From assembly GCA_040755035.1 (NCBI GenBank), contig JBFMBU010000082.1, positions 25,464-89,463 on the forward strand: a stretch of DNA of 64,000 nucleotides. The letters run 5' to 3'. The notes below the pieces were generated by a model. The model ran no database searches, was not told the origin of the DNA, and saw only the letters and a program-made list of their open reading frames with translations. Made by a program: the position numbers and the translations under genes. The stretch's first letter is position 1; every line of letters begins with the position of its first letter. Shown here piece by piece: positions 1 through 64,000 of the stretch. Source of the stretch: Thermodesulfobacteriota bacterium. GTDB taxonomy: Bacteria > Desulfobacterota > RBG-13-43-22.

Positions 1-22
1 GCAACTTCTTTTGGAAAATAGG

Positions 23-1519
23 TTATTCTTTAAAGGCCTCTTCCCTGGTTTTCCGGAAGGAAGGAAGGAGGACCGCCAGAATGGCCAGAACGGCCAGAGC
101 AAGGAGAGTAGCGCTGATGGGTCTTTGAACGAAAACCCAGGGATTCCCCCGTGAAAGCAGCATAGCCCGGCGCAGGTATTCTTCCATCAGAGGACCAAGG
201 ATAAAGGCCAGCAGCATGGGGGCGGGTTCACAATCCAGTTTGGACAACAGATAACCAAGGACCCCGAACATGGCCATGAGGAAAATATCCACTTCCGAAT
301 TCTTTAAACTGAAGACCCCGATACAGCAGAAAGTCAAGATGGCCGGGTATAGGTATTTATAGGGGACCATAATCATCCGCACCCATATGCCGATAAGCGG
401 CAGGTTAAGGATGACCAGGAAAAAATTCCCGATCCACATGGAAACAATAATTCCCCAAAATAGGGAGGGTTGTTCGGTAATTACAGCCGGACCGGGTTGT
501 ATACCCTGAATAATCATGGCCCCAACCATCAAAGCCATCACCGGATTGGAAGGAATGCCCAGGGTCAACATGGGAATAAAAGAAGTTTGGGCACCGGCAT
601 TATTGGCCGATTCCGGGGCGGCCACCCCTTCAATGGCCCCTTTACCGAACTGGGCCGAGTTCCTGGAGACCTTTTTTTCCAAGGAGTAGGCAGCGAAAGA
701 ACCTAGAATGGACCCGCTTCCCGGCAGGATGCCTACGGCCGAACCAATGACCGTCCCCCGGAGAATCGGGGCCACCATGCGTTTCCAGTCCTCTTTAGTC
801 GGCAGCAGACTGGTGATTTTGGCCATGATCGAGCGGCCTTCTTCCCGCTCCAGATTGCGGGTGATTTCCGCCAGTCCAAACATACCCATAGCCACTACCA
901 CAAAGCCGATCCCATCGGCCAGATAAGGAAAGCCGAAGGTATATCGTTGGGTGCCGGAGGTGACATCGGTTCCCACCATACCCAGGAGCAGCCCTAAAAC
1001 AACCATTCCCAGAGCATGGAGCAAGGATCCCTGGGCTAAGACAGTGGCGGCCACCAACCCCAAAATCATCAATGAAAAATATTCAGCCGGTCCGAACTTC
1101 AAAGCCACCTCCGCTAAGAGAGGGGCGAAAAGGGCTATAAGGAAGGTGGCAAAGGTTCCGGCGAAGAAAGAACCGACGGCTGAGGCTGTGAGGGCAACAC
1201 CGGCTCTCCCCCGGCGGGCCATCTGGTATCCATCCAGGGTAGTCACCACCGAAGCCGCCTCCCCCGGCAGATTGACCAGGATGGAGGTGGTGGATCCTCC
1301 ATATTGGGAACCATAGTAGATCCCGGCCAGCATAATCAGAGCCGAAACAGGCGGAAGGGTGAAAGTGATGGGCAGGAGCATAGCGATGGTTGCTGTGGGG
1401 CCGAGACCGGGCAAAACTCCAATCAAGGTCCCTATAAAAACGCCTGCCAGGCAATAAAGCAAATTGGTCCAGGTAAGGGCTGCTGAAAGTCCGATACTTA
1501 GGTGTTCAAAAAATTCCAT
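23..1519 (-). CDS. tctA: Tripartite tricarboxylate transporter large permease TctA
   Basis: 498-aa polytopic membrane protein. The N-terminal region (GVFIGTLIGVLPGLGPTATIAMLLP) and overall architecture are typical of the TctA family. It lies in an operon with TctB- and TctC-like genes. Confidence 0.85.
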   Translation of the reverse strand: MEFFEHLSIGLSAALTWTNLLYCLAGVFIGTLIGVLPGLGPTATIAMLLPITFTLPPVSALIMLAGIYYGSQYGGSTTSILVNLPGEAASVVTTLDGYQMARRGRAGVALTASAVGSFFAGTFATFLIALFAPLLAEVALKFGPAEYFSLMILGLVAATVLAQGSLLHALGMVVLGLLLGMVGTDVTSGTQRYTFGFPYLADGIGFVVVAMGMFGLAEITRNLEREEGRSIMAKITSLLPTKEDWKRMVAPILRGTVIGSAVGILPGSGSILGSFAAYSLEKKVSRNSAQFGKGAIEGVAAPESANNAGAQTSFIPMLTLGIPSNPVMALMVGAMIIQGIQPGPAVITEQPSLFWGIIVSMWIGNFFLVILNLPLIGIWVRMIMVPYKYLYPAILTFCCIGVFSLKNSEVDIFLMAMFGVLGYLLSKLDCEPAPMLLAFILGPLMEEYLRRAMLLSRGNPWVFVQRPISATLLALAVLAILAVLLPSFRKTREEAFKE

Positions 1520-1549
1520 GGGCGAGAGGTCTCCTTATTACCGTGAAAT

Positions 1550-2002
1550 CTATTGCCCAAACCATGGACCGATTATCGGCAGGGGTATGCCTAACCCCTT
1601 AATAAAAACAAGAATACAAAAAAGAGTCAATCCCAGTGCTAAAATCAAAGCAGGGACCCAACGCATCCCCCTGCCTCCGAGGGCACTAACCAAAACCAGC
1701 AAAGGCAGGGCAACGATGAGGCCGGTTTTTCGAACCAGCAATCCGAATAGGACCGTAGAAATGGCCACCAGGGTCATTCCCCTGATGGTAATGCCTTCTA
1801 TGGCAGTCCCGGATTTTAAAAAGGAACGCACCAGGGATATGATACCGATAAAAAGCAATATCCCTCCAAGAATGGTCGGGAAGTAGGAGGGGCCCATCTT
1901 GACGGCCGTTCCCATAGTATAGTCCCGGCCAATAATTATGGCGCTGGCCCCGAAAAAGATATAAATTAGCCCGGTCCAGAAATCTTTTCCGTTTTTAATC
2001 AT
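1550..2002 (-). CDS. tctB: Tripartite tricarboxylate transporter small subunit TctB
   Basis: 150-aa protein with 4 transmembrane helices, located between tctA and tctC. Size and position fit the TctB family. Confidence 0.7.
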   Translation of the reverse strand: MIKNGKDFWTGLIYIFFGASAIIIGRDYTMGTAVKMGPSYFPTILGGILLFIGIISLVRSFLKSGTAIEGITIRGMTLVAISTVLFGLLVRKTGLIVALPLLVLVSALGGRGMRWVPALILALGLTLFCILVFIKGLGIPLPIIGPWFGQ

Positions 2003-2114
2003 AAAAGCCTTTTCGACGGATAACCTTTTGCCTTTTTAATATCACTTCAGGCATTTAGTTATTACCAGGCTTACGGTTTTTTTGAACCGCAAGCCTGGAT
2101 TAACTCTTTCCGGG

Positions 2115-3083
2115 TTAATCGGCGTATACGCCGGCTTTTTTAAGGATCGGTCCCCATTTGTCGGTTTCAGCTTTTAAATGTTTGCGCAAGGCCTCCGGAT
2201 TGGCCCGATCATCACCAACCGGTTCGGTGCCCAGATCGGCAAAACGTTGTTTGACCATCGGGTCTTTCAAGGCCACCTGCAAGGCTTTGGTCAACTTGTC
2301 GATGATCGGTTTTGGTGTTCCTTTAGGGGCGTAGAGGGCATGCCAAATGGAAACTTCAAAGCCCTTCAGACCGGCTTCATCCATGGTTGGGACATTGGGA
2401 AGAGAAGGCACCCTTTTTTTAGTAGTGACGCCATAGACCTTGATTTTTCCCGCTCGGATCTGACTGGTAGTATTGGTGGTCTGATCACACATAAAATCGA
2501 CCTGCCCGCCGAGCAAGTCATTCATGGCCGGGCCGGTGCCTTTATAGGGGATCGTGGTCAGATCGGTCCCGATAGCCGTCATGAAGAGGGTACCGCATAA
2601 ATGAGAGGCTGCCCCGAGACCGGCATTGGCCAGATTTACTTTATCTTTATTGGTCTTCACGTAGGCAATCAGTTCCTTTAAATTACCGGCGGGAAAATCT
2701 TTTTTGGCCACAAAGGTCATGGGTACTTCATTTACCAGGCCGATGGGTTCAAAATCGTTGATGGGACTATAGGGGAGCTTACGATAAAGGGCCGGGGCCG
2801 TGGCCATGCCGATATGATGTAAAAACAGGGTATATCCATCCGGGGCCGATTTGGCCGCTCGGTTGGCCCCGACCGTTCCACCGGCGCCGTCAACGTTCTC
2901 GACAATGACCTGAGCGTTTAAGGCCTTGGACATGGGTGCGGCAATTAAACGGGTGACCGTGTCCGTAGGACCGCCGGCAGTAAAGGGGACGATGATCGAG
3001 ATCACCTTGGTCGGATAATCTGCCGCTCCTGCATTAGTGAACAATAAAAGGATACACGCCAGGGCTAAAAAGAACTTTTTCAT
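2115..3083 (-). CDS. tctC: Tripartite tricarboxylate transporter substrate-binding protein TctC (Bug family)
   Basis: 322 aa with a signal peptide. Bug/TctC-like sequence throughout (VISIIVPFTAGGPTDTVTRLIA...). Forms an operon with tctBA. Confidence 0.85.
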   Translation of the reverse strand: MKKFFLALACILLLFTNAGAADYPTKVISIIVPFTAGGPTDTVTRLIAAPMSKALNAQVIVENVDGAGGTVGANRAAKSAPDGYTLFLHHIGMATAPALYRKLPYSPINDFEPIGLVNEVPMTFVAKKDFPAGNLKELIAYVKTNKDKVNLANAGLGAASHLCGTLFMTAIGTDLTTIPYKGTGPAMNDLLGGQVDFMCDQTTNTTSQIRAGKIKVYGVTTKKRVPSLPNVPTMDEAGLKGFEVSIWHALYAPKGTPKPIIDKLTKALQVALKDPMVKQRFADLGTEPVGDDRANPEALRKHLKAETDKWGPILKKAGVYAD

Positions 3084-3397
3084 GGTTTAACCTCTCCTTT
3101 TCATCTTTTAATAAAAAAATAAAACCGGTCGTTTTATTTTTTGGGACATTCTAAAATTTACCGGCCTGGAGTGTCAAGGAGAAAAATGAGGGTTTCCTTT
3201 TTTCCCTTGACCGAGCTCGGCGATTTTTCTATACATTTACCTTTCATTCCATTTATAATAAAAATAATAAGTTTCAAAAATTGGTTTTTTGCCGATTAGA
3301 AAGGGTAAAAAACCGCGCCAACCGGTAATAGCGGAAGGGTCAGCCGACCATTTTCCGGTTGAAAACTCTGAAAAAAGAAAAGACAATGAGGTGGAAA

Positions 3398-4369
3398 ATG
3401 ACAAAGGAAAAATTTGGGATAAAGTATGTGGGAATGGTGACCATTCTATTGTTTTTAGTAACCCTGGTTGCCGGTGAGGTCTGGGCCAGGGCCGGAGGAG
3501 GACGGTCCGGCGGCTTCCGGGGCAGTCGCTCCTTTTCGGCGCCAAGAACCCAGTCCCCGGGGACCTCTCCCTTTCAGCGTAGTGTTCAGCCTCCTCCCGG
3601 GAATATGGCCAATCAACCCTATTCCCAACCCGGCGGAAGTCCCTTTCTGAGGGGTCTGGCCGGCGGGTTAGCCGGGGGCTTCCTGGGAAGTCTGCTGTTT
3701 GGCGGTATGGGCCGGGCTTCAGGAGCCGGTTGGGGATCCGGCGGATCGGGAATAGGATTTTTGGAAATTATCCTGATTTTGGCCGTGGTTTTTTTTCTTT
3801 TCCGGTTTATCCGCAACAGAAAAAAAAACTCCCTTAACCAGAACCCGTATTCCGATTATGCACCCCCTCCCTATCAACAAGCAGGGGCTTTTTCCCCCAA
3901 CGTATCCGCAGGGGATCAGGAGGTGGAAACCGGTATAGCCCACATTCAATCAATGGACCAAACCTTCGATTCCACTGCTTTCAAAGATTGGGTACAGGAT
4001 GTCTTTTTCAAGATCCAAGCCGCCTGGGGAAATCAGGATTTAGGGCCGGTCAGTCCCCTTTTAACCACAGAAATGCAGGAGATTTTTTCCAAGGACCTGG
4101 AAGGGCAGAAAGCGGCCAATCGCATCAACCGACTGGAAAATATCGCTGTCCGTTCAGTAGAGATCACCGAAGCCTGGCAGGAAGAGGGTAATGACTTTAT
4201 CACGGTCCTATTTTACGCCAATCTGGTGGACTACACCCTTGATAAAACCAGCGGCGCCGTACTTTCCGGAAGCAAAACCGATCCGGTCAAATTCAGGGAA
4301 TTTTGGACCTTCTTGCGACCTGTCGGCAAAGGCCCCTGGAAATTAAGCGCCATTCAGCAGGAGAACTGA
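3398..4369 (+). CDS. Tim44-like domain membrane protein
   Basis: N-terminal transmembrane segment, a Gly/Ser/Pro low-complexity linker, a second transmembrane segment, then a C-terminal domain resembling the Tim44-like fold. Start chosen at ATG 3398, which is preceded by GAGGTG; the ORF could also start at 3359 or 3386. Confidence 0.55.
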   Translation: MTKEKFGIKYVGMVTILLFLVTLVAGEVWARAGGGRSGGFRGSRSFSAPRTQSPGTSPFQRSVQPPPGNMANQPYSQPGGSPFLRGLAGGLAGGFLGSLLFGGMGRASGAGWGSGGSGIGFLEIILILAVVFFLFRFIRNRKKNSLNQNPYSDYAPPPYQQAGAFSPNVSAGDQEVETGIAHIQSMDQTFDSTAFKDWVQDVFFKIQAAWGNQDLGPVSPLLTTEMQEIFSKDLEGQKAANRINRLENIAVRSVEITEAWQEEGNDFITVLFYANLVDYTLDKTSGAVLSGSKTDPVKFREFWTFLRPVGKGPWKLSAIQQEN

Positions 4370-4498
4370 TCGTTCATATCCCTCCGCTTATTCAATCAAG
4401 TCCGCTCAGGATTGATGGCGGCGATTGGAAAAATAGGAATAAAAAAGGAGGCTCGTCGAACTGCCGGGCCTCCTTTTGAGTAAAGTAAGGGTTAGGGG

Positions 4499-5029
4499 TT
4501 AAAACCGGGGACCGCCTCCTTGGCCGAACCCCCGTCCAGGGCCTTGCCCAAAACCGCCACCTTGTCCGGGACCGGCGCAGGGACCTTGACCCCGCATCTT
4601 ATGCCGGCCCCTTCCGTAACCCATTCCGCCAGCAAAGGTCCCTATCTGGGCCGCCTGTTCCGGAGTCAAAACTTTTCGCACCTCAAGCCGGGCGTCGGTA
4701 GCCTTGGCCTGCATCTTATCCCGCAGGGCGTTTAATTCCTTCTGCTTGACCAGGATCTTATCCCGATCCGGGCTGGGAGAGGTCCAGAGGGTTCGAAGTT
4801 CCAACCTTTTGGTCTGCATTTCATTGCGCAGGGAAACGGTATCCTTCCAGTGTTTTTCCCGGAGGTCCTCCAGTTTGGTTTTCTGGTCCGGGGTCAGGTT
4901 TAAACGGTCCCCCCAGGCCGGACAATTTGTGTTTTTACCCAGACCATACCCCGGTCCGGCCGCAAAGGCTGTTCCGGTCAGGGCTGCTAAGGCCAATCCA
5001 ACAACACAACTTTTTACAATTTTTTTCAT
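4499..5029 (-). CDS. Periplasmic Spy/CpxP-family (LTxxQ) stress protein
   Basis: Signal peptide, LTPDQ/LTPEQ motifs, a coiled helical hairpin, and a Gly-rich C-terminal tail. Confidence 0.65.
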   Translation of the reverse strand: MKKIVKSCVVGLALAALTGTAFAAGPGYGLGKNTNCPAWGDRLNLTPDQKTKLEDLREKHWKDTVSLRNEMQTKRLELRTLWTSPSPDRDKILVKQKELNALRDKMQAKATDARLEVRKVLTPEQAAQIGTFAGGMGYGRGRHKMRGQGPCAGPGQGGGFGQGPGRGFGQGGGPRF

Positions 5030-5250
5030 TTTTTCCTCCTTGGGGAGTATCCCCTATTTTTGTTATCCTGTGGCAATCTTCCGATTCCTTGGTTTCAGAC
5101 CCTATCCGGATCTTGTTTGCTTTGAGGAGTTGTTTTTCTTTTCCTCTTTTTCTTATTCTTTTTTTAATCAAGTTTTATGCCAAATCGGTTTATACTTATA
5201 ATTAATTGTTTTTACTTATAATATTTTATCAAAGGCGTTGCTTCGGCTTG

Positions 5251-5278
5251 AGCGGCTCGACAATATTGTCGAGCCGCT
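5251..5278. promoter_or_regulatory. Perfect 28-bp palindrome agcggctcgacaat|attgtcgagccgct
   Basis: Located in the 400-bp region between the HD-GYP gene 3' end and the Spy-like gene promoter. A second palindrome at 5354-5377 shares the half-site TTGTCGA / TCGACAA. Confidence 0.4.
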
Positions 5279-5431
5279 TTAAAGGTTTAGTAATCTAATA
5301 AGGAAACTTATTAAATATTATTAATGAGTTATACTGAAAGTGTTTGGGGAGATCTTTGTCGATCCAAATCGACAAAGGGGAAGTTGTTAAGACTCCGTAA
5401 GAGATTAAGGAAATAAGAAAAGGCTGATTTT

Positions 5432-6874
5432 TTATTGGGAGGTCAAGGGGAAATTATTATAGGGCGAGATAAATCCCATATTCGGTTGGATAGTCGGGGT
5501 TTCAAAAATGTTGATCTTGGGATTATCGAAGATAAGACTTTTTAGATTATCGACGCACTCCGGGCAAAGCTGGGTCCCTCGAACATCTTCTATGATATTC
5601 ATAGCCTCTTTCTGGTTCATCCCTTTCCGGTAAGGCCGGTCACTGGTTAGCGCATGAAAGGTATCGGCCACTGCCGTCATCCTGGCCCAGAGAAGGATTT
5701 TTTCTCCTTTAAGTCCGTTCGGATACCCTTTGCCGTCAAACCGTTCATGATGATGGAGGATGATGGGAATAAGGGGTTTAATACTGGGAATCGATCCCAA
5801 AATGGAAGCCCCGATAACAGGATGCTCTTTGATAATTGCAAATTCTTTGGCATCGAGAGGACCGGTTTTCAATAAAATGCTGTCCGGGACGCCGATTTTT
5901 CCCAAATCATGCAGCCGGCCGGCAATTCCCAAAGATTCGATTTGCTCATAGTCGGCATTCATGTGAGCCGCCATCCGGGTAACCAAAGCGGCTACAGCCT
6001 CGGAATGGCCTCTGGTGTATTGATCCCGCGCCTCCAGGGCGATGATCAGACTGGTGATACTGGCCAGCATCATTTTTCGCTCGGCATCGAGCCGTTCCCT
6101 TTCCTTGAGCAAAATGAGGAAATGATCGGAGAGCAGTTTTTCAACCGTGATGATGACCTGTTCCAGGTTAAACGGTTTAATGAGATAGGCGGCGGCGCCC
6201 CATTCAAATAAACGCCGCATGACCGCCCGATCACAGTTTGCGCTCATAATCACAAAGGGAATGGAAGCCAAAAGGGGATCGGAATGGATTTTTTTACATA
6301 ATTCCACTCCGTTCATCACCGGCATATCTATATCGCTCAAGATCAGGTCCGGACGCAGGTCCTGAACCCTTAATAAGGCCTGTTTGCCGTTTTCTGCGGT
6401 GATGACCTGGAAGCCTTCCTCGGCCAAGGCTTGGGAGAGGATCTGGCGAATTTTTTCGGAATCATCGACGATCAGGATCAAACGTCCCCGGTGAAAGCGG
6501 GATTTTTCCAGGACCCGTTCGATCGTCTCGTTCAGTTGGCTCTGTGCTTCCGATTTGGAGACATAGGCCGCGGCCCCGACCCGAAAACCCTGTTCGATAT
6601 CCCGGTCGGTTTCCAATGAGCTTAAAATAACCACCGGGGTCCCGCAAGTGGAAGGATTGTTTTTAAGCCTTTCACACAACCCAAAGCCGTCCAGATTGGG
6701 CATTTCCACGTCGGTGATAATCAAATCATATCCACCGGAAAGGGATACCTGGTAGCCGATTTCTCCGTCTTCCGCCTGATCCACAAGGGCCCCGAATTTC
6801 TCCAGTTGTTTTGAAAGCGCCTTCCGGATAATCAAACTGTCATCGACGATAAGAATTTTAGGCTGAATCATCAA
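5432..6874 (-). CDS. Response regulator with two receiver domains and an HD-GYP phosphodiesterase domain
   Basis: Two receiver (REC) domains with the phospho-acceptor Asp context (IITDVEMP and ILSDIDMP). The HD-GYP motifs are present (HD...HHERFDGKGYP). Confidence 0.85.
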   Translation of the reverse strand: MMIQPKILIVDDSLIIRKALSKQLEKFGALVDQAEDGEIGYQVSLSGGYDLIITDVEMPNLDGFGLCERLKNNPSTCGTPVVILSSLETDRDIEQGFRVGAAAYVSKSEAQSQLNETIERVLEKSRFHRGRLILIVDDSEKIRQILSQALAEEGFQVITAENGKQALLRVQDLRPDLILSDIDMPVMNGVELCKKIHSDPLLASIPFVIMSANCDRAVMRRLFEWGAAAYLIKPFNLEQVIITVEKLLSDHFLILLKERERLDAERKMMLASITSLIIALEARDQYTRGHSEAVAALVTRMAAHMNADYEQIESLGIAGRLHDLGKIGVPDSILLKTGPLDAKEFAIIKEHPVIGASILGSIPSIKPLIPIILHHHERFDGKGYPNGLKGEKILLWARMTAVADTFHALTSDRPYRKGMNQKEAMNIIEDVRGTQLCPECVDNLKSLIFDNPKINIFETPTIQPNMGFISPYNNFPLTSQ

Positions 6875-7072
6875 TAATATCCTTGTCTTGACGAGGAAAG
6901 GCCTCTAAGCATCCACCTTTCATGAAATATCTTCGGTATATTCAAGGGGAAACTTTAACAGGTTTTTAGGGACCGACAAGGAACAGAGTGCAAGGGGGGT
7001 TGGAAAAATATTTTTCCGGAGTGAATTCCTGAGGGGGGAAATCCGGGACCATTATGATCTTGAGGGTCTCTA

Positions 7073-8635
7073 TTACAAAATCTCCAAGACTATAATTTCC
7101 CCGGTCATGGGGTGACGCCAGCGCCCAAGCTCCTTCAGGCGGAGATAGTGTTGTACCTGTGAAAAATCAATCCGTTCTGCCGGCCACTGCTTCTCGGTCC
7201 AAACCAGAAAACGGATCTGGTTTTCTATCAAATGCCTTAAAAACTGGTCCAAATTTTCGGAATTGAATTCCCAACAATTGACTTTAACCGGAATGGGGCA
7301 AAAACCGTGAGGGTAGGCGATGTTGGCATAAAATGAAATCCAATGGTGAATATTTTGGGGGGTTGAAATTAAGGCGGCTTCCGTACCCATACGAAGGGCG
7401 GCGATGGATTCGCCGATCTCCTTAAATACCACCTTGTCTTTGTCCCGGGGGAGGAGGTTTTTGGGTAGGGTTAAACTGATTATCAATAGGGCTGAAAGCA
7501 AAAAGGCGAGGATTCTTCTTCCAGTAAATTTCATCTCTAAAAATTTCTGGATACGTTCCAGGCCAAACCCAATAATAATAAAAGAAGGGAGGATCAGGAA
7601 GTACATATGACGGTATTCTATCCACCAGGTGCTGAGGACCTGGACATACAACAGGAGCAGGGAAAGGGCGGAAAGGATCATTAAATATCGTATCGGAAGG
7701 CTCTCCTTTATTTTCCGCCCTATTCCCGGCAGACCCAGGGCAAAGACCAAGGCAAAAATATATAATAAGGATTCCAGAAAACGGTTAAGCAGGGTACCTA
7801 AGGCCACCAGCCAGGCATGGGTCTTGGCCGCCGAAAGAAAAAAACCCATCACCTCTCCCTTATGGCGAAAGGCTTCCGTTTTCAGAGACTGTATCAGGCT
7901 TTGATATTGACCGTGGAAAAATAAAAGACGGTCAACGAATTCGGTAAAACGAAGGTGGGCCTTGAAGGAACTTTTAGGGATGAGATAGCTATAAAAACCG
8001 AAAAAGGCCAGGAATAATAAAATCGGGCCGGCAAAATAGGAGAATTTTTTAACCCGTCCTTCTTGTTGGATCAGAAGCAGATAAAGAAAAGAGATACCAA
8101 AAAAGAGTAATACTTCGGCCCGGGCCCAGGACGCCATCAAAAAAGAAAGGCTGCTGAGGAGCATCAGATAGGAGGGGCCGTTTTCCAAAGCCTTAATAAA
8201 AAAGAATAAGGCCAGGAATAAAAAAAACCAACCTATCGGTTCCCGGACCATATCGACACTGAAACCGACGAAAACCGGAAGCATGGCGAAAATCAGGGTG
8301 CTTAGAAAACCGATCTGTGCATCAAAAAAACGCCGCAGTAACAGGTACAAAGGAATCAAAGCCGCTGTCCCAAAAAGAAAAGATACCAGTCGGGCCGAGA
8401 ATATCCAGTCCTGAAAAATGCCGTAAAGACCGGCAATGAAGACCGGGTAATTCGCCAGAAAGGAATAACCGCAGAACAGTGCTTCCTTATGCCCGAAATA
8501 GAAGGCTTTGGCTTGGAAGATATAGAGGGTCCCGTCCGGGTTGACCACATAGGTGTTGCTCCAGGCTATGAGGCGGACAGTCAGGCCGAGAAGAACAATC
8601 AGAATAAGATAGAGGGGCTGGCTTTTGGTCTTCAT
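7073..8635 (-). CDS. ArnT/PMT-like (GT39/GT83 family) polytopic membrane glycosyltransferase
   Basis: About 520 aa with roughly 12 transmembrane helices and an N-terminal region like the dolichyl/undecaprenyl-phosphate-sugar-dependent 4-amino-arabinose / protein-mannosyl transferases. Start set at ATG 8635, which is preceded by AGGAAAT. The longer ORF start at 8695 would run into a REP-like repeat. Confidence 0.65.
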   Translation of the reverse strand: MKTKSQPLYLILIVLLGLTVRLIAWSNTYVVNPDGTLYIFQAKAFYFGHKEALFCGYSFLANYPVFIAGLYGIFQDWIFSARLVSFLFGTAALIPLYLLLRRFFDAQIGFLSTLIFAMLPVFVGFSVDMVREPIGWFFLFLALFFFIKALENGPSYLMLLSSLSFLMASWARAEVLLFFGISFLYLLLIQQEGRVKKFSYFAGPILLFLAFFGFYSYLIPKSSFKAHLRFTEFVDRLLFFHGQYQSLIQSLKTEAFRHKGEVMGFFLSAAKTHAWLVALGTLLNRFLESLLYIFALVFALGLPGIGRKIKESLPIRYLMILSALSLLLLYVQVLSTWWIEYRHMYFLILPSFIIIGFGLERIQKFLEMKFTGRRILAFLLSALLIISLTLPKNLLPRDKDKVVFKEIGESIAALRMGTEAALISTPQNIHHWISFYANIAYPHGFCPIPVKVNCWEFNSENLDQFLRHLIENQIRFLVWTEKQWPAERIDFSQVQHYLRLKELGRWRHPMTGEIIVLEIL

Positions 8636-8648
8636 GGTTTCATTTCCT

Positions 8649-8707
8649 AACCCGGACCAACCGGAATCCAAATTGGATATCCGAAAATTCCTCATCCGGT
8701 CCGGGTT
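8649..8707. repeat. REP-like about 60-bp palindromic repeat, copy 1 (aacccggacc...ggtccgggtt)
   Basis: One of 6 intergenic copies. Terminal inverted repeat aacccggacc / ggtccgggtt. Internal ttggatatccgaaaattcctcat core. Followed by a tagaatacattct...tagaattctattcttacg module (8719-8763). Confidence 0.8.
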
Positions 8708-8806
8708 TACTTCCGGTTGTAGAATACATTCTTTCCACTTTGCCTAGAATTCTATTCTTACGTTGCTCAATAATGAAAATCACCCTTCATAAAAGCGGAG
8801 GCACGT

Positions 8807-9751
8807 TCAGGGTGCGGGGCATCCCCGAAGGTGCCAGAACAAGATTTTCAGGTAAATGGTCATTTTTTTTCTCAGCCCCGATAGGCAAAAAAAGGAGAAA
8901 AGAACTCCTAACCCGGTCAAAAAAATATTGATCAGCAGCCGGATCAAAACCGCAATCCCCATCAAGGGAAAACTCTTGGGGAACCATTTTTTCAGGTATT
9001 GGTAGCGGGAGCGGTAATAGAGCAGGCGGCTCTGGATCGCCTGGCCGACACTTTGGCCCTGGGCGTGAAAGATTCGGGCACTGGGCACAAAAAAAATCTT
9101 CCATCCCCCTTTACGCATACGCAAGGCCCAGTCCGTTTCCTCAAAAAAGAAAAAAAACCGTTCATCCAGGAGGCCGACAGCGTCCATGGCTTTCTTCCGC
9201 ACCATTATACAGGCGCCGATACAGGACTCCACCTCAAGGGGGGAGTGATAATGGCGTCGTTTGCTTGGATACCTTTTGGGGAACAGGATCCGGAGCAGGG
9301 ATTCATTGCTTAGCAGGGATATAAGCGATGGGAAATTGGCGATGGAATTCTGTTTGGTCCCGTCCAGGTTGAGCAACTGACCGCAACACATAGCCGCTTC
9401 GGGGTTATGTTCCATAAACCGAAACAGTTCCGGCACGGCCCCTGTCGTAAGCACCACATCCGTGTTGACCAGAAGGGCATACCGCCCCTGGATGTATCGG
9501 AAGGCCTGGTTATTGGCGGCCGCGAACCCAAGATTACGATGGTTGTGAATCACATGTATGGCCGGAAATTTTTCCCTGGCGGCCATCACACTGTTGTCGC
9601 TGGAGGCATTATCCACCACCCAGACCTCAAAATGGAGACCGACCATGGCCTCGTAAATCGAGGTCAAACATTTCAGCAGAAGGTCTCGAGTGTTCCAATT
9701 GACCACCACCACGGAAAGGTCCAAGCCGGGTTCTGGAGATGAAACCTGCAT
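8807..9751 (-). CDS. GT2-family glycosyltransferase with C-terminal membrane anchor (polyprenyl-phosphate sugar synthase-like)
   Basis: GT-A fold beginning (VVVVNWNTRDLLLKCL...VDNAS) with a DxD-type region. Two C-terminal transmembrane helices, as in the ArnC/DPM1-like polyprenyl-phosphate sugar synthases. Confidence 0.75.
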   Translation of the reverse strand: MQVSSPEPGLDLSVVVVNWNTRDLLLKCLTSIYEAMVGLHFEVWVVDNASSDNSVMAAREKFPAIHVIHNHRNLGFAAANNQAFRYIQGRYALLVNTDVVLTTGAVPELFRFMEHNPEAAMCCGQLLNLDGTKQNSIANFPSLISLLSNESLLRILFPKRYPSKRRHYHSPLEVESCIGACIMVRKKAMDAVGLLDERFFFFFEETDWALRMRKGGWKIFFVPSARIFHAQGQSVGQAIQSRLLYYRSRYQYLKKWFPKSFPLMGIAVLIRLLINIFLTGLGVLFSFFCLSGLRKKMTIYLKILFWHLRGCPAP

Positions 9752-9827
9752 ACTTACGTCCGGTTCCTTAGGCTTTGTTGATGATCAAAGGCCTTTTTGG
9801 ATATTGACCCGGGAGTCAGGCATCTAT

Positions 9828-11012
9828 TCAAATCGCCGGTCCTTTCCTTACCGTTTCCGCCACTTCATCCAGAATCTTGAGCACGGCCTGATGGTTCTGA
9901 TGAATGGTATAGCCACGGGCGGTTTCGGCAGCCGCCTGTCCCATGGATTCCCGCCGTGTCCGGTCCAGTAACAGGGCCATTTTATCCGCCAAATCTTCCA
10001 CCCCTGGCGGATGTTTGAGGATAAAACCATCGCCCCCTTCGCTGATAATTCCGGCCGCTCCGTTAAATTGGGTCGTTATGCAGGGAAGCCCGGAGGCCAT
10101 GGCCTCGAAAATCACCAGGCTGCAGGCATCATAATAAGTGGGGAGGACGAACACATCGCTGTCGGCGAAACATTCTTCCATGTTCCGAACCGGACCGAGG
10201 AAAAGGATCGTCCCTTCTAAACGCAGTTTGGCAATCCGCTTCGATTGTCGAGGGGACGGTCGACCGCCGGCAACGATTACCCGAAAGGTTTCTCCGACCC
10301 GGCTCTTGAGGAGGCCGGCCGCTTCGATGAGGGGGAGAATCCCTTTTTTCCGGAGTTCATAAGAGGCAAAGAGAAATACCACCGTTTCCGGATCGATTCC
10401 CAGGGTTTGACGAAAGGACCCGCGCCGGGATTGACGCAACCCCGGATGATAACGGTCCGTATCCACCCCGTTGTAAACCAGCGCTACCCGTCCGGCATCT
10501 ATTCCGAAGGTACGGATAAAGTCCTCCTTAATCATTGGGGAAATGGCGATGATTTTGGGAGGAGGGTACAATCGAAACGGTGCAGACTCAATCCAGTGGC
10601 GCACCCATTGCTTGGGAGAAATCCGATAGACCACCCGGTTAACCAAACGCAGTAAGGGGTTTGGTTCGGCAAATAGTTTCCGCTTCGTGGATTCCCAATG
10701 AACCCCCCCGTGACTCTGGTAGACGTTCATATGGATCGTGTTACCGAACCCCAGGATGACGTCGAACCCTCCGGAACGGATGGCCCGTCGGTGCTTCAGG
10801 GCGAATCCCATGAGTCTGGCCCATTCCGGCCACCAGCGAGGAACGGTCAAGCGATGAAAAACGGCCTCTTGCGGTTCTCCTTCCCATGACCTTCCGAAGA
10901 GATGAACCGCCCAACCGGAACGGACCAGGGTTTGGGCCAGGGAAACGGCATAAGACTCGGCCCCACCCGCATAACGGCTGAAATGATCAAGGGCGAGGGC
11001 TATGGTTTTCAT
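9828..11012 (-). CDS. GT4-family glycosyltransferase
   Basis: 394 aa with a GT-B fold. The C-terminal region carries the EX7E-like motif (FVLPTYYDACSLVIFEAMASGLP). Confidence 0.8.
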   Translation of the reverse strand: MKTIALALDHFSRYAGGAESYAVSLAQTLVRSGWAVHLFGRSWEGEPQEAVFHRLTVPRWWPEWARLMGFALKHRRAIRSGGFDVILGFGNTIHMNVYQSHGGVHWESTKRKLFAEPNPLLRLVNRVVYRISPKQWVRHWIESAPFRLYPPPKIIAISPMIKEDFIRTFGIDAGRVALVYNGVDTDRYHPGLRQSRRGSFRQTLGIDPETVVFLFASYELRKKGILPLIEAAGLLKSRVGETFRVIVAGGRPSPRQSKRIAKLRLEGTILFLGPVRNMEECFADSDVFVLPTYYDACSLVIFEAMASGLPCITTQFNGAAGIISEGGDGFILKHPPGVEDLADKMALLLDRTRRESMGQAAAETARGYTIHQNHQAVLKILDEVAETVRKGPAI

Positions 11013-11790
11013 TGAGGCCTAATTCCCAGGCCTTGGCATGTTTTAAAAACACATACCAGGCCGAGTTGGCGGCGATGATCAAGCCCGGCCAACCGTCGAG
11101 AAACCCGAACTTCCAGAAATAACATTCGGCGAACTTCCCCAAAGCGTGACCCAGACCGGTCAGCAGATAAGCGCCCGAAGCGGATTTCTTTTGTTCGGCG
11201 GCAATCCCGGAAAAGCGATCGATGGTTTGCAACTGGTCGGAGATATTCCGGTAAACATAATGTAAAAGCGGTTGGGAAAGTTCACGGATTTGACCGTCTA
11301 CCTGCAGACGCTCATGGAGGCCGTCCCCCACCCAATGCCCGCTCCCTTTCCGAACCAATCGGATTTTTCGGTCCGGGTACCAACCGCCGTGACGGATCCA
11401 CCGTCCGAGATAAAAGGAGAGGCGGGGCAGGGAGAAGCCAGCCACTTCCGATGGGGCTGACTCGACCGCCCTTCTGATCTCTTCGGCCAAGGCCGCTGGA
11501 ACCGTTTCATCGGCATCAAGGTTTAAGGCCCAATCCGATCGGACCTTTTCCAGGGCAGTCTGTTTCTGGGCGGCATAACCCATCCAGGGATGGTCAAGGA
11601 CGGTTGCGCCGAATTCGCGGCATAAGTCCTGGGTCCCGTCCGTGCTGCCGGAGTCTATCACCAGCACTTCATCGGCAAATCGAACGCTTTCCAGAAGTCC
11701 GCTGATCCGATCGGCTTCATTCATGGCGATCACCGCCACCCCCAGCGTTGGTCTTTGCCGATTCACGGCCATAGACAAATCTTCTTCCAT
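10987..11790 (-). CDS. GT2-family glycosyltransferase (LPS-core type)
   Basis: 267 aa. N-terminal GT-A signature (LGVAVIAMNEADRI...VLVIDSGSTDGT). Overlaps the downstream GT4 gene by 26 bp. Confidence 0.75.
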   Translation of the reverse strand: MEEDLSMAVNRQRPTLGVAVIAMNEADRISGLLESVRFADEVLVIDSGSTDGTQDLCREFGATVLDHPWMGYAAQKQTALEKVRSDWALNLDADETVPAALAEEIRRAVESAPSEVAGFSLPRLSFYLGRWIRHGGWYPDRKIRLVRKGSGHWVGDGLHERLQVDGQIRELSQPLLHYVYRNISDQLQTIDRFSGIAAEQKKSASGAYLLTGLGHALGKFAECYFWKFGFLDGWPGLIIAANSAWYVFLKHAKAWELGLNENHSPRP

Positions 11791-11866
11791 AGGATGTAAT
11801 AAAAACCAGTAATCCGGGCTTTCTATCAGCGGAGGCGTTTATAAATGTATTCTAAAACAGGAATTA

Positions 11867-11928
11867 AACCCGGACCGAATGAGGAATTTTCGGATATCCA
11901 ATTTGGGTTCCGGCTGGTCCGGGTTGGG
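11867..11928. repeat. REP-like repeat, copy 2 (opposite orientation)
   Basis: aacccggaccgaatgaggaattttcggatatccaatttgggttccggctggtccgggttggg. Confidence 0.8.
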
Positions 11929-11945
11929 TCCTCTATGGGTAGAAT

Positions 11946-12368
11946 TTAAGGATCAATGCGGGCCGTGGCCTTGCCGCTCAAGACTACCGCTCCGTTCTGA
12001 TTGGTCGTTTCCACTTTAAGATCTACAAAAAATTGACCGTTTTCTTCCCGAAGGGCTTCCACCGTGGCCTTGGCTTCCAGGTCATCTCCCGGCCAGACCT
12101 GGTTGGTGAAACGGACCCCATAGTTGGTGAGGCGGCCATCCCCGACATAATTGGTGAGCATCTTTCCCGTCATTCCCATGGTCAGCATACCATGGGCGAA
12201 AACCGAAGGATACCCGGCCACCTTGACCGTAAAGATTTCATCGGTATGAATGGGGTTATAGTCTCCGGAAGCCCCGGCATATTGGACGATCTGGGTCCGC
12301 TTCAGGTCTTCAACAACCTTTTCCACATGTGTATCTCCCACTTTGAGAGCGCTTGCTTTTAGTGCCAT
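11946..12368 (-). CDS. MaoC-like (R)-specific enoyl-CoA hydratase/dehydratase, hotdog fold
   Basis: MaoC dehydratase motif (YAGASGDYNPIHTDE...FAHGMLTMG). Start taken at MALKAS (12368), which is preceded by GTGAGGA. The upstream extension of the ORF is not credible. Confidence 0.75.
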   Translation of the reverse strand: MALKASALKVGDTHVEKVVEDLKRTQIVQYAGASGDYNPIHTDEIFTVKVAGYPSVFAHGMLTMGMTGKMLTNYVGDGRLTNYGVRFTNQVWPGDDLEAKATVEALREENGQFFVDLKVETTNQNGAVVLSGKATARIDP

Positions 12369-12379
12369 CTGTTCGGTCC

Positions 12380-12880
12380 TCACTTTCCTTGATCTACGGC
12401 CCGTTCGGTTTGAACGCCCACCCCGCGCGAAGTAATAACCAATTCGCCCTGTTGATCCCGGAATTCGATGATAGTTTCGGTAAAGATCAATTTGCCGGAG
12501 CGGCGTCCCTCTTTCTCCCATTTTTTCCCGGGTTTCACCATGGCCGTAAGTACCTCTCCCGGGCGGGGATGGCGGTGGTATTCATAATGTTGTTCGGCGT
12601 GAAGACCTCGGCCCCCGCCGCTCCTCTCTCCTCCCTCTCCGGGTTTTATCCCGGTTGGTTCTTTTCCGGAGCCGAACCAGGGCTGGCCGATTTTGGGACG
12701 CAGAAAATAATCCGGGTCAAACTGGGCGGCGGCCTGAATAAAGGTCGGGGGGGCGATAATACCCCCCGATTCGGTTTTTTTGGCATATTCCTCATCATAG
12801 TAGATCGGATTGGCATCTCCTACAGCCCGAGCGAACATCATGATGTGCCCGGCCTCGATTGGAAATTTTTCAATAGCCAT
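12380..12880 (-). CDS. MaoC N-terminal-like hotdog dehydratase subunit (HadA-like partner)
   Basis: About 166-aa hotdog-fold protein. The true start is MAIEKF at 12880. Paired with the MaoC gene 12 bp downstream, like HadAB/HadBC heterodimeric dehydratases. Confidence 0.6.
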   Translation of the reverse strand: MAIEKFPIEAGHIMMFARAVGDANPIYYDEEYAKKTESGGIIAPPTFIQAAAQFDPDYFLRPKIGQPWFGSGKEPTGIKPGEGGERSGGGRGLHAEQHYEYHRHPRPGEVLTAMVKPGKKWEKEGRRSGKLIFTETIIEFRDQQGELVITSRGVGVQTERAVDQGK

Positions 12881-12956
12881 GCGTATTCTCCTCTTTGTAA
12901 TTTGGTAAATTGGATTATACTTCAAAAAATAGGAATGACAATAGATTCTTAAGACA

Positions 12957-14261
12957 CTAATGTTTTTCCGGGATATAAGGTTTTGGTTTTCCCGCCATAA
13001 AAACAGTAAAAATGGCCAGCAAATAGATGCTTCCAAATAAAATCAGGGCATAATTATAATTGCCCATGTAATCGAAAATCAAGCCGGAAACAAAGGAACC
13101 GCTGGAAGAGCCGATGGCTTGAGTAAAGGCCACCGTGCCCATGATGGTCCCGAAGGCCGCTAAACCGAAATAATGACTGACCACGATGGGCAACAAGACA
13201 ACGATTCCTCCCATGCCGAAACCATAGAGAAGGACATAGATCCAGATCATGATGGTTGAATGAAAAGAAAGGAGAAGAAAGACCGCCAGGGCCTGGACCC
13301 CGAAGCAGGCCGTGGCCACATAATGAAAGGGCCAACTTTCCGAGAGCCTCCCAAAAATTAATTTCCCCAGGCCGCCAAAACCGGCCGTAAGACCCATAGC
13401 CATGGCGGCCGCGGTTGAGGCCAATCCGGCCTCGATCACCAAAGGGACCTGGTGCTGAAGGACCCCGCCCTGGGCCATGGGGGCCAAAAGGAAGGTCAAG
13501 GCCACCCAGAAAAAAGTCCTGCTCCTCAGAGCCGGTTTCAAAGGCCAGTCCGTATCTCCGGAGGAGCTCACTACCGGCAGGGGTGTGGTTTTCTTCAAAG
13601 GATTATCATTTTCCTCCGGGATGTCCCCATCGGGTAAAAGACCCATTTCTTCCGGGTTGGCCTTTAACACAAAGAGTGTCAAAGGAATGGCCAGTACCCA
13701 GACCAAGAGTCCCATAAAGATATAGGAGGCCCGCCAGGAGAATTGAGCGTTTAAAAATCCCACCAAAGGGGACATGACCAAACCCCCGACAGAGATACCG
13801 ACCATGGTGATCCCGATCGCCGTTCCCCGGCGGCGGACAAACCAGCGGGCCAGCAGGCTGCTGATGGGGATAAAGCCGATGCCGGTGGTGGTGACAGATA
13901 AGAGGGCATAAGCCAGATAAAAAAACCAGAGGGTCTGGGTAAAACTAACCATGATGAAGGCCGCTCCGGTCCCCAGAGCAAAGGCCGTCATGATCCGTTT
14001 CGGACCATATTTCCCGGCCAGATATCCTACCAGGGGTGCACAGGCGCCATGGATCATCTGATAAATGGACATGGCGAAAGACACGGCCGCCCGGCTCCAG
14101 CCGAAGGTTTCCTCAAAAGGTTTGATGAAAATACTGAAAGAATAAAATCCCGCCCCGGCGAAGAGGAAAAGCAAAACAAATCCGGCGGCTACGATCCAAA
14201 AACCGTAAAAGATCCTTCCTGTTTTTTCTTTACCTGTTTTATGTTCTATGGAATGGCTCAT
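12957..14261 (-). CDS. MFS transporter (OFA-like)
   Basis: 434 aa with 12 transmembrane helices and a central loop. MFS motifs are present. Confidence 0.8.
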   Translation of the reverse strand: MSHSIEHKTGKEKTGRIFYGFWIVAAGFVLLFLFAGAGFYSFSIFIKPFEETFGWSRAAVSFAMSIYQMIHGACAPLVGYLAGKYGPKRIMTAFALGTGAAFIMVSFTQTLWFFYLAYALLSVTTTGIGFIPISSLLARWFVRRRGTAIGITMVGISVGGLVMSPLVGFLNAQFSWRASYIFMGLLVWVLAIPLTLFVLKANPEEMGLLPDGDIPEENDNPLKKTTPLPVVSSSGDTDWPLKPALRSRTFFWVALTFLLAPMAQGGVLQHQVPLVIEAGLASTAAAMAMGLTAGFGGLGKLIFGRLSESWPFHYVATACFGVQALAVFLLLSFHSTIMIWIYVLLYGFGMGGIVVLLPIVVSHYFGLAAFGTIMGTVAFTQAIGSSSGSFVSGLIFDYMGNYNYALILFGSIYLLAIFTVFMAGKPKPYIPEKH

Positions 14262-14540
14262 TAATCTTTATTTCCTAATTTGTGTCCATCCGGAAATTCA
14301 AAAATTTCCGGGAAAAGCATACAGCAGTCAGCCATCAGAAATAAGCAGACCCGCTTGAATAAAGGGTTTTACTGAAGGCTAAGGGCTGGTCGCTATTCGC
14401 TCCATCGGGATAGAATTTTTCCCGGATGAAGCTATATTACATTAGTAGTAAAATTGATGGGGCTGGTCAATTCATTTCTTTCAACTCTACGAAAACATCG
14501 TTATTGAACGAAAGCAACGTGCTTTTCCCTTTCTAAAATT

Positions 14541-14601
14541 CCCAACCCGGACCAGCTGGAACAAAAATGGATATGCGAAAATTTCTCCTTCGGTCCGGGT
14601 T
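14541..14601. repeat. REP-like repeat, copy 3
   Basis: cccaacccggaccagctggaacaaaaatggatatgcgaaaatttctccttcggtccgggtt. Confidence 0.75.
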
Positions 14602-14655
14602 TATTAAAAGTTTCATAATAGTCTGGAAATGAAACTTGTGCTATGTGTTTGATAA

Positions 14656-14960
14656 AGGATCGGGGAGGTTTTCTTTTTGGGGTTGTCCACCCTGAACCTG
14701 GGAGCTTCTTTGCCGGGCAAATTATTTATCTAAACCGAGAGCAGGCCTTCACCGGAGATGGAAACGGGTCGGTCGGCTTTGCCGACCAAAGAGGAGGCTT
14801 CCAAAGGAAGCCGGGCTGTATGCCCTGCCTCGAACATAACTTAGCTGGACTGGCCGGGAGGTCGATAGACCGACCTCAAAGAAAACCCCCCTGCGGGGGC
14901 CGGGATAGGGCGACCAATTACCCTTTGGACAATCCCCAAAAAGAAAACCTCCCCGATCCT
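14656..14960. repeat. 305-bp element bounded by perfect 27-bp inverted repeats, rich in internal GC hairpins
   Basis: Arms aggatcggggaggttttctttttgggg (14656-14682) and ccccaaaaagaaaacctccccgatcct (14934-14960). Internal hairpins near 14771-14787, 14796-14812 and 14886-14899. Confidence 0.7.
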
Positions 14961-15149
14961 TTTTTGTCTATATTATTTTGAGACCCTTAATAATTCCTGT
15001 TCTAGAATAAATTCTATCCCCGTTGCCTAACCTTCAATTCTTAATTTACCAAACGATAACTGAAGTTTTTTTTAAGAATTATAGATTCTTATCGTTGCTG
15101 ATCGCTTAAGCGGTCAAAAAAGAAAATACACCATATATAGTATTTTTTC

Positions 15150-15177
15150 TTGACTTTTATACAATTAGTTGTATTAA
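15150..15177 (+). promoter_or_regulatory. Sigma-70-like promoter TTGACT-N16-TATTAA upstream of the polysaccharide deacetylase gene
   Basis: Followed in the 5' UTR by a 10-bp-stem hairpin, cacaccccgg...ccggggtgtg (15245-15273), ending 22 nt before the ATG. Confidence 0.4.
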
Positions 15178-15295
15178 TAGCGGACAATGGCATAGGCGGC
15201 CTGTCCGCTGGGCATGGCCAACCCTCCTTCCAAACCTTAAGGCCACACCCCGGGAAGGACCTCCGGGGTGTGCAAACACCGAATGAATCGAGGAG

Positions 15296-16066
15296 ATGAA
15301 CAGACGGGCTTTTCTATTCCAAAGCGGATCAATATTCCTTTCCGGATTCCTGGGTCCCGGCACCTGGTCAAGGGCCTTTGGTTTTTCTAATCCGGGAAAA
15401 ACATCCCTTCCCCGGATAGCCCTCATTATCGATGATTTTGGATATTCCCGTTCCCAGGCCAAATGGTTTTGGGATCTCGGGGTGCCTATCACCTTCGCCA
15501 TATTGCCCAAACTGGAAAAATCCCTTGATCTGGCCCATGAAATTCACGCCCGGGGCCATGAAATCATGCTCCATCAACCCATGGAACCCCAGGACAGTCA
15601 TCTGAATCCGGGACCGGGAGCCATTTTTGTCGGATATGGGGCGGAGCGGATAAAAAATGTGGTTCAGGAAAACATTGCCGCCATTCCCTATGCCTCGGGG
15701 GTCAACAACCACATGGGCTCCCGATTAACCGAATGTCAAAGAGAAATGCAGGCAGTGCTCCATGTCGTGGAACAACATGACCTTTTCTTTGTAGACAGCT
15801 TCACCTCGACTCAGTCCGTAGCTTACCGTGAGGCCAGTAAAAGGCAACTGCCCTCCGCCCGTCGTAATGTTTTCCTGGATCATTATCGCATTGAAGCGCA
15901 AATCCTTAATCAGCTACTGCAATTGGAATTCCATGCCCGAGCCCACGGCAGCGCCATCGGCATTGGTCACCCCTACCCGGAGACATCCAGGGCCATTGCC
16001 CGTTACCTCACCGCTCCTCATAACCCCGCTAAATATTTGGTGCACATGTCCATGGTTCTGGGTTGA
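15296..16066 (+). CDS. Divergent polysaccharide deacetylase (YibQ family)
   Basis: Tat-like signal (RRAFLF). YibQ-like core (IALIIDDFGYS...HMGSRLT...). Confidence 0.75.
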   Translation: MNRRAFLFQSGSIFLSGFLGPGTWSRAFGFSNPGKTSLPRIALIIDDFGYSRSQAKWFWDLGVPITFAILPKLEKSLDLAHEIHARGHEIMLHQPMEPQDSHLNPGPGAIFVGYGAERIKNVVQENIAAIPYASGVNNHMGSRLTECQREMQAVLHVVEQHDLFFVDSFTSTQSVAYREASKRQLPSARRNVFLDHYRIEAQILNQLLQLEFHARAHGSAIGIGHPYPETSRAIARYLTAPHNPAKYLVHMSMVLG

Positions 16067-16081
16067 TGAGAAAGGGACCCG

Positions 16082-16753
16082 TTAACGCTGTTCCCTGGTA
16101 GCGGCTAATTGGGCCCATTTTTCCTTGAAGACCGAAAAAATCCTTTCTTTCCTCCCCTCATCCCAGTTGGGGTCCCAGCCCAGTCCCAAATCCTCCTTGA
16201 CCAGGATAATGGAGATTTGGGTCATCCGCGGTTTGGCCTCGATAATGGTGGTTACTGTGCAGACCCTGAAGGGAGACTTGCAGTCCGTGCACTTCCCTTC
16301 CAGGGAACAGGGCGTTTTCAGACCCGCATTCCTGGCGATGGCAGGAGCAATGACGTTTTTAATACGGCACAGGGCCGAAGGAACATCGGCCACCACCTTA
16401 TTAATACCGGCCACCACGATCACCAGCTTGGGTCCGAAGATCATATTAGTCACCCGGTTGCCGGTCATGTCGGTGTTGACCAGCTTTCCATCCGCTGTTA
16501 TGGCATTGCTCCCGGTCAGATAGATATCAGGACGGGACCGGGTTAGCTGTCCCTTCTTTAAAAGGTCATCAAAGATCCCCAGTTGCATCAAGGTGGTGGA
16601 TCCTCCCATCCCGACCTTGGCCTCGGGAGGGATCATGCTTAAAACCAGAGCGCCGGCCTCTATTGCCGTTTCAACGATTTCTACCGGTTCAAAGCGGTTG
16701 GATTTGAGGGCCTTTATCGCGGTCTGGATCTCCTGCTCTCTATGGTCACCCAT
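16082..16753 (-). CDS. LUD-domain protein (LutC/YkgG-like)
   Basis: 223 aa with LUD-domain-like sequence. Its start abuts the activase stop codon. Confidence 0.6.
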   Translation of the reverse strand: MGDHREQEIQTAIKALKSNRFEPVEIVETAIEAGALVLSMIPPEAKVGMGGSTTLMQLGIFDDLLKKGQLTRSRPDIYLTGSNAITADGKLVNTDMTGNRVTNMIFGPKLVIVVAGINKVVADVPSALCRIKNVIAPAIARNAGLKTPCSLEGKCTDCKSPFRVCTVTTIIEAKPRMTQISIILVKEDLGLGWDPNWDEGRKERIFSVFKEKWAQLAATREQR

Positions 16754-17563
16754 TTAGTATTTCCTTTCTTCCTGAAGCCTTTCGGCCAGTTTATAGATGG
16801 CCTCCATTCCATAGCCCTCCAGGCAGCAGCCCAGAGCTCCGTTGAATTGCGGATCAACCGGGAGGGTAACCTCTTGGCCATAACGAAGGGAAAGCAGGGT
16901 CCTCACTCCTCGATTTAAGGCCACCCCGCCGGCCAACACTAAAGGTAAGGGGGGATAACGACGGATCATCTGCATAATCCGTCGGGCGACCGAGTCATTG
17001 ATTCCGGCGCAGATTCTTTTCAAGGGGATCTGTTCCATAAGCAGACTGATGATCTCGCTTTCTCCGAAAATGGCACAGGTATTATTGATCTGAACCGGAT
17101 TTTCCATTTCCAGGGAAAGTCTTTTTATGCTCAGGTTTAAAAGTCTGGCCATATTTTCCAGATAGCGGCCGGTCCCGGCGGCACACTTGTCGTTGGTCTG
17201 AAAATCCATGACTTTTTTCCCCTTAACTAAAAGGACCTTGCTGTCCTGCCCTCCCAATTCAACCATTATGAAATCCGAGAGGCCGGTTTGAAAACAGGTC
17301 CCGCGGAAATGGGCCCGGATCTCGGTGATAGCCCTTATTTTTTCCCCCAGAAGATGTTTGCCGTAGCCGGTTATCGTTAAGGTTTTTTCCGGGGGAAGGC
17401 CAAAATCCCTCAAGACCTGGGAATACCCCTGCTTTTTCCCCTGTTCGTCAAGCCGACGGGTTAAAAAGTCAACGGTATCGACCCGGATTTTTCTTAAGGA
17501 CTTGAAATCCATGGTCTGAACAATCTTGATAAATCGACTTCCCAGATCTATTCCTGTCGGCAT
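16754..17563 (-). CDS. BadF/BadG/BcrA/BcrD-type ATPase, (R)-2-hydroxyacyl-CoA dehydratase activator
   Basis: Actin-fold ATPase (GIDLGSRFIKIV...) with the CAAGTG motif and the Cys pair typical of HgdC-like activases. Confidence 0.8.
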   Translation of the reverse strand: MPTGIDLGSRFIKIVQTMDFKSLRKIRVDTVDFLTRRLDEQGKKQGYSQVLRDFGLPPEKTLTITGYGKHLLGEKIRAITEIRAHFRGTCFQTGLSDFIMVELGGQDSKVLLVKGKKVMDFQTNDKCAAGTGRYLENMARLLNLSIKRLSLEMENPVQINNTCAIFGESEIISLLMEQIPLKRICAGINDSVARRIMQMIRRYPPLPLVLAGGVALNRGVRTLLSLRYGQEVTLPVDPQFNGALGCCLEGYGMEAIYKLAERLQEERKY

Positions 17564-17680
17564 TCCTTTTCCTTTTTTATTACCGTGCCCAGGTAGGTAT
17601 TATTCATTCCTGGCAGGGGTTGGAATAAAACCCTGGTTCAATTATTCCGCGTTCCGAAATCCGGAATCGAAAATCGAGAT

Positions 17681-18715
17681 CTATTTTCTCAGCAAATCGA
17701 TGAAGGCCTCGATCCGAAAACGGGTCCGCCGGTCAATAGGGCCTGGTTTATCCCCTTCCAGGGTCAAAATCGGAAGGGAAAGATGCTTTCGGATCAAAAA
17801 GTCCTGCACCTGGCGGAAACAGAAGGTCTGAGTATAATGGATCAAGCCGTCCAGGTTTCTCTCCTGCACGGCTTGCCGGATATCATTTATCCGGCCAAAG
17901 ATATCATAGGGATAGGTATAAGCCAGATATTGACTAAGCAGGTCTTTGCTAAAATGAGGCATGCTGAATTGGCGCTGAATTTCATTAAAAACCACCCGGC
18001 CGCCAGTCTGTTCGATAAATTCGTACAAACCGGATTGAATGGGTGGAATGCCGACATATCCCAGCCTGACCGAGGTTCTGATAGGGGATCGACGGTAGAT
18101 TTCATTCAAAAAGGCTGCCAATTCCCTTTCAAAACGATCCAGGTCCCCGTTGAAATCGGAGCTATTAACCAGGAAAAGGTGATTTTCCCAACCGTGTATT
18201 CGGTTCCCTTGCCAGGTTTCGCGGTCCAAGTCCGCCAGTTGGATCCGAAGGGAATGTATCCTTTTTTTCATACGTCGGACCTGATTCCAGTTGGTCCCGA
18301 AATCATCCATAAGGGCTTCCAGGTTATTTTTGAGCAGATCGGGGTTCTTGTCAAAGGGATAATTGAAATGGATGACCCGGATCCCCTGATCTTCAAGAAT
18401 TTCGGTCAGGGCCTGGGTGTTGCTGCAATCCCCCTGGGTGACGGCGATAACGGTCCGGATCTCAGGCCTGGCCTGGAGAGCGGAATAAATACCCTTGATC
18501 CAACTGCACAAGGTTCGGGGAAAACCCTTTTCTTCAGCCTCCTCCACCCAGGTTGCCGCCTGAGGCGAGGAGATAAAGACATTATTCAGGTCCACCGGCT
18601 TGAGGCCGGCGGCATAAAGGATTTCCACCGGGACCGTGGAGGTGATGCCGATAAACCGATTTTCAATATCCATGGATTCCCGTTGAAGATTTTTAAGACC
18701 CTTAAAATTTCTCAT
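17681..18715 (-). CDS. 2-hydroxyacyl-CoA dehydratase family subunit (HgdB/D-component-like)
   Basis: 344 aa of the HgdB/BcrC family. The start may be M15 (18673). Only one dehydratase-type subunit is present. Confidence 0.7.
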   Translation of the reverse strand: MRNFKGLKNLQRESMDIENRFIGITSTVPVEILYAAGLKPVDLNNVFISSPQAATWVEEAEEKGFPRTLCSWIKGIYSALQARPEIRTVIAVTQGDCSNTQALTEILEDQGIRVIHFNYPFDKNPDLLKNNLEALMDDFGTNWNQVRRMKKRIHSLRIQLADLDRETWQGNRIHGWENHLFLVNSSDFNGDLDRFERELAAFLNEIYRRSPIRTSVRLGYVGIPPIQSGLYEFIEQTGGRVVFNEIQRQFSMPHFSKDLLSQYLAYTYPYDIFGRINDIRQAVQERNLDGLIHYTQTFCFRQVQDFLIRKHLSLPILTLEGDKPGPIDRRTRFRIEAFIDLLRK

Positions 18716-18850
18716 AAATATTCGGCTTCCCGGGCCTGCTACCTTTTAAACATAAGCGACTTAAAGAGTCAAACAAGAAAAGAGGGAAACCGGGGGGCAT
18801 TAGGCGCTTATGAATAGAATTCTACGCAAATTGGATAGGATTATTAACAG

Positions 18851-18997
18851 TCTCATAAGATGGTCTCGCAAAAAGTCGTCACAGCACGGTATTGTCATTT
18901 CGACCAAAGGGAGAAATCTTGAAATCATTAAAGATTTCTCGTCGCTCCACTCCTCGAAATGACAGAAATTGACTTTTTGCGAGACCGTCTTATGAGA
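18851..18997. repeat. 147-bp nested palindromic MITE-like element (ggtctcgcaaaaagt ... actttttgcgagacc)
   Basis: Outer 26-bp inverted repeats at 18852-18877 and 18971-18996. Inner inverted repeats gtcatttcga/tcgaaatgac and gagaaatctt/aagatttctc. Confidence 0.75.
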
Positions 18998-19025
18998 CCC
19001 TTAATAATTCTAAAAGAGGAATTTA

Positions 19026-19087
19026 ACCCGGACCAAATGAGGAATTTTGGGATTTCCAACTTTGGTTCCGGCTGGTCCGGGTTGGGA
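19026..19087. repeat. REP-like repeat, copy 4
   Basis: Near-identical to copies 2 and 6. Lies 29 bp after the 147-bp palindromic element. Confidence 0.8.
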
Positions 19088-19238
19088 GTCACTTCAAATT
19101 GTTAGGTTTTTACACTTTGCCTTGCCAATGTAAATCTCTTGATTCCTTTACCTTCTTAGTTTATATTCATATCTGTGTATTTTATCATGACCGGCGCAGG
19201 AAAGGAAGGAGTCCATTTTCTCAAGGGTCATCGTTCCC

Positions 19239-19547
19239 ATGCCATCCACAAAAAACAAGACAATAAAGACCGCCAAACCTCGAAATAGTAAAAAACAGCC
19301 CTCCCCTGCGGAAAAACAAGCCCCGGACAAGGTGGATGATCCCACCGAACGGGAGTTTCTGTTCCAATCCTTTCACGACATGCGCAATCCCCTGCATACT
19401 ATAATGGGTTATACCAATATGGTTTTAAAAAAAACCAGGGACCAAATTCCGGAAAAACAACAGGAGAACCTGGAGAAGGTCCTCCAAAGCGCCGAAAAAC
19501 TCAGAGAAATTGTGGACCGGATGGTAGCCCGTTACCGTATGGAATGA
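19239..19547 (+). CDS. Stand-alone HisKA (DHp) phospho-acceptor domain protein
   Basis: 102 aa. Has an H-box (FLFQSFHDMRNPLHTIMGYTNMV) but no HATPase_c domain. Lies 25 bp upstream of the NtrC-type regulator gene. Confidence 0.55.
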   Translation: MPSTKNKTIKTAKPRNSKKQPSPAEKQAPDKVDDPTEREFLFQSFHDMRNPLHTIMGYTNMVLKKTRDQIPEKQQENLEKVLQSAEKLREIVDRMVARYRME

Positions 19548-19571
19548 AGCTTCAATATCTGAAAAGAGAGG

Positions 19572-20987
19572 TTGGAAGCCATGCCCCAGACCAATCAAAT
19601 CCTGATCGTTGAAGACGACCCTTTGGAGGCCGACCTTTTATCCCAGGAGCTGGCCGATCATGGATACAAAACCCGCTGGGCCAAAGACGGAGCGGAAGCC
19701 TTGGAACAGATCAAGTATTCTCCACCGGATCTGGTTCTCCTGGATATCATGCTGCCCGGTATGGATGGTTTTGAGGTGGTTAAAGAGATTAAGTCCCATC
19801 CCAAAACCCGCACCATCCCGGTCATAATGGTCACTGCCCTGGCCGATCTGGATCAACAGGTGAAAGGTCTGGATTCAGGGGCTGATGATTATATTACCAA
19901 ACCCTTTAAGCCCTTTGAATTACTGGCCCGGGTGCGTTCCATGCTTCGTATCCGGAGGATGTATCTGGATCTGTCTTCCACCAAAGCCAGGTTGAAGGAG
20001 TCCCGGGAAGAAAACGATTTTCTTAGGAAAGAGATCCAGGGGAAATATACCTTTGAAAACCTGATAGGCAGCAGTCCGGCGATTAAAAAGGTTTATTATT
20101 TAATGGAAAAGGCCATTGAAAGCCCGGTGTCGGTATTGATTCTTGGGGAAACCGGAACGGGCAAAGAATTGGTGGCCCGTTCCATTCATTATAACAGCAC
20201 CAGGAAGGACAAACCCTTTGTCGCCCAGAATTGTGCGGCCCTGCCGGAAACCCTGCTGGAGAGCGAACTTTTCGGTCATAAGAAAGGGGCTTTTACCGGG
20301 GCGGTGGTAGATAAAAAGGGCCTTTTCGAAACAGCTCATAAAGGAACCATCTTTTTAGATGAAATCGGCGACACCCCTCCGGCCTTACAAGTGCGATTGT
20401 TAAGAGTGTTGCAGGAGGGAGAAATCCGTCGGGTAGGGGAGGTGCATCCCATTAAGGTTGATGTCCGGGTGATTACCGCCACCCACCAGGACTTAAAAAC
20501 CGAGATTGAGAGCGGCAGATTTCGGGAAGACCTATATTACCGGATTCAGACTTTTCCCATTCCCCTGCCCCCTTTGAGGGAACGAAACGGGGATATCCCT
20601 TTACTGGTGGAGCATTTCCTGAACAAATACTGTCAGCGTATGGAAAAACAATGCGGGATAAGGCCGGACTGCCTGGACCTGCTGGACCGCTATCCCTTTC
20701 CGGGTAATATCCGGGAGCTGGAAAATGAAATCGCCCGGGCTATGACCCTGGTCTCTGACCAGGGTACCATCACCCCTGATTTTTTTTCCGATTCCATTCG
20801 AAACGCCGCCCATCTCCCTCCGAACAGCAAACAGGGTACCGTTCAGGCCGTAACCGACCGCCTGGAACGTTCCTTGGTACAAAAAGCCCTGGAAGAATCC
20901 GGTGGCAACAGGACACGGGCCGCTGAAAAACTGGGGTTGAGCCGCCGGGGCTTGCTGAATAAAATTCGAAGATTTGGCTTAGAGTGA
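19572..20987 (+). CDS. Sigma-54-dependent response regulator (NtrC family)
   Basis: Receiver domain + AAA+ domain (GETGTGKE, GAFTGA motif, ...) + C-terminal Fis-type helix-turn-helix. Confidence 0.9.
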   Translation: MEAMPQTNQILIVEDDPLEADLLSQELADHGYKTRWAKDGAEALEQIKYSPPDLVLLDIMLPGMDGFEVVKEIKSHPKTRTIPVIMVTALADLDQQVKGLDSGADDYITKPFKPFELLARVRSMLRIRRMYLDLSSTKARLKESREENDFLRKEIQGKYTFENLIGSSPAIKKVYYLMEKAIESPVSVLILGETGTGKELVARSIHYNSTRKDKPFVAQNCAALPETLLESELFGHKKGAFTGAVVDKKGLFETAHKGTIFLDEIGDTPPALQVRLLRVLQEGEIRRVGEVHPIKVDVRVITATHQDLKTEIESGRFREDLYYRIQTFPIPLPPLRERNGDIPLLVEHFLNKYCQRMEKQCGIRPDCLDLLDRYPFPGNIRELENEIARAMTLVSDQGTITPDFFSDSIRNAAHLPPNSKQGTVQAVTDRLERSLVQKALEESGGNRTRAAEKLGLSRRGLLNKIRRFGLE

Positions 20988-21598
20988 TGAAATATCCTTA
21001 TGCCGGTGTCATTTTAGCCGGGGGGTTGAATCGACGAATGGATGGCCAGAACAAGGCCTTCCTTTCCGTGGGAGACCAATCCATCATCGGCAGATTAGTA
21101 GAGCTGTTTGAGGGGTTATTCGAACAGGTGATCCTGGTCAGCAACCAGCCTCTGGATTTTGTCGCCTGGGACTGCCTGATTGTTAAGGACCTGCTTCATA
21201 CCAGAGGTTCTCTGACCGGGGTCCATACCGGGTTATTCTACACCCGGTCTTCCCATGCCTTTGTCACCGCTTGTGATATGCCTTTTATAAAACCGGAAAT
21301 AATCCGTCTGCTTCTGGATGACCTGGATCCCAAATGGGACGTGGTCGTCCCGGTGACCAGCGAAGGCTATCAACCCCTTTGCGCCCTCTATTCCAAAAGA
21401 TGTCTAAAGGTCATCGAGGATCAGGTAAGACAAGGAAATATGAAGATTTCCAGGCTGTATTCCAAAGTCAAAATCAGGAAAATCCCCGAAGAACCGTTGC
21501 GGAAAGTGGATCCAGAATTGATCTCCTTTTTCAATATCAACACCCAGGAGGATTTAACCCTGTCTCAGAAGATGGAGGGCTTCATTTCCAATGTCTGA
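20984..21598 (+). CDS. mobA: Molybdenum cofactor guanylyltransferase MobA
   Basis: N-terminal GVILAGGLNRRMDG motif and MobA-family length. The start codon overlaps the regulator gene's stop codon. Confidence 0.8.
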   Translation: MMKYPYAGVILAGGLNRRMDGQNKAFLSVGDQSIIGRLVELFEGLFEQVILVSNQPLDFVAWDCLIVKDLLHTRGSLTGVHTGLFYTRSSHAFVTACDMPFIKPEIIRLLLDDLDPKWDVVVPVTSEGYQPLCALYSKRCLKVIEDQVRQGNMKISRLYSKVKIRKIPEEPLRKVDPELISFFNINTQEDLTLSQKMEGFISNV

Positions 21599-22385
21599 CC
21601 ATGATCACAGGTTTGAAACCAGAAAAGTTTTCCGATTGACCGACCAGGGTTTGACAGAGCAGGAACGGCCCATTGTCCGCGAGGTCCCTTTGACCATCTA
21701 TTTAAATGACCAGGAAATCGTTACCCTGTTGTGTCTCGGAGACTATCAGGAGAGTCTGGCTATCGGTTTTTTAAAGTCCGAAGGGCTGATCAGTCAGGTC
21801 GATGATCTGAAATCCGTTTTTGTAGATACGGAAAATAATCTGGTCCGGGTGGAGGTAAGCGAAGACACCAGCCTGACGGAAAAGCTTTTTTCCCGCCGGA
21901 CCGTAACCTCCGGCTGCGGCAAGGGGACAACCTTCTATAATGCCCTGGATACACTGATAATGAGCCGGGTCGATTCCCGGCTGGTCATCACTGTCAATCA
22001 GGTCTTTCATTTAATGCGCCGCTTGGTGGAAGACTCAGAGCTTTACAAGATCACTGGCGGGACTCACAACTCGGCCCTGGCCACTGTGGATGACCTGGTC
22101 CTCTTTCGAACGGATATCGGCCGGCACAATGCTGTGGATAAAATTTACGGGGAATGCTTTCTAAAGAAAAAAGCTTTATTGGACAAGGTTCTGATCACCA
22201 CCGGCCGGATCACCTCTGAAATCCTGATCAAGACCGGCCGCATGGGGATTCCGGTTTTAATTTCCCGCTCAGCCGCCACCTCTCTGGCCATTTCCCTGGC
22301 CGAACAGATTGGGGTCACCCTCATCGGCTATGTCCGGGGGAGGAATCTGGTGGTCTATACGGGGAGGGAGCGGGTAGTCGGCTAA
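21591..22385 (+). CDS. fdhD: Formate dehydrogenase accessory sulfurtransferase FdhD
   Basis: 264 aa with an FdhD-family core (TSGCGKGTT). Overlaps mobA by 8 bp. Confidence 0.8.
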   Translation: MSDHDHRFETRKVFRLTDQGLTEQERPIVREVPLTIYLNDQEIVTLLCLGDYQESLAIGFLKSEGLISQVDDLKSVFVDTENNLVRVEVSEDTSLTEKLFSRRTVTSGCGKGTTFYNALDTLIMSRVDSRLVITVNQVFHLMRRLVEDSELYKITGGTHNSALATVDDLVLFRTDIGRHNAVDKIYGECFLKKKALLDKVLITTGRITSEILIKTGRMGIPVLISRSAATSLAISLAEQIGVTLIGYVRGRNLVVYTGRERVVG

Positions 22386-22500
22386 GCAGGATAAAATCAC
22401 GTTAGAAGTTAAGGGTTCAGAGTGATATTTCAAAGGAGCTACCGATAATACCACTACCTTTGATTTCCTTTCTTCGCCTGATATTAAGGGAAAACCTTCC

Positions 22501-24090
22501 TCATTCTCCCAGAAGCAGCCAGACAGAGGGGAGGATGTTGAGTTGTGCTTCGAAGGCCCCAATATCCCAGCCACCCCCTTGAGGACGAGAGCGGCCGGTA
22601 TTGTCCCGGCGCAGGTCGATACCATAACGTGACTGAAAGTAGGAGAAAGCCGTTTCCTCTACCGGACTGGCCTTTCCAACCGCCAGGCTGGAGGCCTTTA
22701 TCTGAAAATTTGAACCTGGTGTCCGAAAGGTTTTATCCGCTGCCTCAATTTGCCGGTGAGGTTCGTTGCCGGGATCATAGGAGGACAGGCTGAACAGATT
22801 ATAATCATGGGTAAATGACGGATCGACCTTCAGGGCCGGGCAATCATTGTGGGTTGAATTTTTGGAAGAAAAAATATTGTTGGAAACCCTCAAAGGTCCG
22901 CCGGCGCCATAGGGTATCCCTACAAACAGATCCGCATTATAAACCGTATTGAATAGGGCGCTAAAACCCCCCGAATTTCGGTATCCCAAGGCCCCGGCAT
23001 TATAATTGCTGCAGGCGCCGTCAGGGTATTCCACGTTATAGATTACGTTCCCGATAGCATACCAGGGGCCTCCTCCTCCCGCCGCAGCGCCGACAATATG
23101 GATTCCTACATTGCAGTCTTTTATGGTATTGGAGATAAACCAAATTTGTTTGGCATCATACTGACCCCCCAGCCCCATTCCCCGGCTATAGGTTGACGCG
23201 GTCTTCATATGATAAACCAGGTTTTGGGAAAAAATTACATCCGAGGCGTTTTTGGTCCAAAAACCGCACTGGTAATTTTCGTAGGCTGTGTTTCTTCCCA
23301 AATAAATTCTATTAATCTGCTCCGGCGTATTGTTGTAGTCCCCTACCTGGACGCCGTCGCCGTGGCAATGATAAAAGGAAGAATCGACAATCCAGACATC
23401 GGCCGCCGGGGCAAAGACCTTGATTCCATGACGATCAATATCATTGGCACCCGTATATTGCCAGTTTCCCATTTGGGAAACGGTATTGTTGTAGTAAACA
23501 ATAAAGGAGCCATTGATGCCGAACCCGGCCCCGTTGGCCGTGTCAAAGGGGTTGGCGTAGAGGCAATTACGGAGGAACAGGTGGTTTCCCGAAAGGAGGA
23601 CTCCATCCCGTGAATTGTAATTCCAGCTTAGATTGTCCAGGATGATATAAGCACCGGTGATGGTCCAATAATTGGTCAGAACCGGTTTGTTGTCCGGGTC
23701 ATATCCCATGATCCAAATCGGGTTTTCGGAAGTAGCGCTCCAGGCAACATTTTTTGACCCGGATATAATCCCGTTAAGCACGATTATTGAACCGGCCGCC
23801 GGGGAGGAGGGCAGGGAACAACGGGGTGCGCTCGGGTAACCATGGGTTCTGGCATCCGAACATCCCGAAGGATCCACGAAATAAAGACCGGACTGTTCGG
23901 AGGTCCAGGGATTGGGCAAAGGAGGGCGGGAGAGGTTTAATTCCGAAGGCCAGCCGGGCTTCGGGATGCCAAGGGGAGGCTGCCAGGGATCAGCACAGGC
24001 CTTTTCCAAGGATAGCAAGCCTTCCATAACGAGTAATAGACCGATCATTCCAAGGCTGAAAAATAAACGCAGGGTCCTGCCCAAGGTCAT
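22501..24090 (-). CDS. Secreted right-handed parallel beta-helix protein with C-terminal GAFE-type (choice-of-anchor-Q-like) motif
   Basis: Signal peptide. Repetitive, Gly/Asn-rich beta-helix turns. C-terminal GGWDIGAFE motif. Confidence 0.6.
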   Translation of the reverse strand: MTLGRTLRLFFSLGMIGLLLVMEGLLSLEKACADPWQPPLGIPKPGWPSELNLSRPPLPNPWTSEQSGLYFVDPSGCSDARTHGYPSAPRCSLPSSPAAGSIIVLNGIISGSKNVAWSATSENPIWIMGYDPDNKPVLTNYWTITGAYIILDNLSWNYNSRDGVLLSGNHLFLRNCLYANPFDTANGAGFGINGSFIVYYNNTVSQMGNWQYTGANDIDRHGIKVFAPAADVWIVDSSFYHCHGDGVQVGDYNNTPEQINRIYLGRNTAYENYQCGFWTKNASDVIFSQNLVYHMKTASTYSRGMGLGGQYDAKQIWFISNTIKDCNVGIHIVGAAAGGGGPWYAIGNVIYNVEYPDGACSNYNAGALGYRNSGGFSALFNTVYNADLFVGIPYGAGGPLRVSNNIFSSKNSTHNDCPALKVDPSFTHDYNLFSLSSYDPGNEPHRQIEAADKTFRTPGSNFQIKASSLAVGKASPVEETAFSYFQSRYGIDLRRDNTGRSRPQGGGWDIGAFEAQLNILPSVWLLLGE

Positions 24091-24441
24091 GGCCGAATTC
24101 CTCCTGGTTCGGATATTTTTCTTCTTGCGAAAGGCCGCTTCAAATCGTCCCCCGCTATACAGCGAATGGTTGAATAATATCCATGAAAAAGGGAAAAGCA
24201 GAAGAAAAGATTGATAAGGCTTTTAGAGACAAGTAGAGTATATAAAAGGTGATGGATCCGGTCAAGGTGAAAAATAGGATAAACAGAAAATTCCTCGGCC
24301 AAATAGCGCGCCTTTAAACGATATGGTCTTTTTTATGATGATGTGCTATTTTTCTGAGCAAGAAGGGAAACAACGGCAGCACTCGCTCTTAAAGGACCGC
24401 CTCTTTCAGGAATCCCTAACTACCCTAAGAATGGTTTATTA

Positions 24442-25587
24442 ATGACCCTGTATCTGGATAATGCCGCCTCGTCACATCCGAAACCGGAAACCGTTTATCA
24501 AGCGGTGAATGAAGCCCTCCGGAACATCGGGGCCAATCCGGGACGGTCCGGTCATCGCCTGGCCGTTAAGGCCGATCAGGTCATCGCCCGGACCCGCAAG
24601 ACCTTGGCCCGCCTCTTCGATATCGAGGACTCGAGGCGGATTGTCTTTACGGCCAATGCCACCGAGGCCATTAATCTGGGTTTGAAAGGCCTGCTCAAAA
24701 CCGGGGACCATGTCATTACTTCCTCTATGGAACACAATTCGGTGGTCCGACCTCTTAGGTTTCTGGAGACTCAGGGGGTTGAGGTTACGTTTGTTCTCTG
24801 TTCTTCTCTGGGATTGATTGAAGTCGAAGAAATTGAAAAGGCCGTTAGAAAAAACACCCGATTGATTGTTCTAACTCACGCTTCCAATGTAACCGGAGGG
24901 CTCATGCCCATTGAAGAAGTGGCTGCCTTATCCCGGAGACAGGGGCTCCTGTTCATGGTGGATGCGGCCCAGACCGCCGGCCTGGTCCCCCTTTCCGTAA
25001 ACAGGATGGGGATAGACCTTCTTGCCGCTCCGGGCCATAAGGGATTACTGGGTCCTCAAGGCACGGGGTTCCTTTATATCGGACCCAATATTTTCCTTCG
25101 TCCCCTGAAGGAAGGCGGGACCGGAAGTCAATCGGAACTGGAGACCCAGCCGGATTTTCTGCCCGACCGGATGGAATCAGGAACCCTGAATACCCCGGGC
25201 CTGGCCGGACTGGGAGCCGGGGTGGAATTTATCCTTAGCCAGGGCGTCGAAAAAATCCGGGAAAAGGAAATCACCCTGAGCAGAATGGTTTGGGAGGAAC
25301 TGAACAAGAACCCTAAAGTTCAACTCTACGGTCCGGAAAGGGCTGAAGAGAGGACCTCTCCCCTTTCCTTCAATATCCGGGGACTGAACCCAAGCGCAGC
25401 GGCTTCCATCCTGGACACGGCCTATGACATCGCCGTCCGGGCCGGTCTGCACTGCGCCGCTCTGGCCCACCGCACCCTGGGGACACTCCCGGAAGGCACC
25501 ATCCGCGTCAGCCCGGGTTTTTTTAATTCGGAAGAGGATATTGAATTTTTCCTTGAGGCACTTACAGCGATCTGTAAAAAAGTGTAA
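24442..25587 (+). CDS. Class V aminotransferase / cysteine desulfurase family (NifS-like)
   Basis: Class V aminotransferase fold with a PLP-lysine region (GHKGLLGPQGTGFLY). 381 aa. Confidence 0.75.
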   Translation: MTLYLDNAASSHPKPETVYQAVNEALRNIGANPGRSGHRLAVKADQVIARTRKTLARLFDIEDSRRIVFTANATEAINLGLKGLLKTGDHVITSSMEHNSVVRPLRFLETQGVEVTFVLCSSLGLIEVEEIEKAVRKNTRLIVLTHASNVTGGLMPIEEVAALSRRQGLLFMVDAAQTAGLVPLSVNRMGIDLLAAPGHKGLLGPQGTGFLYIGPNIFLRPLKEGGTGSQSELETQPDFLPDRMESGTLNTPGLAGLGAGVEFILSQGVEKIREKEITLSRMVWEELNKNPKVQLYGPERAEERTSPLSFNIRGLNPSAAASILDTAYDIAVRAGLHCAALAHRTLGTLPEGTIRVSPGFFNSEEDIEFFLEALTAICKKV

Positions 25588-25738
25588 TTCCTTTGACCGG
25601 AATGCTTATCTGCCGCTTGACGGTTGCGAACATCTCACGAAAAAAAGCGTCAGCAGTAGATCTTTTCCCAGCGCCTCCCGTAGGGCGATGGTAAGCTCCA
25701 ATAAAAATCTGCTTCTGTTTTCCAGGCTTCCTCCATAC

Positions 25739-26977
25739 TTATCGGTTCTTTGGTTGGCTAAAGGCGAAACCCAGGGTGCCGACAAGGCCGAATATAAAGG
25801 CCGTGATCAGATTGACCTGAGGGCTGATTTGCCACAGGAAAGCCCCGCCCAGGGCGGCCAGGGAAACCACCATATCCCGGATCAGGTAATAAAGACCGAA
25901 CATGCCGGCCTTGCAGTGATCCGGACACAAGTCCATGATCAGGGACTTGCGGGTGGGCTCTCCGAATTCCTTCAGCCCGCGAAGGATGAAGGCGACCACC
26001 AGCCACTCGAAGGAACGGCTGAAGAGCAGCATCAGGGGAAAGAAGGTGAAGAAGACAAAGGTGATCAGGACAAAGGGTTTCTTCTCCGTCCGGTCAGCCA
26101 GATAAGCCACCGGGATATAGATCAATACCGCTGTGGCCATTTCGATGGAGGTCAGAAGACCGAACTGAACGGCCGACACCGGTTCGTTGATGGTTTTCAT
26201 GGCCCAGATTACCACAAAGGCATAGGGGATCTGCTCGCAAAAACGGATCAGGATATCGGTGATGAGAAGGTTTCTCATGGCCGGGGTCATCAGGCGATAG
26301 AGTTTGACCGGGTTCTTTTCCGGTTTTAATTCGCAGGTCTCTTCGGAAGAGGCCTTATCCGGATGGTCGCTTTCAATCATTCGCTGTTGCAGCCATAAAG
26401 CGACCAGAGACATGACGAGGGCGGCCACAAAGGCAAGCCTCACCCCGTTTTTTTCACCCCAGACCCCGATAAAAAGGCCTCCTGCTAAGGGACCCAGGGC
26501 CATAGGGATGCGGCGTACCAGGGAATGCATGGTCACCCCCATGGTCCGTTTGTTTTGGGGGAGCACTTTATAGATCAGGTTCATAGTGGCCGGCAGGGAA
26601 ATGGCCGACCAGGAGATAAACAGCACAGCCCCGGCCAAAACCGCCTTCCAGGAGGGAATGGCGATGACCAGGCCAAACCCGATCATGGCCACCAGATTGA
26701 AAACGAACAGGGACCTTTTGGTTCCGATGCGGTCGGCCAGATAACCGCCCGGAAAACTGTAAAGGGCAGAGAGCAGGTTGTCCATGGCCTGCAGCAGGCC
26801 CACGGTCAGGACGCCGCCGCCTAAGGCCAGCAGGTAAATAGGCAGGAAGCGCTCGGCCATCCGCTCCCCCATGCCGACCAGTATGACCATAGCCAAAAGA
26901 CCGATCGTACTCTGCTGCAGGGCCAGAAAGGCGGCAACTCCGCCAAGGCGTTTATTTATAGTGGATGTAGGTTTCAT
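25739..26977 (-). CDS. MFS transporter
   Basis: 12 transmembrane helices and MFS motifs. The start is probably MKPTSTINK (26977) rather than the ORF start at 27058. Confidence 0.75.
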   Translation of the reverse strand: MKPTSTINKRLGGVAAFLALQQSTIGLLAMVILVGMGERMAERFLPIYLLALGGGVLTVGLLQAMDNLLSALYSFPGGYLADRIGTKRSLFVFNLVAMIGFGLVIAIPSWKAVLAGAVLFISWSAISLPATMNLIYKVLPQNKRTMGVTMHSLVRRIPMALGPLAGGLFIGVWGEKNGVRLAFVAALVMSLVALWLQQRMIESDHPDKASSEETCELKPEKNPVKLYRLMTPAMRNLLITDILIRFCEQIPYAFVVIWAMKTINEPVSAVQFGLLTSIEMATAVLIYIPVAYLADRTEKKPFVLITFVFFTFFPLMLLFSRSFEWLVVAFILRGLKEFGEPTRKSLIMDLCPDHCKAGMFGLYYLIRDMVVSLAALGGAFLWQISPQVNLITAFIFGLVGTLGFAFSQPKNR

Positions 26978-27185
26978 TAAATTTATTTTTGGGAACGGGT
27001 TATCCATTTCATAGAATTTCTCCTTATCATCGGGTTTGCAAGCCATGAAGCATCTCAAAGATTTTAATGCCTTTTCCCAAGATTACTCCAGTGATCATAA
27101 TAGTAATGCCTGTTCACCCTTTTGCCAAGGGCTTTTTCTCTGATCGGATATTGACAACGAGACTATTTTTTGATTGAATGGCAAC

Positions 27186-27812
27186 ATGAGTGACGTAATC
27201 CAACCCATACTACTCATCATCCTGTCCTATCTATTCGGATCCATTTCCACCGGGGTGGTGCTTTCCAAGATTTTCGGCAAAGGGGACTTGCAGGAATCGG
27301 GAAGCAAAAATATCGGGGCCACCAATGTCTCCCGTTTAATGGGTCTTAAGTGGGGGATCCTGACCCTGGCCGGTGATACGCTAAAGGGGATCTTGGTTAT
27401 TTGGATCGGTTGGCGGTTTTTCGGAGCAGGATCGGATTCAGCCTTTCTAATCATCGCTCTCATGGGCCTGGCCGTATTTTTAGGTCATCTCTTCCCAATT
27501 TTTCTTCGATTTAAAGGCGGGAAGGGGGTTGCCACAGCCCTGGGGATTTTTCTTCTCCTGGGACCTAAGGCCATTCTGATCGCTTTACCCATTTTTATCG
27601 TCGTAGTTATTTTAGGAAAATATGTTTCCCTGGGGTCCCTAATTGCCGCCGCTTCCTTCCCCTTGGTCATGCTCTTTTTCCATTATCATTTTTATTACGT
27701 CCTTCTGGCGGCTGTGGTGGCCCTCGCCGTCATCCTCAAACATAAAACCAATATCTTCAGATTGCTCCGTGGGGAAGAAAAGCCCTGGCGCAGCAAGGAA
27801 AAAGCCGTTTAA
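27186..27812 (+). CDS. plsY: Glycerol-3-phosphate acyltransferase PlsY
   Basis: PlsY signature (GSKNIGATNVSR) and about 5 transmembrane helices. Confidence 0.85.
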   Translation: MSDVIQPILLIILSYLFGSISTGVVLSKIFGKGDLQESGSKNIGATNVSRLMGLKWGILTLAGDTLKGILVIWIGWRFFGAGSDSAFLIIALMGLAVFLGHLFPIFLRFKGGKGVATALGIFLLLGPKAILIALPIFIVVVILGKYVSLGSLIAAASFPLVMLFFHYHFYYVLLAAVVALAVILKHKTNIFRLLRGEEKPWRSKEKAV

Positions 27813-28063
27813 ATTTGATCGCAAACCTACTCTTTGGGTAATCGCGCATAAAATCCCGCAGTTCTCGATTACTGGTAGGTACATAGCCCGTTGCTCTGCC
27901 GGACCCTGTGCAAATGAGCAAACCCATCGATCTTTTCCCCTTAGTTACCACTTTTGTTAGTTTGGTTTATTAATAATTTCTAACAAAGACCAATTTACAT
28001 TAATTCCAAATAATTAAAATCAAGTCCTGGGCTTTTTCATTTGTTAGAAAACGATTTTTATTG

Positions 28064-28468
28064 TTAATAATCATTCTTCTTTTCTATAGAAACCCATCTC
28101 GGTGCTGATCGTGTCCCCAAGTTATGGATAACTCTTTTGTCTCTCAACTCCATAATTAAGTTGTGGATCAGGGCGTATTTTTGCTCTCCGGTTAAAATTT
28201 CGGGTAATTTGTCAAATATAAGATGATTAATCTCTTTTCTCGAAACAGGCCCATGTTCTCGGATCAATTCCAAAATCAAATCCTTATAATACTTCCGATC
28301 AAGACCTCTGGTTCTGATGTGTTGGGCCTGCTTGCCTATAACCTTTGCAATTTTTGCGCTGATATATATATTTGGATATCTTCCTTCAACCAGACTGAGT
28401 TTTTTCAACCGTTGATGAGCCTCTCGCTCGATTCGGATTCCTTTTTGGACCTTGTCCAACGGGATCAC
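28064..28468 (-). pseudogene. C-terminal wHTH fragment of a degraded COG2865-like (AlbA_2/HATPase_c_4/HTH) regulator
   Basis: 134-aa winged-helix-like tail. Lies 118 bp and one frame away from the 28586..29050 fragment. The N-terminal AlbA_2 (Schlafen-like) domain of the family is absent. Confidence 0.4.
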
Positions 28469-28585
28469 CGCCCAGAGATCAAGGTCCGTTCCAAGACATT
28501 TCTTGCTATCGTTCTGAAAAGTTATATGGTTTTGGACCTATTTATCCTCGGAATTAAATTGGACCATTCGCGCATTAATTGCGCA

Positions 28586-29050
28586 CTAATTGGGCATTCC
28601 ACCTTTCTGTCTTTGTAAATACCTGACCGATCTTCCCTTCCCCTCCTTGATAAAAAGCCCCTTTTCAACCAATTCTATAAGATCTTTTAGGGATTGACGG
28701 CGGCTTATTTCACATAGCTTTTGATAATCACGGTTCGTGATATACCCGTGTTGCCTGGTATATTCAAGTCCCTTCTTCTGCCGTTCATTAAATTTTTGTT
28801 CTGTTGGCAGTGAAATTATTTTTTCGGGCTTTATAAAACGGGCCATAAAGAAACCAGATTCTGAGAAAAATTCCAGCTTAATACCAGTCCCAGCGCAGGC
28901 ATCTGCCATACGTAAGGTTCCGGTTCCCCAATGCTCGATCAATCGTGCCCGATAAAAGGCCAAGGCGATCTTTGGATTGCGAGGGAGCGAAGGGTGTTCT
29001 CGATAAAGGCTCTCAACGGAGAGGGTAGGCGGTAAGGTGCCGGGTTTCAA
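28586..29050 (-). pseudogene. HATPase_c_4 (RecG-C-terminal-like) + wHTH fragment of a COG2865-like regulator
   Basis: LIEHWGTGTLRM signature of the HATPase_c_4 family followed by a wHTH. The ORF is N-terminally truncated relative to full-length family members. Confidence 0.5.
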
Positions 29051-29106
29051 ACTTCAAGTCCACATTCGATCAGATAGGTTAATAAACTTCTTTAAGAAAA
29101 GTGAAG

Positions 29107-29691
29107 TTACCATTTTTTAGCGATTGAAACTGGAAGCCCTACTCGCATAAAAAATCGAGCAAAAGCTTGGGATAAATGCTCTCTGTAGGGTGGGAGTAAT
29201 CGAAATCTAGGGACATTTCGTTGTTGAAGCAACGATTCTAAAAATTGACGTGGAAGGTTAAAGACCTCTCGAAAGTCAACAATTCGAGTTTCGATATTCT
29301 GTTTCCCCAATTTGCATTCATTTATCATTGAAAAATTCCATATAAAGCCATCACAAATGCCATCGCATTGGGCTTTCCATGCTTTATCTGTTGGATTCTG
29401 AGTCCGGTTCTTCATTTCTGCTTCCCAGTCCTTCTTATATTCCGAGAGTGAAATGTGGGAGCAAAGAATTACATTGGGGACTTTATTCTGTTCAAGATCA
29501 CAGGCTTGTGTCATAACAACAACATCTGCAATGATCGATATAATAGCGTTTGATAGTACCTCTGCTTCTAAGCTGCCTTTCAAAGCCAAATTACCGGCCT
29601 CCCAAGTAACAATTGGGCAATTTGCAATAATATCCCCCTGAGTTAGAGGCCTATCAGCATCTACTATTTCGTACCACTGATTATTCATCAA
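29107..29691 (-). CDS. Hypothetical protein (island operon gene 3)
   Basis: 194 aa with no recognisable family. Its start overlaps the stop of the upstream gene by 11 bp. AT-rich codon usage. Confidence 0.5.
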   Translation of the reverse strand: MMNNQWYEIVDADRPLTQGDIIANCPIVTWEAGNLALKGSLEAEVLSNAIISIIADVVVMTQACDLEQNKVPNVILCSHISLSEYKKDWEAEMKNRTQNPTDKAWKAQCDGICDGFIWNFSMINECKLGKQNIETRIVDFREVFNLPRQFLESLLQQRNVPRFRLLPPYREHLSQAFARFFMRVGLPVSIAKKW

Positions 29692-30187
29692 TATCCTTCA
29701 TTATTCGGCTGCTGATTTCAATAAAAGGCTTCCAGCGAGGTAAATCATAAGTTTTTAGTGTTATTTTTTTCGAAAATAGCACGGTTCTTTTATGTGGAGG
29801 GGTGATGACCCTAAGCTGAGCCTCTGGTTCTGATTCCTCTGTTTGACAGGTTTGTGAGGAAGGCAAACAAGAAGTTATTGTAACTTGAGATTGTTCAAGC
29901 TGTTCTTCTGTGGCTTCGTATATCATATGAGGTCTCATTATTATTTCAGAAGGATTAAAACTACTCTCCTTCCCCCAATAATATTTTTCCCGTTTATGGG
30001 TTAATGAAAAAGTGGGGGCCAATGCCTTATCTCGATCTGAAAAAATAACGACAGGTGTGTTCTGTTTATTAGATTCTTCCCTTGAATTCGTTTTTAACAG
30101 AATAGGAAGGATAGCAAATGAGGTGGTAGTGGAATTAAAGTTATATTCTATCTCAGAATAAGAATACATATCTATAATTTCCTCCAT
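29681..30187 (-). CDS. Hypothetical protein (island operon gene 2)
   Basis: 168 aa with no recognisable family. Overlaps both neighbouring genes. Confidence 0.5.
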   Translation of the reverse strand: MEEIIDMYSYSEIEYNFNSTTTSFAILPILLKTNSREESNKQNTPVVIFSDRDKALAPTFSLTHKREKYYWGKESSFNPSEIIMRPHMIYEATEEQLEQSQVTITSCLPSSQTCQTEESEPEAQLRVITPPHKRTVLFSKKITLKTYDLPRWKPFIEISSRIMKDIDE

Positions 30188-30993
30188 ATTTTCTTTTGTA
30201 TCTCTTCACTTGTCAAATCTGCAAATCCACGAACGATCCATTCCCTGGCGAGGTCAAACCAGGACCACATTCTTTCAATCGATTTATCCTTTCCAATCCC
30301 CCTTACGGTTGATTCCATCATTATAATCGGAACATTAACATCCCGTGATACTCCATTGCGGATTTTAATGTGCAACCGTCCCGACTGATTTGGCAGAACA
30401 AAAGTAGTATTCCAATTGATTCCCTCTGGTTCTGGGAGAAAACGACTGTTTCCTTTTCCAATAATATGGTCCGGGAAAACCTTGCCAATTTCTTTTAAAG
30501 TCGTCCAAAGTTCATTCTGAGATATATGGTTAACGTAAGTCATTTCATATTGGAGAGGTTCTATAGGACCTAAATCGTTTTCTTTTAAAAAAGACTGAAA
30601 ATGCTCCAGACGATCTTTAAATATCGCAATAACCTCATGATACCGAGGATATGCATCATCCGGTCGGACCTTCTTCCAATTATGTAGAAACCGGTCCCTT
30701 TGTATCTGAATAATTCCTCTGCCGTCCGAATGGATAAACCAGATTCGAGGTAACGGTGGTTTGTCACTAAAAGCAAATTGAGCCTCAACTGGTCCTTCAA
30801 ATCGCTCAATAACCGGAGTTAATGGAGGAACTTCCTGGCAATTTGGATATTCACTTTTATACTTCTCCCAAATCACACCCAGGTGTGGAGCAAGCAGGGA
30901 TTCGATTGATTTAAAAAGAACTCCGCAAACCACCTCGATGACCGGGGGATTTTCATAACTGGGGAATTCTGTCTTTTTAATATTCATTTTCAT
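30172..30993 (-). CDS. TIGR04255-like conserved hypothetical protein (island operon gene 1)
   Basis: 273 aa. The N-terminal motif (YENPPVIEVVCGVLF) resembles the uncharacterised TIGR04255 family. Confidence 0.5.
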   Translation of the reverse strand: MKMNIKKTEFPSYENPPVIEVVCGVLFKSIESLLAPHLGVIWEKYKSEYPNCQEVPPLTPVIERFEGPVEAQFAFSDKPPLPRIWFIHSDGRGIIQIQRDRFLHNWKKVRPDDAYPRYHEVIAIFKDRLEHFQSFLKENDLGPIEPLQYEMTYVNHISQNELWTTLKEIGKVFPDHIIGKGNSRFLPEPEGINWNTTFVLPNQSGRLHIKIRNGVSRDVNVPIIMMESTVRGIGKDKSIERMWSWFDLAREWIVRGFADLTSEEIQKKIWRKL

Positions 30994-31126
30994 TTTCCTT
31001 AAAGACTTAACCGGCGTTTATCAATTATATTATACTTTTTCCCTCCAAATATATATATAAATTTAGTCACTACCCTCTCATTTTCAACTCTAAGTTTAAA
31101 AATCTACAATTATAACGCCACAATAT

Positions 31127-31447
31127 TTAAGTTTTATTAGAATATTCAATTAGTTTTATTTCATCAGAAGTTAAGTTATAAAGATCATAGACCAGCCGGT
31201 TGATTTCGGTTTCGAGCTGAGGAACAGAGGGGCTGTCGGGATCGGCCAGGATAGTCTGGACGAGTTTGATGATTGGGGCTTTTTGCTTTTCTGATGCAGG
31301 GAAAACAGGAACACCTCCCACATACATGGGTTTATATTGCAGGAACCCACCGGAACGGGTGGCAGCCTGAAGGCTGATCCACCATTTGCAAAGAAGTGAG
31401 TTTGAAACGGTTAAGAGGTAACGATCCTTTGTCGGGATGATATTTGC
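31127..31447 (-). pseudogene. C-terminal relic (about 107 codons) of a Type IIG/BREX-PglX-like N6-adenine DNA methyltransferase
   Basis: The frame is open from the stop at 31448-31450. It reads ...LLTVSNSLLCKWWISLQAATRSGGFLQYKPMYVGGVPVFPASEKQKAPIIKLVQTILA...EINRLVYDLYNLTSDEIKLIE, which are hallmark C-terminal motifs of these methyltransferases. There is no upstream methyltransferase body. Confidence 0.6.
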
Positions 31448-31632
31448 TCACAATCGTTACGAATGAAGGGACGAAGTTTCACACCATTCCCCGGCAGTAG
31501 AAACTTCTTTGAACTCCCTTTTTTTTATATAAGGAGCAATTTCTTCCTGGAGTTTTTGAAAGCTTTTCTTTGCCTCATCAAAACGAATTTGTTTATTTTT
31601 TTCAATTTGATTTTTAGATTCTATTTTATCAT

Positions 31633-32535
31633 TCATTTGTTTTCCTCTCTAATTCCTGCAGCAAATGAAAGGTTTTTACTTTCAATACATTTTGAAGATT
31701 TAGTCGAAACAAGGTTATTTGTTCGAATATACAACTCGTAAATCAACTCCCAAAATCTGTTTTTTACATCCTTTGATTCTATTTGTAGGCCGCATTGCTC
31801 TGCCTCTTCTCGGTAAATCGGTCTGCCATGTGTTTTGGTTCGCTCTGGTGTTAAAAATATTTTAATTTTATTTATTATTTCATCATTTGAAAATCCATTC
31901 ATCATACCGGAGGCGAGTGTTCTTATTGCAATATCTTCTGCCAAGGATTGGGCTGCCCTAAATTCCTTAATTTCCCTTTCATCATAATTTGCCAATTGCT
32001 GCAAATAAGGCTGCAAATTCCCCTTCTCGTTTACGGCTCTTAAAAATAAGTCGTCATAGCTCTCGATAACGTTATAAACTGAAAATCTTTTAACGGTATT
32101 ACCTTCGGGGATTGTGAGTTGGGGATCAATTGGGCCTAATTCTGATGTTGGCCCCATAATAATCTTGCTTGCCCCAAAACATATCATTGTTGCTGCAGAT
32201 TTTGCCTTTCCTGGTACAATTGCCCAATATTCGTCAGTTCCACTATAGCTCCTGCAGACATTAACTATCCTTTCAGCAGCAAGGCCATCACCACCGGGTG
32301 AATTAATAAATAACGCCAATCCCTTTGTCAGGTCTAGTTTTTGTAAAACCCCTTCTAACATATCAGCATCGGCATCTTCGATCATAACAGGGAACCTAAA
32401 ACTTGTAAAAAAAGAAACCACAGGCCTTTTGAGTTCTTTTTCCAACTGATCAAAAATTATTTGGCGCGTTTCATGCCCTTGGTGTTGTTCCGTTAAAACT
32501 CTCTGAATGACCGGATATGGATTTTCTTTTTTCAT
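31633..32535 (-). CDS. SDH-family Clp-fold serine protease (S49/ClpP-like)
   Basis: 300 aa. Contains LALFINSPGGDGLAAERI, the ClpP/S49 INSPGG-type active-site region. Confidence 0.65.
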   Translation of the reverse strand: MKKENPYPVIQRVLTEQHQGHETRQIIFDQLEKELKRPVVSFFTSFRFPVMIEDADADMLEGVLQKLDLTKGLALFINSPGGDGLAAERIVNVCRSYSGTDEYWAIVPGKAKSAATMICFGASKIIMGPTSELGPIDPQLTIPEGNTVKRFSVYNVIESYDDLFLRAVNEKGNLQPYLQQLANYDEREIKEFRAAQSLAEDIAIRTLASGMMNGFSNDEIINKIKIFLTPERTKTHGRPIYREEAEQCGLQIESKDVKNRFWELIYELYIRTNNLVSTKSSKCIESKNLSFAAGIREENK

Positions 32536-32596
32536 ACAATTTTCCTTTTCGAAATATTATAGCATAAAATTAATAGGAATTTATTATTATTTTAAT

Positions 32597-32806
32597 TTAA
32601 TTTCCTTCCTGTTTATTATTACCATAAGTTTCAACTAGTTCTATCTCCTCCGGTGTTAGGTTGTAGAGGCCATAGACGAGGTGGTTAATTTCGGTTTCGA
32701 GTTGGGGGACAGAGGGGCTGTCGGGATCGGCCAGGATGGTCTGGACGAGTTTGATGATTGGGGCTTTTTCACTGGCAGCAGCAAATGAGATAATCATCAT
32801 TCCCAT
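32597..32806 (-). pseudogene. Second, shorter copy of the methyltransferase C-terminal relic
   Basis: ASEKAPIIKLVQTILADPDSPSVPQLETEINHLVYGLYNLTPEEIELVE. About 110 bp of DNA (32662-32769) is roughly 93% identical to 31176-31283. Confidence 0.55.
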
Positions 32807-32854
32807 CTATTCCACTTCGGATCAGACAAACCCAAACTAATCAATTTTAGCTGA

Positions 32855-35464
32855 TTATTTTGATATTGTTTTTTGTATCAAAGCCCAATCAGTCCCTTTA
32901 GCCATAACGAACAAACATCTTCCCCCGCTTCTTTCAGCCCAAAGCTCCCCTACAACCCTTTTTTCTTTTGAATCATCATTGCTCCAGAGATGTTCTCCTT
33001 TAAATTCCACCACCAATATCCTATCATCCTGTAATTTGGCGATGAAATCGGGATAGAATCGGTCAGTAGAGGTTTGAAGCCAAAAGGATGTATCTCTGCG
33101 ACGTTCTAAATTCCGAACCCAATATTTTATTTGAGGCTGGCTGTCTAAGAATATGGCACAGTCCAATTCTTCCCCTTCGGATTTTAATTCTCCAATTGTT
33201 TTAAAAAAATGCTTTCGGAATTTGAATAAGCCTTCATAATACCAATTGGGGGCATACTTTTCTTCGATAAAACTAAAACAGAGTTCCGAATTAACTTCAA
33301 TCTTAAATGAATCCGGACCGAATAAGCATTGTTGGTAAGCCTTAAGGTTCTGAGAACGGCGGTGGTTTTGAATTTTTGACTCAAAGGCATTCTTTAACCG
33401 AAATTTTTCCCTGGCTAACCGCTCAATGGTTAGATCTCGGTGCTCGATTAGTCCACTGATCCCCTTATGGATGAAAAGACCGGTCTGGGTTTGGGGAATA
33501 TCCGGGTGGGGTATCTGACGGTCGATCCAATTTGCCAATGAGGCCACCGTCCAGCCCGGTTCCGAAGAAAGCCAGTCAAGTTGCTCATGGATTTTATCGA
33601 TAAAATGGACTTCAATCTTTCCTTGATCATCAACATCCAATTCCCCTGTGGACCCTGCAATCCTTTTTGAGGGAAATTCTCCTTCACTTAAAAAAGCGTC
33701 ACATTCAGATAGATTCCAATGAAAGTCCAAGAAGTGGCTTTCTTCAAACACCTCCAATTGATCCTCACTTCGGATCCCCATTAAGGGAATGATAAACTCA
33801 TCTTTCTTTCCTTGAGACGGCACTGACCCGTCGCCCCCCCTTGGTAATCTATCAAAAAGTTGCTTAATCGCGGTCTGATCCTCAAGACTACTCAAAGAAT
33901 TTAGAACACTCTGCCTTTCGGCGGCATTAAGATCTCCGGTTAAGGTCAATTTTCCGGTGCTTTGCTCATAAGATACTACTTGCTGAATTAAAGGAGACAG
34001 TTTTGATAAATCAGGGGGTTGGGAAATCCTTTCGAATAATGGCCCCGGATGGGTCACCCACCTGATTTGTTCATTGGGTATCACAAAATCATTGGCTTCT
34101 ATTCTTTGGAAACCGTTCTCAATGAGGGCATCCTTTAAGGCGTTGGCGGCTTCAATAAATTTAGGAGAGGCGACAAAGGCATAGGCACAATTTAATTCAG
34201 GGTGATTTTTCTTTTTTGCTCCCGGTAAACGGAGGACCCGGCCTAAAATTTGTTCTACCGCGCGGGAAGAACTGATTTCAGCTACGGAGCATAAGATGTA
34301 GGCAAAAGAACAATCCCAACCTTCCTTGAGGGCATACACCGTGATAATAAAACGAATGGGACAGGCAGGGTCAAATAAGTCAACATCATCAATCTGCCGG
34401 GTTTGACCGGTGGCTACGGCAATTTGCTCTTCTGGAATTTTAAAGTCTTCAATCAAACCCTTTCGGAGCGCTTCTACTGATAATGTTTGCTTTTCTTTGC
34501 TCTTAGGTTGAGCTTGTAACAGCACCAGAGGGCGGAGATATTCTCCCGTCAATTTTTCTTCTCTTTTTCCCATCTCCTCCAAGCTGCGCTGCATCTGGAG
34601 GGCTTCGGTAATAACCTCCTGCCAGTCCACATTGGTCGCCAACCTGATTGGAAGCTTTATCATTTCCTGGGTCTTTAGCTCGGCGGCCGACACATGACAC
34701 AAGACGTTACTGGCAAATAGTTCTTGGTCCGGTTTATGAATCATTTCAGGGGTGGCCGTAAACTCAATAATACAGGAAGGATTAAAACGGGCCAGTGTGT
34801 CGAAGGATAGTGGCGTTCGGGCATTATGGGCCTCATCCATAATAACAATGGGTCTCCATAGTCTTAAAACATTGGAAAGGGAATGCTGGAAAGTACTATC
34901 CTCTTCCCTGTCAAGACCTTCCTTAACTTTTTCGGACAAACCGGAAAAATGATGGGAAAGGGCACTGGAGGATTCATAAACCTTTCTGCCTTCTGTGTCC
35001 TCAACACGGAGGGCGGCTAAGGTTGAAACAATGATTGATGTCTCGCCCTCCAAGGTGCTTCTTTGGACATATAAGGCCTCGCTGATATCCATGACCCTGA
35101 CCAATCCTTCAAATTGAGCATCAAGCACTTGGCGGTAGGGATGTTCACGATTCCGTAAGGCAGCCAAGGTTTGGTCTTTAATAGCGTTTGAAGGGACCAG
35201 CCAGAGGCAAACGGCCCGTTCCGTTTGTAAAAAAGATCGTGCAGCAATCCCTAAAGTATGGCAGGCCATTAAGGTCTTTCCGCCGCCGGTAGGGACCCGA
35301 AGGCAAACATAAGGCAATTCAGGAAGTCGAGGAACAGACCGGTAAGGTCTTTCAGTTTGAAGCAGGAAGGCCCTTTTTGCACCCTCCAGGGTTGCCAGGC
35401 CCAAATAGGTCGTTAATTCCTCAAGACTTCGTCTCTGGTATTCTCGAAGTGGAAGCATGTTCAA
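32855..35464 (-). CDS. res: Type III restriction enzyme Res subunit (SF2 helicase + PD-(D/E)xK nuclease)
   Basis: Walker A (VPTGGGKT) and a DEAH box (VIMDEAHN). C-terminal nuclease motif (YPDF...VVEFKGE). Overlaps the end of mod by 4 bp. Confidence 0.85.
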   Translation of the reverse strand: MNMLPLREYQRRSLEELTTYLGLATLEGAKRAFLLQTERPYRSVPRLPELPYVCLRVPTGGGKTLMACHTLGIAARSFLQTERAVCLWLVPSNAIKDQTLAALRNREHPYRQVLDAQFEGLVRVMDISEALYVQRSTLEGETSIIVSTLAALRVEDTEGRKVYESSSALSHHFSGLSEKVKEGLDREEDSTFQHSLSNVLRLWRPIVIMDEAHNARTPLSFDTLARFNPSCIIEFTATPEMIHKPDQELFASNVLCHVSAAELKTQEMIKLPIRLATNVDWQEVITEALQMQRSLEEMGKREEKLTGEYLRPLVLLQAQPKSKEKQTLSVEALRKGLIEDFKIPEEQIAVATGQTRQIDDVDLFDPACPIRFIITVYALKEGWDCSFAYILCSVAEISSSRAVEQILGRVLRLPGAKKKNHPELNCAYAFVASPKFIEAANALKDALIENGFQRIEANDFVIPNEQIRWVTHPGPLFERISQPPDLSKLSPLIQQVVSYEQSTGKLTLTGDLNAAERQSVLNSLSSLEDQTAIKQLFDRLPRGGDGSVPSQGKKDEFIIPLMGIRSEDQLEVFEESHFLDFHWNLSECDAFLSEGEFPSKRIAGSTGELDVDDQGKIEVHFIDKIHEQLDWLSSEPGWTVASLANWIDRQIPHPDIPQTQTGLFIHKGISGLIEHRDLTIERLAREKFRLKNAFESKIQNHRRSQNLKAYQQCLFGPDSFKIEVNSELCFSFIEEKYAPNWYYEGLFKFRKHFFKTIGELKSEGEELDCAIFLDSQPQIKYWVRNLERRRDTSFWLQTSTDRFYPDFIAKLQDDRILVVEFKGEHLWSNDDSKEKRVVGELWAERSGGRCLFVMAKGTDWALIQKTISK

Positions 35465-37152
35465 CTGACCTTGATATCATATGGGATTTGTTTGAAGGTG
35501 ATTCCTTCTTTCCTGAGCCGGGTCTCCCCGATCCGACAACCCTCCCCATAAACAACTTTTGGCCCATCATGCCCGGGTAGGGCTTGAAGGACTTCAAGGG
35601 TCAATATATTACCGCCATTAGGCCGTTTGTCCCCCAGCACTCCATTAAACAAAAGAAAAATGGCCTGACCATTATGGATTCCTAAAAAAGGGGATTTCCC
35701 CTTTACCGTTTTAGGAATCGGCGAACCTGTCTCAGAAAAGAATACATGAGCTGATAGATCGGCAAAAGTAACCGTTGGGCGAATATTTCCGGCCTCATCA
35801 AAAAGCGGCTCCCCAAGCCTGCAATAGCGAAATCCTCCATCAAGTCCCGTGGTGTTCCCATAGCCGTTAACAGCCCTTGTTAGTCTTTGTGCCGTTACCT
35901 TGCGGCAGATGTTTTCATCCATCTCGACCAGGATAAAGCGCCGGTTTCCCCCATCCTCTTTGTTCAGGCCAAGGACAGCATGTCCGGTAGAACCACTGCC
36001 GGCAAAGGAATCAAGAACCAGAGAATCTTTGTCTGTCCCTATTTCTAAAATACGTTTGATCAATCGGGTTGGTTTTGGGGTAATAAAAACGGAGGCCGAA
36101 TCCTCAAAGTCACAAATAGCTACGAGTTCTTTTTTTGCATCCTGTGTATGGCCAACATCCTGGTAGCCCCATAGGGTTTGCGGAACGACACCTTGCTTAA
36201 CTTCGGATAAAAATCTTTTCAACTGCGGAATGGAATCCCCTTTTTTCCCCCACCAAATTCTCTTATCTGCATCAAGTTCAAGGAATTTTTCCTTTGCGTA
36301 TCGCCAGTATGCCCCCTTTGGTGGCCCCTCGATCACGCGTCCAGAAGGGCAGGTAATTGAATAGGTGCCTCTGCTGTAAGGGTTCCTTGCATCTAATCCG
36401 CTCGGTTTCCAAAGACCTCGGGGATCATTGTCTGGGTTTTTATATGCCTTGTCTTGCTTTATGGTTCGAGAGATAAGATTCGGGCGCCAGACATCCGCCG
36501 ACTTCGCATAGACAATGATATAATCATGATCTTCTGAAAAATGTTTTGCCGAATTTTTTGGAGAATAGACTTTTTGCCATATTACGGCTGCAATAAAGTT
36601 TCGCGGTCCAAAAACCTCATCCATCAGCATCCGAAGAGAGGACACTTCATTGTCATCAATACTGATAAAGATTGCCCCGTCCTCTGACAAGAATTCCCTT
36701 AAGAGCGAAAGACGTGGATACATCATGCACAACCATTTGTCGTGCCGGGAAAGATCCTCTGCCTCAGACCCTACCACCTTGCCCAGCCAACGCCTCATTT
36801 CAGGGCTATTGACGGCATCATTGTAAACCCAATTTTCATTGCCGGTATTATAGGGGGGATCGATATAGATACACTTGACCTTTCCGGCATAGAAGGGGAG
36901 CAAAGCCTTGAGGGCCAAAAGGTTATCACCCTGAACCAACAGATTCCCGCTGTCCAGGTCTCCAAGAGAAAGATTTTCTTCGTTATGTAAAAGATGATAG
37001 GGGACCTGACGGTGGTGATTCAAAACCGCCTTTTTCCCGATCCATTCAAGTGTTGGCATTTTATGCCCTTTTATTAAAAATAAATAATCTGAATCGAAAT
37101 ATATTTCATTTATCTTATTGATCGCGGTTTTGAAATATCTCCCCGAGATCAA
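35461..37152 (-). CDS. mod: Type III restriction-modification Mod subunit (N6-adenine DNA methyltransferase)
   Basis: DPPY motif (CIYIDPPYNTG) and an FxGxG region (VLDSFAGSGSTGHA). N-terminus resembles EcoP15I-Mod. The start may instead be MPTLEWIGK at 37056. Confidence 0.85.
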   Translation of the reverse strand: MISGRYFKTAINKINEIYFDSDYLFLIKGHKMPTLEWIGKKAVLNHHRQVPYHLLHNEENLSLGDLDSGNLLVQGDNLLALKALLPFYAGKVKCIYIDPPYNTGNENWVYNDAVNSPEMRRWLGKVVGSEAEDLSRHDKWLCMMYPRLSLLREFLSEDGAIFISIDDNEVSSLRMLMDEVFGPRNFIAAVIWQKVYSPKNSAKHFSEDHDYIIVYAKSADVWRPNLISRTIKQDKAYKNPDNDPRGLWKPSGLDARNPYSRGTYSITCPSGRVIEGPPKGAYWRYAKEKFLELDADKRIWWGKKGDSIPQLKRFLSEVKQGVVPQTLWGYQDVGHTQDAKKELVAICDFEDSASVFITPKPTRLIKRILEIGTDKDSLVLDSFAGSGSTGHAVLGLNKEDGGNRRFILVEMDENICRKVTAQRLTRAVNGYGNTTGLDGGFRYCRLGEPLFDEAGNIRPTVTFADLSAHVFFSETGSPIPKTVKGKSPFLGIHNGQAIFLLFNGVLGDKRPNGGNILTLEVLQALPGHDGPKVVYGEGCRIGETRLRKEGITFKQIPYDIKVS

Positions 37153-37157
37153 TTTGA

Positions 37158-37859
37158 TTACTTATGCAGGGCGTCGCCATATTCCAGAAAAAAATTCTCT
37201 ATCTGCTTCAAACGCCCTCCTTTGTCTGGTATCCCTTTTAAGATGAAGGACAGGTAAATCCGCCAGGCCGAATCCGGCAATTCCATATTGGATTCGGTCC
37301 ATCCGAATATCCAATGGGCAGGGATAATCTTGACAAAACCGGGCCAGTAATGTTGAAAAGCCTTTTCTTCTTCGCACAATAACAAATGATATCCGTAATC
37401 CTCGAGGATGTATTCAAGCCTTGACGGTCTTGGTTCTTCATCATCATCGAAGCCAGCCAAGAAATCCTGGTGGGGATCATCATAAACCAAGCCCTTAAGA
37501 TTTTCGATATCAGGATTTTCTTCGAAGTCTTCCGGAAAATCATAGGCGGGGTGTAACCCATGTGAGTTTTCATAAAACCCGGCATCCCAACCAAGAGAAA
37601 TTCCGGAATAATCTTTGCTGGTAAGAATGTAATCCCTGACCTTCTGCTGATTTTCCGTGAGGTCGATTTCACAATTATAAAGATAAGCATGGAGCCACTC
37701 TTCATAAGGGATTTCCTTATTGAAGTTTCCCTGGTCGTCTTTCGGATAATCGTTAAGACGGTAATCTTTCAGGATCAGCATATCCCTGTAAACCACTTCA
37801 TCCGGATAAGGGACAACCCATCCGTTATTAAGCACTTTTTGGATACGAAAAGATTCCAT
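37158..37859 (-). CDS. Acidic hypothetical protein co-operonic with mod-res
   Basis: 233 aa, very Asp/Glu-rich. Its stop lies 5 bp upstream of the annotated mod start. No recognisable domain. Confidence 0.5.
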   Translation of the reverse strand: MESFRIQKVLNNGWVVPYPDEVVYRDMLILKDYRLNDYPKDDQGNFNKEIPYEEWLHAYLYNCEIDLTENQQKVRDYILTSKDYSGISLGWDAGFYENSHGLHPAYDFPEDFEENPDIENLKGLVYDDPHQDFLAGFDDDEEPRPSRLEYILEDYGYHLLLCEEEKAFQHYWPGFVKIIPAHWIFGWTESNMELPDSAWRIYLSFILKGIPDKGGRLKQIENFFLEYGDALHK

Positions 37860-38166
37860 GGGGTTTTCCTATTATAATCTCCCTGGGAGTAATAAATACA
37901 TTTGCTTAATAATCAAAATGAAAGATTCCGTGAGATTGAAGTTTTTCTCATTGGTGATGAAGGTTAGGTCGGTGGTCATTTTTCCTAAAAGGAAAGATAT
38001 TAAATAAGAGGAATTATAGCAACCCTTGAAAATTAATCAATTATTTCTTTTATTAAGAATCGCAAGATAAACAAAATTAAATGACCTGGGGTTTAAAAGA
38101 GAAAAAAGTGCAATAGACCGTCGAACTCTTTAGGGGAATTTTTTTGTCACATGAAAAACGGTTTTT

Positions 38167-39543
38167 TCATACCTTTTTTTTCTTCCAGCGCCCCTTTTGG
38201 AAGTAAACAATATAGGCCGCCGCTCCGAAGACCAGGCTTAACACCAGGGCCCAGCGGATACCATAAACCCCCAGACCGGTCAGGCGCGGGAGCAGAAAAG
38301 CAGACGGTAAAAGAATCAGCCAGGTGCTGAGGATACTGATGAACATAGGGGGGAGGGTATCGCCACTGCCGGAAATGGCATTCTGCAGGCAGAGGATAAA
38401 TCCCTGCACCAAATAGCCGGTGGCGGCGATGCGGAGAAAAGTACTCCCGATTTGAATCAGTTCAGGTTCGATGGTAAACAGGCGCATCAGGGAGGGAGCC
38501 AGGAGCAGAACGGCAGCGGCGCAGAGGACCATAAAGCCCTCCAGGATAGCCGTGGCCATCCAGCCGGTTTGCTCGGCCCGCCGGGGTTGTTTGGCTCCCA
38601 GGTTTTGACCCACCAGGACCCCGGCCCCCATCCCCAGTCCCAGACCGGGCATAAGGACGAACATCTCCACCCGCTGATTGAGGGTATGGGCGGCCACAGC
38701 CAGGGTGCCGAAAGGAACCATGATTTTCATCAAAACCGTCTGTCCCAAATTCCCTTGAACACCCATGATCAGGGCCGGCAGGCCGATCCTGATCATTTGC
38801 CGGATGCAGACCAAGTCCAGTCGAAAACCCCGCAGGGTCAGTCTCAATCTTGAATTTTCACCAAGAAAAAGGATCCAGAGTGATATGAACATCCCCAGAG
38901 CCTGACCGATGATCATAGCCAGAGCTGCTCCCTGAACCCCGAGTCTGGGGAAAACCCACCAACCGAAGACCAGAAAAGGACTCAAAATAAGCTGGACGCT
39001 GCGGGTAAAGAGATGAATATACATTGGAGTCGTGGCATCCCCGGAGGATTGCATGAGACTGAAGGCCATCAGCCAGAGTGAATAAAAGATCCAACCGCCA
39101 AAGAGCATGCGCATATAATCAGCACCCAGGGCGGCCACCCCCGGCTTTAAGCCAAAAATACTCATTATTTGGGAGGAAAAAATTAAGCCGAGGAAACTAA
39201 AAAAGATCCCGTATAAGACGCTGACCACAAAGGCCTGGGTCCCGATATGATTGGCTCGTTGAAAATCACCACTTCCAATGGCTCTGGCCACCATAGCCCG
39301 AGCCCCGCCGACCAATCCCATTTTAGCTGAAAGGACCAACATATGGACAATAAAGGCTGTACCCACTCCAGCCACCGCCGCGGACCCCAGCCTTCCTATC
39401 CAGATCATATCCACGGTCTGCCCTACCATATAGAGGGCATTGTGGACCATGATCGGCCAGGACAGGGTGACAAGATTACCGGTGACGCTCCCCTGGACCC
39501 AGTTGCGTTGGGAAGACGATCTTTTTTCAGTGGTTGGTTTCAC
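38167..39543 (-). CDS. MATE family efflux transporter
   Basis: 458 aa with 12 transmembrane helices. MATE N-terminal signature (LSWPIMVHNALYMVGQTVDMIWIGRLG). Confidence 0.85.
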   Translation of the reverse strand: MKPTTEKRSSSQRNWVQGSVTGNLVTLSWPIMVHNALYMVGQTVDMIWIGRLGSAAVAGVGTAFIVHMLVLSAKMGLVGGARAMVARAIGSGDFQRANHIGTQAFVVSVLYGIFFSFLGLIFSSQIMSIFGLKPGVAALGADYMRMLFGGWIFYSLWLMAFSLMQSSGDATTPMYIHLFTRSVQLILSPFLVFGWWVFPRLGVQGAALAMIIGQALGMFISLWILFLGENSRLRLTLRGFRLDLVCIRQMIRIGLPALIMGVQGNLGQTVLMKIMVPFGTLAVAAHTLNQRVEMFVLMPGLGLGMGAGVLVGQNLGAKQPRRAEQTGWMATAILEGFMVLCAAAVLLLAPSLMRLFTIEPELIQIGSTFLRIAATGYLVQGFILCLQNAISGSGDTLPPMFISILSTWLILLPSAFLLPRLTGLGVYGIRWALVLSLVFGAAAYIVYFQKGRWKKKKV

Positions 39544-39748
39544 CTTTTTTTCTTCCCTTTACCCTTTCCTTTGGACAATCAGCAATCTCCGTTGTGATAG
39601 AGATTCGTTCCAAAGTTCCCTATCTTCATTTTATAACATCTTTACAAAGAAACAACCATATCTCAAATAGTTCTCCGGACAAGGCTAAAAAGCATAACTA
39701 TCCTCGGTCTTTTCCGTACTTGACGAACCGGCCAAAATAGCCTAATAT

Positions 39749-39810
39749 CCCAACCCGGACCAGAGGGAACCAAAATAGGAAATTGGAAAATTTTTCATTC
39801 GGTCCGGGTA
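39749..39810. repeat. REP-like repeat, copy 5, with tail module 39823-39865
   Basis: cccaacccggaccagagggaacc...ttcggtccgggt, followed by tagaatacattct...tagaattctattcttacg, as in copy 1. Confidence 0.8.
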
Positions 39811-39896
39811 ACGTTACCGTTTTAGAATACATTCTATACCATTTGCATAGAATTCTATTCTTACGTCACTATGACTTTTTAAGGGAATAGAGTATC

Positions 39897-41945
39897 ATGG
39901 CCGGAGAATCCAGACTGCGCAGGACCAGAAACATCGGCATCATGGCCCACATCGACGCCGGTAAGACCACTCTGACCGAACGGATCCTCTATTACACCGG
40001 CCGGTCACACAAGATGGGGGAGGTCCATGACGGCGAGGCGGTTATGGACTGGATGCCCGAAGAACAGGAACGGGGCATCACCATCACTTCGGCGGTTACC
40101 ACCTGCCAGTGGCTCAATCACACCATCAATCTCATTGACACGCCGGGCCATGTGGACTTCACCATCGAGGTTGAGCGTTCCCTGCGCGTTCTGGACGGCG
40201 TCGTGGCCGTCTTTTGCGCCGTGGGCGGGGTGGAACCCCAATCGGAAACGGTCTGGCATCAGGCCGACCGCTATCAGGTACCCAAGATCGCTTTTATCAA
40301 CAAGATGGATCGCATCGGGGCCGACTTCCAGCAAACCGTAGAACAGATCAGAGAGAAACTGGGGGCCCGTCCCTTGATTCTACATTTACCCTGGGGGCGG
40401 GAAGACGGTTTCCAGGGAACTATTGATCTCTTATCTATGAAGGCCCTTCGCTGGAAAGAAGAAACCCTGGGTATGGAATATGAGTTGTTTGATATTCCCG
40501 AGGGCCTTAAACCTGAAGCGGATGCCCAGCGGGAATTACTGGTGGAAACCCTGGCGGACCTCGATGATCAGGTCATGGAATTGTACCTGGGGGGCGCGGA
40601 AATCCCAGCCGAGGTGCTTCTGCCGGTTATCCGTAAAGGGACCGTCTCCCTGAAAATCGTCCCCATTTTCTGCGGGGCGGCCTTGCGCAACAAGGGGGTC
40701 CAGCCGCTTTTGGACGGTATCATACACTTTCTGCCCAATCCTATGGATATCCCCCCGGTAACCGGGCGCAACCCGATCAGCAAAAAAAATGAAACCCGTT
40801 CCTCCTCGGATGATGCCCCTTTCGCCGGACTGGCCTTTAAGATCATCATGGACCAGGGCCGGAAGATGACCTACCTGCGTATCTATTCCGGTGTCTTAAA
40901 CGCCGGGCAGGAGGTCTTTAATCCGACCAAGAACCTCCGGGAACGGGTGGCCCGTATCCTGCGCATCCATGCCAACAAGCGGGAACGTATCGAACAGGCC
41001 CGTGCCGGCGATATCGTCGGTCTGATGGGGCTTAAGGATACCACCACCGGAGACAGCTTGACCGAGCCGGAGCACCCGATCATCCTCGAGGCCATCGATG
41101 TCTATGAGCCGGTCATTTCCTTGGCTATCGAACCCAAGACCGTCGGCCAACAGGACAAGATCATCCAGGTCCTGGAAAAAATCGCCCAGGAGGACCCTAC
41201 GTTCCGCTTTCGTTTTGATGAGGATTCAGGTCAGACGGTTATTTCCGGCATGGGGGAATTGCACCTTGAGGTCCTGCTCCATCGCATGGAACGGGAATAC
41301 AACCTGCAGGTGAATATCGGCAAGCCTCAGGTGGTTTATCGCGAAACCATCGAGGAAGCGGTGGAGATCGAAGAGCTTTTCGACCGGGAGCTGGGAGGGG
41401 CCCGCCACCAGGCCCAGGTTCGCCTCCGTCTGATCCCCAACGGACGAGGAGAAGGAAATATGTTTCTTCACCTGATCCCGGAGGATATTCAACCCCAGCC
41501 CCCTATAGAGGCCATACGAGCTTCCATCGAGGAGGCCTTTACTTCCGGGGTCCTTTCCGGCTACCCGGCCACGGACATCAAGGTCATCCTGGAAGCGGCC
41601 CATACTCTGGAAAACCAGTCTTCGGAAATGGCCTTCCGGGTGGCGGCCTCCATGGCCTTTCGCAACGGCTGCCTCAAGGCCAAACCGGTACTCCTGGAAC
41701 CGGTGATGAAACTGGAGATCATCGTCCCCGAAGAATTCCTGGGGGAAATCATCGGTGATGTCCACGCCCGCAAGGGAAAGATCGAACAAATCCTGCCCCG
41801 GAAAAAGGTCCAGCAGGTCCAGGCTACGGCCCCCTTGTCCCAATTATTCGGTTATTCCACGGCCTTGCGCTCGGCCAGCCAGGGCCGGGCCACCTTTACC
41901 ATGCAGTTCTCTCATTACAGCAAGGTTATCGGCGGCCCCAAATAA
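39897..41945 (+). CDS. Elongation factor G paralogue (EF-G2-like translational GTPase)
   Basis: G1-G5 GTPase motifs ([18 protein letters not shown]). EF-G domains II-V. Not located in an str operon context. Confidence 0.85.
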
Positions 41946-42091
41946 TCTTTAACAAAGAAGGCCCCCCTGCCTTTTTCAAATCATGCCCTTTTCCTTTGAT
42001 CCGACTTTTTCCCCTGGGCTTTTTTCAACTTGACAACTCCTTATATTATAAAGTAAATATAAAGTTTTTGCGTATGTAAAAGGAGTAATGA

Positions 42092-42394
42092 ATGAAATTC
42101 TGGAGACTTCCGCTGGATGCCGGTTCCCATTCCATACCCATAGGGGAACTGCATATCATCAAAGATCGCTGTAAGGGCTGCGGCTTCTGTATTGAATTCT
42201 GCCCCAACCAGGTCCTTAAAGAAGCCCCGGAATTTAATAAAAAGGGCTATCATCCCCCCTTGGTTACCAAGCAGGGGGAGTGCGTCAACTGCAATCTTTG
42301 CGAGATCATTTGCCCGGAGTTTGCCATCTACAGCGTATTAAAGGAACACAAGGAGCTGACGGCGGAAGATATAGCCGGATATTCCGAAAAATAG
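42092..42394 (+). CDS. 2-oxoacid:ferredoxin oxidoreductase delta subunit (2x[4Fe-4S] ferredoxin)
   Basis: Two CxxCxxCxxxCP motifs. 100 aa. Immediately upstream of the alpha, beta and gamma subunit genes. Confidence 0.8.
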   Translation: MKFWRLPLDAGSHSIPIGELHIIKDRCKGCGFCIEFCPNQVLKEAPEFNKKGYHPPLVTKQGECVNCNLCEIICPEFAIYSVLKEHKELTAEDIAGYSEK

Positions 42395-42409
42395 AAAGAT
42401 CCAACCAGC

Positions 42410-43561
42410 ATGTCTGATTCAGGAATTTTAAGCGGCGAATTTTTCATGAACGGGGATGAGGCCAGCGCCGAAGGGGCCATCTCGGCCGGCTGTCGTTTTT
42501 TTGCCGGCTATCCCATCACACCGGCCACGGAAATCGCCGAAAGGATGGCCCGTCGTCTGCCGCAAGTCCAGGGCGTCTGTATCCAAATGGAAGACGAAAT
42601 CGCCTCCATGGCCGCCATCCTCGGCGCCTCCTGGGGCGGAATCAAGTCCATGACCGCCACCTCCGGTCCGGGATTCTCTCTGATGATGGAAAATATCGGT
42701 TTGGGGATGATGACCGAAACCCCCTGTGTTATCGTCAATATCATGCGCGGCGGCCCCTCCACCGGACTTCCGACCCTGGTCGGCCAGGCCGATGTCATGC
42801 AGGCCCGTTGGGGATCCCATGGTGATTATGAGGTGATCGCTCTGTCCCCCTCCTCCCCTCAGGAGATGTTTGATCTGACGATCGAGGCCTTTAACCTGTC
42901 CGAAACCTTTCGCTTGCCGGTCTTTGTCTTAAGCGATGAACTGGTGGGACATATGTCCGAAAAAGTGGTTATCCCCCCGCCTGAACAAATCCGGCTGATA
43001 TCCAGGTTGCGACCCACCCAGACCCCGGACCAATATCTGCCTTTTATGGCCGGGGAGAACCTGGTGCCGGCCATGGCCTGTGCCGGCGAGGGCTTTCATG
43101 TCCACGTCACCGGTCTGACCCATGATGAACAAGGGTATCCCCAGACCGTAGCCCAGGTCCATGAACGAACCGTAAGACGGTTGGTGGACAAAATCCGTTT
43201 TAACACCTCACGTATTGTTCGGGTGGAGGAATTCCAAACGGCTGATGCCGAGGTTGTGGTGGTGGCCTATGGCTGTACGTCCAGGACGGCACGCGAGGCG
43301 GTTCAGATCCTCCGCTCCCAGGGCAGGAAAGTCGGCCTTTTACGTCTGATCACCCTCTGGCCTTTCCCCGAAGAAACCATCCGCCGGACAGCCCAGGGGA
43401 TCAAGGCCTTTATCGTGCCGGAAATCAATTCCGGCCAGATCGCCTATGAAGTGGAACGCTGTGCCCAGGGCAGGGCCGAAACCGTCCTCCTGCCTATGAT
43501 GGGTGGGACGATCCATACCCCTGAAATGATAATGGAAGCCGTCAAGGAATTTCTGCCATGA
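42410..43561 (+). CDS. 2-oxoacid:ferredoxin oxidoreductase alpha subunit
   Basis: KorA/VorA-like sequence (GYPITPATEI...SMAAILGASWGG...ATSGPGFSLM). Confidence 0.85.
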   Translation: MSDSGILSGEFFMNGDEASAEGAISAGCRFFAGYPITPATEIAERMARRLPQVQGVCIQMEDEIASMAAILGASWGGIKSMTATSGPGFSLMMENIGLGMMTETPCVIVNIMRGGPSTGLPTLVGQADVMQARWGSHGDYEVIALSPSSPQEMFDLTIEAFNLSETFRLPVFVLSDELVGHMSEKVVIPPPEQIRLISRLRPTQTPDQYLPFMAGENLVPAMACAGEGFHVHVTGLTHDEQGYPQTVAQVHERTVRRLVDKIRFNTSRIVRVEEFQTADAEVVVVAYGCTSRTAREAVQILRSQGRKVGLLRLITLWPFPEETIRRTAQGIKAFIVPEINSGQIAYEVERCAQGRAETVLLPMMGGTIHTPEMIMEAVKEFLP

Positions 43562-44457
43562 AGATACGGTATCAACCTATAGTTCCCTTTAACCGGGAGG
43601 CTGTGGATCGTCTTATTGACGAACAACACGGGCTCCATCCCGACGATCAGTATCTAAAACCGGGCAGGATCCCTCATATCTGGTGTCCGGGATGTGGATT
43701 AGGTGTGGTTCTGAATACGTATATCAACGGGCTGAAGATGAGCGGTATCCCTATCGATCGATCGGTGGTGGTTTCAGGCATCGGTTGTACCGGTCGGGTG
43801 GCCGGATACTTAAATATGGATACCTATCACACCACCCATGGCCGGGCCATACCTTTTGCCACCGGGATTTCCCTGGCCCGACCCGATCTGTCGGTGACCG
43901 TGTTCAGCGGTGACGGTGATCTTTTTGCCATCGGCGGAAATCATTTCATCCATGCCGCCCGTAGAAATATCAATCTAAAGGTCATCTGTGTCAATAACTT
44001 CAATTACGGAATGACCGGCGGACAGGTGGCGCCCACCACTCCGGTGACGGCCAGGACCACCACCACCCCCTACGGTAATGCGGAGGCCTCTTTCAATCTG
44101 CCCTATCTGGCCCATGCCAGCGGAGCGGTTTATGTGGCCCGCTGGACTACCTTCCATGCCCGGCAATTGGTCAACGCCATTGCCGAAACCCTGGCCATTA
44201 ATGGGTTTACTTTTATTGAGGTGATCGCCCCCTGCCCCATTGGCTACGGCCGGCCCAATAAAATCGGTAGCGGGTTGGACGAGATGATCTACTACAAGGA
44301 AAACAGCGTCGTCCGGAACGGAGCCGATCCCAGGGAGGCGGATGTCTCCTTGAGGGGAAAAATTGTGGTAGGAAAATTCTCCGAAGAAAAACGGCCTACC
44401 TTCAGGGAGGACTACGAGGAAAAGGTCCTGAAGAAATTCAGGAGAACGGAAGGTTGA
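43558..44457 (+). CDS. 2-oxoacid:ferredoxin oxidoreductase beta subunit (TPP-binding)
   Basis: TPP-binding motif (GDGD). Conserved cysteine motifs (CPGCG...GIGCTGR). Overlaps the alpha-subunit gene by 4 bp. Confidence 0.85.
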   Translation: MKIRYQPIVPFNREAVDRLIDEQHGLHPDDQYLKPGRIPHIWCPGCGLGVVLNTYINGLKMSGIPIDRSVVVSGIGCTGRVAGYLNMDTYHTTHGRAIPFATGISLARPDLSVTVFSGDGDLFAIGGNHFIHAARRNINLKVICVNNFNYGMTGGQVAPTTPVTARTTTTPYGNAEASFNLPYLAHASGAVYVARWTTFHARQLVNAIAETLAINGFTFIEVIAPCPIGYGRPNKIGSGLDEMIYYKENSVVRNGADPREADVSLRGKIVVGKFSEEKRPTFREDYEEKVLKKFRRTEG

Positions 44458-44577
44458 TTATTTCCGATTTTGGAATGCGGATTGCGAAATAAGAGGTACG
44501 AGGCCCGAGATACGGGTTTGTTGGCTCCACAACCTAAAAATACTATTTACTATTTTTAGCCCTAAAAAAGAAGATAC

Positions 44578-45156
44578 ATGACAACCATTAATAAAACTGA
44601 AATTCGTCTGGCCGGGTTCGGCGGCCAGGGCATTATCCTGGCCGGTCATATCCTGGGCAAAGCAGCGGCCATTTTTGAGCACCTGCAATCGGTTTTCACC
44701 CAGAGCTACGGTCCGGAAGCCCGGGGTGGGGCCTGCAGCGCCGATGTCATAATATCCGAGGGGGACATTTTCTATCCCCGTGTTTCCCTTCCCCGTATCC
44801 TGGTGCTGATGTCTGAAGAGGCCAAAAACACCTACGGCCGCCAGATGGCCAAAGGAGCCGTAGTCCTGATTGATCAGGACCTGGTCCAACTCGATGCCGT
44901 TCCTGAAGGCTGTTCACTTTATAAAATCCCGGCCACCCGCCTGGCTGAGAAATTGGGGCGGACCATCGTGGCCAATATTGTCATGCTCGGGTTCATTACC
45001 TCTGTCACCGGTGTGGTAGGCTATGAGGCCATGAAAGAGGCCCTTTTCGATTCCATCCCCAGCGGGACCGAAGAGTTAAACCTCAAGGCCTTTGAAAAAG
45101 GCTATGAGTATGGGAAAAAACAGAAGTCAGAATCCTGTAGTCAGAATCCAGAATAA
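44578..45156 (+). CDS. 2-oxoacid:ferredoxin oxidoreductase gamma subunit
   Basis: KorC-like N-terminus (IRLAGFGGQGIILAGHILG). Confidence 0.8.
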   Translation: MTTINKTEIRLAGFGGQGIILAGHILGKAAAIFEHLQSVFTQSYGPEARGGACSADVIISEGDIFYPRVSLPRILVLMSEEAKNTYGRQMAKGAVVLIDQDLVQLDAVPEGCSLYKIPATRLAEKLGRTIVANIVMLGFITSVTGVVGYEAMKEALFDSIPSGTEELNLKAFEKGYEYGKKQKSESCSQNPE

Positions 45157-45209
45157 AGGATGTCGGTCCTTGGTTTGGTTTTCATTCTGACTCCTGACTC
45201 CTGGATTCT

Positions 45210-47687
45210 ATGTTTTTAAAAGGAGTTTTAAGTTTGACCGCCAAAAAAGTACAACGGAAAGAAAAAGAGGAGCCCCGCATCGGGGTCTATGTCTGCCATT
45301 GCGGTTTGAATATCGGCGGGGTGGTGGATTGTGAACAGGTCGCCGGATTTGCGGCAGATTTACCGGGTGTTGTTCTCTCCAAACATAATCTGTACACCTG
45401 CTCGGAACCGGGACAAGACTTGATCAAAAAAGACATTCAAGAACAGCGTTTGAACCGGGTGGTGGTGGCCTCCTGCACCCCCCGTTTGCATGAACCGACC
45501 TTTCGAGCCGCCTGCGAAGCCGCGGGATTAAACCCTTATCTCTTTGAAATGGCCAATATCCGGGAACACTGCTCCTGGGTCCATCTGCACGAAAAGGAAG
45601 CGGCTACGGAAAAGGCCAAGGACCTGGTGCGCATGGCCGTGGCCAGGGCCAGGCTGTTAGCGGCCCAGGAAACCTTTGAAGTCCCCGTGACCCGCAAGGC
45701 CCTGGTCATCGGCGGGGGAGTGGCCGGCATTCAGGCCGCCCTGGACCTGGCCGACAGCGGGTATAAAGTCTATCTGGTGGAAAAAGAACCCAGCATCGGC
45801 GGTCGGATGGCTCAGATCGATAAGACCTTTCCGACCATGGATTGTTCCATATGCATTCTGGCCCCCAAGATGTCCGAAGCCGGAAGGCATCCCAACATCG
45901 AGCTCCTGACCCTGAGTGAGATCGAATTGGTGGAAGGGTATGTGGGGAACTTCACCGTTCAGGTCCGGCAAAAGGCCCGCTATGTTACCGATTCCTGTAC
46001 GGCCTGCGGCGATTGTGCCAGGGTTTGCCCTCAGGTCGCCCCGGATGAATTCAATGCCGGTCTGTCCATGCGCCGGGCCATTTATATGTCCTTTGCCCAG
46101 GCCGTCCCCTCTACCTATCAGATCGACATGGACCTTTGCCTGAATAAGCACGGCATCGTGGCCTGTGACAAATGTTTTCAAGCCTGCCAGCGGCAGTGCG
46201 TGGATTATTCCCAAAAAGATCAAATCCTGAACCTGGAGGTGGGAACCATCATCGTTGCCACCGGCGTGGACGTTTATGATCCCACGCCCTTGACCGAATT
46301 CGGCTACCGCAAATTCCCCAACGTCATCACCAGCCTGGAATTCGAACGTCTGATCAATGCCGGGGGACCGTCGGGAGGGAACCTGATTCGTCCTTCGGAC
46401 CAAAAGATCCCCAAGACCGTGGCCTTCCTGCAGTGTATCGGGTCCCGTTCCAAACGGTCCAATATTTATTGCAGCAATATCTGCTGCATGAATACGATTA
46501 AAGACGCCTTACTGATCAAAGAACACTGGCCGGAGACCAAAATTCTGGTTTTCTATATCGATATTCGGGCCTTTGGAAAAGGTTTCGAGGACCTTTTTCA
46601 GCGGGCCAGACGTGAAGGGGTCTCTTTTATCCGCGGTGTTCCCGGGGAGATCATCGAAGACCCGGAAACCAGAAACCTGACCCTGATCGGCGAGGACACC
46701 CTGCTTTCCCAGCTCTATCGCTATGAAGCGGATATGGCCATCCTTTCCGTAGGCATCGAACCCAGGAAGGACAGCCAGGCTATTCAACGGCTGTTAAATC
46801 TCTCCTGCGCCTCGGACGGTTTTTTTCTGGAGGCTCATCCCAAACTGCGGCCGGTGGACACCCCCACCAGCGGTATTTTTTTAGCCGGCTGCGCCGAAGG
46901 ACCGAAAGACATCAAGGATTCGGTGACCCAGGCCTGCGCCGCCGCTTCCCGGGCCAACATCCTTATGGCCCAGGGGAAGGTCAATGTGGAGGCCATTACC
47001 GCTGTAGTCGATGAGTCCCTCTGCACCGGGTGCGGTATGTGCGTCAAGGTCTGCCCCTATTCGGCCATCCGGCAGGACCCGGAAACCGGAATCGCCCAGG
47101 TGACCCAGGCCTCCTGTGCCGGGTGTGGGACCTGTGTGGCTGAATGCCCCTTTTCGGCCATTACCCAGAGACATTTCACCGACCAGCAGATACTGGCCCA
47201 GATCGACGCCATCACGGAAGAGGCCCCGGAAACCAAAGTAGTGGCCTTCTGCTGCAACTGGTGCTCTTACGCCGGGGCTGATTTTGCCGGGGTCAGCCGT
47301 ATGCAGTATCCGGCCCCGATCCGGATCATACGGACCATGTGCTCGGGACGGATCAGCACCGAATTCATGGAATATGCCTTCCGCCGCGGCGCCGCGGCGG
47401 TCCTGGTTTCCGGGTGTCATATCAATGATTGCCATTATATCAATGCCAACCATCAAACGGAAAAACGGGTCAACCGGGTCTGGAAAAAAATGGAACGCCT
47501 CGGTCTGGATAAAAACCGGCTGCAATTGGCCTGGATCAGCGCCGCCGAAGGCAATATCTTCGCCCGCAAGGTAAAGGAAATGGACGAAATCATCCGTGGG
47601 GTGACGGCCGAGGAAATTGAAAAGACCAAGCAGGCCCTGGTGCCCAAGAAGAAGGGGAAAGAAGAAAGGTTGGGAGAGAAAGAATAA
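45210..47687 (+). CDS. hdrA: Heterodisulfide reductase subunit A-like flavoprotein with C-terminal MvhD-like domain
   Basis: FAD-binding GGGVAGIQAAL. Multiple 4Fe-4S Cys clusters. C-terminal methyl-viologen-reducing hydrogenase delta-like domain (VAFCCNWCSYAGAD...). Confidence 0.85.
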   Translation: MFLKGVLSLTAKKVQRKEKEEPRIGVYVCHCGLNIGGVVDCEQVAGFAADLPGVVLSKHNLYTCSEPGQDLIKKDIQEQRLNRVVVASCTPRLHEPTFRAACEAAGLNPYLFEMANIREHCSWVHLHEKEAATEKAKDLVRMAVARARLLAAQETFEVPVTRKALVIGGGVAGIQAALDLADSGYKVYLVEKEPSIGGRMAQIDKTFPTMDCSICILAPKMSEAGRHPNIELLTLSEIELVEGYVGNFTVQVRQKARYVTDSCTACGDCARVCPQVAPDEFNAGLSMRRAIYMSFAQAVPSTYQIDMDLCLNKHGIVACDKCFQACQRQCVDYSQKDQILNLEVGTIIVATGVDVYDPTPLTEFGYRKFPNVITSLEFERLINAGGPSGGNLIRPSDQKIPKTVAFLQCIGSRSKRSNIYCSNICCMNTIKDALLIKEHWPETKILVFYIDIRAFGKGFEDLFQRARREGVSFIRGVPGEIIEDPETRNLTLIGEDTLLSQLYRYEADMAILSVGIEPRKDSQAIQRLLNLSCASDGFFLEAHPKLRPVDTPTSGIFLAGCAEGPKDIKDSVTQACAAASRANILMAQGKVNVEAITAVVDESLCTGCGMCVKVCPYSAIRQDPETGIAQVTQASCAGCGTCVAECPFSAITQRHFTDQQILAQIDAITEEAPETKVVAFCCNWCSYAGADFAGVSRMQYPAPIRIIRTMCSGRISTEFMEYAFRRGAAAVLVSGCHINDCHYINANHQTEKRVNRVWKKMERLGLDKNRLQLAWISAAEGNIFARKVKEMDEIIRGVTAEEIEKTKQALVPKKKGKEERLGEKE

Positions 47688-47717
47688 CTTCAAACCTTTA
47701 TTGAGAGGCCCCAATTG

Positions 47718-48074
47718 GTCATTCCGGCGGAAGCCGGAATCCAGGAGAAAAAAACAGTGTTTAAAATACCGGTTGTTTATATCCTGGCAAACAAAAAAAA
47801 TGGTACCCTATATACCGGTGTGACTTCAGATCTTGTTAGAAGGATCTGGGAGCACAAACACAATCTCGTAAAAGGATTTACTGAAAGGTATAAAATTCAT
47901 ACCCTTGTTTGGTATGAAGTTCATGATAATATGGAGTCGGCCATTGAGAGGGAAAAAAGGATAAAAGAATGGAAACGGAATTGGAAACTGGAATTGATAG
48001 AGAAAAACAATCCGGAATGGTGTGATTTGTCCGATACAATTATATGACTGGATTCCGGCTTTCGCCGGAATGAC
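47718..48074 (+). mobile_element. GIY-YIG cassette bounded by 27-bp inverted repeats, inserted between hdrA and hdrC
   Basis: The left inverted repeat is 47718-47744 (gtcattccggcggaagccggaatccag). The right inverted repeat is 48048-48074 (ctggattccggctttcgccggaatgac). The cassette starts 31 bp after the hdrA stop codon and ends 49 bp before the hdrC ATG. Confidence 0.6.
47757..48047 (+). CDS. GIY-YIG nuclease family protein (COG2827/UPF0213-like)
   Basis: GTG start. GIY-YIG core (VYILANKKNGTLYTGVTSDLVRRIWEHK). Embedded in a 357-bp cassette bounded by 27-bp inverted repeats. Confidence 0.7.
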   Translation: MFKIPVVYILANKKNGTLYTGVTSDLVRRIWEHKHNLVKGFTERYKIHTLVWYEVHDNMESAIEREKRIKEWKRNWKLELIEKNNPEWCDLSDTII

Positions 48075-48123
48075 GTGCTTTAACGGTTAAAGAGGGTAAA
48101 GGCCTTGTCAGGGAATAAGGGTT

Positions 48124-48591
48124 ATGATCCAAAGCATCTGGGAACTTTTTAATAAAGAAGACCTTTTTGAATGCTACCAGTGCGCCCGTTGCACCGGAAG
48201 CTGTCCGGCGGCCATGGTCATGAAGGGTTACGGCCCGCGGGAGACACTGCTTCGCTGTTTGAATCTGGGCCAGGAGGCGGTTATTACCGACGAAAGGGTC
48301 TGGTACTGCACCACCTGTCATGTCTGTGAGGACCGTTGTCCGCAGGAGATCAATATCTCCGATATGCTGACGGCCATCTTTAATCTGGCCGCCCAACGGG
48401 GCAATCTCCCCGAGAAAATCAAATTCGGGGTGGATCTGATCGCCAAGACCGGCCGAAGTCTCATCGTCAACGAGAAGGTCTTAAAAGACCGGCAGAAACT
48501 ATCCCTGCCAGCCCTGGATCCCTTGGATATCGATGAGCTGGAAGGGATATTTAAAAAAACAGGACTGAATGAAGTGATTGATTTGAGTTAA
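48124..48591 (+). CDS. hdrC: Heterodisulfide reductase subunit C
   Basis: Two 4Fe-4S motifs (CxxCxxCxxxCP). 155 aa. Confidence 0.85.
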   Translation: MIQSIWELFNKEDLFECYQCARCTGSCPAAMVMKGYGPRETLLRCLNLGQEAVITDERVWYCTTCHVCEDRCPQEINISDMLTAIFNLAAQRGNLPEKIKFGVDLIAKTGRSLIVNEKVLKDRQKLSLPALDPLDIDELEGIFKKTGLNEVIDLS

Positions 48592-48706
48592 AAAAAACAG
48601 GATTCAAGGTTCCAAGAGGTCAAGAAGAAGATAAAGTAATGGATTTTTCCTTCAACTCTGGAACCCTTGGAACCTCGACCCCTTGAACCCTTTATTTTTT
48701 CTTTAA

Positions 48707-49615
48707 GTGAGTTTCATGAAATTTGCATTTTTTTTAGGATGTGTCATCCCGGTCAAGTATCCGGGATTTGAAAAGGCCACACGGGAAGTCATGCAGGCCC
48801 TGGATATCGAATTGGTGGACCTGCCTTTTTCCTGCTGCCCGGCACCGACCAATATGAAGCTGGCCCATTACGACACCTGGCTGGCCCTGGGGGCCCGCAA
48901 CCTTTGTCTGGCGGAAGAGGCCGGCCTGCCGATCCTGGCCATGTGCAATGGTTGCATTAACACCCTCAAAGAAGTCAATCTGACCTTGAAAGAAGATAGT
49001 CGAAGGCGGGAACAGGTCAACCAGGCCCTGGAAGGAACCGGTCACCGCTTTAAGGGGACCATTGAAGTCAAACACCTCTTGGATGTTTTATATAAGGATA
49101 TCGGACTGGAGCGGATTGCCGAAAAGGTCCGCCGTCCCTTAGAGGGCATCAGGATCGGCTGCCATTACGGCTGTCACCTCTATCGTCCTCCCCGGCTAAT
49201 GTATCCCGACGAGTTGTCTGAAGCGGCCAGTTATGTCCCGGTGAGCATGGACCAGATCCTTGAGGTCCTGGGGGCCCATCCGACCCAGTATTCCAGGAAG
49301 TTCCTCTGTTGCGGATCGGCACTGGGGACCAATATCGACGCCCAGGCGGCCAATGAAATCACCCGGGAAAAACTCCAGCACATGAAAAAACACCGCATCG
49401 AGGCCGTTTCCGTGGCCTGCCCTTCCTGTTTTACCCAATTCGACCGGGGGCAGATGATGCTGGAAAGAAAGTATCATGACGGATTCAACCTGCCGACCCT
49501 TTATATCGCCCAGCTTTTAGGGCTGGCCTTCGGTTTAGAAAAGGCCAATCTGGGGCTGGGAGACCACCGTATCAGCCTCCAGCCTATGTTGGACCGGATC
49601 GCGGGGGCTTCTTGA
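48707..49615 (+). CDS. hdrB: Heterodisulfide reductase subunit B (CCG-domain protein)
   Basis: Two cysteine-rich CCG-type domains (CCP...CNGC; CCG...CPSC). Confidence 0.85.
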   Translation: MSFMKFAFFLGCVIPVKYPGFEKATREVMQALDIELVDLPFSCCPAPTNMKLAHYDTWLALGARNLCLAEEAGLPILAMCNGCINTLKEVNLTLKEDSRRREQVNQALEGTGHRFKGTIEVKHLLDVLYKDIGLERIAEKVRRPLEGIRIGCHYGCHLYRPPRLMYPDELSEAASYVPVSMDQILEVLGAHPTQYSRKFLCCGSALGTNIDAQAANEITREKLQHMKKHRIEAVSVACPSCFTQFDRGQMMLERKYHDGFNLPTLYIAQLLGLAFGLEKANLGLGDHRISLQPMLDRIAGAS

Positions 49616-49640
49616 CAAAAGGCAACTTGATATCTATAAT
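49612..49640 (+). promoter_or_regulatory. Consensus sigma-70 promoter TTGACA-N17-TATAAT
   Basis: Perfect -35 and -10 hexamers with a 17-nt spacer, about 130 nt upstream of the HesB-like gene. The -35 hexamer overlaps the hdrB stop codon. Confidence 0.6.
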
Positions 49641-49770
49641 ATAAACCTAAGCGAAAAGATGAGATTTTTTCTCTCACTTTCGATACCCACAATTTCAAAA
49701 AGGTTTGGTTAGTATTTATCATTAAATTTTTGGAAACGAAACAGAGAAACTTTTCTGGAAAGGAAACACC

Positions 49771-50088
49771 ATGTTAACTGTTACGGAAGCGGCCCAGACG
49801 GCCATTAAGGACCATTTTGAAAAACAAAATCTGAAATCTCCCATTCGGATATTCTTAAGCCAAGGGGGCTGATCAGGGCCTTCACTGGCCCTGGCTCTGG
49901 ATGAGTCAAAACAAACCGATGATGTTTATGATATCAATGGAATCACCTATCTGATCGACAAGACCCTGGTTGAGCAGACCAAGGAAGTCAAAGTCGATTT
50001 TGTCAATTATAACGGCCGTTCCGGATTTTCCGTGTCTTCGGCCATAAGTTTGGGTGGAGGCTCCTGCGGCACTTCCTGCAGCTGTTAA
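49771..50088 (+). CDS. HesB/IscA-like Fe-S assembly protein, candidate selenoprotein (in-frame UGA at 49870-49872)
   Basis: Not in the ORF track. Translation is MLTVTEAAQTAIKDHFEKQNLKSPIRIFLSQGG[U]SGPSLALALDE...GGGSCGTSCSC. It aligns to IscA (LRLGVRTSGCSGMAY...CGCG) with the UGA exactly at the conserved first Cys. A hairpin (cagggcc ttcact ggccctg) lies 3 nt after the UGA. The gene has its own consensus promoter, an AGGAAA ribosome-binding site, and a terminator. Confidence 0.6.
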
Positions 50089-50164
50089 AAAATAAAACGT
50101 TCGGCGTTAAGCGTTCGTCGTTCGGCGAAAAACATCTAACAATTTTTGGATCATATTTAAAAAA

Positions 50165-50194
50165 GGGCGGGAGAATATCCCGCCCTTTTTTTTC
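50165..50194. terminator. Bidirectional rho-independent terminator
   Basis: gggcggg agaatat cccgccc hairpin, with an A-run upstream and a T9 run downstream. Confidence 0.7.
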
Positions 50195-50361
50195 AGACGA
50201 CGTAATAATTGCATTTAGGTAAACACCAGGCTTTGCCGGGGGACTCCCAAAGTTTGACTTTTAAGGGAATAGGGGGTTGGTAATATGTGGAAAAAGAGTA
50301 TCAATAAATTTTCCAATACCTGGTCAGAGATATTTTTTGAGAATGAATCAACCTCTGAAAC

Positions 50362-50490
50362 GTCATTCCGGTCGGTCGGTTCCACCGACCTCCATTTTCA
50401 GACCTCCGAAGGAGGACGAGCGAAAGCCGGAATCCAGGAACTTTTCCGAACTTTGAAAAAACCTGGACCCCGGCTTTCGCCGGGGAGACG
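50362..50490. repeat. Non-autonomous MITE related to the GIY-YIG cassette ends
   Basis: Termini gtcattccggtcggtcgg ... ccggctttcgccgggga. Shares a 38-bp core (agacctccgaaggagg.cgagcgaaa..cggaatccag) with the copy at 57443. Confidence 0.65.
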
Positions 50491-50649
50491 GCTTTAAGGG
50501 GTTTGGGTTTTGTTTTTAAGCCCCTTTGAGGGGCTAATATTTTCAAGCCTCCGGATTTGCCGGAGGTATTTGATTTTAAATCCTAAACAGGAATCTGCCA
50601 GCAGAAACAATCCTTCGCCGAACAACGAATGCTCAACGCCGAACGGTCT

Positions 50650-52230
50650 TTACAATTCCAGCGGCAACGCTTTCTTCACCGAAGGCAGGGAGGTAAGTTC
50701 TTTCAAAGCCGCTGCGGGAACCACCTGGTCAGTGGTCAGGAGAATGATATTCCCCCCTTTTTCCTTTTCCTGGCCCACCTGCATCCGTTCGATGTTGATT
50801 CCGTGTTTGCCCAGGGTCAGGCCGATACCTCCGATGACCCCGGGTTTGTCTTCATTATTGATCAAAAGCATGTGCCCTTCTGGGATGGCCTCAAAACGAA
50901 AGTCATTCAACCGAACGATCCGCGGCTCATACTTGCCGAAGAGGGTCCCTGAGACAGAGCTTTCCATTTTCTGGGTTTTAACCCTCAAGGTGATCAGATT
51001 CAGGAAATCATCCGCCGTATCACTTTTTGATTCCAGAACCCGGATACCACGATCTCGAGCCAGAATCGGGGCGTTGACGAAATTAACCACATCCTTCAGC
51101 ATGGGGGTCAAGAGGCCCTTGAGCACGGAGACGGTCATGGCCTTGGTGTCGAAGGCGGCCACCTCACCCAGATATTCAATAGTAACATCCGTCATGGCAC
51201 CTTCCAGGATTTGGGATTGAAAGGCACCCATCCGTTCGGCCAAAACCAGATAGGGTTTGACCTGTTCCAGAAGATTAGCGCTGACCGAGGGGACATTGAC
51301 CGCATTTTTGATGACCCCGTTCAGCAGGTAATCCACCATCTGCTCGGCCACGGCCACGGCCACATTCACCTGGGCTTCGCTGGTGGAGGCCCCCAGATGC
51401 GGGGTGCAGATAAAGTTATCCATTCCCAGCAGAGGACATTCCCCCGGGGGTTCGGTCTCAAAGACATCCAGGGCCGCCCCTCCGATTTTGCCGCTTTTCA
51501 ACCCCTCTAACAGGGCTTTTTCATCGACAATACCGCCACGGGAGGCATTGACGAGCATCACGCCCTCTTTCATTTTAGCAATGGCCTCGGCGTTGATCAG
51601 ACCGAGGGTTTCTTTGGTCTTGGGGGTATGGATGGTGATGAAATCGGCCCGTTGATAAAGTTGATCCAGGGAAACCGGCTCGATCCCCTGGGCCAGTAAA
51701 ATATCGGGTTGGATAAAGGGGTCATAAGCCACGACCTGCATCTTCAACCCCTTGGCCCGGTCGGCGACGATACTGCCGATTTTCCCCATGCCGATGATCC
51801 CCAGGGTCTTGTTAAAAATCTCCTTGCCCTGAAATTTTTTCTTTTCCCATTTTTTGCCTTTCAGGGAGGCGGTGGCCTGGGGGATATTCCGGGCCAGGGC
51901 CAAAAGCAATGAAATGGCATGTTCGGCCGTGGTAACGGTGTTGCCTTCCGGGGTATTCATGACCACGATGCCCCGTTGGGAAGCGGCCGGAATATCCACG
52001 TTGTCCAGACCGATACCGGCCCGGCCCACTACCTTCAGTTGGTCGGCGGCGGCGATGATCTCGGCCGTGACCTTGGTGGCGCTGCGAATGACCAGACCGT
52101 CATAGTCCTTGATAATGGCCTTTAATTCCTCCGGGGTCAGACCGGTTTTGACGTCCACTTCGATTCCGTCGGCCTGTTGAAAAATTTCCACCCCTTTTTC
52201 CGATAGATTGTCACTGATTAATACTTTCAT
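50650..52230 (-). CDS. serA: D-3-phosphoglycerate dehydrogenase with ACT domain
   Basis: 526 aa. Rossmann-fold motif GxGxxG (GIIGMGKIG). Catalytic and ACT-like C-terminal domains present. Confidence 0.85.
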   Translation of the reverse strand: MKVLISDNLSEKGVEIFQQADGIEVDVKTGLTPEELKAIIKDYDGLVIRSATKVTAEIIAAADQLKVVGRAGIGLDNVDIPAASQRGIVVMNTPEGNTVTTAEHAISLLLALARNIPQATASLKGKKWEKKKFQGKEIFNKTLGIIGMGKIGSIVADRAKGLKMQVVAYDPFIQPDILLAQGIEPVSLDQLYQRADFITIHTPKTKETLGLINAEAIAKMKEGVMLVNASRGGIVDEKALLEGLKSGKIGGAALDVFETEPPGECPLLGMDNFICTPHLGASTSEAQVNVAVAVAEQMVDYLLNGVIKNAVNVPSVSANLLEQVKPYLVLAERMGAFQSQILEGAMTDVTIEYLGEVAAFDTKAMTVSVLKGLLTPMLKDVVNFVNAPILARDRGIRVLESKSDTADDFLNLITLRVKTQKMESSVSGTLFGKYEPRIVRLNDFRFEAIPEGHMLLINNEDKPGVIGGIGLTLGKHGINIERMQVGQEKEKGGNIILLTTDQVVPAAALKELTSLPSVKKALPLEL

Positions 52231-52349
52231 GAAAACCTCTTTTCAGATGATAGATTCTTACGCAAAAGTCTGATTTAAAAATAATTCTTTTATCAATTTG
52301 TCGAAGCAAAGTCAATTTGTTAAAGTATTTCCTGGAAAAATTCAAACGA

Positions 52350-52742
52350 TTATCGGCAATATTCCTGCTCCAATCCGAAAGCGGAAGACATAAATTCAAA
52401 ATCTTTGTCGCAATGAAGGACTGTAGCCTTTTTATAGGCAGCGGCCCCTATCAGCAAGTCTGTAGTCGGGATGTTTTTCCCCTGCCTGTCTCCGCGGAAG
52501 CCCCATTCCCCGGCCCTTTCAAAAACCCCGCTATCCAAATCGATCTGAGGAAGGGCTAAAAGGGCTTCCTTAAGAGAAATCTGTTGCTTTTGATGGAGTG
52601 GGCCTCTGATTATTTCAACGACCACGACCCCGCAGGTGACCGCCTCTTCCCGCTTTAAAATTTCCCTTACTCTCTCTTTAACGGAGGGGGAGCCTTGGGG
52701 CCGAAGGTATTCTATCCAGGCTGAACTGTCAATGAGGTACAT
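52350..52742 (-). CDS. vapC: PIN-domain toxin VapC
   Basis: PIN domain (MYLIDSSAWIEYL) with conserved acidic residues. The start overlaps the vapB stop. Confidence 0.8.
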   Translation of the reverse strand: MYLIDSSAWIEYLRPQGSPSVKERVREILKREEAVTCGVVVVEIIRGPLHQKQQISLKEALLALPQIDLDSGVFERAGEWGFRGDRQGKNIPTTDLLIGAAAYKKATVLHCDKDFEFMSSAFGLEQEYCR

Positions 52743-52941
52743 CGGTCCTTCTTAGGGATAAAAAATCTTTTAAGTTGAAAGCCAAATCCACCTTTCCTTC
52801 CAACTCAATCAATTGGCGTGCTTTGCGCCTTCTGATAAATTCATCCAGGGCTATTTCCACGGTATCTTTGATGGTCCTGGCCCCGGAGAGTTTCTTGGCT
52901 TCCTGAAGAAGGTCCTCTTTAATGGCTAAAGTGGTTCTCAT
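52729..52941 (-). CDS. vapB: VapB-type antitoxin
   Basis: 70 aa, N-terminus MRTTLAIKEDLLQEA. Overlaps vapC by 14 bp. Confidence 0.7.
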   Translation of the reverse strand: MRTTLAIKEDLLQEAKKLSGARTIKDTVEIALDEFIRRRKARQLIELEGKVDLAFNLKDFLSLRRTDVPH

Positions 52942-53012
52942 TTATGCCTCCATAAGGCATTTTTATTTACATCTTATTCTGTGCCTCCATAATTGTCAAG
53001 CACAGCCTGAGG

Positions 53013-53048
53013 GCAAAAAAAACCCCGGAGGGTTGCCCCTCCGGGGTC
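53013..53048 (-). terminator. Rho-independent terminator of the porin gene
   Basis: GC-rich hairpin ccccggagggttgcccctccgggg (53023-53046) followed, on the minus strand, by T8. Confidence 0.7.
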
Positions 53049-53071
53049 AGGGTTGCTAATTTCAGATGAAA

Positions 53072-54289
53072 TTAGAAGCTGAAGCGGAACTGTACGCCGG
53101 CCAGCCAGGATTTTCCCAATTCAGTTTTGGCGGTCGATCCCGGAATCGTTCCATAATTATAGAAGGAAATTTCCGGAATGATTGACAAATTGTTGTTCAG
53201 TTTGTACCAGGCTAAGACACCATAAGAAGATCTTTCGAAATAATCGTTTCCGGCTTTCCAGGCGTCTTTATTGGTGGCCCTGGTCACAGCGTAATAAACA
53301 TGAGGAGTAACCGGACCGAAGGTGAAGCCCAGATCAATCATGGCGTTCATGTTGGTCGAGTCATAGATCTTCCCGGTGGCTGCCCTTTGAAATCCATGGT
53401 AGGAGCTTTCCGAGGTCAGAGAGACGGAGGAAGTGGGGCCGCCGTCATTCTTGCCATAACCGGCAACAAAGATACCCACAAAGGGTCCGAAGGCGACCCG
53501 CACCGGTACTGCCAGGTGATAAGCGGTCATGCTGCTATCCCATCCGGCCGGCAATTTGTCCCATTTGACGTTCTGATAGATCATGCCCGGAGTGACCATA
53601 ACCTTTCCGAAGTTCAGGGTGGCCTTGGCGGCGATGGCCGGATACCCGGCATAGGACAGGGTGGTGTTCCCTGAACCGGCTTCGTAGGTACCCGTAGTTA
53701 CCAGGGCTACATAGTAGCCGAACATCTTGTTGATCTGCTGGCCGAAACGGATCTGGGGGTATTTATTGTCGTAAACCGATCCGAAGGCGATGCTGTTGAT
53801 GTGGGATCCGGTGCCGAGGTTATACCCCAGAACGGACGGTCCCTGAAAGTAGGTCCAGGTGGAACCGATTTTACCGGCCAGGATATAGCTGTTGCCGAAT
53901 TTGTAGGTGCCGTAGAAGACATCGATCAAATCGTTGTCTTTCTGGTTGCCAATGGTCCCGCCGGAGCCCTGGAGGTTGCTGGACATGGTCCCGCTCTGGG
54001 TGGCGATGACCCAGTTGGCGCTTATGTCACCAACGGTATACATACCATAAATATGGCTGCTCTGGGACAGGACGGAGAAGAACTGGGTCCGGTCCACGGT
54101 TTTGCCATGAGTGGTATCTACATAGGTGTTGTAATTTTTATCGGTACCCATGTAACCGATGTCATAAATAAAAGCGCCGCCCATGGTGAAACGCTCCCCT
54201 TTGGCGCCTTCCACGGTATAGGCAAAGGCCGGCAGGGCAAAAGCGACCACGAGGGCCGAAATAAAAGCAAACATCCCTAATTTTCTCAT
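53072..54289 (-). CDS. Outer-membrane beta-barrel porin
   Basis: Signal peptide. Alternating amphipathic beta-strands. C-terminal ...FRFSF with a terminal Phe. Confidence 0.7.
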   Translation of the reverse strand: MRKLGMFAFISALVVAFALPAFAYTVEGAKGERFTMGGAFIYDIGYMGTDKNYNTYVDTTHGKTVDRTQFFSVLSQSSHIYGMYTVGDISANWVIATQSGTMSSNLQGSGGTIGNQKDNDLIDVFYGTYKFGNSYILAGKIGSTWTYFQGPSVLGYNLGTGSHINSIAFGSVYDNKYPQIRFGQQINKMFGYYVALVTTGTYEAGSGNTTLSYAGYPAIAAKATLNFGKVMVTPGMIYQNVKWDKLPAGWDSSMTAYHLAVPVRVAFGPFVGIFVAGYGKNDGGPTSSVSLTSESSYHGFQRAATGKIYDSTNMNAMIDLGFTFGPVTPHVYYAVTRATNKDAWKAGNDYFERSSYGVLAWYKLNNNLSIIPEISFYNYGTIPGSTAKTELGKSWLAGVQFRFSF

Positions 54290-54694
54290 CTCTTTTTTCT
54301 CCTTGTGCGTAATCTTTTGTCAAAGTTTGGGTGAATGAAACACTTCCCTGATTTTGCCAAATAGTTAACTAACTAATTCAATTTATTAAATAAATCCGGC
54401 AATCACCTCCTTCGCAAATCAGACTCCACTCCAAATTTTAATTTTTTGTAACAGGAATAAGCCCGTATGTCAAGGTTTTTTTGAAGAAAAAAATATTTTT
54501 TTAAGGCCCTTATCCCTTTAAATTAACTTGACAATAAATAAAAATGAGGTAAAAAGATACAAGGATCTCAGTATGGTTAAAGGGCGGGGGCCTTAATCTT
54601 TTCTAAAGATTCCCAAAACTGATTGGGGAAGAATCAACCGAACCTTTTGAGCGAATTTTTCGAAGAACAATATATTTTAAAAAAGGAGCAGGGA

Positions 54695-55105
54695 ATGACC
54701 TATTTTAAAATTTTTCTTTGTTGCCTGATGTTGGGTGTTTTGGGGATCGCCGGCTGTTCCAACACGTCTTCTTCCAGCGGATACGGGTCAGGAGCGGGGT
54801 ATAAGATCAACCTGACCACCAGCGCGGACCGGGTTCCTCAGGGGGGGAATGCCATAATTTTTGCAAATGTCCAGGATGCCCAAGGCAATCCGGTTAATGA
54901 TTCCACTTCAGGAAGAATAACCTTTACTTCCGAATGGGGAGGGACTATCTCAACTGCGGGTCCTATCACAATGGGCAACTGTACAGTTACCTACAATGCT
55001 CCGGGGAAAGACGATGACGATCAACCCGCGGTGATCGTCGATAGAATCACCGCCAGCTACCAAGGAGCTATTGCCTGGGTTTCCATTCAGGTTTATAAAC
55101 CATAG
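54695..55105 (+). CDS. Lipoprotein with Ig-like (Big-type) domain
   Basis: Lipobox (LGIAGC). A Ser/Gly linker followed by an Ig-like beta domain. Paralogous to the gene at 56819..57280. Confidence 0.55.
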   Translation: MTYFKIFLCCLMLGVLGIAGCSNTSSSSGYGSGAGYKINLTTSADRVPQGGNAIIFANVQDAQGNPVNDSTSGRITFTSEWGGTISTAGPITMGNCTVTYNAPGKDDDDQPAVIVDRITASYQGAIAWVSIQVYKP

Positions 55106-55212
55106 AAAGAAAAATATTTAAACTGGAAGTTCAAATTTCAAAGCGCAAATTTCAAAGTTTAACAAAAAAAATCCAACAAGCCCCTCACCCAAACCGAATC
55201 GCTAAGCAGCGG

Positions 55213-56832
55213 TTGATTTTTCTGGGGATTATTCTTTTTTCTCTGCTCCCCACCTTCACCATTGCCGCCCCACCGCTTCCTCCCGACCAGGCTTTTTCTT
55301 TTCAAGTCCGCCAAAGGAATCCTGCCCAGATCGAAGTCCTCTTTCGTATAGCCCCGGGATATTATCTCTATCGGGTCAAATTTAAATTCAGGAGTGATAC
55401 TGAGGGACTGACTATCGGAAATCCTTTTATCCCGTCCGGTCAAAAAAAGAATGATCCCATTTTCGGCCCCACGGAGATCCTGCGTCAGGGCCTGACCGTG
55501 ATCCTGCCTGTTCTGCCGCCTTTTCCAAAGGACCCGAATATGGTTCTGGCCATAACCTATCAAGGCTGTTCCGATGCCGGTTTGTGTTATCCTCCCCAAA
55601 CCCGAAAAGTGGGATTGAAACTCGCTTCTTTTCAGCAAAGCGGGACTTCATCCCCCTCCCCATCTCCCTCCCCCTTAAGGGGGGAGGGCCGGGAATGGGG
55701 TGATCTCTCCCCCCTTTTTTCAAGTCAGAATTTCGGTTGGATCCTGCTCAGCTTCTTCGGCTTCGGTCTCCTCCTCTCCCTGACTCCTTGTGTTTTTCCC
55801 ATGATGCCCATCATTTCCGGGATCATCATCGCCCAGGGGAAGGATTTGCCCAAGACGAGGGCCTTCCTGCTCTCCCTCACTTATGTCCTGGGCATGGCCC
55901 TGACCTATGCCGCCGCCGGGGTGGCCGCCGCCCTGTCCGGAACGCTGATTTCCTCAGCTTTCCAAAACCCCTGGGTTTTATCGGGTTTTGCCTTGATTTT
56001 TGTCGCCCTGGCCCTGTCCATGTTCGGCCTTTATGACCTGCAGCTTCCGGCGGCTCTGCAGAGCAAACTGACCTTGACCGGGAATCGCTATAAGGCCGGG
56101 ACCTTCGCCGGCGTGTTCATTATGGGCCTTCTTTCGGCCCTGATCATCGGTCCCTGCGTCACTGCCCCTTTGGCCGGGGCCTTGCTTTACATCAGCCGGA
56201 CCCATGATGTTTTACTGGGGGGGACGGCCTTGTTCGCCCTTTCCCTGGGCATGGGGGTCCCTTTGTTGATTCTCGGCACCTCGGCCGGGTTTTTATTACC
56301 TAAAGCCGGGGCCTGGATGAAAGGGGTCAAGATCTTTTTCGGGGTCCTCCTTTTGGCCCTGGCGGCCTGGATCATTTATCCGGTGTTTGCCCCGCCGCTT
56401 ACCTCGGCCCTTCCTTTTCAACGGGTAACCGGCTTAAAACAACTTGAAGCGGAACTGGAAAGACAGAAAGGGCTCCCGACCATGCTTTATCTATCCGCCG
56501 ACTGGTGTGTGTCCTGCAAAGAAATGGAGTTAGGGACTTTCCGTGACAAGCGGGTCGGGGAAAAACTGGAAGGGATGAAACTGCTCAAGGCCGATGTGAC
56601 GGAAACGAATGAGGAGACGACGGGTCTGTTAAAAAAATTCGGCCTTTTCGGCCCCCCGGCGGTTTTGTTTTTTGATCAGGAAGGACGGGAAATACCGGGG
56701 ACCCGGGTGGTGGGGGTGCAAAAGGCCGGGGAGTTTTTAAGAACACTTCAGAAATTTTTCCCAGGGAAATCCAAAACATCAACCCCTTCGACCAACCTTC
56801 ACCGGAAAAATAATCAGGCTATTCAACAATAA
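55213..56832 (+). CDS. dsbD: Thiol:disulfide interchange protein DsbD
   Basis: N-terminal DsbD-alpha domain. Transmembrane core carrying the conserved cysteines. C-terminal thioredoxin domain (WCVSC). Confidence 0.85.
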   Translation: MIFLGIILFSLLPTFTIAAPPLPPDQAFSFQVRQRNPAQIEVLFRIAPGYYLYRVKFKFRSDTEGLTIGNPFIPSGQKKNDPIFGPTEILRQGLTVILPVLPPFPKDPNMVLAITYQGCSDAGLCYPPQTRKVGLKLASFQQSGTSSPSPSPSPLRGEGREWGDLSPLFSSQNFGWILLSFFGFGLLLSLTPCVFPMMPIISGIIIAQGKDLPKTRAFLLSLTYVLGMALTYAAAGVAAALSGTLISSAFQNPWVLSGFALIFVALALSMFGLYDLQLPAALQSKLTLTGNRYKAGTFAGVFIMGLLSALIIGPCVTAPLAGALLYISRTHDVLLGGTALFALSLGMGVPLLILGTSAGFLLPKAGAWMKGVKIFFGVLLLALAAWIIYPVFAPPLTSALPFQRVTGLKQLEAELERQKGLPTMLYLSADWCVSCKEMELGTFRDKRVGEKLEGMKLLKADVTETNEETTGLLKKFGLFGPPAVLFFDQEGREIPGTRVVGVQKAGEFLRTLQKFFPGKSKTSTPSTNLHRKNNQAIQQ

Positions 56833-57280
56833 TTTTTGTTGAATTTATAGTGCCTTCAATACTCGGGGCATAAACTTCTATGGTATCTACCCCGGTATAG
56901 TAAAGGGCAGCATAAGTTCGACTGGACCATCCTGAGTTATTGGTGGTTGTTTCGCAGATGGTAGCATAGCATTTATCTTCCAGTGGAAAGCAGTTAAGAA
57001 CAGCTGTAAAGCAGACCATGGTTCCATGAGGGACTGGGGCGCCAGTAACATCCCTAACCACGGCGGTTACCCCTGTTGTAGCATAGAGAGGTATTTTGGA
57101 TTGACCTGTAGTTATGGTGGTCCTGAACTCCGTACCTGTTCCCGAACCACCCCCGGCGCTGGAACTGCTGTTGGTTCCCTGATTACAGGAAAGGAGGAAA
57201 GGAATAACAAGCAGAAGAACAACCAAAAAGCAGCCCTTGCCCATCATTTTGAAACCGTTTTTTAATGCATATGGAGCCAT
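56819..57280 (-). CDS. Lipoprotein with Ig-like domain (paralogue of 54695..55105)
   Basis: Lipobox (LLSC). Ser/Gly-rich linker. Ig-like domain. Convergent with dsbD. Confidence 0.5.
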   Translation of the reverse strand: MAPYALKNGFKMMGKGCFLVVLLLVIPFLLSCNQGTNSSSSAGGGSGTGTEFRTTITTGQSKIPLYATTGVTAVVRDVTGAPVPHGTMVCFTAVLNCFPLEDKCYATICETTTNNSGWSSRTYAALYYTGVDTIEVYAPSIEGTINSTKIIVE

Positions 57281-57413
57281 ATCTCCTCCTTCATAGCTGA
57301 CTTTACGGTTTATTTACTTTTTTCCTTTCGGCAACTCCGGTGAAAACTTAAGTGCTTTCCCCAACAGCCTCTTCAGCCAAAACAACCTTTTGTTGAAGCT
57401 TATAAAAGACGGT

Positions 57414-57629
57414 TGCGCAAAAAGTTGCCGAACGCCTTGTTTCGTCATTCCGGTCGGTCGGGGCGCCCGATTCCATCGAGCTTTTAAAGAGGCATCCATT
57501 CTGATGCCGATTACCGACCTCCATTATGAGACCTCCGAAGGAGGTCGAGCGAAAATCGGAATCCAGCATTTTAATTAAGTTATGAAATCCCTGGACCCCC
57601 GTTTTCACCGGGGTGACGATTTTTTGCGA
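57414..57629. repeat. Non-autonomous MITE related to the GIY-YIG cassette ends, with outer gcgcaaaaagt/attttttgcgag termini
   Basis: Inner termini gtcattccggtcggtcgg ... caccggggtgacg. Shares the core with 50400-50437. The outer termini resemble those of the 18851 and 60144 elements. Confidence 0.65.
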
Positions 57630-57672
57630 GAACAGTAAATAATCGTTTTTTCAGCTCTTCGCCGATCACGAT

Positions 57673-58047
57673 CTATTTGGATCCAATATACTCCTCGTAT
57701 GCCGCCTTGTCCATCAATTCATCCAGTTCAGCGGGCTTTTTTAAAATGATCTTGACCAGCCACCCCCCATCATAGGGTGAAGAGTTGATCAGTTGTGGTT
57801 CATCGTTTAACGCTTCGTTTATTTCAATTACCGTACCGCTCACCGGAGCGGTTACGTCCGTAGCCACCTTATTGGACTCCAGGGCGCATAAGGGCTCACC
57901 GGCTTTCATCTCCGTATCAATATCCGGTAAGTCCACATAAATAACCTCCCCCAACTGTTGCTGGGCATATTCCGAAATGCCGATCGTCCCGTGATGACCG
58001 TTGACCGAGATCCAGGCATGTTCGGAATGGAATTTCAGGTTCTTCAT
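57673..58047 (-). CDS. gcvH: Glycine cleavage system H protein
   Basis: Lipoyl-lysine motif (ESNKVATD). 124 aa. Confidence 0.85.
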   Translation of the reverse strand: MKNLKFHSEHAWISVNGHHGTIGISEYAQQQLGEVIYVDLPDIDTEMKAGEPLCALESNKVATDVTAPVSGTVIEINEALNDEPQLINSSPYDGGWLVKIILKKPAELDELMDKAAYEEYIGSK

Positions 58048-58192
58048 GAAAGATCACCTCTAAGCGCTTACATTTTCATTAATTCTACCATAAAAACTGA
58101 AATGGTCAATATCCTTAATAAAAAAAATATTTTATCCTGAACGGGGTAAAAAACCTGTTTTCCCCTGTTATTTTTGTTTCTTTTAAATTAAC

Positions 58193-59134
58193 TTATTGAA
58201 AATACTGTAAAATATAACTTATAGCTAAAAAGGTAATGATTACCCCTAAAATCAATTTTATAAGACCCTGGGGCAAATATTTTTGCGTCCTGGCGCCAAA
58301 ATACATACCTATAAAGCCTCCGGCGCCGAAAAGAAAACCGAGAAGCCAGTCAGGGGCAGTGGTTATTCCTGCCGGGGAAGGGATAATGCTGTAAAAAAAG
58401 ACCCCGGCTACGGAGGTGATAAGGGTCCCCAGCAGGGCGGCCCCGGCCACGGTATAGACCGGAAGATGAAAAACCGTCACACAAAAGGGGGCGATAATGG
58501 CCCCGCCGCCGATGCCGTAGGTCCCGCCGATCACCCCGACGGCACAGGCCAGCAGGAACATGGCCGGAGTGCTGAAAGAAAATCGTTCTCCCAAGAATTC
58601 GTAATCCACCCGGGAAAAGGAAAAGTGCAGGGTTCTGATAATAGCTTGGGCAGGTAGCCCTGATGGCCTAAGGAACTTATCTTCAAGGGTCTTTGCCTGG
58701 ATTTTTCTTTTATGGGAGCGGGGGGTCATTTCATATAACAGTCGTATTCCCAGATAGAGCAGGACACAGCCCACAAACAGTTTAAAGGTCCTTGGATCCG
58801 GCAGATAGCGAATGCGGAGAAAATATCCCAGAAAAACCCCGGGCAAGGTACCGGCAATGACCACCCAGGTCAAGGGCCAGGCCATGCGGCCTTCTTTCAA
58901 ATATTGATAAACACCGCTGGGGATGGCCACGATGTTGTAAACAAAATTTGTGGCGCTGACTGACGGGCTGGTAAAATTCAAAACGCTCACCTGAAAAGGG
59001 AGCAGCAGAAAGGCCCCGGAGACCCCGCCCATGGATGTAAAAAAAGAGACGACAAAAGCCACCAGAGGTGGGATGAAGAAATAGGTTTTTACGCCCGAAA
59101 CCGGGAAAAACCAAAAGAAATAATCCATAGACAC
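58193..59134 (-). CDS. TauE/SafE family anion exporter (DUF81)
   Basis: Two 4-transmembrane repeats separated by a central hydrophilic loop. Confidence 0.75.
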   Translation of the reverse strand: MSMDYFFWFFPVSGVKTYFFIPPLVAFVVSFFTSMGGVSGAFLLLPFQVSVLNFTSPSVSATNFVYNIVAIPSGVYQYLKEGRMAWPLTWVVIAGTLPGVFLGYFLRIRYLPDPRTFKLFVGCVLLYLGIRLLYEMTPRSHKRKIQAKTLEDKFLRPSGLPAQAIIRTLHFSFSRVDYEFLGERFSFSTPAMFLLACAVGVIGGTYGIGGGAIIAPFCVTVFHLPVYTVAGAALLGTLITSVAGVFFYSIIPSPAGITTAPDWLLGFLFGAGGFIGMYFGARTQKYLPQGLIKLILGVIITFLAISYILQYFQ

Positions 59135-59333
59135 GCTAGTCCAAAATAGTTTTTACCACAGAGCTCGGTGCCTCCGTGGTGAACCTGGTTTTGAAAAAAA
59201 CCCCCCAACAGGCTTAAAAACCTAAGTTAAATCAATACAACACTTAAAGCGTTTGAACCTTTTTGTACAGCAATGAGGAATAATACAGGATATCATCTTA
59301 AATAGTCAAAAAAATTATCAGGTTAGATTCTTG

Positions 59334-59361
59334 TTGACATTGGCCTGAAATCCGCTAAAAT
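59334..59361 (+). promoter_or_regulatory. Sigma-70 promoter TTGACA-N16-TAAAAT
   Basis: Near-consensus -35 and -10 hexamers, 180 nt upstream of the PGPGW gene. Confidence 0.5.
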
Positions 59362-59367
59362 AGAAGT

Positions 59368-59508
59368 ATAGAATACAAGGGGAGTAGTTTTTAGGGTGGC
59401 TATCGTCAATACGTCTGTGAAGAGCAGGCCGGTACCGCCTGTCCGGGAAACCTGACAAACGAGACCTTTATTACGAATTTTTTATGTCGTAATAAAGGTT
59501 TTTTTTTA
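59368..59508 (+). ncRNA. Candidate about 140-nt leader or small RNA ending in an intrinsic terminator
   Basis: Starts downstream of the promoter above. Ends with a hairpin (59465-59498) followed by a T9 run (59499-59507), 35 nt before the PGPGW ATG. Confidence 0.3.
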
Positions 59509-59541
59509 CAAAAAAAGAAAACGATTCTTGAGCAGGAATAA

Positions 59542-59775
59542 ATGACGGCCCTTTGGCAAAAAAGTCTTCGACAGGTTAGAAGGATCATCATTGCCGTTAT
59601 CGGGTTCACTTTGCTTGGGGTGGGGCTGGTGATGACCGTTTTGCCGGGACCGGCACTGCTGGTCATCCCCCTCTCCCTGGGCATCCTGGCCACGGAATTC
59701 GTCTGGGCCAGAAATCTGATTAAAAAGGTAAAAAGCAAATTGCCGATTAGAAACAATAAGGAGGAAAGACTATGA
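59542..59775 (+). CDS. PGPGW-domain small membrane protein
   Basis: Two transmembrane segments with a PGP motif (VLPGPALLVIPLSLG). Confidence 0.65.
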   Translation: MTALWQKSLRQVRRIIIAVIGFTLLGVGLVMTVLPGPALLVIPLSLGILATEFVWARNLIKKVKSKLPIRNNKEERL

Positions 59776-60026
59776 AATGTCCGGTATGCAACGTTGCCCT
59801 GACCATGTCGGAAAGACAGGGCATAGAAATAGATTATTGTCCCCAATGCCGGGGGGTCTGGTTGGACCGGGGAGAACTGGATAAAATTATTGAAAGGTCG
59901 GCGGCCCTGTCTCAAAGGGAACTGCGGGAAAGGCCGGAGTCTCCCAGGGATTACCGCGAAAAGGAAGATTACTCAAAGCATAAACACTATAAACGGAAAT
60001 CCTTCCTGGCGGAATTGTTTGATTGA
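59772..60026 (+). CDS. TFIIB-type zinc-ribbon domain protein
   Basis: CPVC...CPQCRGVWLDRGELDKI. Overlaps the PGPGW gene by 4 bp. Confidence 0.65.
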   Translation: MKCPVCNVALTMSERQGIEIDYCPQCRGVWLDRGELDKIIERSAALSQRELRERPESPRDYREKEDYSKHKHYKRKSFLAELFD

Positions 60027-60143
60027 TTACACCCATTCTCTGCCGGAAGTTGATTTAGCTTATCCACTCTGCCCCCTACTCCACATGGTAATTAGGGGGG
60101 ATTTATTACCATTCCAAAAAAGATTATACGGTACCACTTAACA

Positions 60144-60326
60144 TGGTTTCGCAAAAAGTACTATTTTGTCATTTCGAGGAGAGAAGCGACGAGAAATCTT
60201 TTCGGTCAATTTCATTGACCCTAACAGGAGATTGGCAAGTCGGTCGGGCCGTTCGACTTGGTCGAACTAAGAGAACCGACCGGTCGAAATGACAACGAAG
60301 GGATTTTTACACTTTTTGCGAGACCA
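60144..60326. repeat. 183-bp variant of the same nested palindromic element
   Basis: Termini tggtttcgcaaaaagta / tacactttttgcgagacca. Inner gtcatttcgagg...ccggtcgaaatgac. Immediately followed by REP copy 6. Confidence 0.7.
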
Positions 60327-60332
60327 TTATTA

Positions 60333-60394
60333 AACCCGGATTGAATGAGGAATTTTCGGATATTCCATTTTGGTTCCGGCTGGTCCGGGTTGGG
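60333..60394. repeat. REP-like repeat, copy 6
   Basis: aacccggattgaatgaggaattttcggatattccattttggttccggctggtccgggttggg. Lies 16 bp upstream of the P-type ATPase ATG. Confidence 0.8.
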
Positions 60395-60410
60395 ATAAGA
60401 AAGAACATCC

Positions 60411-63152
60411 ATGCATTTTCATCAGAAGGAATGGGCCGAGGTCGTCCAAGATTTGAATACCTCTGCGGAAGGTCTTTCGGCGGCAGAGGCCCAAAAACGT
60501 CTGACCCAATACGGTCCCAATGAACTGGAGGAAAAGAAAAAAAAGACCCTTTTCGGGATCTTTCTGGCTCAGTTCAAAGACTTTATGATCCTGGTCCTCA
60601 TGGCCGCCGCGGTCATCTCCGGATTCATCGGTGAGCCTTCCGATACCATTGCCATTCTGGTTATCGTCATCCTTAATGCGGTAATCGGCTTCGTTCAGGA
60701 ATACCGGGCTGAGAAGGCCATGGCCGCCCTGAAACAGATGGCCGCCCCCTTCGCCCTGGTACTGCGGGATAAACAACCGATCCAGATTCACGCTTCCGAG
60801 CTCGTCCCCGGAGATATGGTCCTTCTGGAAGCCGGCAGAGTAGTCCCGGCCGATCTCAGACTTATGGAAGCGGCCCAGTTGCAAGTGGAAGAAGCGGCCT
60901 TGACCGGGGAATCCGTTCCGGTGGAAAAACAGGTTCAATCCATCCCCGACCCCTCCCTGCCCCTGGGCGACCGCAGAAACTTGGCTTTTAAGGGGACTTT
61001 TGTCACCTACGGACGCGGGGCCGGAGTGGTTACAGCCACCGGCATGAAAACCGAGCTGGGCCGCATCGCCACCATGCTTCAGGAAGGGGAGGAAGTCAAG
61101 ACCCCGCTCCAAAAACGTCTGACCGCTTTTGGTCAAAGGCTGGCCCTGGTGGTCTTAGCCATTTGTTTTATCATTTTCGTGGCCGGCCTGTTCCGTAATG
61201 AACCACTCCTGCTTATGTTGCTGACGGCCATTTCCCTGGCCGTAGCCGCCATCCCCGAGGCCTTACCGGCGGTGGTAACCATCACCCTGGCCCTGGGGGC
61301 CAGGAAGCTGGTCAGGCAGAATGCCTTAATCCGTAAACTCCCGGCCGTGGAAACGCTCGGTTCGGTAACCTATATCTGCTCGGATAAAACCGGGACCTTG
61401 ACCTTGAACAAAATGACCGTGGAGGAGATTTTCCTGAACGGAAAAGTAGTTCGGAGTTCGGAGATTTCGGCGAGTTCAATCGAGTTGTTCGGAGATCAGG
61501 GATCAGAGATCAGAGTTCAGAGTTCAGAGAACGAAGATCAAAAGATTGGAAATTTCATGGGTGAGTCAGGCAAAGGTGGAAACGAGCTCCGACCCCTTCC
61601 CACCTTCCTGACCGCCCTGGCTCTGAATAACGACGCCCAGGTCGATCAGGAGGGCAAATTGATCGGGGACCCCACCGAACTGGCCCTCTTTGATCTGGCC
61701 CGGCAAAAAGGTTTCGAAAAACAGACGTTGGAAAAAGTCCTCCCCCGCCGTGATGAAATTCCTTTTGATGCCGACCGAAAATGCATGACCACCGTTCATC
61801 GCTTTAACAGGGCGAATAGTCAGGGCCCGAAATTCGTTTCCTTTACCAAGGGAGCCGTCGATGTCCTGTTGGAAAAATCCGAGCACTTATTGACTTCCCA
61901 GGGACCGGTAATAATTGAAAGGGACCCGGTTGACCGGATCACCGAAAAAATGGCCGAAGAAGGCTTGAGGGTCCTGGGTGTGGCCATGCGCCTCTGGGAA
62001 ACCCTGCCGGAAAACCTGTCCCCGGAAACTATGGAAAAAGGACTCATCTTCATTGGGCTGGCCGGCTTAATGGACCCCCCAAGGGAAGAGGCCAGGGAGG
62101 CCATCCGTCTTTGCCGTACGGCCGGGATCATTCCGGTCATGATCACCGGCGACCACCCGGTTACCGCCGCAACCATAGCAAAAAGGCTGGGCCTGGTTGA
62201 GGACGACTCCCAAGCGGTCATGACCGGCCGGGAATTGGAAAAAATGCCCCTGCCGGAATTTGAGAAAAAGGTGGAGCACATCCGGGTTTACGCCCGGGTG
62301 GCCCCGGAACAAAAACTGAAAATCGTCCAGGCCCTGCAGGATAAGGGTCAATTCGTGGCCATGACCGGAGACGGAGTTAATGACGCCCCGGCTTTAAAAC
62401 GGGCCGATATCGGCATCGCCATGGGCATCACCGGCACCGATGTCTCCAAAGAGGCTGCTCATCTGATCCTGCTGGACGACAACTTCGCCACCATCGTCAA
62501 GGCCGTTAAAGAAGGTCGGAAGATATTTGACAATATCAGGAAATTTATCAAATACCTTTTAACCACCAACTCCGGAGAAATCTGGACCCTTTTCCTGGCT
62601 CCCCTGGTAGGTCTACCCATCCCCTTGCTGCCCATCCACATCCTCTGGGTAAATCTGGTTACCGACGGGCTCCCGGCCCTGGCCCTTTCCGTAGAACCGG
62701 AAGGAGGGGATGTGATGAAGCGGCCTCCGCGGCACCCCAAAGAAAGTATTTTTTCCCGGGGTTTGGGACTTCATGCGATCTGGGTGGGTTTGTTGATGGG
62801 CCTGATCACCCTCTCGGTTCAGACCTGGACCCTCCATACCGGGAACGGACATTGGCAGACCATGGTTTTTACCGTCCTGTGCCTGACCCAACTCGGTCAT
62901 GTCCTGGCCATACGATCCGAAAAAGAATCGCTTTTCACCCAGGGTCTATTCACCAACATACCTTTGCTGGGGGCAGTCGGTTTGACTTTCGCCCTTCAAA
63001 TGGCCACGATCTATGTCCCTTTTCTCAACCCGATTTTTAAGACCGTTCCCCTGACTTTCCGGGAATTGGTCATTACTCTGGCCCTCTCCACTGTGGTTTT
63101 TTGGGCGGTGGAGGTGGAAAAATATTTTAAAAGAAGGTCAGACGTTTTCTGA
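60411..63152 (+). CDS. P-type cation-transporting ATPase (type IIA, Ca2+/SERCA-like)
   Basis: DKTGTLT phosphorylation site. TGES, GDGVNDAPAL and PEGL-type motifs. 10 transmembrane helices. Contains a low-complexity insert in the N-domain encoded by heptanucleotide tandem repeats. Confidence 0.9.
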   Translation: MHFHQKEWAEVVQDLNTSAEGLSAAEAQKRLTQYGPNELEEKKKKTLFGIFLAQFKDFMILVLMAAAVISGFIGEPSDTIAILVIVILNAVIGFVQEYRAEKAMAALKQMAAPFALVLRDKQPIQIHASELVPGDMVLLEAGRVVPADLRLMEAAQLQVEEAALTGESVPVEKQVQSIPDPSLPLGDRRNLAFKGTFVTYGRGAGVVTATGMKTELGRIATMLQEGEEVKTPLQKRLTAFGQRLALVVLAICFIIFVAGLFRNEPLLLMLLTAISLAVAAIPEALPAVVTITLALGARKLVRQNALIRKLPAVETLGSVTYICSDKTGTLTLNKMTVEEIFLNGKVVRSSEISASSIELFGDQGSEIRVQSSENEDQKIGNFMGESGKGGNELRPLPTFLTALALNNDAQVDQEGKLIGDPTELALFDLARQKGFEKQTLEKVLPRRDEIPFDADRKCMTTVHRFNRANSQGPKFVSFTKGAVDVLLEKSEHLLTSQGPVIIERDPVDRITEKMAEEGLRVLGVAMRLWETLPENLSPETMEKGLIFIGLAGLMDPPREEAREAIRLCRTAGIIPVMITGDHPVTAATIAKRLGLVEDDSQAVMTGRELEKMPLPEFEKKVEHIRVYARVAPEQKLKIVQALQDKGQFVAMTGDGVNDAPALKRADIGIAMGITGTDVSKEAAHLILLDDNFATIVKAVKEGRKIFDNIRKFIKYLLTTNSGEIWTLFLAPLVGLPIPLLPIHILWVNLVTDGLPALALSVEPEGGDVMKRPPRHPKESIFSRGLGLHAIWVGLLMGLITLSVQTWTLHTGNGHWQTMVFTVLCLTQLGHVLAIRSEKESLFTQGLFTNIPLLGAVGLTFALQMATIYVPFLNPIFKTVPLTFRELVITLALSTVVFWAVEVEKYFKRRSDVF

Positions 63153-63185
63153 AAAACGATTAAAAATCAATTCAAGGCGGCCGCT

Positions 63186-64000
63186 ATGTCCTATATAAAA
63201 AAGGCGATTCGGGTTACTTTCCTGCTTTTCTTGCTACTATCTGGGACAGGTATTTTTCAGGGATCGGTCTGGAGCGCCACCAAAATAGTTAAAATTGGAT
63301 TTATCACGGAAGAGACCGGTTATAATTTTCCGATAGCCCTTTCCCAGAAAAAGGCCCTGGAGGTCGGCCTGGAAGAGATCAATTCCTCCGGAGGTTTTCT
63401 GGGAAAGAAGGTGATCCTGATTATTAGGGATTCGGGCTCCAAACCCGAAAAAGGAGCGGCCCTGGCCAGGGATTTGATATTAAGGGAACGGGTCGACTTC
63501 CTGTTGGGTCCAACCAGTTCGGAAGTGGCCTTGGCCGTTTCCCGTGTCGCCAGGGAGCATAAAAAAATAATCGGTTTTCATGCCTCCAACGGGGATAAAC
63601 TGACCGTCGAACAGGGACACCGCTATCTGTTTCAGGTAATCCCCAATACCATTATGGAGGGGCGGGCCCTGGCCGCCTTTCTTTCCCAAAAACACTTTAA
63701 TAAATTCGCTTTAATCGGTCCGGACAACGAACAGGGACAAAGCCTGGCCCAGGCCTTTAAGAAACGTTTATCGGAATTGAATCCGGGGGTCCAGGTAGTC
63801 AGAGAAGTTTGGACCAAATCGGGGGAAGAGGATTTCAGCTTCTCTATTTCCACCATCCAATCCCATCCGCCGGATGCAATTGTCGCCTTTCTGGGCAGCG
63901 GGGACCTGGCCCGTTTTTTACGCCAGGGACGGACCGCGGGTTTGTTTCCCCAGGTCTCATTGATAGGGAGGTTTGATTATGATCTCCTTAAAGGCCTTGG
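63186..64000 (+). CDS. ABC transporter substrate-binding protein (LivK/branched-chain amino acid family), 3'-truncated by the window
   Basis: Signal peptide followed by a periplasmic binding-protein type I fold. The ORF is open to the end of the window. Confidence 0.7.
   Translation, partial: MSYIKKAIRVTFLLFLLLSGTGIFQGSVWSATKIVKIGFITEETGYNFPIALSQKKALEVGLEEINSSGGFLGKKVILIIRDSGSKPEKGAALARDLILRERVDFLLGPTSSEVALAVSRVAREHKKIIGFHASNGDKLTVEQGHRYLFQVIPNTIMEGRALAAFLSQKHFNKFALIGPDNEQGQSLAQAFKKRLSELNPGVQVVREVWTKSGEEDFSFSISTIQSHPPDAIVAFLGSGDLARFLRQGRTAGLFPQVSLIGRFDYDLLKGL

Follow-up and report, generated by a model that had tools for sequence, protein, structure and literature searches.

A probable mosaic defence island in an uncultured Thermodesulfobacteriota bacterium contains a widespread TIGR04255-headed gene trio

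We analysed a window of 64,000 nucleotides (the whole stretch of DNA considered here) from an uncultured Thermodesulfobacteriota bacterium, in which the roughly 10.3 kb between plsY and a MATE transporter gene is probably a horizontally acquired defence island that became a mosaic by serial replacement (Table 1). Its novel part is a trio of genes headed by a member of the TIGR04255 family, widespread and never studied, which we tentatively propose as a candidate tripartite toxin-antitoxin or abortive-infection module. An earlier note on this DNA had described an AT-rich, unidirectional accessory island of defence type; every item on its gene list was verified, with the refinements given below.

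Composition and boundaries of the island

The region is compositionally foreign: its GC content is 0.416 against 0.507 for the remainder of the window, and in 1-kb bins GC drops to 0.36-0.42 across 28-34 kb and 37-38 kb. GC3 of the island genes ranges from 0.25 to 0.47, about 2.9 to 7 SD below the 0.614±0.05 of 25 long ORFs beyond the island, and the DNA within the island falls into two compositional classes. From 28064 to 37859, all ORFs with family or homology support lie on the minus strand, as had been noted. A Pfam scan of eight sequences (seven plus-strand ORFs of 62-131 aa and a minus-strand 36-aa helicase remnant) returned no match. The best promoter-like site of the island, a consensus match only, has 10/12 matches and an extended -10.

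The housekeeping flanks named previously (plsY, MATE and EF-G) were confirmed, and the MATE protein is 71-81% identical across related MAGs. In the two relatives with informative flanks, L001 and L004, which are not very close (MATE identity 79% and 73%, respectively), plsY and MATE adjoin with a spacing of 190-270 nt and the island is not present between them. This adjacency indicates that the region is an insertion, and the synteny comparison proposed in the earlier note thus supports the island claim. Similarity to the L102 DNA 3' of its trio extends to window position 27938; beyond it, the sequences between the genes in L001 and L004 differ too much from the window for the exact left junction to be placed. 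The small and not very close sample of relatives leaves some room for an ancestral presence of the region in the lineage, with later loss from these relatives, a reading to which we give hardly any credence, given the depressed GC3 relative to host genes, the short plsY-MATE spacer in two independent relatives and the near-identical architecture of each module in unrelated hosts and contexts, archaea included.

Domain and tRNA searches agree with the statement that no integrase, transposase or tRNA is visible: integrase and transposase domains were found neither within the island nor in its immediate flanks, no tRNA was found in the entire window, and the two junction zones share no att-like repeat of at least 8 nt. 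The missing tRNA and att repeat weigh against a decayed prophage or integrative element with incidental cargo in place of a defence island, which we regard as very improbable. The protease does match phrog_11747 (~1e-40) and, weakly, head-maturation proteases, and trio gene 3 matches phrog_4575 and has relatives in four IMG/VR contigs. However, profile searches revealed no structural, replication, lysis or integrase genes in the island, gene 3 was unmatched among 50,697 phage records, the protease had no relative in IMG/VR, and the recognisable content consists of restriction-modification and defence genes or remnants thereof. Known defence islands and hotspots between conserved core genes likewise have foreign composition, are missing where relatives have the corresponding junction of core genes, pack several defence modules and turn over by replacement. 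The present island differs from them in its lack of integrase, transposase, tRNA and att repeat, and in an unusually legible history, with one 5' and four 3' gene stubs on the same strand.

Table 1 Features of the island and its flanks (window coordinates).
Feature	Coordinates	Strand	Description
Island	27813-38166		Between plsY and MATE gene
plsY	27174..27812	+	Left housekeeping flank, outside island; PF02660, 2.6e-51
Left junction zone	27813..27937	.	True island boundary somewhere within
orf134	28064..28489	-	3' fragment of Schlafen/COG2865-type gene, without nuclease and ATPase domains
orf154	28586..29050	-	Separate COG2865-type 3' fragment; partial HATPase_c_4 and winged HTH, natural C-terminus
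Trio gene 3 (193 aa)	29107..29688	-	Predicted MazF/CcdB fold; invariant C-terminal tail (LLPPYREHLSQAFARFFMRVGLP); candidate toxin/effector
Trio gene 2 (168 aa)	29681..30187	-	Hypervariable except for the C-terminal ~45 aa (…LF…LPRWKP…), which are conserved; candidate antitoxin/sensor
Trio gene 1 (271 aa)	30172..30987	-	TIGR04255 family; tandem TBP-like fold
Relic B	31130..31447	-	Last ~105 Type IIG codons; scar of the gene preceding the trio in its closest relatives, L016 and L102
59-aa partner gene	31457..31636	-	Overlaps protease stop; conserved C-terminal motif EGEWCETS
ClpP-like SDH-type serine protease (300 aa)	31633..32535	-	PF01972, 2.9e-12
Relic A	32603..32782	-	Last ~55 Type IIG codons; upstream bracket of protease cassette
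Res, Type III restriction subunit (869 aa)	32855..35464	-	Apparently intact
Mod, Type III methyltransferase	35461..37059	-	Apparently intact; probable start M32 of listed ORF; 4-nt overlap with res
orf233	37158..37859	-	Acidic (pI 4.5), rare family, upstream of mod-res
Helicase scar	37905..37982	-	Start codon and first 25 codons (MTTDLTFITNE…) of PLD/SNF2-helicase gene
Promoter-like site	38013..38040	-	TTGATT-16-TGnTATAAT, directly upstream of helicase scar
MATE transporter	38167..39543	-	Right housekeeping flank, outside island; MatE PF01554, 2.6e-55

Defence genes, gene remnants and mosaic history

The Type III mod-res system was confirmed by full-length profile matches, including those from the defence finder PADLOC that the earlier note had recommended. 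Mod matches MTase_III from residue 32 over profile positions 1-541 of 542 (3.7e-212) and N6_N4_Mtase (3.5e-41), with DPPY and FAGSG motifs in its translation; Res matches REase_III over positions 53-877 of 898 (1.8e-133) and ResIII (4e-14), and its translation contains a Walker A PTGGGKT, DEAH and YPD…EFK. With the EcoP15I/EcoP1I class the system shares the mod-then-res order, the 4-nt overlap, the Type III profiles and the DPPY, FxGxG, DEAH helicase and C-terminal PD…ExK motifs; it differs in the rare acidic 233-aa gene upstream. In Type III systems, Mod hemi-methylates asymmetric sites and Res, an ATP-dependent helicase-nuclease, cuts DNA with unmethylated, inversely oriented sites, and the pair in the window would work today by this established mechanism. 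Profile searches with orf233 gave no family matches; its family comprises 37 cluster representatives in 1.84 billion proteins, and homologues precede a ResIII enzyme in L110 and an HD/Cas3_HD nuclease in L111.

Downstream of mod-res, the earlier note had seen a methyltransferase relic duplicated around a Clp-fold protease. The duplication stands, as a direct repeat of 158 nt (82% identical, spaced 1485 nt; D1) flanking the protease, and the relics can now be described as 3' ends of Type IIG restriction-methylase genes: relic A matches the L102 IIG C-terminus with 79% identity in protein, and relic B is 86% identical to the intact C-terminus in L102 and 64% to that in L016 (tblastn). The protease scores 46.6 bits against PF01972 (cutoff 31.3) and matches phrog_11747 at 1.2e-40; its 2688 homologues, 65-90% identical, come from bacteria and archaea. 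Where the surroundings of protease homologues were inspected, toxin-antitoxin genes and transposases are abundant, and an ORF of 53-65 aa follows the protease in L103-L109. The unit of relic, protease, orf59 and relic (window 32769-31141) matches L103 6768-8396 at 84.7%, with an identical downstream junction. This bracketed cassette is kept at that level of identity in L103 and L104 and was seen only there and in the window; no such brackets were seen around the protease homologues in L105, L108 and L109. Elements such as e14 or phage 21 in E. coli icd and tRNA-targeting islands integrate at a gene's 3' end and supply a replacement copy. The cassette resembles them in its direct repeats, each the 3' end of one gene type, and in the downstream junction shared by two genomes; it differs in having no integrase and in upstream copies truncated at differing points. 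Homologous recombination between paralogous Type IIG 3' ends would explain the brackets equally well.

What had been called a degraded COG2865-like regulator remnant is indeed an HATPase_c_4/COG2865 remnant, but it consists of two separate Schlafen-type 3' fragments, probably from defence genes and not regulators, since a preprint reports the prokaryotic Schlafen class pSlfn-HisKinase-HTH (COG2865) as antiviral effectors (bioRxiv 10.1101/2025.07.24.666596). The first, orf134, corresponds to residues 418-549 of an intact 555-aa homologue in L103 (63% identity at window 28489-28094; tblastn), which comprises SLFN_AlbA_2 and HATPase_c_4 and adjoins the same protease cassette. The second, orf154, matches PF13749 (9.9e-11, profile positions 18-82 of 89) and phrog_12156 (positions 328-479 of 485), and had no match to the L103 protein at E<=1e-3. 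Both correspond to the HATPase_c_4/HTH C-terminal parts of the reported effectors and differ from them in lacking the N-terminal Schlafen/AlbA_2 nuclease domain, which marks them as dead remnants.

At the opposite end of the island lies a helicase scar that was absent from the earlier gene list. Its codons 1-25, at window 37979-37905, are 72% identical (tblastn) to the start of the first gene of a seven-gene system in contig L016. That gene encodes a PLD/SNF2 helicase, and the system also includes a Type IIG restriction-methylase together with a TIGR04255 trio; at the DNA level, window 37982-37926 matches L016 1060-1116 at 79% (blastn). Window 31311-29108 in turn matches L016 7692-9892, and window 31447-29107, which spans relic B and the trio, matches L102 853-3224 at 83% (DNA). 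Together with those to L103, these matches show a mosaic structure at the level of DNA similarity, and the helicase-start scar suggests that the island was built upon an L016-like seven-gene system, the interior of which has since been replaced.

From these scars we infer how, and in what order, the replacements took place. The original occupant would have been the L016-like system, of which only helicase codons 1-25, the last ~105 Type IIG codons and the complete trio would survive. Its interior would have been overwritten by two blocks: (a) orf233 with the intact mod-res pair, and (b) the protease with its 59-aa partner, accompanied by a Type IIG 3' end of its own, consistent with recombination at, or integration into, the conserved 3' end of the Type IIG gene. 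The two Schlafen/COG2865-type fragments lie at the island's distal end. Searches for a recombinase, an att site or a junction repeat behind these events were negative.

Conservation and genomic neighbourhood of the trio

The three-gene operon recognised in the earlier note proved to be a conserved TIGR04255-headed trio with thousands of homologues, the third protein of which is predicted to be MazF/CcdB-like. Gene 2 shares 16 nt with gene 1 and 8 nt with gene 3. In each of the 46 sampled loci that extend at least 1.3 kb past gene 1, ORFs follow TIGR04255 tightly on the same strand; there are two such ORFs in 45 of these loci, and one was detected in L065. The downstream pairs are swappable, the window type being present in 31 of the 46, and a reciprocal search from gene 3 recovered TIGR04255 in viral contigs (136 and 96 bits). 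Across the same 35 loci, mean identity to homologues is 0.61 for gene 1, 0.60 for gene 3 and 0.23 for gene 2. Gene 2 had no match in Pfam, PADLOC, NCBIfam or PHROG, and no fold or domain was detectable in it. No trio protein was matched by PADLOC, which fits its novelty, and a literature search returned no publication on the TIGR04255 trio. In L032 and L034 gene 3 has been deleted and genes 1 and 2 are kept; by analogy, this would be the kind of loss that toxin-antitoxin systems tolerate.

The trio typically lies just downstream of methylation-based defence systems, mostly Type IIG/ISP, Type I, Type III, BREX and DUF499 systems. It is found directly 3' of Type IIG/ISP genes, on the same strand, in L016, L017, L102, L018-20, L026, L030 and L032/34, and together with a PLD/SNF2 helicase and a IIG-like methylase, in differing gene orders, in three lineages (L016, L032/34 and L064). 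It also follows a Type III Res (L054), BrxL (L038), DUF499 (L070), a MobF relaxase on a Mycobacterium plasmid and the non-defence genes FapA and DUF6880, and viral contigs carry it with no adjacent methylase. The many loci with Type IIG/ISP genes immediately upstream and the recurrent helicase and methylase partners could mean that the trio is not autonomous, serving as a restriction, regulatory or specificity component of the preceding Type IIG/helicase or another methylase system; the window copy, which retains only a Type IIG relic beside it, would then be a non-functional orphan. We consider this decidedly improbable, because no partner is constant among the unrelated systems and non-defence genes that the trio follows, the viral copies have no methylase next to them, and the window copies keep all family-invariant residues.

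Candidate function of the trio

If the trio is a toxin-antitoxin or abortive-infection module, gene 3 would be the growth-arresting effector, probably an RNase. Gene 2 would keep it inactive through the conserved C-terminal anchor, and its hypervariable part may sense the trigger. The constant tandem TBP-like protein encoded by gene 1 would act as a scaffold or substrate-binding partner, like the TBP domains of the anti-phage RNase toxin RnlA, which bind substrate and of which TBP1 is required (PMC8266594). RnlA-RnlB and LsoA-LsoB would resemble a trio of this kind in that tandem TBP-like domains work with an RNase and a small inhibitor.

The assignment of gene 3 as a MazF/CcdB-like toxin is a prediction from its modelled fold. 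The family profile found no PDB sequence, hhalign against MazF/Kid gave a probability of 0.2%, no catalytic residues were mappable, and the protein is ~80 residues longer than MazF. It shows no sequence or profile similarity to MazEF/Kid-Kis/CcdAB or to ToxN/AbiQ/CptN. From the former class it also differs in length (193 aa vs ~110) and in its extra invariant C-terminal segment, and the trio differs in having three genes instead of two. Neither an AbrB, RHH or other DNA-binding domain of type II antitoxins nor the RNA-repeat antitoxin of the type III toxin systems ToxN/AbiQ/CptN is detectable in the trio.

The same predicted fold would suit selfish addiction modules, comprising the trio and perhaps the protease pair, that stabilise mobile DNA through post-segregational killing without contributing to phage defence; adjacency to restriction-modification genes would then merely reflect shared residence in variable hotspots. 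The plasmid copy that adjoins a relaxase, the toxin-antitoxin genes and transposases around protease homologues and the missing PADLOC matches are in keeping with such modules. However, a hypervariable gene 2 beside two constrained partners is more typical of arms-race sensing, as are the swappable downstream pairs, and the flanking genes are strongly biased to methylation-based defence systems. These observations are not decisive, and we regard addiction as rather unlikely.

In PrrC-EcoprrI, the locus of a restriction-modification system also houses an abortive-infection RNase. Since the trio follows many unrelated restriction-modification types and non-restriction-modification genes, a specific physical partnership of the PrrC-EcoprrI kind is unlikely. 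The likeness lies in the physical linkage of a putative RNase-type suicide module with methylation-based defence loci, and by analogy it suggests that a toxin-antitoxin or abortive-infection trio could provide a second line of defence, triggered once restriction has been neutralised.

Acquisition of the island between plsY and the MATE gene

The region between plsY and the MATE transporter gene (window 27813-38166) is an acquired, mosaic defence island. Objects of this kind are known; this one is of moderate interest for a readable replacement history and a cargo of two widespread, unstudied modules. GC content is 0.416 over the island versus 0.507 in the rest of the window, and in 1-kb bins it is ~0.51 in the flanks, formed by the plsY, MatE transporter and EF-G genes, and drops to 0.36-0.42 across 28-34 kb and 37-38 kb. 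The GC3 of island genes lies at 0.25-0.47, compared with 0.614 ± 0.05 in 25 long ORFs from other parts of the window. Between 28064 and 37859, all ORFs with family or homology support are on the minus strand, and the seven plus-strand ORFs of the island that we tested gave no Pfam match. A tRNA search of the whole window returned none, no integrase or transposase domain occurs in the island or its adjoining genes, and the mobility signature used to recognise genomic islands (integrase, transposase, tRNA target, flanking repeats) is absent. The earlier note had described an acquired, defence-type island of foreign composition, coded on one strand and with no visible integrase, transposase or tRNA. 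Sliding GC and GC3, both depressed relative to flanks and host genes, agree with this description, as do the strand assignments and the domain and tRNA searches. Other low-GC 1-kb bins (0.41-0.46) at window 5001-6000, 7001-9000, 14001-15000 and 54001-55000 may be further acquired segments.

To place the island in its genomic setting, we scanned reference genomes with the MATE protein and obtained matches in uncultured Thermodesulfobacteriota (‘Deltaproteobacteria’) MAGs at 71-81% identity. The synteny comparison called for by the earlier note showed that in two of these related MAGs, L001 (MATE 79% identical) and L004 (73%), plsY and the MATE gene are adjacent, 270 nt and ~190 nt apart, respectively, and the island is missing. 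The class-V aminotransferase next in line is the same one as in the window. Since both genes are adjacent there, the ~10.3 kb between them in the window is an insertion relative to L001 and L004, and, with GC3 shifted, its acquisition is far more likely than deletion on two independent occasions. Matches to other loci show that the inserted DNA spans at least 27938-38040. The intergenic DNA is too diverged for alignment to the L001 and L004 plsY-MATE spacers to give base-exact junctions; att-like repeats of at least 8 nt common to both junction zones were not found. Apart from D1, the direct repeat shared by the two Type IIG relics of the island, long-range repeats were short and were dismissed as chance matches.

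The L001 and L004 spacers have a GC-rich hairpin-like motif in common (…GGGGTTGT.TTTTATGGAAGAAAATGC.ACCCC…), which resembles a bidirectional terminator; neither junction of the island shows it in recognisable form. Between the class-V aminotransferase and plsY, the window carries an MFS transporter gene of host-like GC (0.54). In the syntenic stretch of L001 and L004, the aminotransferase comes straight after plsY and this gene is missing, which marks another, independent indel at the site. Within 10 kb beyond the MATE gene, we detected no EF-G homologue in L001, L003 (another of the genomes searched) or L004, so synteny on the MATE-EF-G side is not conserved either.

Replacement scars and cargo of the island

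Features of the island and its plsY flank, with window coordinates
Feature	Positions	Strand	Evidence
MFS transporter gene	25739-27058		
Trio gene 3	29107-29688	minus	predicted MazF/CcdB beta-barrel fold
Trio gene 2	29681-30187	minus	hypervariable
Trio gene 1	30172-30987	minus	TIGR04255, 64.3 bits (curated NCBIfam cutoff 30)
Relic B	31130-31447	minus	last ~105 Type IIG codons
orf59	31457-31636	minus	59-aa partner of the protease
Protease	31633-32535	minus	PF01972, 46.6 bits (gathering threshold 31.3)
Relic A	32603-32782	minus	last ~55 Type IIG codons
Res	32855-35464	minus	PADLOC REase_III 1.8e-133, profile 53-877 of 898; PF04851 4e-14
Mod	35461-37059	minus	PADLOC MTase_III 3.7e-212, profile 1-541 of 542; PF01555 3.5e-41
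Helicase scar	37982-37905	minus	start codon and first 25 codons (MTTDLTFITNE…)

The island contains a unit of three genes, hereafter the trio, whose closest relatives are found at the loci L016 (gene 1 79% identical) and L102 (86%), both of which have a complete Type IIG restriction-methylase directly upstream. In DNA alignments, window 31447-29107 is 83% identical to L102 853-3224, and window 31311-29108 matches L016 7692-9892. Because this shared block begins within the final ~105 Type IIG codons, relic B is the stub of such a gene; its protein is 86% identical to the L102 Type IIG, and the block ends exactly at the gene 3 stop. Neither relic is a full-length Type IIG gene with nuclease, methyltransferase and TRD domains; what remains is the final ~55 codons in relic A and ~105 in relic B. 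At the other end of the island, the helicase scar retains the beginning of a PLD/SNF2-helicase gene, the opener of the L016 system, and directly upstream of it lies the island’s best promoter-like site (consensus match only). Both ends of an L016-type system, the helicase start and the Type IIG end with its trio, are thus present, with its interior replaced. The replacement consists of orf233-mod-res, with GC3 of 0.44-0.47, and of relic A, protease, orf59 and relic B, with GC3 of 0.25-0.36.

The L016 system itself (L016 1063-9893) comprises seven genes, namely a helicase in two pieces (691 and 390 aa), a Type IIG protein also in two (319 and 836 aa), and the trio; the helicase parts have only weak DrmD, BrxH and ZacB-like matches in PADLOC. 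Helicase, IIG-like methylase and trio also occur together in the loci L032/L034 and L064, in differing gene orders. We considered the Type IIG relic as a possible part of the trio cassette and rejected this, as none of 80 metagenome loci has a relic-only copy upstream of the trio. The relic is lineage-specific.

The first part of the replacement includes the Type III mod-res pair recognised in the earlier note, an assignment confirmed by end-to-end profile matches to an N6/N4 methyltransferase (Mod) and to a ResIII helicase with C-terminal endonuclease (Res). The Mod translation, which probably starts at M32 of the listed ORF, contains DPPY and FAGSG motifs, the Res translation contains Walker A, DEAH and YPD…EFK motifs, and the two genes overlap by 4 nt. 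The Type III R-M system is apparently intact. Upstream of it, orf233 encodes an acidic protein (pI 4.5) whose family is rare, counting 37 representatives in 1.84 billion clusters. One orf233 homologue heads a ResIII operon with an adjoining integrase (L110), and another heads an HD/Cas3_HD gene (L111).

The second part carries a 300-aa ClpP-like protease of the SDH type. Its match to the NCBIfam equivalog NF047768 (SDH family Clp fold serine proteinase) reaches 53.6 bits against a cutoff of 250, and by its sequence it belongs to a subfamily distinct from NF047768; it also matches phrog_11747 at 1e-40. We found 2688 homologues at 65-90% identity in bacteria and archaea, often in surroundings rich in toxin-antitoxin and transposase genes. 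In every context examined, the protease is followed by an ORF of 53-65 aa with a C-terminal EGEWCETS-like motif. IMG/VR holds no close relative of the protease, a literature search for defence roles of SDH proteases returned nothing relevant, and neither the protease nor orf233 has a match in PADLOC-DB v2.0.0 at E ≤ 0.01. The protease and its micro-protein, like the TIGR04255 trio, are a widespread, cross-domain and unstudied gene set, and neither set is in PADLOC.

The protease cassette is conserved as a unit, since window 32769-31141 corresponds to L103 6768-8396 at 84.7%, and L104, a further protease-cassette locus, also carries it. In a seven-way alignment, all relic copies stop at the Type IIG stop codon. 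The downstream copy has the same start junction in the window and L103, right after the orf59 stop, and the upstream copies are cut at differing points (about 175, 230 and 250 nt). From these patterns we infer a single ancestral event, in which the cassette, with a replacement Type IIG 3′ end, would have inserted near the 3′ end of a Type IIG gene; independent deletions would have come later. Entry could have been by Campbell-type or homologous recombination at the conserved Type IIG 3′ segment, for which e14 or phage 21 in icd is an analogue. The relic does not belong intrinsically to the protease module, as it is absent from the protease loci L105, L108 and L109. L103 has an array of three Type IIG 3′-end relic copies (3074-8398), which separate a DUF433/DUF5615 toxin-antitoxin pair and an intact 555-aa Schlafen/COG2865 gene from the protease and its 59-aa gene. 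Further downstream, at a distance of 3-6 kb, are two tyrosine integrases and genes of IS21/Mu type.

Fragments of Schlafen/COG2865 genes are present in the island as well. At its distal end, orf134 corresponds to residues 418-549 of the 555-aa L103 protein (63% identity), and orf154, a fragment distinct from it, combines part of HATPase_c_4 with an HTH and extends to a natural C-terminus. The N-terminal Schlafen/AlbA_2 nuclease domain is missing from both, leaving only the C-terminal part of HATPase_c_4, the HTH and the C-terminal tail. Proteins of the pSlfn-HisKinase-HTH class have been reported as antiviral effectors (2025 preprint, bioRxiv 10.1101/2025.07.24.666596). Given this report and the missing nuclease domain, orf134 and orf154 are remnants of dead defence genes. 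The scars of the island, one 5′ and four 3′ gene stubs on one strand, form a readable record of successive replacements, and make it a sequence-level example of defence hotspot turnover by recombination at conserved gene ends without a resident recombinase.

Distribution and architecture of the TIGR04255 trio

Gene 1 belongs to the TIGR04255 family, and a protein identical to it is named ‘TIGR04255 family protein’ in its source. It has more than 1176 homologues at 54-86% identity, Asgard archaea included, and gene 3 has 4659, which lack a Pfam domain or name. We sampled 80 metagenome loci, 46 of which have enough sequence after gene 1 to read the architecture. All 46 have same-strand ORFs tight behind gene 1, two in each case except L065, with one detected. 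The downstream pair is of the window type in 31 loci, a second, unrelated pair (254-263 aa plus ~143 aa) in ~10, and of other types in ~5. Alternative trios, with an unrelated downstream pair that lacks a Pfam domain, are those of L037, L039, L041, L042, L049, L051-L054 and L073, and that of the plasmid locus L116; a single case of DUF7689 is the only known domain among the alternative partners.

Sequence conservation is uneven across the trio. Over 35 loci, genes 1 and 3 average 0.61 and 0.60 identity to the window, compared with 0.23 for gene 2, which is conserved only in its last ~45 residues; its conserved C-terminal segment reads LF…LPRWKP. Gene 3 has invariant residues D55, T60, Q61, C63 and D64 and an invariant C-terminal tail. 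In L032 and L034 (7283-7357), gene 3 is gone except for its last 25 codons, and genes 1 and 2 are intact. A reverse search from gene 3 reached viral contigs with gene 3 only 34-36% identical, in two of which the first gene still matches TIGR04255 (136 and 96 bits); a search of 50,697 phage records gave no gene 3 match. A search of a plasmid collection with gene 1 gave one match. A Mycobacterium paragordonae plasmid (L116, NZ_CP025547.1 79746-81485) carries a TIGR04255 trio of 261, 180 and 142 aa directly after a MobF relaxase.

The surroundings of the trio point mostly to methylation-based immunity. The Pfam families seen most often in 90 flanking proteins are Eco57I methylase (7), N6_Mtase (5), Methylase_S (3), phage integrase (3) and DUF499 (2). 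Immediately upstream of the trio we find a Type IIG or ISP gene in L016, L102, L018-20, L026, L030 and L032/34, a Type III Res in L054, DUF499 in L070 and BrxL in L038. A rival reading, which we consider unlikely, is that the trio is an accessory of the adjoining methylase system; the few trio loci that have non-defence neighbours speak against it. A universal Type IIG neighbour was rejected, since the neighbours are diverse, mostly methylation-based systems. The trio stands out by its design of constant, hypervariable and toxin-fold genes and by this association, and these two properties mark it as a candidate, open to direct testing, for a new family of defence or toxin-antitoxin systems. 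No match at E ≤ 0.01 was obtained in PADLOC-DB v2.0.0 for genes 1-3 or for the trio partners of L016 and L021, and a literature search with the term TIGR04255 returned no paper.

Predicted folds and possible role of the trio

What we infer of trio function draws on predicted folds and gene neighbourhoods. The predicted fold of gene 3 is the MazF/CcdB beta-barrel. By sequence, it falls outside MazF/PemK and CcdB, with no Pfam match; its family profile found nothing among PDB sequences, and hhalign against MazF/Kid gave a probability of 0.2%. MazF/PemK and CcdB toxins are encoded in two-gene operons with an upstream DNA-binding antitoxin, whereas the trio has three genes, and its gene 2 has no detectable domain. 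Gene 1 has only a chance-level sequence match among solved structures (E = 0.16). Its predicted tandem TBP-like domains resemble RnlA/LsoA-type toxins; however, these fuse a HEPN RNase to the TBP part, whereas gene 1 ends after the second repeat and the predicted fold of gene 3 is MazF/CcdB, not HEPN. RnlA has its tandem TBP-like domains ahead of the RNase domain and requires TBP1 to bind substrate (PMC8266594). For an RNA antitoxin of the type III style or another RNA gene, we found no tandem array and no Rfam match above threshold. An isrI sRNA match inside the gene 3 coding sequence (window 29522-29665, minus strand) was discarded as chance (27.8 bits versus a gathering score of 45, E = 0.089).

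A tentative arrangement, to which we give slightly less than even credence, is that gene 3 would be the effector, probably an RNase or other growth-arresting toxin, which gene 2 would neutralise through its conserved C-terminal anchor. The fast-evolving remainder of gene 2 may sense, or be targeted by, an invader, and gene 1 would serve as a constant scaffold or substrate-binding partner, with RnlA as precedent. The loss of gene 3 with retention of genes 1 and 2 in L032/L034 is in the direction expected for a toxin. A rival reading, less likely in our view, takes the trio as a pure addiction module. Rather unlikely, in our estimate, is a broader version of the effector arrangement, in which TIGR04255 trios would be a large, undescribed and modular anti-phage family of bacteria, archaea and their mobile elements. 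Each trio would combine a tandem-TBP-like protein that stays constant, an adaptor or sensor that is hypervariable and an effector that can be swapped (here of predicted MazF/CcdB fold), and would sit preferentially 3′ of methylation-based defence systems (Type IIG/ISP, I, III, BREX and DUF499) as a second-line, abortive-infection guard that would fire once restriction is bypassed or inhibited. The ClpP-like protease and its micro-protein would add to these islands another undescribed module, one of two genes. The plasmid copy in a cultured Mycobacterium provides an experimental entry point for the trio.

What the first reader, a model, noticed from the sequence alone, without database searches (positions are those of the whole stretch)
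29107..30993. Tight three-gene operon of unannotatable proteins (TIGR04255-like + 168-aa + 194-aa) inside the island: candidate novel defence module
The three ORFs overlap at start and stop (30172/30187 and 29681/29691), which implies translational coupling. The first has an N-terminus resembling the uncharacterised TIGR04255 family (YENPPVIEVVCGVLF). The other two match nothing I recognise. The 194-aa protein has a conspicuous LTQGDII...VVVMTQACDL pattern. The operon sits directly beside restriction-modification genes and a protease, which by guilt-by-association suggests an anti-phage function.
Basis: inference. Interest (0 to 1): 0.8.

Follow-up and report, generated by a model that had tools for sequence, protein, structure and literature searches.

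The report
Three-gene toxin–antitoxin module with TIGR04255
The three overlapping genes are real and form a widespread, apparently undescribed three-part toxin–antitoxin-like module: a conserved TIGR04255 protein, a fast-evolving two-part adaptor, and a MazF-shaped toxin that related loci swap for HEPN or PIN toxins.

Summary
Three intact, overlapping minus-strand ORFs lie in a low-GC island next to type III restriction-modification genes and a ClpP-like protease.

- **Gene 1** is a true TIGR04255 member (64 bits, cutoff 30).
- **Gene 2** is acidic and evolves fast. Only its C-terminal ~55 residues are conserved.

The genes co-occur across many phyla. TIGR04255 lies upstream of gene 3 in about 49 of 74 informative species loci. 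Gene 3 lies downstream of gene 1 in 35 of 53 metagenome loci.

In the other 18 metagenome loci, closely related gene 1 proteins pair with a different middle-protein C-terminus and a different third gene. Most third genes are HEPN, two are PIN, and a few are unidentified. These classes are nested within the gene 1 tree. Two-gene forms lack both gene 1 and gene 2's N-terminal extension.

Best reading: this is a tripartite toxin–antitoxin-like module, analogous to toxin–antitoxin–chaperone (TAC) systems, with TIGR04255 as the hub. Anti-phage function is plausible because homologous triads sit in prophage cargo positions. It is untested, and family-wide association with defence genes is weak. I found no literature on TIGR04255.

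The parts
30172..30993 (-). Gene 1: TIGR04255-family protein, 273 aa. Proposed conserved hub or partner of the module.
29681..30187 (-). Gene 2: 168-aa acidic middle protein, a proposed bipartite antitoxin or adaptor. It has a variable N-terminal extension (about residues 1-115) with a T-rich motif (NSTTTSF). Its conserved C-terminal ~55 residues (...RTVLFSKKITLKTYDLPRWKPFIEISSRIMKDIDE) end in an acidic tail.
   Evidence: ORF. Only the C-terminal domain is conserved. pI 5.35. The N-terminal extension is long only when gene 1 is present. The C-terminal domain HMM is found only in loci with gene 3. The T-rich motif is enriched. Only 2 hits in a 5.8-billion-protein search.
29107..29688 (-). Gene 3: 193-aa proposed toxin or effector with a MazF/Kid/CcdB-type fold. 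Family-invariant motifs are QGD, TQxCD, one further Cys, and the C-terminal RLLPPYREHLSQAFARFFMRVGLP. An alternative TTG start lies at 29691.
31060..31087 (-). Promoter-like site (TTGAAA-16-TAAATT) in the 133-nt spacer upstream of gene 1. This is a candidate operon promoter with weak evidence.
   Evidence: Consensus scan only. Such matches are common in this AT-rich region: 25 found against 13 expected.
31130..31441 (-). Remnant of the 3' end of a type IIG restriction-modification gene that travels with the triad in this lineage. It marks the upstream edge of the block shared with a relative.
   Evidence: tblastn of the intact 836-aa type IIG RM of L081 matches its residues 713-816 here at 64% identity. 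Window 31311-29108 aligns to L081 8381-10581 at 71% DNA identity. PADLOC REase_MTase_IIG C-terminus hit. L081 gene map.

Best explanation
The three genes form a tripartite toxin-antitoxin-like module.

- **Gene 3** is the effector. It is a toxin built on the MazF/CcdB barrel but has its own invariant motifs (QGD, TQxCD, a further Cys, and a nearly invariant 26-residue C-terminal motif). Its biochemical target need not be the same as MazF's.
- **Gene 2** is a two-part adaptor. Its conserved acidic C-terminal ~55 residues are specific to gene 3 and are inferred to bind and neutralise it. Its variable N-terminal extension, with a T-rich motif, is inferred to dock on gene 1.
- **Gene 1 (TIGR04255)** is a conserved hub that controls the adaptor, as a stabiliser, sensor or modifying enzyme. 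Losing that control frees the toxin and stops growth. This could happen on phage infection, as in toxin-antitoxin-chaperone systems.

Shown here: the gene order and overlaps, the folds, the co-occurrence, the swapping of toxins, and the link between the extension and gene 1.

Inferred: toxicity, neutralisation, physical contacts, the trigger, and any anti-phage role.

For: 2. TA-like anatomy. A small acidic upstream protein (pI ~5.1, about 3.5 Asp/Glu in its last 8 residues) overlaps the toxin start by 8 nt. In the 80 genome loci, every full-length gene 3 with upstream sequence has a small ORF directly upstream, including the diverged subfamilies.

3. Two-gene forms. A short gene 2 (69-111 aa) plus gene 3 exists without gene 1. 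The N-terminal extension of gene 2 is at least 85 aa (median 124) with gene 1, against a median of 57 without it (p = 3e-7).

4. Co-occurrence. TIGR04255 lies upstream of gene 3 in 47 of 80 species loci by sequence, plus diverged TIGR04255 in L067 and L080. It is also upstream in viral-contig relatives where gene 3 is only 28-36% identical in alignment.

5. Toxin swapping. Of 53 metagenome loci with room downstream of a close gene 1 homologue, 35 have gene 3 and 18 have a different pair. The third gene is PIN in L143 and L164 (41 and 37 bits against a cutoff of 23.6). In 13 loci it belongs to a class whose profile hits PDB HEPN proteins at E = 1e-4.

6. Interleaving. The gene 1 proteins of these classes are nested within the MazF-class gene 1 diversity. 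The best cross-class identity is 0.60-0.75, while identity within the MazF class falls to 0.28.

7. Bipartite adaptor. The gene 2 C-domain HMM hits 46 of the 80 metagenome loci and none of the 18 non-MazF loci. A T-rich N-terminal motif is found in 57 of 101 gene 1-linked middle proteins across toxin classes. The controls give 6% for neighbour ORFs, 14% for shuffled sequences, and 0 of 19 for short gene 2 proteins without gene 1.

8. Mobile, dispensable behaviour. The distribution is sporadic over many bacterial phyla and archaea. Microcystis carries decayed copies. Neighbours are heterogeneous. Some loci lie among VapBC and TumE TA genes.

9. Precedent. TAC systems use one conserved third protein with several TA families through a variable extension on the antitoxin. 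They also have two-gene relatives without that extension (PMC5105189). The TAC chaperone acts as the phage sensor (bioRxiv 10.1101/2024.02.24.581848).
Against: - Gene 3 shows no sequence-level similarity to MazF or CcdB. Pfam gives no hit and hhalign probability is below 1%.
- By my reading of the alignment, the loop between gene 3's first two barrel strands, where MazF carries its catalytic Arg, holds no conserved Arg.
- Gene 3 is not basic (pI ~6), unlike typical MazF RNases.
- Gene 2 has no recognisable DNA-binding domain, which is unusual for a type II antitoxin.
- Gene 1 is not SecB-like. It is also far more conserved (57-70% identity across phyla) than TAC chaperones, which share 14-19% identity between most systems (PMC5105189). 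That fits a conserved substrate or host partner better than an arms-race sensor.
- The T-rich motif is short and present in only 56% of middle proteins.
- No experiment shows toxicity, neutralisation or binding.
Confidence: 0.55

Rival explanations
1. Genes 2 and 3 are an ordinary two-gene type II toxin-antitoxin pair. Gene 1 is only a co-transcribed regulator, such as a DNA-binding repressor encoded first in the operon, as omega is in omega-epsilon-zeta or PaaR in paaR-paaA-parE. It would have no contact with gene 2.
For: - Two-gene forms without gene 1 exist.
- Gene 1 is the first gene of the operon.
- Gene 2 has no DNA-binding domain of its own, so a separate regulator would make sense.

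The omega and PaaR precedents come from my own knowledge.
Against: - The N-terminal extension of gene 2 appears only together with gene 1.
- It carries a motif shared across toxin classes, which points to a physical or functional link.
- Gene 1 proteins are acidic (median pI 5.9), unlike typical DNA binders.
- 57-70% identity across phyla is unusual for a repressor that must co-evolve with its operator.
Confidence: 0.15
2. Gene 1 is an enzyme that chemically controls the system, in the manner of type VII toxin-antitoxin systems. It could be a phosphotransferase-like protein that modifies the T-rich segment of gene 2, the toxin, or a small molecule. Gene 2 would then be a substrate or scaffold and not a simple neutraliser.
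For: - Many invariant polar residues (E20, E54, E63, R83, Q96, Q98, N105, Q148, E150, N155, R206, R231) lie on the strands of the sheet.
- The very high conservation suits an enzyme.
- A Thr-rich motif in the partner could be a modification site.
Against: - TBP, glutamine synthetase/GCL and SAM decarboxylase folds also match.
- There is no sequence similarity to any PDB protein.
- No nucleotide-binding motif was identified.
- Two-gene forms work without gene 1.
Confidence: 0.15
3. The module is not a toxin-antitoxin or defence system. It would be a non-toxic regulatory or metabolic complex in which the MazF-like barrel of gene 3 has been reused, for example as a Cys-dependent enzyme or a nucleic-acid-binding protein.
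For: - Gene 3 lacks MazF sequence signatures and a conserved Arg in the loop where MazF has its catalytic Arg.
- Its invariant Cys residues and unique C-terminal motif suggest a different chemistry.
- Family-wide neighbours are mostly not defence genes.
Against: - In sister loci the same position is taken by PIN and HEPN domains, the classic toxin RNases.
- The distribution is sporadic and HGT-like, and Microcystis shows decay and IS disruption.
- Triads occur in prophage cargo positions and among other TA genes.
- Every close fold match is a TA toxin.
Confidence: 0.1

Closest known systems
Toxin-antitoxin-chaperone (TAC) systems: SecB-like chaperone plus HigBA, HicAB, MqsRA or CmdTA
   Same: - Three genes form one operon.
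- One conserved third protein serves several unrelated TA families (here MazF-fold, HEPN and PIN).
- The antitoxin carries a variable extension that is present only when the third protein is present.
- Two-gene relatives lack the extension.
- TAC systems are modular, and their chaperone can act as the phage sensor (PMC5105189; bioRxiv 10.1101/2024.02.24.581848; PMC11618068).
   Different: - The third protein is TIGR04255, with no SecB match in Pfam or NCBIfam and no SecB among the top fold hits.
- It is encoded first, not last.
- The extension is N-terminal, not C-terminal.
- The hub is much more conserved than TAC chaperones.
- The toxins belong to different families.
MazEF / Kis-Kid / CcdAB type II toxin-antitoxin systems
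   Same: - Gene 3 shares the toxin fold.
- The upstream partner is small and acidic with an acidic C-terminal tail, and its gene overlaps the toxin gene.
   Different: - No sequence-level membership in PemK, MazF or CcdB families.
- About 90 extra residues, with unique invariant motifs (QGD, TQxCD, C-terminal PPYREHLSQAFARFFMRVGLP).
- No conserved Arg in the loop where MazF has its catalytic Arg.
- No AbrB, RHH or other DNA-binding domain detected in gene 2.
- A third gene is present.
Panacea (PanA) hyperpromiscuous antitoxin domain and the NetFlax partner-swapping network
   Same: One conserved component is combined through evolution with many unrelated toxin domains, so the toxin end is modular (PMC8832971; PMC10440598).
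   Different: - PanA is a domain within the antitoxin itself.
- Here the conserved element is a separate protein, and a bipartite adaptor sits between it and the toxin.
- The NetFlax paper's main text does not mention tripartite or three-gene systems.
TIGR04255 family (NCBIfam 'sporadTIGR04255', uncharacterised)
   Same: Gene 1 is a member by HMM. More canonical members (62-136 bits) also sit upstream of a middle gene plus a gene 3 relative.
   Different: No function or genomic association has been described for the family in the searchable literature. The link to toxin modules is new here.

Membership tests
TIGR04255 (gene 1) | Score above the curated NCBIfam cutoff over the full-length model | tested here: met
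   64.3 bits against a cutoff of 30, covering model positions 2-250 of 252.
MazF/PemK/Kid/CcdB toxin superfamily (gene 3) | SH3-like barrel toxin fold with a C-terminal helix | tested here: met
MazF/PemK/Kid/CcdB toxin superfamily (gene 3) | Sequence-profile membership (Pfam PemK_toxin or CcdB) | tested here: not met
   No Pfam hit at E < 0.1. hhalign of the family profile against B. subtilis MazF and E. coli CcdB gives probability 0.2%. A profile search of PDB sequences found nothing.
MazF/PemK/Kid/CcdB toxin superfamily (gene 3) | Catalytic Arg in the beta1-beta2 loop and Ser/Thr as in the MazF RNases | tested here: inconclusive
   By my reading of the alignment, no conserved Arg lies in the low-confidence loop (residues 31-49). 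The only conserved residues there are E44 and L46.
Type II toxin-antitoxin system | Small upstream antitoxin gene overlapping or abutting a downstream toxin gene, with patchy HGT-like distribution | tested here: met
   8-nt overlap. Conserved pairing in 70 of 80 loci by motif, and a middle ORF in the diverged remainder. At least 511 species across many phyla.
Type II toxin-antitoxin system | Toxicity of the toxin and neutralisation through a protein-protein complex | not testable with these tools
   Needs expression assays or complex prediction.
Type II toxin-antitoxin system | DNA-binding domain in the antitoxin for autoregulation | tested here: not met
   No HTH, RHH, AbrB or Phd domain in gene 2 by Pfam or NCBIfam. 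The N-terminal part is variable and low in complexity.
TAC (toxin-antitoxin-chaperone) | SecB-like chaperone as the third component | tested here: not met
   Gene 1 gives no SecB hit in Pfam or NCBIfam. Its nearest folds are phosphagen kinase domains and TBP.
TAC (toxin-antitoxin-chaperone) | Antitoxin extension present only with the third protein, and one third protein serving several TA families | tested here: met
   Extension length tracks the presence of gene 1. MazF-fold, HEPN and PIN partners are nested within the gene 1 tree. This is a functional analogy only, since the extension is N-terminal here.
Known or candidate anti-phage defence systems (PADLOC-DB v2) | HMM match of any component | tested here: not met
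   No hits for genes 1, 2 or 3 at E < 0.1.

The most novel reading that the evidence does not exclude
TIGR04255 proteins define a previously unrecognised, widespread class of three-component toxin-antitoxin or abortive-infection modules. In this class a highly conserved hub, possibly an enzyme with a phosphagen-kinase-like fold, controls bipartite adaptors through a short T-rich N-terminal motif. The adaptors in turn hold interchangeable toxins: a new MazF-fold family with a Cys-containing TQxCD motif, HEPN, PIN and others. Prophages carry these modules as anti-phage cargo.
Probability: 0.4. Interest if true: 0.8.

Novelty: new variant of a known kind. Interest (0 to 1): 0.7.

Why it matters
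- **TIGR04255 function.** If correct, this gives a first functional context for TIGR04255, a curated but uncharacterised family with no papers in the searchable library.
- **A new toxin family.** It defines a new MazF-fold toxin family of about 1,900 clusters at 50% identity that Pfam, NCBIfam and PADLOC all lack.
- **A second three-part architecture.** It adds a second, independent example of the toxin-antitoxin-chaperone logic: a conserved third protein, an extension on the antitoxin, and a swappable toxin end. In TAC systems that layout lets the third protein act as the phage sensor and allows hybrid defence systems to be engineered. A second such scaffold with PIN, HEPN and MazF-fold toxins would make the generality of that design testable.
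- **A tractable biochemical question.** The nearly invariant 26-residue C-terminal motif and the conserved cysteines of gene 3 point to a target or chemistry not yet described for this fold.

Tried and rejected
- **Family libraries.** Pfam, NCBIfam, PADLOC and PHROGs scans of genes 2 and 3 gave nothing, apart from gene 3 hitting phrog_4575 of unknown function.
- **PDB sequence searches.** Single-sequence and profile searches for genes 1 and 3 gave nothing meaningful.
- **hhalign to MazF and CcdB.** No signal, so homology rests on fold only.
- **Gene 2 homologue search.** Only two hits, because it evolves too fast for the word index. I used local jackhmmer on the fetched loci instead.
- **Exact-sequence contig look-up.** The window protein and P0001 are not on record.
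- **Plasmids and cultured phages.** No gene 3 match in either collection.
- **General linkage to a type IIG RM gene.** Rejected. The RM of L081 has no homologue in any of the 80 genome loci, so the link is lineage-specific.
- **Defence-island enrichment.** 148 immediate neighbours hit 241 PADLOC families, against 114 for 148 distant ORFs. That is only about 2-fold. The counts are families, not proteins, and they include generic kinases and methyltransferases. Pfam shows mostly unrelated neighbours. I judged this weak.
- **Gene 1 as a DNA-binding repressor (TBP-like).** I considered this less likely because of its acidic pI and high conservation.
- **AFDB fold search.** The library was not available.
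- **Cys cluster geometry.** I could not measure it because model coordinates are not exposed.
- **Pfam on ten diverse gene 3 relatives.** No domains apart from one ankyrin fusion.
Full report
**1. Observation**

The three minus-strand ORFs are present exactly as described:
- gene 1 at 30172-30993 (273 aa)
- gene 2 at 29681-30187 (168 aa)
- gene 3 at 29107-29691 (194 aa)

Reading the junctions shows two overlaps.
- Gene 1's TAG stop lies 16 nt inside gene 2 if gene 2 starts at its first ATG (MEEII...). Homologues keep this MEE(K) start and a 16-19 nt overlap.
- Gene 3 most likely starts at the ATG at 29688 (MNNQWY, 193 aa, as NCBI annotates it). This gives an 8-nt ATGAATAA overlap with gene 2 that recurs in many homologous loci.

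The window comes from a 107.8-kb contig of a Thermodesulfobacteriota MAG. The genes lie in a low-GC stretch (about 0.36-0.46 against about 0.52) from roughly 27.9 to 38.1 kb. That stretch also holds:
- type III restriction (32855-35464) and modification (35461-37152) genes
- an SDH/ClpP-like protease (31633-32535)
- two copies of the C-terminal end of a type IIG RM gene
- truncated regulator-like ORFs

**2. The three proteins**

No PDB sequence is related. Homologues are 55-86% identical across distant bacteria and some archaea.

*Gene 3* has no Pfam, NCBIfam or PADLOC match. It nevertheless belongs to a large family. There are 4,659 clusters at 90% identity within reach of the word-based search. 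An exhaustive profile search finds 1,908 representatives at 50% identity, nearly all stand-alone proteins of 170-215 aa. Ten diverse members also lack Pfam domains.

Its model (pLDDT 85.1, pTM 0.79) matches only toxins of toxin-antitoxin systems.
- Foldseek independently lists only MazF-family chains at the top (probability 1.0, TM 0.58-0.67 normalised to the target).

There is no sequence-level similarity, so the link is at the level of fold or superfamily. Gene 3 is about 90 residues longer than MazF.

Down to 28% identity the family keeps W5, Q17-G18-D19, Q61-x-C63-D64, C76 and G114. It also keeps an almost invariant C-terminal stretch, RLRLLPPYREHLSQAFARFFMRVGLP. That stretch holds 15 of the 24 invariant residues. 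By my reading of the alignment, no Arg is conserved in the loop where MazF carries its catalytic Arg. The chemistry may therefore differ from MazF.

*Gene 2* is the fast-evolving member. The 5.8-billion-protein search found only two relatives. Local iterative searches on the fetched loci show that only its C-terminal ~55 residues are conserved. The consensus is E.E...WRGVF.....RKVLFS..V...T..LPRWKP.I.ID.R..E.DDE. The protein is acidic (pI 5.35; homologue median 5.1) and ends in an acidic tail.

**3. Co-occurrence from the gene 3 side**

A scan of one genome per species found at least 511 species with a gene 3 relative. They span Desulfobacterota, Nitrospinota, Cyanobacteria, Planctomycetota, Acidobacteriota, Thermotogota, Bacillota, Omnitrophota and Methanosarcinales. 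I analysed 80 of these loci.
- Gene 2's C-terminal domain lies directly upstream of gene 3 in 70 of the 80 loci.
- The other ten are a contig end, two decayed copies, and seven diverged loci that still have a 125-157 aa middle ORF with a similar C-terminal pattern.
- Gene 1 lies upstream in 47 loci. L067 and L080 carry diverged but verified TIGR04255 genes. That makes about 49 of 74 loci that have enough upstream sequence.
- The rest are true two-gene forms with a short gene 2 of 69-111 aa.
- In Microcystis a 90-aa ORF fuses the gene 1 N-terminus to the gene 2 C-domain. Gene 3 there is intact or, in L073, split by a transposase-like ORF.

The N-terminal extension of gene 2, measured ahead of its conserved domain, is at least 85 aa (median 124) when gene 1 is present. 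The median is 57 when gene 1 is absent (Mann-Whitney p = 3e-7).

In six viral contigs the alignable gene 3 relatives are only 28-38% identical. A three-gene arrangement recurs in all six. The first gene is a verified canonical TIGR04255 (96-136 bits) in L086, L087 and L088, and L089 carries the same first ORF as L088. L085 and L090 have a different first gene.

**4. Co-occurrence from the gene 1 side, the key result**

A metagenome scan with the gene 1 alignment returned 80 loci with gene 1 53-72% identical. Of 53 loci with room downstream, 35 carry gene 3 about 517 nt after gene 1. The other 18 do not.

In those 18, gene 1 is followed by a middle ORF of 190-260 aa and a different third gene.
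- In L143 and L164 the third gene is a PIN domain (41 and 37 bits against a cutoff of 23.6).
- In 13 loci it is a 129-147 aa protein. The profile of this class hits PDB HEPN-domain proteins (9xbd and 9xbc, E = 1e-4) through SRAYY...R...DY motifs.
- Three loci have unidentified third genes.

The gene 1 proteins of these classes are nested inside the diversity of the MazF-class gene 1 proteins. The best cross-class identity is 0.60-0.75, whereas MazF-class gene 1 pairs fall as low as 0.28 (median 0.52). A UPGMA ordering interleaves the classes.

The gene 2 C-domain HMM hits 46 of the 80 metagenome loci and none of the 18 non-MazF loci. The C-terminal half of the middle protein therefore goes with the toxin.

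The N-termini behave differently. They share the start that overlaps gene 1 and a T-rich motif such as ATTS or TTTT about 26 residues in. The motif is found in:
- 57 of 101 distinct gene 1-linked middle proteins across classes
- 6% of control ORFs
- 14% of shuffled sequences
- 0 of 19 short gene 2 proteins without gene 1

**5. Interpretation**

The data fit a tripartite toxin-antitoxin-like module with three parts:
- a toxin, which is gene 3 here and PIN or HEPN elsewhere
- a bipartite adaptor or antitoxin, whose C-terminal domain is toxin-specific and whose N-terminal extension is linked to gene 1
- a conserved hub, TIGR04255

The closest functional precedent is the toxin-antitoxin-chaperone (TAC) family. 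In TAC a SecB-like chaperone serves HigBA, HicAB and MqsRA pairs through a variable 'chaperone addiction' extension on the antitoxin, and two-gene relatives lack that extension (PMC5105189). The chaperone HigC senses a phage tail protein, and toxin-antitoxin units can be exchanged between systems (bioRxiv 10.1101/2024.02.24.581848; PMC11618068).

Membership in TAC fails, because gene 1 is not SecB-like and the extension is N-terminal. The resemblance is one of logic, not ancestry.

Two rival roles for gene 1 remain open.
- It could be a separate transcriptional regulator. I find this less likely, given the link to the extension, the acidic pI of 5.9 and the high conservation.
- It could be an enzyme. 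This is suggested by the kinase-like fold matches, the many invariant polar residues on the sheet, and conservation far above that of TAC chaperones.

**6. Defence reading**

Locally the association is real. Window 31311-29108 is collinear with a relative, L081, at 71% DNA identity. The shared block starts inside the 3' end of an intact 836-aa type IIG RM gene that directly precedes the triad in L081. The window retains only a remnant of that gene, at 31130-31441.

The linkage is lineage-specific, because none of the 80 genome loci has that RM gene. Family-wide, the immediate neighbours are heterogeneous. PADLOC family hits are only about 2-fold more numerous near the module than 5.5-10 kb away. 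Some loci lie among VapBC and TumE TA genes and an IS110 element.

Independent support comes from cultured temperate phages.
- Pseudomonas phage Dobby is P2-like. It carries TIGR04255, a 109-aa ORF, and a 199-aa protein that is a remote homologue of gene 3's core (hhalign probability 93%, E = 2.5e-7). The trio lies between the integrase end of the genome and the portal gene.
- Phage VW-6S carries a similar trio just after the cI repressor gene. The hhalign link for its third gene is weak (probability 12%).
- In E. coli P2-like phages the portal-proximal region is a documented hotspot of anti-phage systems (PMC9122126).

Anti-phage function is therefore plausible but not shown.

**7. Novelty**

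I found no paper in the searchable library that mentions TIGR04255. Pfam, NCBIfam and PADLOC lack gene 3 and gene 2. The main text of the large TA network study does not mention tripartite or three-gene systems.

I rate this a new variant of a known kind. Tripartite TA-like modules with swappable toxins are known, but this hub family and this MazF-fold toxin family are not. The library does not cover subscription-only papers, so I cannot exclude an earlier description.

**8. Limits**

- All functional statements are inferences from comparative genomics and predicted structures.
- ORF calls in the fetched loci are mechanical, and some start sites in high-GC genomes are over-extended.
- The T-rich motif is short.
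- The neighbour analysis counts families rather than proteins.

Noticed in passing
window 31127-31327 and 32597-32806 (repeat 31127-31284 / 32612-32769); remnant extends to 31441: Two copies (82% identical over 158 nt) of the 3' end of a type IIG restriction-modification gene bracket the SDH/ClpP-like protease gene. This looks like repeated recombination at the RM gene's 3' end, which may act as a swap point for downstream cargo cassettes.
   Followed up: partly
window 31633-32535 (-): A 300-aa SDH-type ClpP-fold serine protease (Pfam SDH_protease 46.6 bits) sits between the two RM-tail copies, downstream of the type III res gene. Its role in the island is unknown.
   Followed up: no
window 32855-37859 (-): An apparently intact type III RM system: res is 869 aa (PADLOC REase_III, E = 1e-133) and mod is 563 aa. 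It is preceded by an unknown 233-aa ORF (37158-37859) with no family match.
   Followed up: no
window 28064-28468 (-) and 28586-29050 (-): Two short ORFs just downstream of gene 3 look like C-terminal pieces of regulator or Abi-type genes. One has HATPase_c_4 plus an HTH and lacks its N-terminal part. The other has weak AbiA C-terminal similarity. They may be remnants cut by the arrival of the triad block.
   Followed up: no
L020, L025, L027, L073 (Microcystis): Decayed modules. A 90-aa ORF joins the first ~20 residues of gene 1 to the gene 2 C-terminal domain, while gene 3 stays intact. In L073 a 332-aa transposase-like ORF splits gene 3. The antitoxin-like domain is kept wherever the toxin is intact.
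   Followed up: partly
L172 (phage Dobby MK034952.1) 1090-2786; L171 (phage VW-6S MF975720.1) 3001-4641: Cultured temperate Pseudomonas phages carry TIGR04255, a short gene, and a ~199-aa protein with QGD and SNSCDI motifs. These third proteins lack the PPYRE...GLP C-terminal motif of gene 3, so the effector superfamily is broader than the family defined here.
   Followed up: partly
L143 1935-4290 and L164 2341-4180: In the PIN-type versions the triad is directly followed by a long ORF whose sequence I read as a DNA methyltransferase. No family scan was run on it. It would be another local link to restriction-modification genes.
   Followed up: no
L019 8870-9541, L090 4864-5559, L085 5048-5985: Some gene 3 relatives are preceded by first genes that are not TIGR04255 (no NCBIfam hit). 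The hub position may therefore also be exchangeable.
   Followed up: no

Follow-up and report, generated by a model that had tools for sequence, protein, structure and literature searches.

What has placed a serine protease gene between two copies of the end of a DNA methyltransferase gene is the question raised by this locus. The window (the whole stretch of 64,000 nucleotides that was analysed) contains an island, an approximately 10-kb segment of low GC content (42% vs 51%) between plsY and a MatE gene; its ORFs (27.8–38.1 kb) were searched with the Pfam, NCBIfam, and PADLOC libraries, each of which was applied to most of them. No integrase, transposase, or tRNA was found in the island or at its borders, and no recombinase, including tyrosine recombinases of the IntI type, is present among the island ORFs tested. 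The parts of the island that bear on the question, apart from the protease cassette itself, are as follows:

32855..37152, minus strand: intact Type III restriction–modification (RM) operon, mod 37152–35461 and res 35464–32855 (PADLOC MTase_III 3.7e-212, REase_III 1.8e-133; Pfam N6_N4_Mtase, ResIII)
32597..32806, minus strand: relic B, the 5′-truncated 3′ end of a Type IIG RM gene, a 69-codon open frame (ORF list, translation, tail profile E 1.3e-34)
32683..32769, minus strand: core of repeat copy B, encoding KAPIIKLVQTILADPDSPSVPQLETEI, 54% GC, a putative recombination tract
31127..31447, minus strand: relic A, the long 5′-truncated 3′ end of a different Type IIG allele, a 106-codon open frame (translation, tail profile E 2.2e-56)
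31198..31284, minus strand: core of repeat copy A (repeat search, 29-mer counts, self-BLAST)
29107..30993, minus strand: next cassette downstream of relic A, three overlapping ORFs (273 aa, TIGR04255 family; 168 aa; 194 aa) (NCBIfam TIGR04255 1.5e-17; ORF list)
28064..29050, minus strand: remains of a 5′-truncated AlbA_2/HATPase_c_4 gene (Pfam HATPase_c_4 9.9e-11)

The mod and res ORFs overlap by 4 nt and together form a Type III RM system that immediately precedes relic B on its strand, relic B starting 49 nt downstream of the res stop codon. Of the AlbA_2/HATPase_c_4 gene, just residues 418–549 of the 555-aa homologue from locus L001 are matched, at 28489–28094; homologues of this gene lie downstream of the methyltransferase in L008, L102, and L108, making it a frequent neighbour of this Type IIG family. 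The 273-aa ORF and the 272-aa cassette gene of L004 are not homologous.

The initial annotation described near-identical direct repeats of about 110 bp on both sides of the protease gene. The direct repeat and its first span were recovered, the second span being off by one (31176–31283 = 32661–32768), and the identity over these spans is 88.9%, lower than the approximately 93% given. In the repeat search, the two tail copies extend over 158 nt without gaps (31127–31284 vs 32612–32769, 82% identity, start-to-start spacing of 1485 bp), and the gapped alignment yields 83.8% identity over 154 nt. The identity is uneven along the repeat, reaching 94% within the 5′ core but dropping to 73% over the final 55 nt; self-BLAST of the island delimits a core of 87 nt (31198–31284 vs 32683–32769, 94.3% identity) and yields the tail pair as the sole notable repeat. 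The longest exact runs comprise 31 nt (31254–31284) and 29 nt (31224–31252), and the 29-mers of the repeat each occur exactly twice in the 64-kb window, with zero expected from shuffles.

The relics derive from genes of Type IIG RM enzymes, Eco57I/MmeI-like with a TaqI_C recognition domain. In an exhaustive profile search (11449 matches), their homologues are the extreme C-termini of 1000–1700-aa proteins, in agreement with the earlier attribution to methyltransferase C-termini, and the top full-length matches are aligned at their last ~115 residues. The parent proteins combine the Eco57I, N6_Mtase, MmeI_Mtase, and TaqI_C domains, and the closest intact homologue, that of L008 (1260 aa), is classified by PADLOC as a Type IIG REase-MTase (REase_MTase_IIG, E = 2.6e-295). 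Of the proposed Type IIG/BREX-PglX-like nature of the tail, the Type IIG part thus stands, whereas the PglX part holds at the superfamily level only (1.2e-23 for L008). An assignment to BREX was rejected, given this weak PglX match and the lack of any neighbour matching a BREX model of PADLOC in the window; L008 also matches DISARM DrmMI (5.6e-48), more weakly than the Type IIG model. In L004 and L116, the methyltransferase gene is preceded by a gene for a PLD + SNF2-type helicase. The window has neither drmA nor drmB.

The methyltransferase body is absent, as previously noted: the tail profile (over 27–39 kb) and tblastn with the 1260-aa L008 protein (over the whole window) find just the two tails, with no third, degenerate tail copy or other methyltransferase remnant, and Pfam detects no N6-adenine methyltransferase domain (Eco57I/N6_Mtase, motifs I and IV) in the relics. 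Compared with Type IIG enzymes, which measure 1100–1300 aa, the relics are homologous to the last 65–105 residues but carry no nuclease, methyltransferase, or complete recognition domain, and hence are pseudogene fragments rather than enzymes. Three weak relatives of the methyltransferase tail from the viral collection (29–35% identity) are uninformative, and the plasmid collection (blastn, distant mode) yielded no match.

Relics A and B are the dead ends (the last ~105 and ~65 codons, respectively) of two Type IIG alleles. Relic A, aligned by tblastn to residues 1154–1257 of L008, retains, besides the tail, ~45 residues from the end of the TaqI_C recognition domain (positions 76–118 of 118, E 0.13, the score of 13 bits being below the Pfam cut-off of 26.5); relic B, whose tail homology spans 32782–32615, aligns to residues 1202–1260 and has no TaqI_C match in Pfam. 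The additional NSLLCKWW...SGGFLQYKPMYV block of the longer copy (31447–31127) is seen in its translation, and re-translation reproduced the relic sequences quoted in the initial annotation. Relic B (P0019) is identical to NCBI AB1585_06005 from a Thermodesulfobacteriota MAG, and the exact-protein lookup returned no entry on record for it. Upstream of the core, the sequences of A and B are unrelated. In the core, they differ by five synonymous and zero non-synonymous changes, and in the tail end, by 8.5 synonymous and 6.5 non-synonymous ones (pS 0.65, pN 0.15); since the differences are mostly synonymous, the copies represent two alleles and not a duplication in situ.

The same arrangement recurs elsewhere. 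The comparison material consists of MAGs and metagenome contigs, including some Nanopore assemblies with frameshifts. Window positions 31141–32769 match L001 10044–11672 with 84.7% identity over 1632 nt, and the homology of this unit stops exactly at the outer edges of the tails, the flanks being different. Same-strand downstream tail relics are observed in L001 (three copies), L004, L009, L037, L046, L078, L091, L097, L111, and L115; the tail end-piece brackets other immunity-gene cassettes in about a dozen other genomes, and at least ten further loci have such a relic downstream of a Type IIG gene, most of them enclosing defence or toxin–antitoxin cassettes. The enclosed genes encode Gabija (GajA 7e-176, GajB 2e-137), a KAP NTPase, an AAA_15/21 ATPase, an Mrr_cat–NACHT protein, HerA (4e-301), RES, and PIN proteins, and tail-flanked inserts form tandem arrays in L001 and L115. 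Fourteen out of 15 extra tail copies (E < 1e-4) are on the same strand (p = 5e-4), and no upstream or opposite-strand copy is present among 33 strictly intact loci. By the strict count, in a locus set seeded with the tail itself, a relic is found in four out of the 33 intact loci that have 2.5 kb or more of DNA downstream. When the metagenome collection was scanned for exact matches to a degenerate 34-nt pattern of the core, there were none; the core is the same, letter for letter, in no more than a narrow group of MAGs.

The cassette enclosed in the window consists of the following elements:

31633..32535, minus strand: SDH-family ClpP-fold serine protease, 300 aa, the cassette cargo (PF01972, 46.6 bits vs cut-off 31.3)
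31457..31636, minus strand: ORF of the 59-aa partner, 59 codons (ORF list), its ATG overlapping the protease stop (ATGA)
32556..32564, minus strand: TGCTATAAT, a promoter-like element of the extended −10 type preceding the protease gene (read from the sequence, consensus level)
32547–32541, minus strand: AAGGAAA, Shine–Dalgarno-like, upstream of the protease gene

The ORF list confirms that the protease ORF (32535–31633) sits between the repeat copies. Its description as a Clp-fold SDH protease also proved right: in addition to the above-threshold PF01972 match, the AlphaFold model (pLDDT 89.7) resembles ClpP structures (Foldseek probability 1.00, target-normalised TM 0.56–0.66), and K110, S113, and H236 are present in all 53 homologues compared, D137 being almost invariant. 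The homologues number 2688, the best 120 of them being 64–100% identical. The match to NCBIfam NF047768 ('SDH family Clp fold serine proteinase') at 53.6 bits is far under the cut-off of 250, and the protease thus is a divergent relative, not an equivalog. It also matches PHROG 11747 (1.2e-40), for which no function is assigned there, and has no match in the PDB sequence search. The TGCTATAAT element is kept as TGGTATAAT at the equivalent position of L001 and is not among the listings of a consensus promoter scan.

The 59-codon ORF, also situated between the repeat copies, had gone unmentioned in the initial annotation. The ATGA overlap suggests that its translation is coupled to that of the protease. 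A homologous ORF of 53–65 aa follows the protease gene in L001, L029, L031 (Methanocella conradii), and L034 (38–85% identity), and the pair is found across Bacteria and Archaea with 64–82% identity. In PADLOC, no family was matched at E ≤ 0.01 by the protease or its partner, and the TIGR04255 operon had no matches; a literature search on the SDH proteinase/PF01972 in defence, on Type IIG hotspots, and on pglX relics found nothing relevant. The window protease shares the fold and the catalytic Ser region with the SDH/PF01972 ClpP-fold proteases and gives weak profile matches to the ClpP-like head-maturation proteases of phages; it differs from both in being always paired with a 53–65-aa ORF and in residing in non-prophage variable regions. 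We know of no characterised member of this group. The pair probably acts as a toxin–antitoxin-like or abortive-infection-type unit.

The tails themselves bear the marks of recombination. The core is nearly identical in window copies A and B, L001 c1–c3, L008, L116, and both the tail and the relic of L004, in contrast to the adjoining sequences, which are unrelated. Synonymous divergence of the ~85-nt core is 3–10 times lower than that of the adjoining tail end (pS 0.05–0.4 vs 0.3–1.0). The tails are mosaic, different segments having different nearest relatives. L004 and L116 share 94.6% identity along 6.2 kb of the helicase and methyltransferase genes and then diverge in the recognition domain; the L116 tail matches the downstream relic of L004 (87.9%) better than it matches the L004 gene's own 3′ end (77.8%), and these two loci may be regarded as a near before/after pair. 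In L097, the duplication comprises the tail and a 5′ portion of the gene that follows, which is what an imprecise replacement would produce. Simple segmental duplication predicts that the DNA following the upstream tail would resemble that following the downstream relic; L097 alone shows this, whereas the window and seven other loci do not. Finally, 22 out of 28 non-edge truncated copies (one non-relic match excluded) retain at most 150 residues of the ~1200-aa gene (P = 2e-15 under uniform endpoints), although this clustering of breakpoints could also reflect the purging of longer, harmful fragments.

From the homology, the two-allele origin, the recurrence of the unit and of bracketed cassettes, the mosaicism with a low-divergence core, and the clustering of breakpoints, we infer a recombination pathway and a direction of events. 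The relics of two Type IIG alleles are, in our opinion, probably recombination scars that still serve as homology arms for the exchange of cassettes. The last ~45 codons are conserved in the Type IIG family, and, within the present lineage group, the ~85-nt GC-rich core encoding KAPIIKLVQTILADPDSPSVPQLETEI is near-identical DNA among otherwise dissimilar genes. Incoming DNA carrying a tail beside foreign genes could recombine with a resident tail. This might proceed via a Campbell-type single crossover of a circular intermediate or via allelic replacement with one homologous and one imprecise junction; the product of either route would be a tail followed by the cassette and the 5′-truncated old tail, all on one strand. 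Repeated rounds would build arrays, and cassettes could be exchanged or deleted between tails. In the window, where the intact Type III system now abuts relic B, the Type IIG body would have been lost or displaced later, perhaps by that system, or else the unit may have come in with no such body.

The idea of cassette swapping by recombination between methyltransferase tails, already put forward in the initial annotation, is supported by the presence of the L001 unit in a different context, the at least ten bracketed loci, the mosaic low-pS core, and the L116/L004 pair. The process may be RecA-dependent, illegitimate but aided by homology, or site-specific. In E. coli, RecA requires a minimal processing segment of ~23–27 bp, and the exact runs of 31 and 29 nt are longer than that. 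Within most loci, however, the two tail copies are just 72–85% identical, which is poor for ongoing RecA recombination, and hence many of the arrays may be old scars. For the window, neither an excision product nor an empty site or a polymorphism was seen.

A more far-reaching version may be considered, though it is rather unlikely. The C-terminal ~140–320 nt of this family of Type IIG genes might act as the recombination site in a cassette system not recognised so far, with an attC-like tail on each defence or toxin–antitoxin cassette and the resident Type IIG tail acting in an attI-like manner; same-strand arrays would then keep moving after loss of the enzyme, driven by homology or by an unidentified recombinase, possibly with stimulation by DNA cleavage by the RM enzyme.

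Such a site may also be understood in terms of site-specific integration, with the repeats being attL and attR of an integrase-less integrative cassette, the core being recognised by a recombinase supplied in trans, and the long relic (end of the target recognition domain (TRD), core, and tail) serving as an attP-like arm; we consider this unlikely. It would account for the ~75–87-nt segment of identity flanked on both sides by unrelated DNA, in intact genes and relics alike, and for the direct, same-strand orientation of the tail copies. Relics of the long family follow at least five cargoes (window/L001 c3, L001 c1, L001 c2, L004, L036/L119), and the 5′ boundary of relic A (GTGAGCAAATATCATCCC, window 31451) recurs exactly in L036, where the preceding DNA is unrelated; this one common boundary, and the similar end of the TRD that the long relics share despite their different cargoes, fit a defined element end better than random homologous crossovers. 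Moreover, three tyrosine recombinase genes lie about 4–8 kb away in L001. On the other hand, the window island lacks an integrase, transposase, or tRNA; the relics start at different points between profile positions 2 and 33, the 5′ ends of the long ones being nested; the tail copies of one locus have diverged from each other; and the L097 duplication extends into the following gene, an outcome not expected of precise att recombination. Neither does the core resemble a folded site: as single-stranded DNA it forms short local stems only (z = −1.2, −2.7, and −1.6), no significant hairpin or inverted repeat being found in or beside the repeats, and no structured RNA is detected in the core, the two Rfam matches being sub-threshold and outside it. 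Thus, of the features of att-bounded islands, direct repeats at a gene 3′ end are present, whereas an integrase and a fixed crossover position are lacking, apart from the single window/L036 boundary, which may characterise a sub-family.

Still less probable, in our view, is that the relics are passive debris of a hypervariable defence island and that the tail plays no role in the rearrangements. Breakpoints concentrated in the last 150 codons, unit homology ending exactly at the tails in the window and L001, depressed synonymous divergence of the core in mosaic tails, and the same-strand downstream orientation all speak against it, even though the island does contain other pseudogene fragments (AlbA_2/HATPase_c_4, 28064–29050), relics occur with no methyltransferase nearby in L001, L117, and L036, and the strict count gives just four intact loci with a relic.

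It is very improbable that the relic ORFs encode functional small proteins under selection, e.g., decoys or regulators binding the Type IIG enzyme or a partner helicase. In every copy examined, the relic frame runs uninterrupted as far as the natural stop codon, and many are called as genes of 60–80 aa from a conserved Met; yet the remaining lengths, from about 14 to 150 residues, are incompatible with one folded unit, and neither ATG in the window is preceded by a Shine–Dalgarno sequence. Some pairs differ mostly at synonymous positions (Sd 5, Nd 2 for the TRD ends of window A and L036), whereas others look neutral (window A vs L001 c3, Sd 2, Nd 6), and selection on the parent gene together with gene conversion account for the synonymous bias. 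Lastly, direct repeats flanking an insert do look like a target duplication, and repeats of this size can mislead short-read assemblers, but duplication in situ (target-site or tandem) or a MAG assembly artefact is scarcely credible, as the copies differ at 11–16% of positions with a signature of coding selection, their 5′ extensions are unrelated, and the arrangement was independently assembled in another MAG and sample (L001/L005); in-situ duplication is rejected on account of the allelic divergence pattern.

Several known systems invite comparison with exchange between Type IIG tails. Integron cassettes (attC/attI, IntI) likewise form arrays in which short cassettes, most of them with a single function, share one orientation behind a fixed gene; a conserved element (here of ~140–320 nt) comes after each, and the cargo is rich in defence and toxin–antitoxin genes. 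Unlike attC, the tail element is the end of a protein-coding gene and has no hairpin-forming imperfect inverted repeats, there is no adjacent IntI-type integrase in the window, and the tail junctions are imprecise. Islands in the 3′ ends of tRNA or protein genes and integrase-less cis-mobilisable elements have in common with the tails a direct repeat of the target 3′ end, with the upstream copy completing the gene and the downstream one displaced, and tandem arrays (L001, L115); the window cassettes differ in that they carry no integrase, their boundaries vary, the copies represent divergent alleles, and it is a mobile defence gene, not a housekeeping one, that is targeted.

In defence hotspots of E. 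coli and of P2/P4 prophages, diverse systems swap at a fixed position bounded by conserved sequence (PMC12707154, PMC9122126). Compared with hotspots exchanged by flanking homology, the boundary formed by the tail is the defence gene's own end, duplicated beyond the cargo, and thus the unit of exchange carries its own homology arm and can outlast the anchoring gene. In clusters of tandem paralogous lipoprotein genes, recombination at conserved intra-ORF segments moves the 3′ gene end together with downstream DNA (PMC2568036); the tail case involves the tail of a single RM gene and unrelated cargo rather than tandem paralogs.

The movement of defence systems and the build-up of defence islands are poorly understood outside prophages, integrons, and transposons. 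The duplication of a Type IIG 3′ end around Gabija, NACHT, KAP, HerA, toxin–antitoxin, and protease cassettes suggests a simple route of exchange. This route may need no dedicated recombinase, as the defence gene itself would supply a portable homology arm, making the captured cassettes exchangeable. If the relics are merely scar tissue of allelic replacement, they still mark past turnover at RM loci. In either case, a rule for finding cargo follows, namely, to search from the stop codon of a Type IIG gene to the next same-strand tail relic, and the present analysis flags as uncharacterised candidates the widely transferred pair of the SDH protease and a small protein, and the TIGR04255 operon.

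The repeat search reveals a single strong direct repeat around the protease gene (31127-31284 and 32612-32769, spacing 1485 bp). Its identity is uneven, 94% in the 87-nt 5' part (31198-31284 / 32683-32769), hereafter the core, and 73% in the final 55 nt; the longest exact runs between the copies are 31 and 29 nt, and each 29-mer is confined to its two repeat sites in 64 kb, zero being expected. These data confirm the near-identical direct repeats of about 110 bp placed by the initial annotation on both sides of the protease gene, although its second coordinate pair was one base off and identity across the claimed span is 89% rather than about 93%. The rest of its description of the arrangement holds, and the checked translations also show the additional NSLLCKWW...SGGFLQYKPMYV block of relic A. 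The features, taken from the ORF list, follow each other on the minus strand in this 5' to 3' order:

37152-35461 (-), Type III mod, 563 aa
35464-32855 (-), Type III res, 869 aa, 4-nt overlap with mod
32806-32597 (-), relic B, ORF of 69 codons
32535-31633 (-), SDH protease, ORF of 300 aa
31636-31457 (-), partner of the protease, ORF of 59 aa
31447-31127 (-), relic A, open frame of 106 codons
30993-29107 (-), three overlapping ORFs, next after relic A

The Type III restriction-modification (RM) operon (32855-37152, minus strand) is apparently intact and lies directly upstream of relic B, the junction falling inside 32807-32854; mod is preceded by a 233-aa ORF (37158-37859) with no family match. 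The three ORFs at 29107-30993 (minus strand), encoding a 273-aa TIGR04255-family protein and proteins of 168 and 194 aa (the last with a weak match to PHROG 4575), have zero PADLOC matches and look like another uncharacterised cassette. At 28064-29050 (minus strand), there are 5'-truncated remains of an AlbA_2/HATPase_c_4 gene, including a HATPase_c_4 fragment. The island (about 27.85-38.1 kb) has a GC content of 42%, compared with 51% in the remaining window, and is bordered by plsY (27174-27812) and a MatE transporter gene (38167-39543); no tRNA, integrase/recombinase, or terminal repeats were found within 27850-38100. Since all island genes lie on the same strand with short gaps, transcription from the RM operon into the downstream island genes is possible. 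Elsewhere in the window, two antisense ORFs of 344 codons each occur at 17681-18715 (minus strand) and 17783-18817 (plus strand).

A word-indexed protein search with relic A yielded just 23 proteins, all of 60-161 aa, one of them, from a Thermodesulfobacteriota MAG, identical to relic B. The matches are few and short because, according to an exhaustive profile search, the relic sequence is only the extreme C-terminus of 1000-1700-aa proteins, which carry Eco57I, N6_Mtase, MmeI_Mtase, and TaqI_C domains. The closest intact gene found (locus L008) encodes 1260 aa, and its tail, i.e., the conserved C-terminal end, shares 82% identity with relic A. The gene product matches the PADLOC model of Type IIG REase-MTase at 2.6e-295 and, far more weakly, DrmMI (5.6e-48) and PglX (1.2e-23); of the initially proposed "Type IIG/BREX-PglX-like" parentage, the Type IIG part is retained and the PglX part holds at superfamily level only. 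Relic A keeps only the final 43 positions of TaqI_C, below the Pfam threshold. Searches of the window with the tail profile and, by tblastn, with the enzyme of L008 detected no other part of a Type IIG gene, and thus both relics are 5'-truncated gene ends without a methyltransferase body, as had been claimed.

In the 27-codon core, relics A and B show five synonymous and zero non-synonymous differences, and in the last 19 codons, 8.5 and 6.5, respectively (pS 0.65, pN 0.15); upstream of the core their sequences are unrelated. This pattern arises under coding selection, most simply within functional genes of different lineages. The copies are thus two alleles, and their origin by target or tandem duplication in situ is ruled out.

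The same unit is present in L001/L005 (a "delta proteobacterium" MAG, not that of the window), where positions 10044-11672 align with window positions 32769-31141 at 84.7% identity over 1632 nt, in the order tail core, protease, small ORF, long relic; the homology ends at the outer edges of both tails. Unlike the window, the upstream flank of L001 contains a third relic, a DUF433/DUF5615 pair, and a full AlbA_2/HATPase_c_4 gene; a methyltransferase body is absent from both loci. The AlbA_2/HATPase_c_4 gene of the window, 5'-truncated fragments matching just residues ~418-549 of the 555-aa L001 homologue, lies on the opposite side of the cassette, and thus the cassette order relative to the tails is permuted between the two loci. 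In L008, L102, and L108, the Type IIG gene has a full-length copy downstream of it. An IS21 helper gene and a Mu-type transposase fragment occur at 13635-19652 of L001, 2-8 kb downstream of the relic array, along with three closely spaced tyrosine recombinase genes; these three may form a recombinase-in-trio element.

We scanned 107 tail-encoding loci from genomes and metagenomes, a set seeded with the tail itself, with the tail profile in six frames. Extra same-strand downstream tail copies were found in L001, L004, L009, L037, L046, L078, L091, L097, L111, and L115; four further loci are weaker cases. The following genes are enclosed between tail and relic:

L091, Gabija (GajA 7e-176, GajB 2.4e-137)
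L078, KAP-family NTPase
L111, AAA_15/AAA_21 ATPase
L037, Mrr_cat-NACHT protein
L046, HerA (4e-301)
L009, RES-domain protein and HTH/ImmA-like pair
L004, PIN toxin and partner

In L091 (2436-5940), the Gabija system is complete, bracketed by the Type IIG gene tail and a 24-codon relic 85% identical to that tail. By our own tally of tail-profile matches (E < 1e-4), 14 of 15 additional copies have same-strand orientation (p = 5e-4). Of the 33 loci that have at least 2.5 kb of sequence downstream of a strictly intact gene, 4 carry a downstream relic, a modest frequency, and none carries an upstream or opposite-strand one. One non-relic match left out, 22 of the 28 non-edge truncated copies keep at most 150 residues of the ~1200-aa gene (P = 2e-15 for uniform endpoints).

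In L004 (1457-8271), L116 (1702-7644), and L008 (3481-10324), the Type IIG gene lies behind a large PLD + SNF2/ResIII helicase gene. This conserved pair (82-95% nucleotide identity) suggests a system of two genes, either helicase-assisted Type IIG or DISARM-like. In these loci, frameshifts in Nanopore-derived MAGs split the two genes. A segment of ~400-500 nt, found twice downstream of the L008 MTase (12202-12728 and 13391-13764) and once each in L116 and L001 (adjoining relic c2 in the latter), thus represents a second repeated element in this variable region.

In the alignment of ten tail copies with flanks, a block of ~75-95 nt is nearly identical in window relics A and B, the three L001 relics (c1-c3), the gene tail and downstream relic of L004, and the L008 gene tail. 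The recognition-domain DNA just upstream is unrelated among intact genes, and the final ~50 nt of the tail differ among copies; synonymous divergence within this group is 0.05-0.4 in the core versus 0.3-1.0 in the adjoining 19 codons. The nearest relatives differ by segment: the 3' end of relic B is closest to L001 c2, and its core, to the L004 relic and L116, while the target-recognition domain (TRD) end of relic A is closest to L001 c2 and c3. The low-divergence core and segment-wise relatives bear the mark of recurrent crossovers or of conversion tracts. L004 and L116 are 94.6% identical over 6.2 kb (PLD-SNF2 helicase and MTase genes) and then diverge in the recognition domain, the L116 3' end being 87.9% identical to the L004 downstream relic versus 77.8% to the current L004 3' end; so L004 would have taken up a 3' recognition segment and a tail of foreign origin together with a three-gene cassette, with the old end kept as a relic. 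The L097 duplication comprises the tail together with a 5' portion of the next gene, yhcG (84% and 68%), as would be expected from allelic replacement with an imprecise right-hand junction.

The simplest account is cassette gain via recombination anchored in the conserved tail, which could be either Campbell-type recombination of a circular intermediate or gene replacement in which one junction is homologous and the other illegitimate; direct tail repeats from either route would permit later deletion, excision, and exchange. RecA-dependent recombination in E. coli needs about 23-27 bp of identity, and since the 31- and 29-nt exact runs exceed this, the 1485-bp unit of the window is in principle excisable by it. 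The Type III operon next to relic B may have taken the place of the Type IIG body, or the tail-cassette-tail unit may have come in beside that operon. A purely homologous mechanism at the tail is disfavoured by the long relics (TRD end, core, and tail) following at least five different cargoes, and by the exact 5' boundary GTGAGCAAATATCATCCC common to relic A (31451) and the long relic of L036, where it adjoins an hsdM-like N-terminal fragment. In L036 (545-631), the first ~28 codons of this HsdM-like gene (MNNFNEKTNFIWPVADLLRGPYRPNQYK) are fused exactly to the boundary. Classical site-specific recombination agrees poorly with the lack of a recombinase and tRNA in the island, the variable relic starts, the divergence of copies inside one locus, and a core devoid of significant secondary structure and of Rfam matches above threshold. 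There is a small chance that the tail-bracketed pattern marks a dedicated cassette-exchange system. Cassette swapping by recombination between methyltransferase tails, suggested by the initial annotation, is supported by the unit recurrence, the other bracketed cassettes, and the mosaic tails, on wholly comparative evidence from MAGs and metagenome contigs, some being error-prone long-read assemblies.

The 300-aa cargo protein is an SDH-type ClpP-fold serine protease, in agreement with the initial assignment: it scores 46.6 bits against PF01972 (cut-off 31.3), and its AlphaFold model (pLDDT 89.7) matches ClpP structures in Foldseek with probability 1.00. Across 53 homologues, residues K110, S113, and H236 do not vary, and D137 is almost invariant. 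The protease is far under the NCBIfam equivalog cut-off, and a PDB sequence search gave no relative. The stop codon of the protease and the start codon of its 59-aa partner overlap (ATGA), and a homologous ORF of 53-65 aa follows the protease in all contexts examined (a deltaproteobacterial MAG, the Methanocella conradii chromosome, other contigs), the neighbours being toxin-antitoxin genes, transposases, and nucleases. An extended -10 element, TGCTATAAT, at 32564-32556 is conserved in L001. The best 120 of 2688 protease homologues, at 64-100% identity, span Thermodesulfobacteriota, Elusimicrobiota, Chloroflexi, Armatimonadetes, and Archaea; such identity across these groups marks the pair as a horizontally transferred two-gene module. 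Its occurrence at ~70% protein identity in the archaeon M. conradii HZ254 (L031, 8001-9103) indicates transfer between domains; there, the pair sits among nucleotidyltransferase-type toxin-antitoxin genes and a transposase. L037 and L052 also carry SDH-protease paralogues close to their Type IIG gene. The module is absent from PADLOC and from the literature searched, and matches a PHROG of unknown function; its architecture and neighbourhood, and these only, point to a possible toxin-antitoxin-like or abortive-infection role.

The literature searched gave no account of cassettes bracketed by tails at Type IIG genes, which does not prove absence. Conceptually, they lie between defence-island hotspots whose content is exchanged through flanking homology, islands that target gene 3' ends (with their integrase-less derivatives), integron arrays, and the "unit of evolution spanning two ORFs" of PMC2568036.
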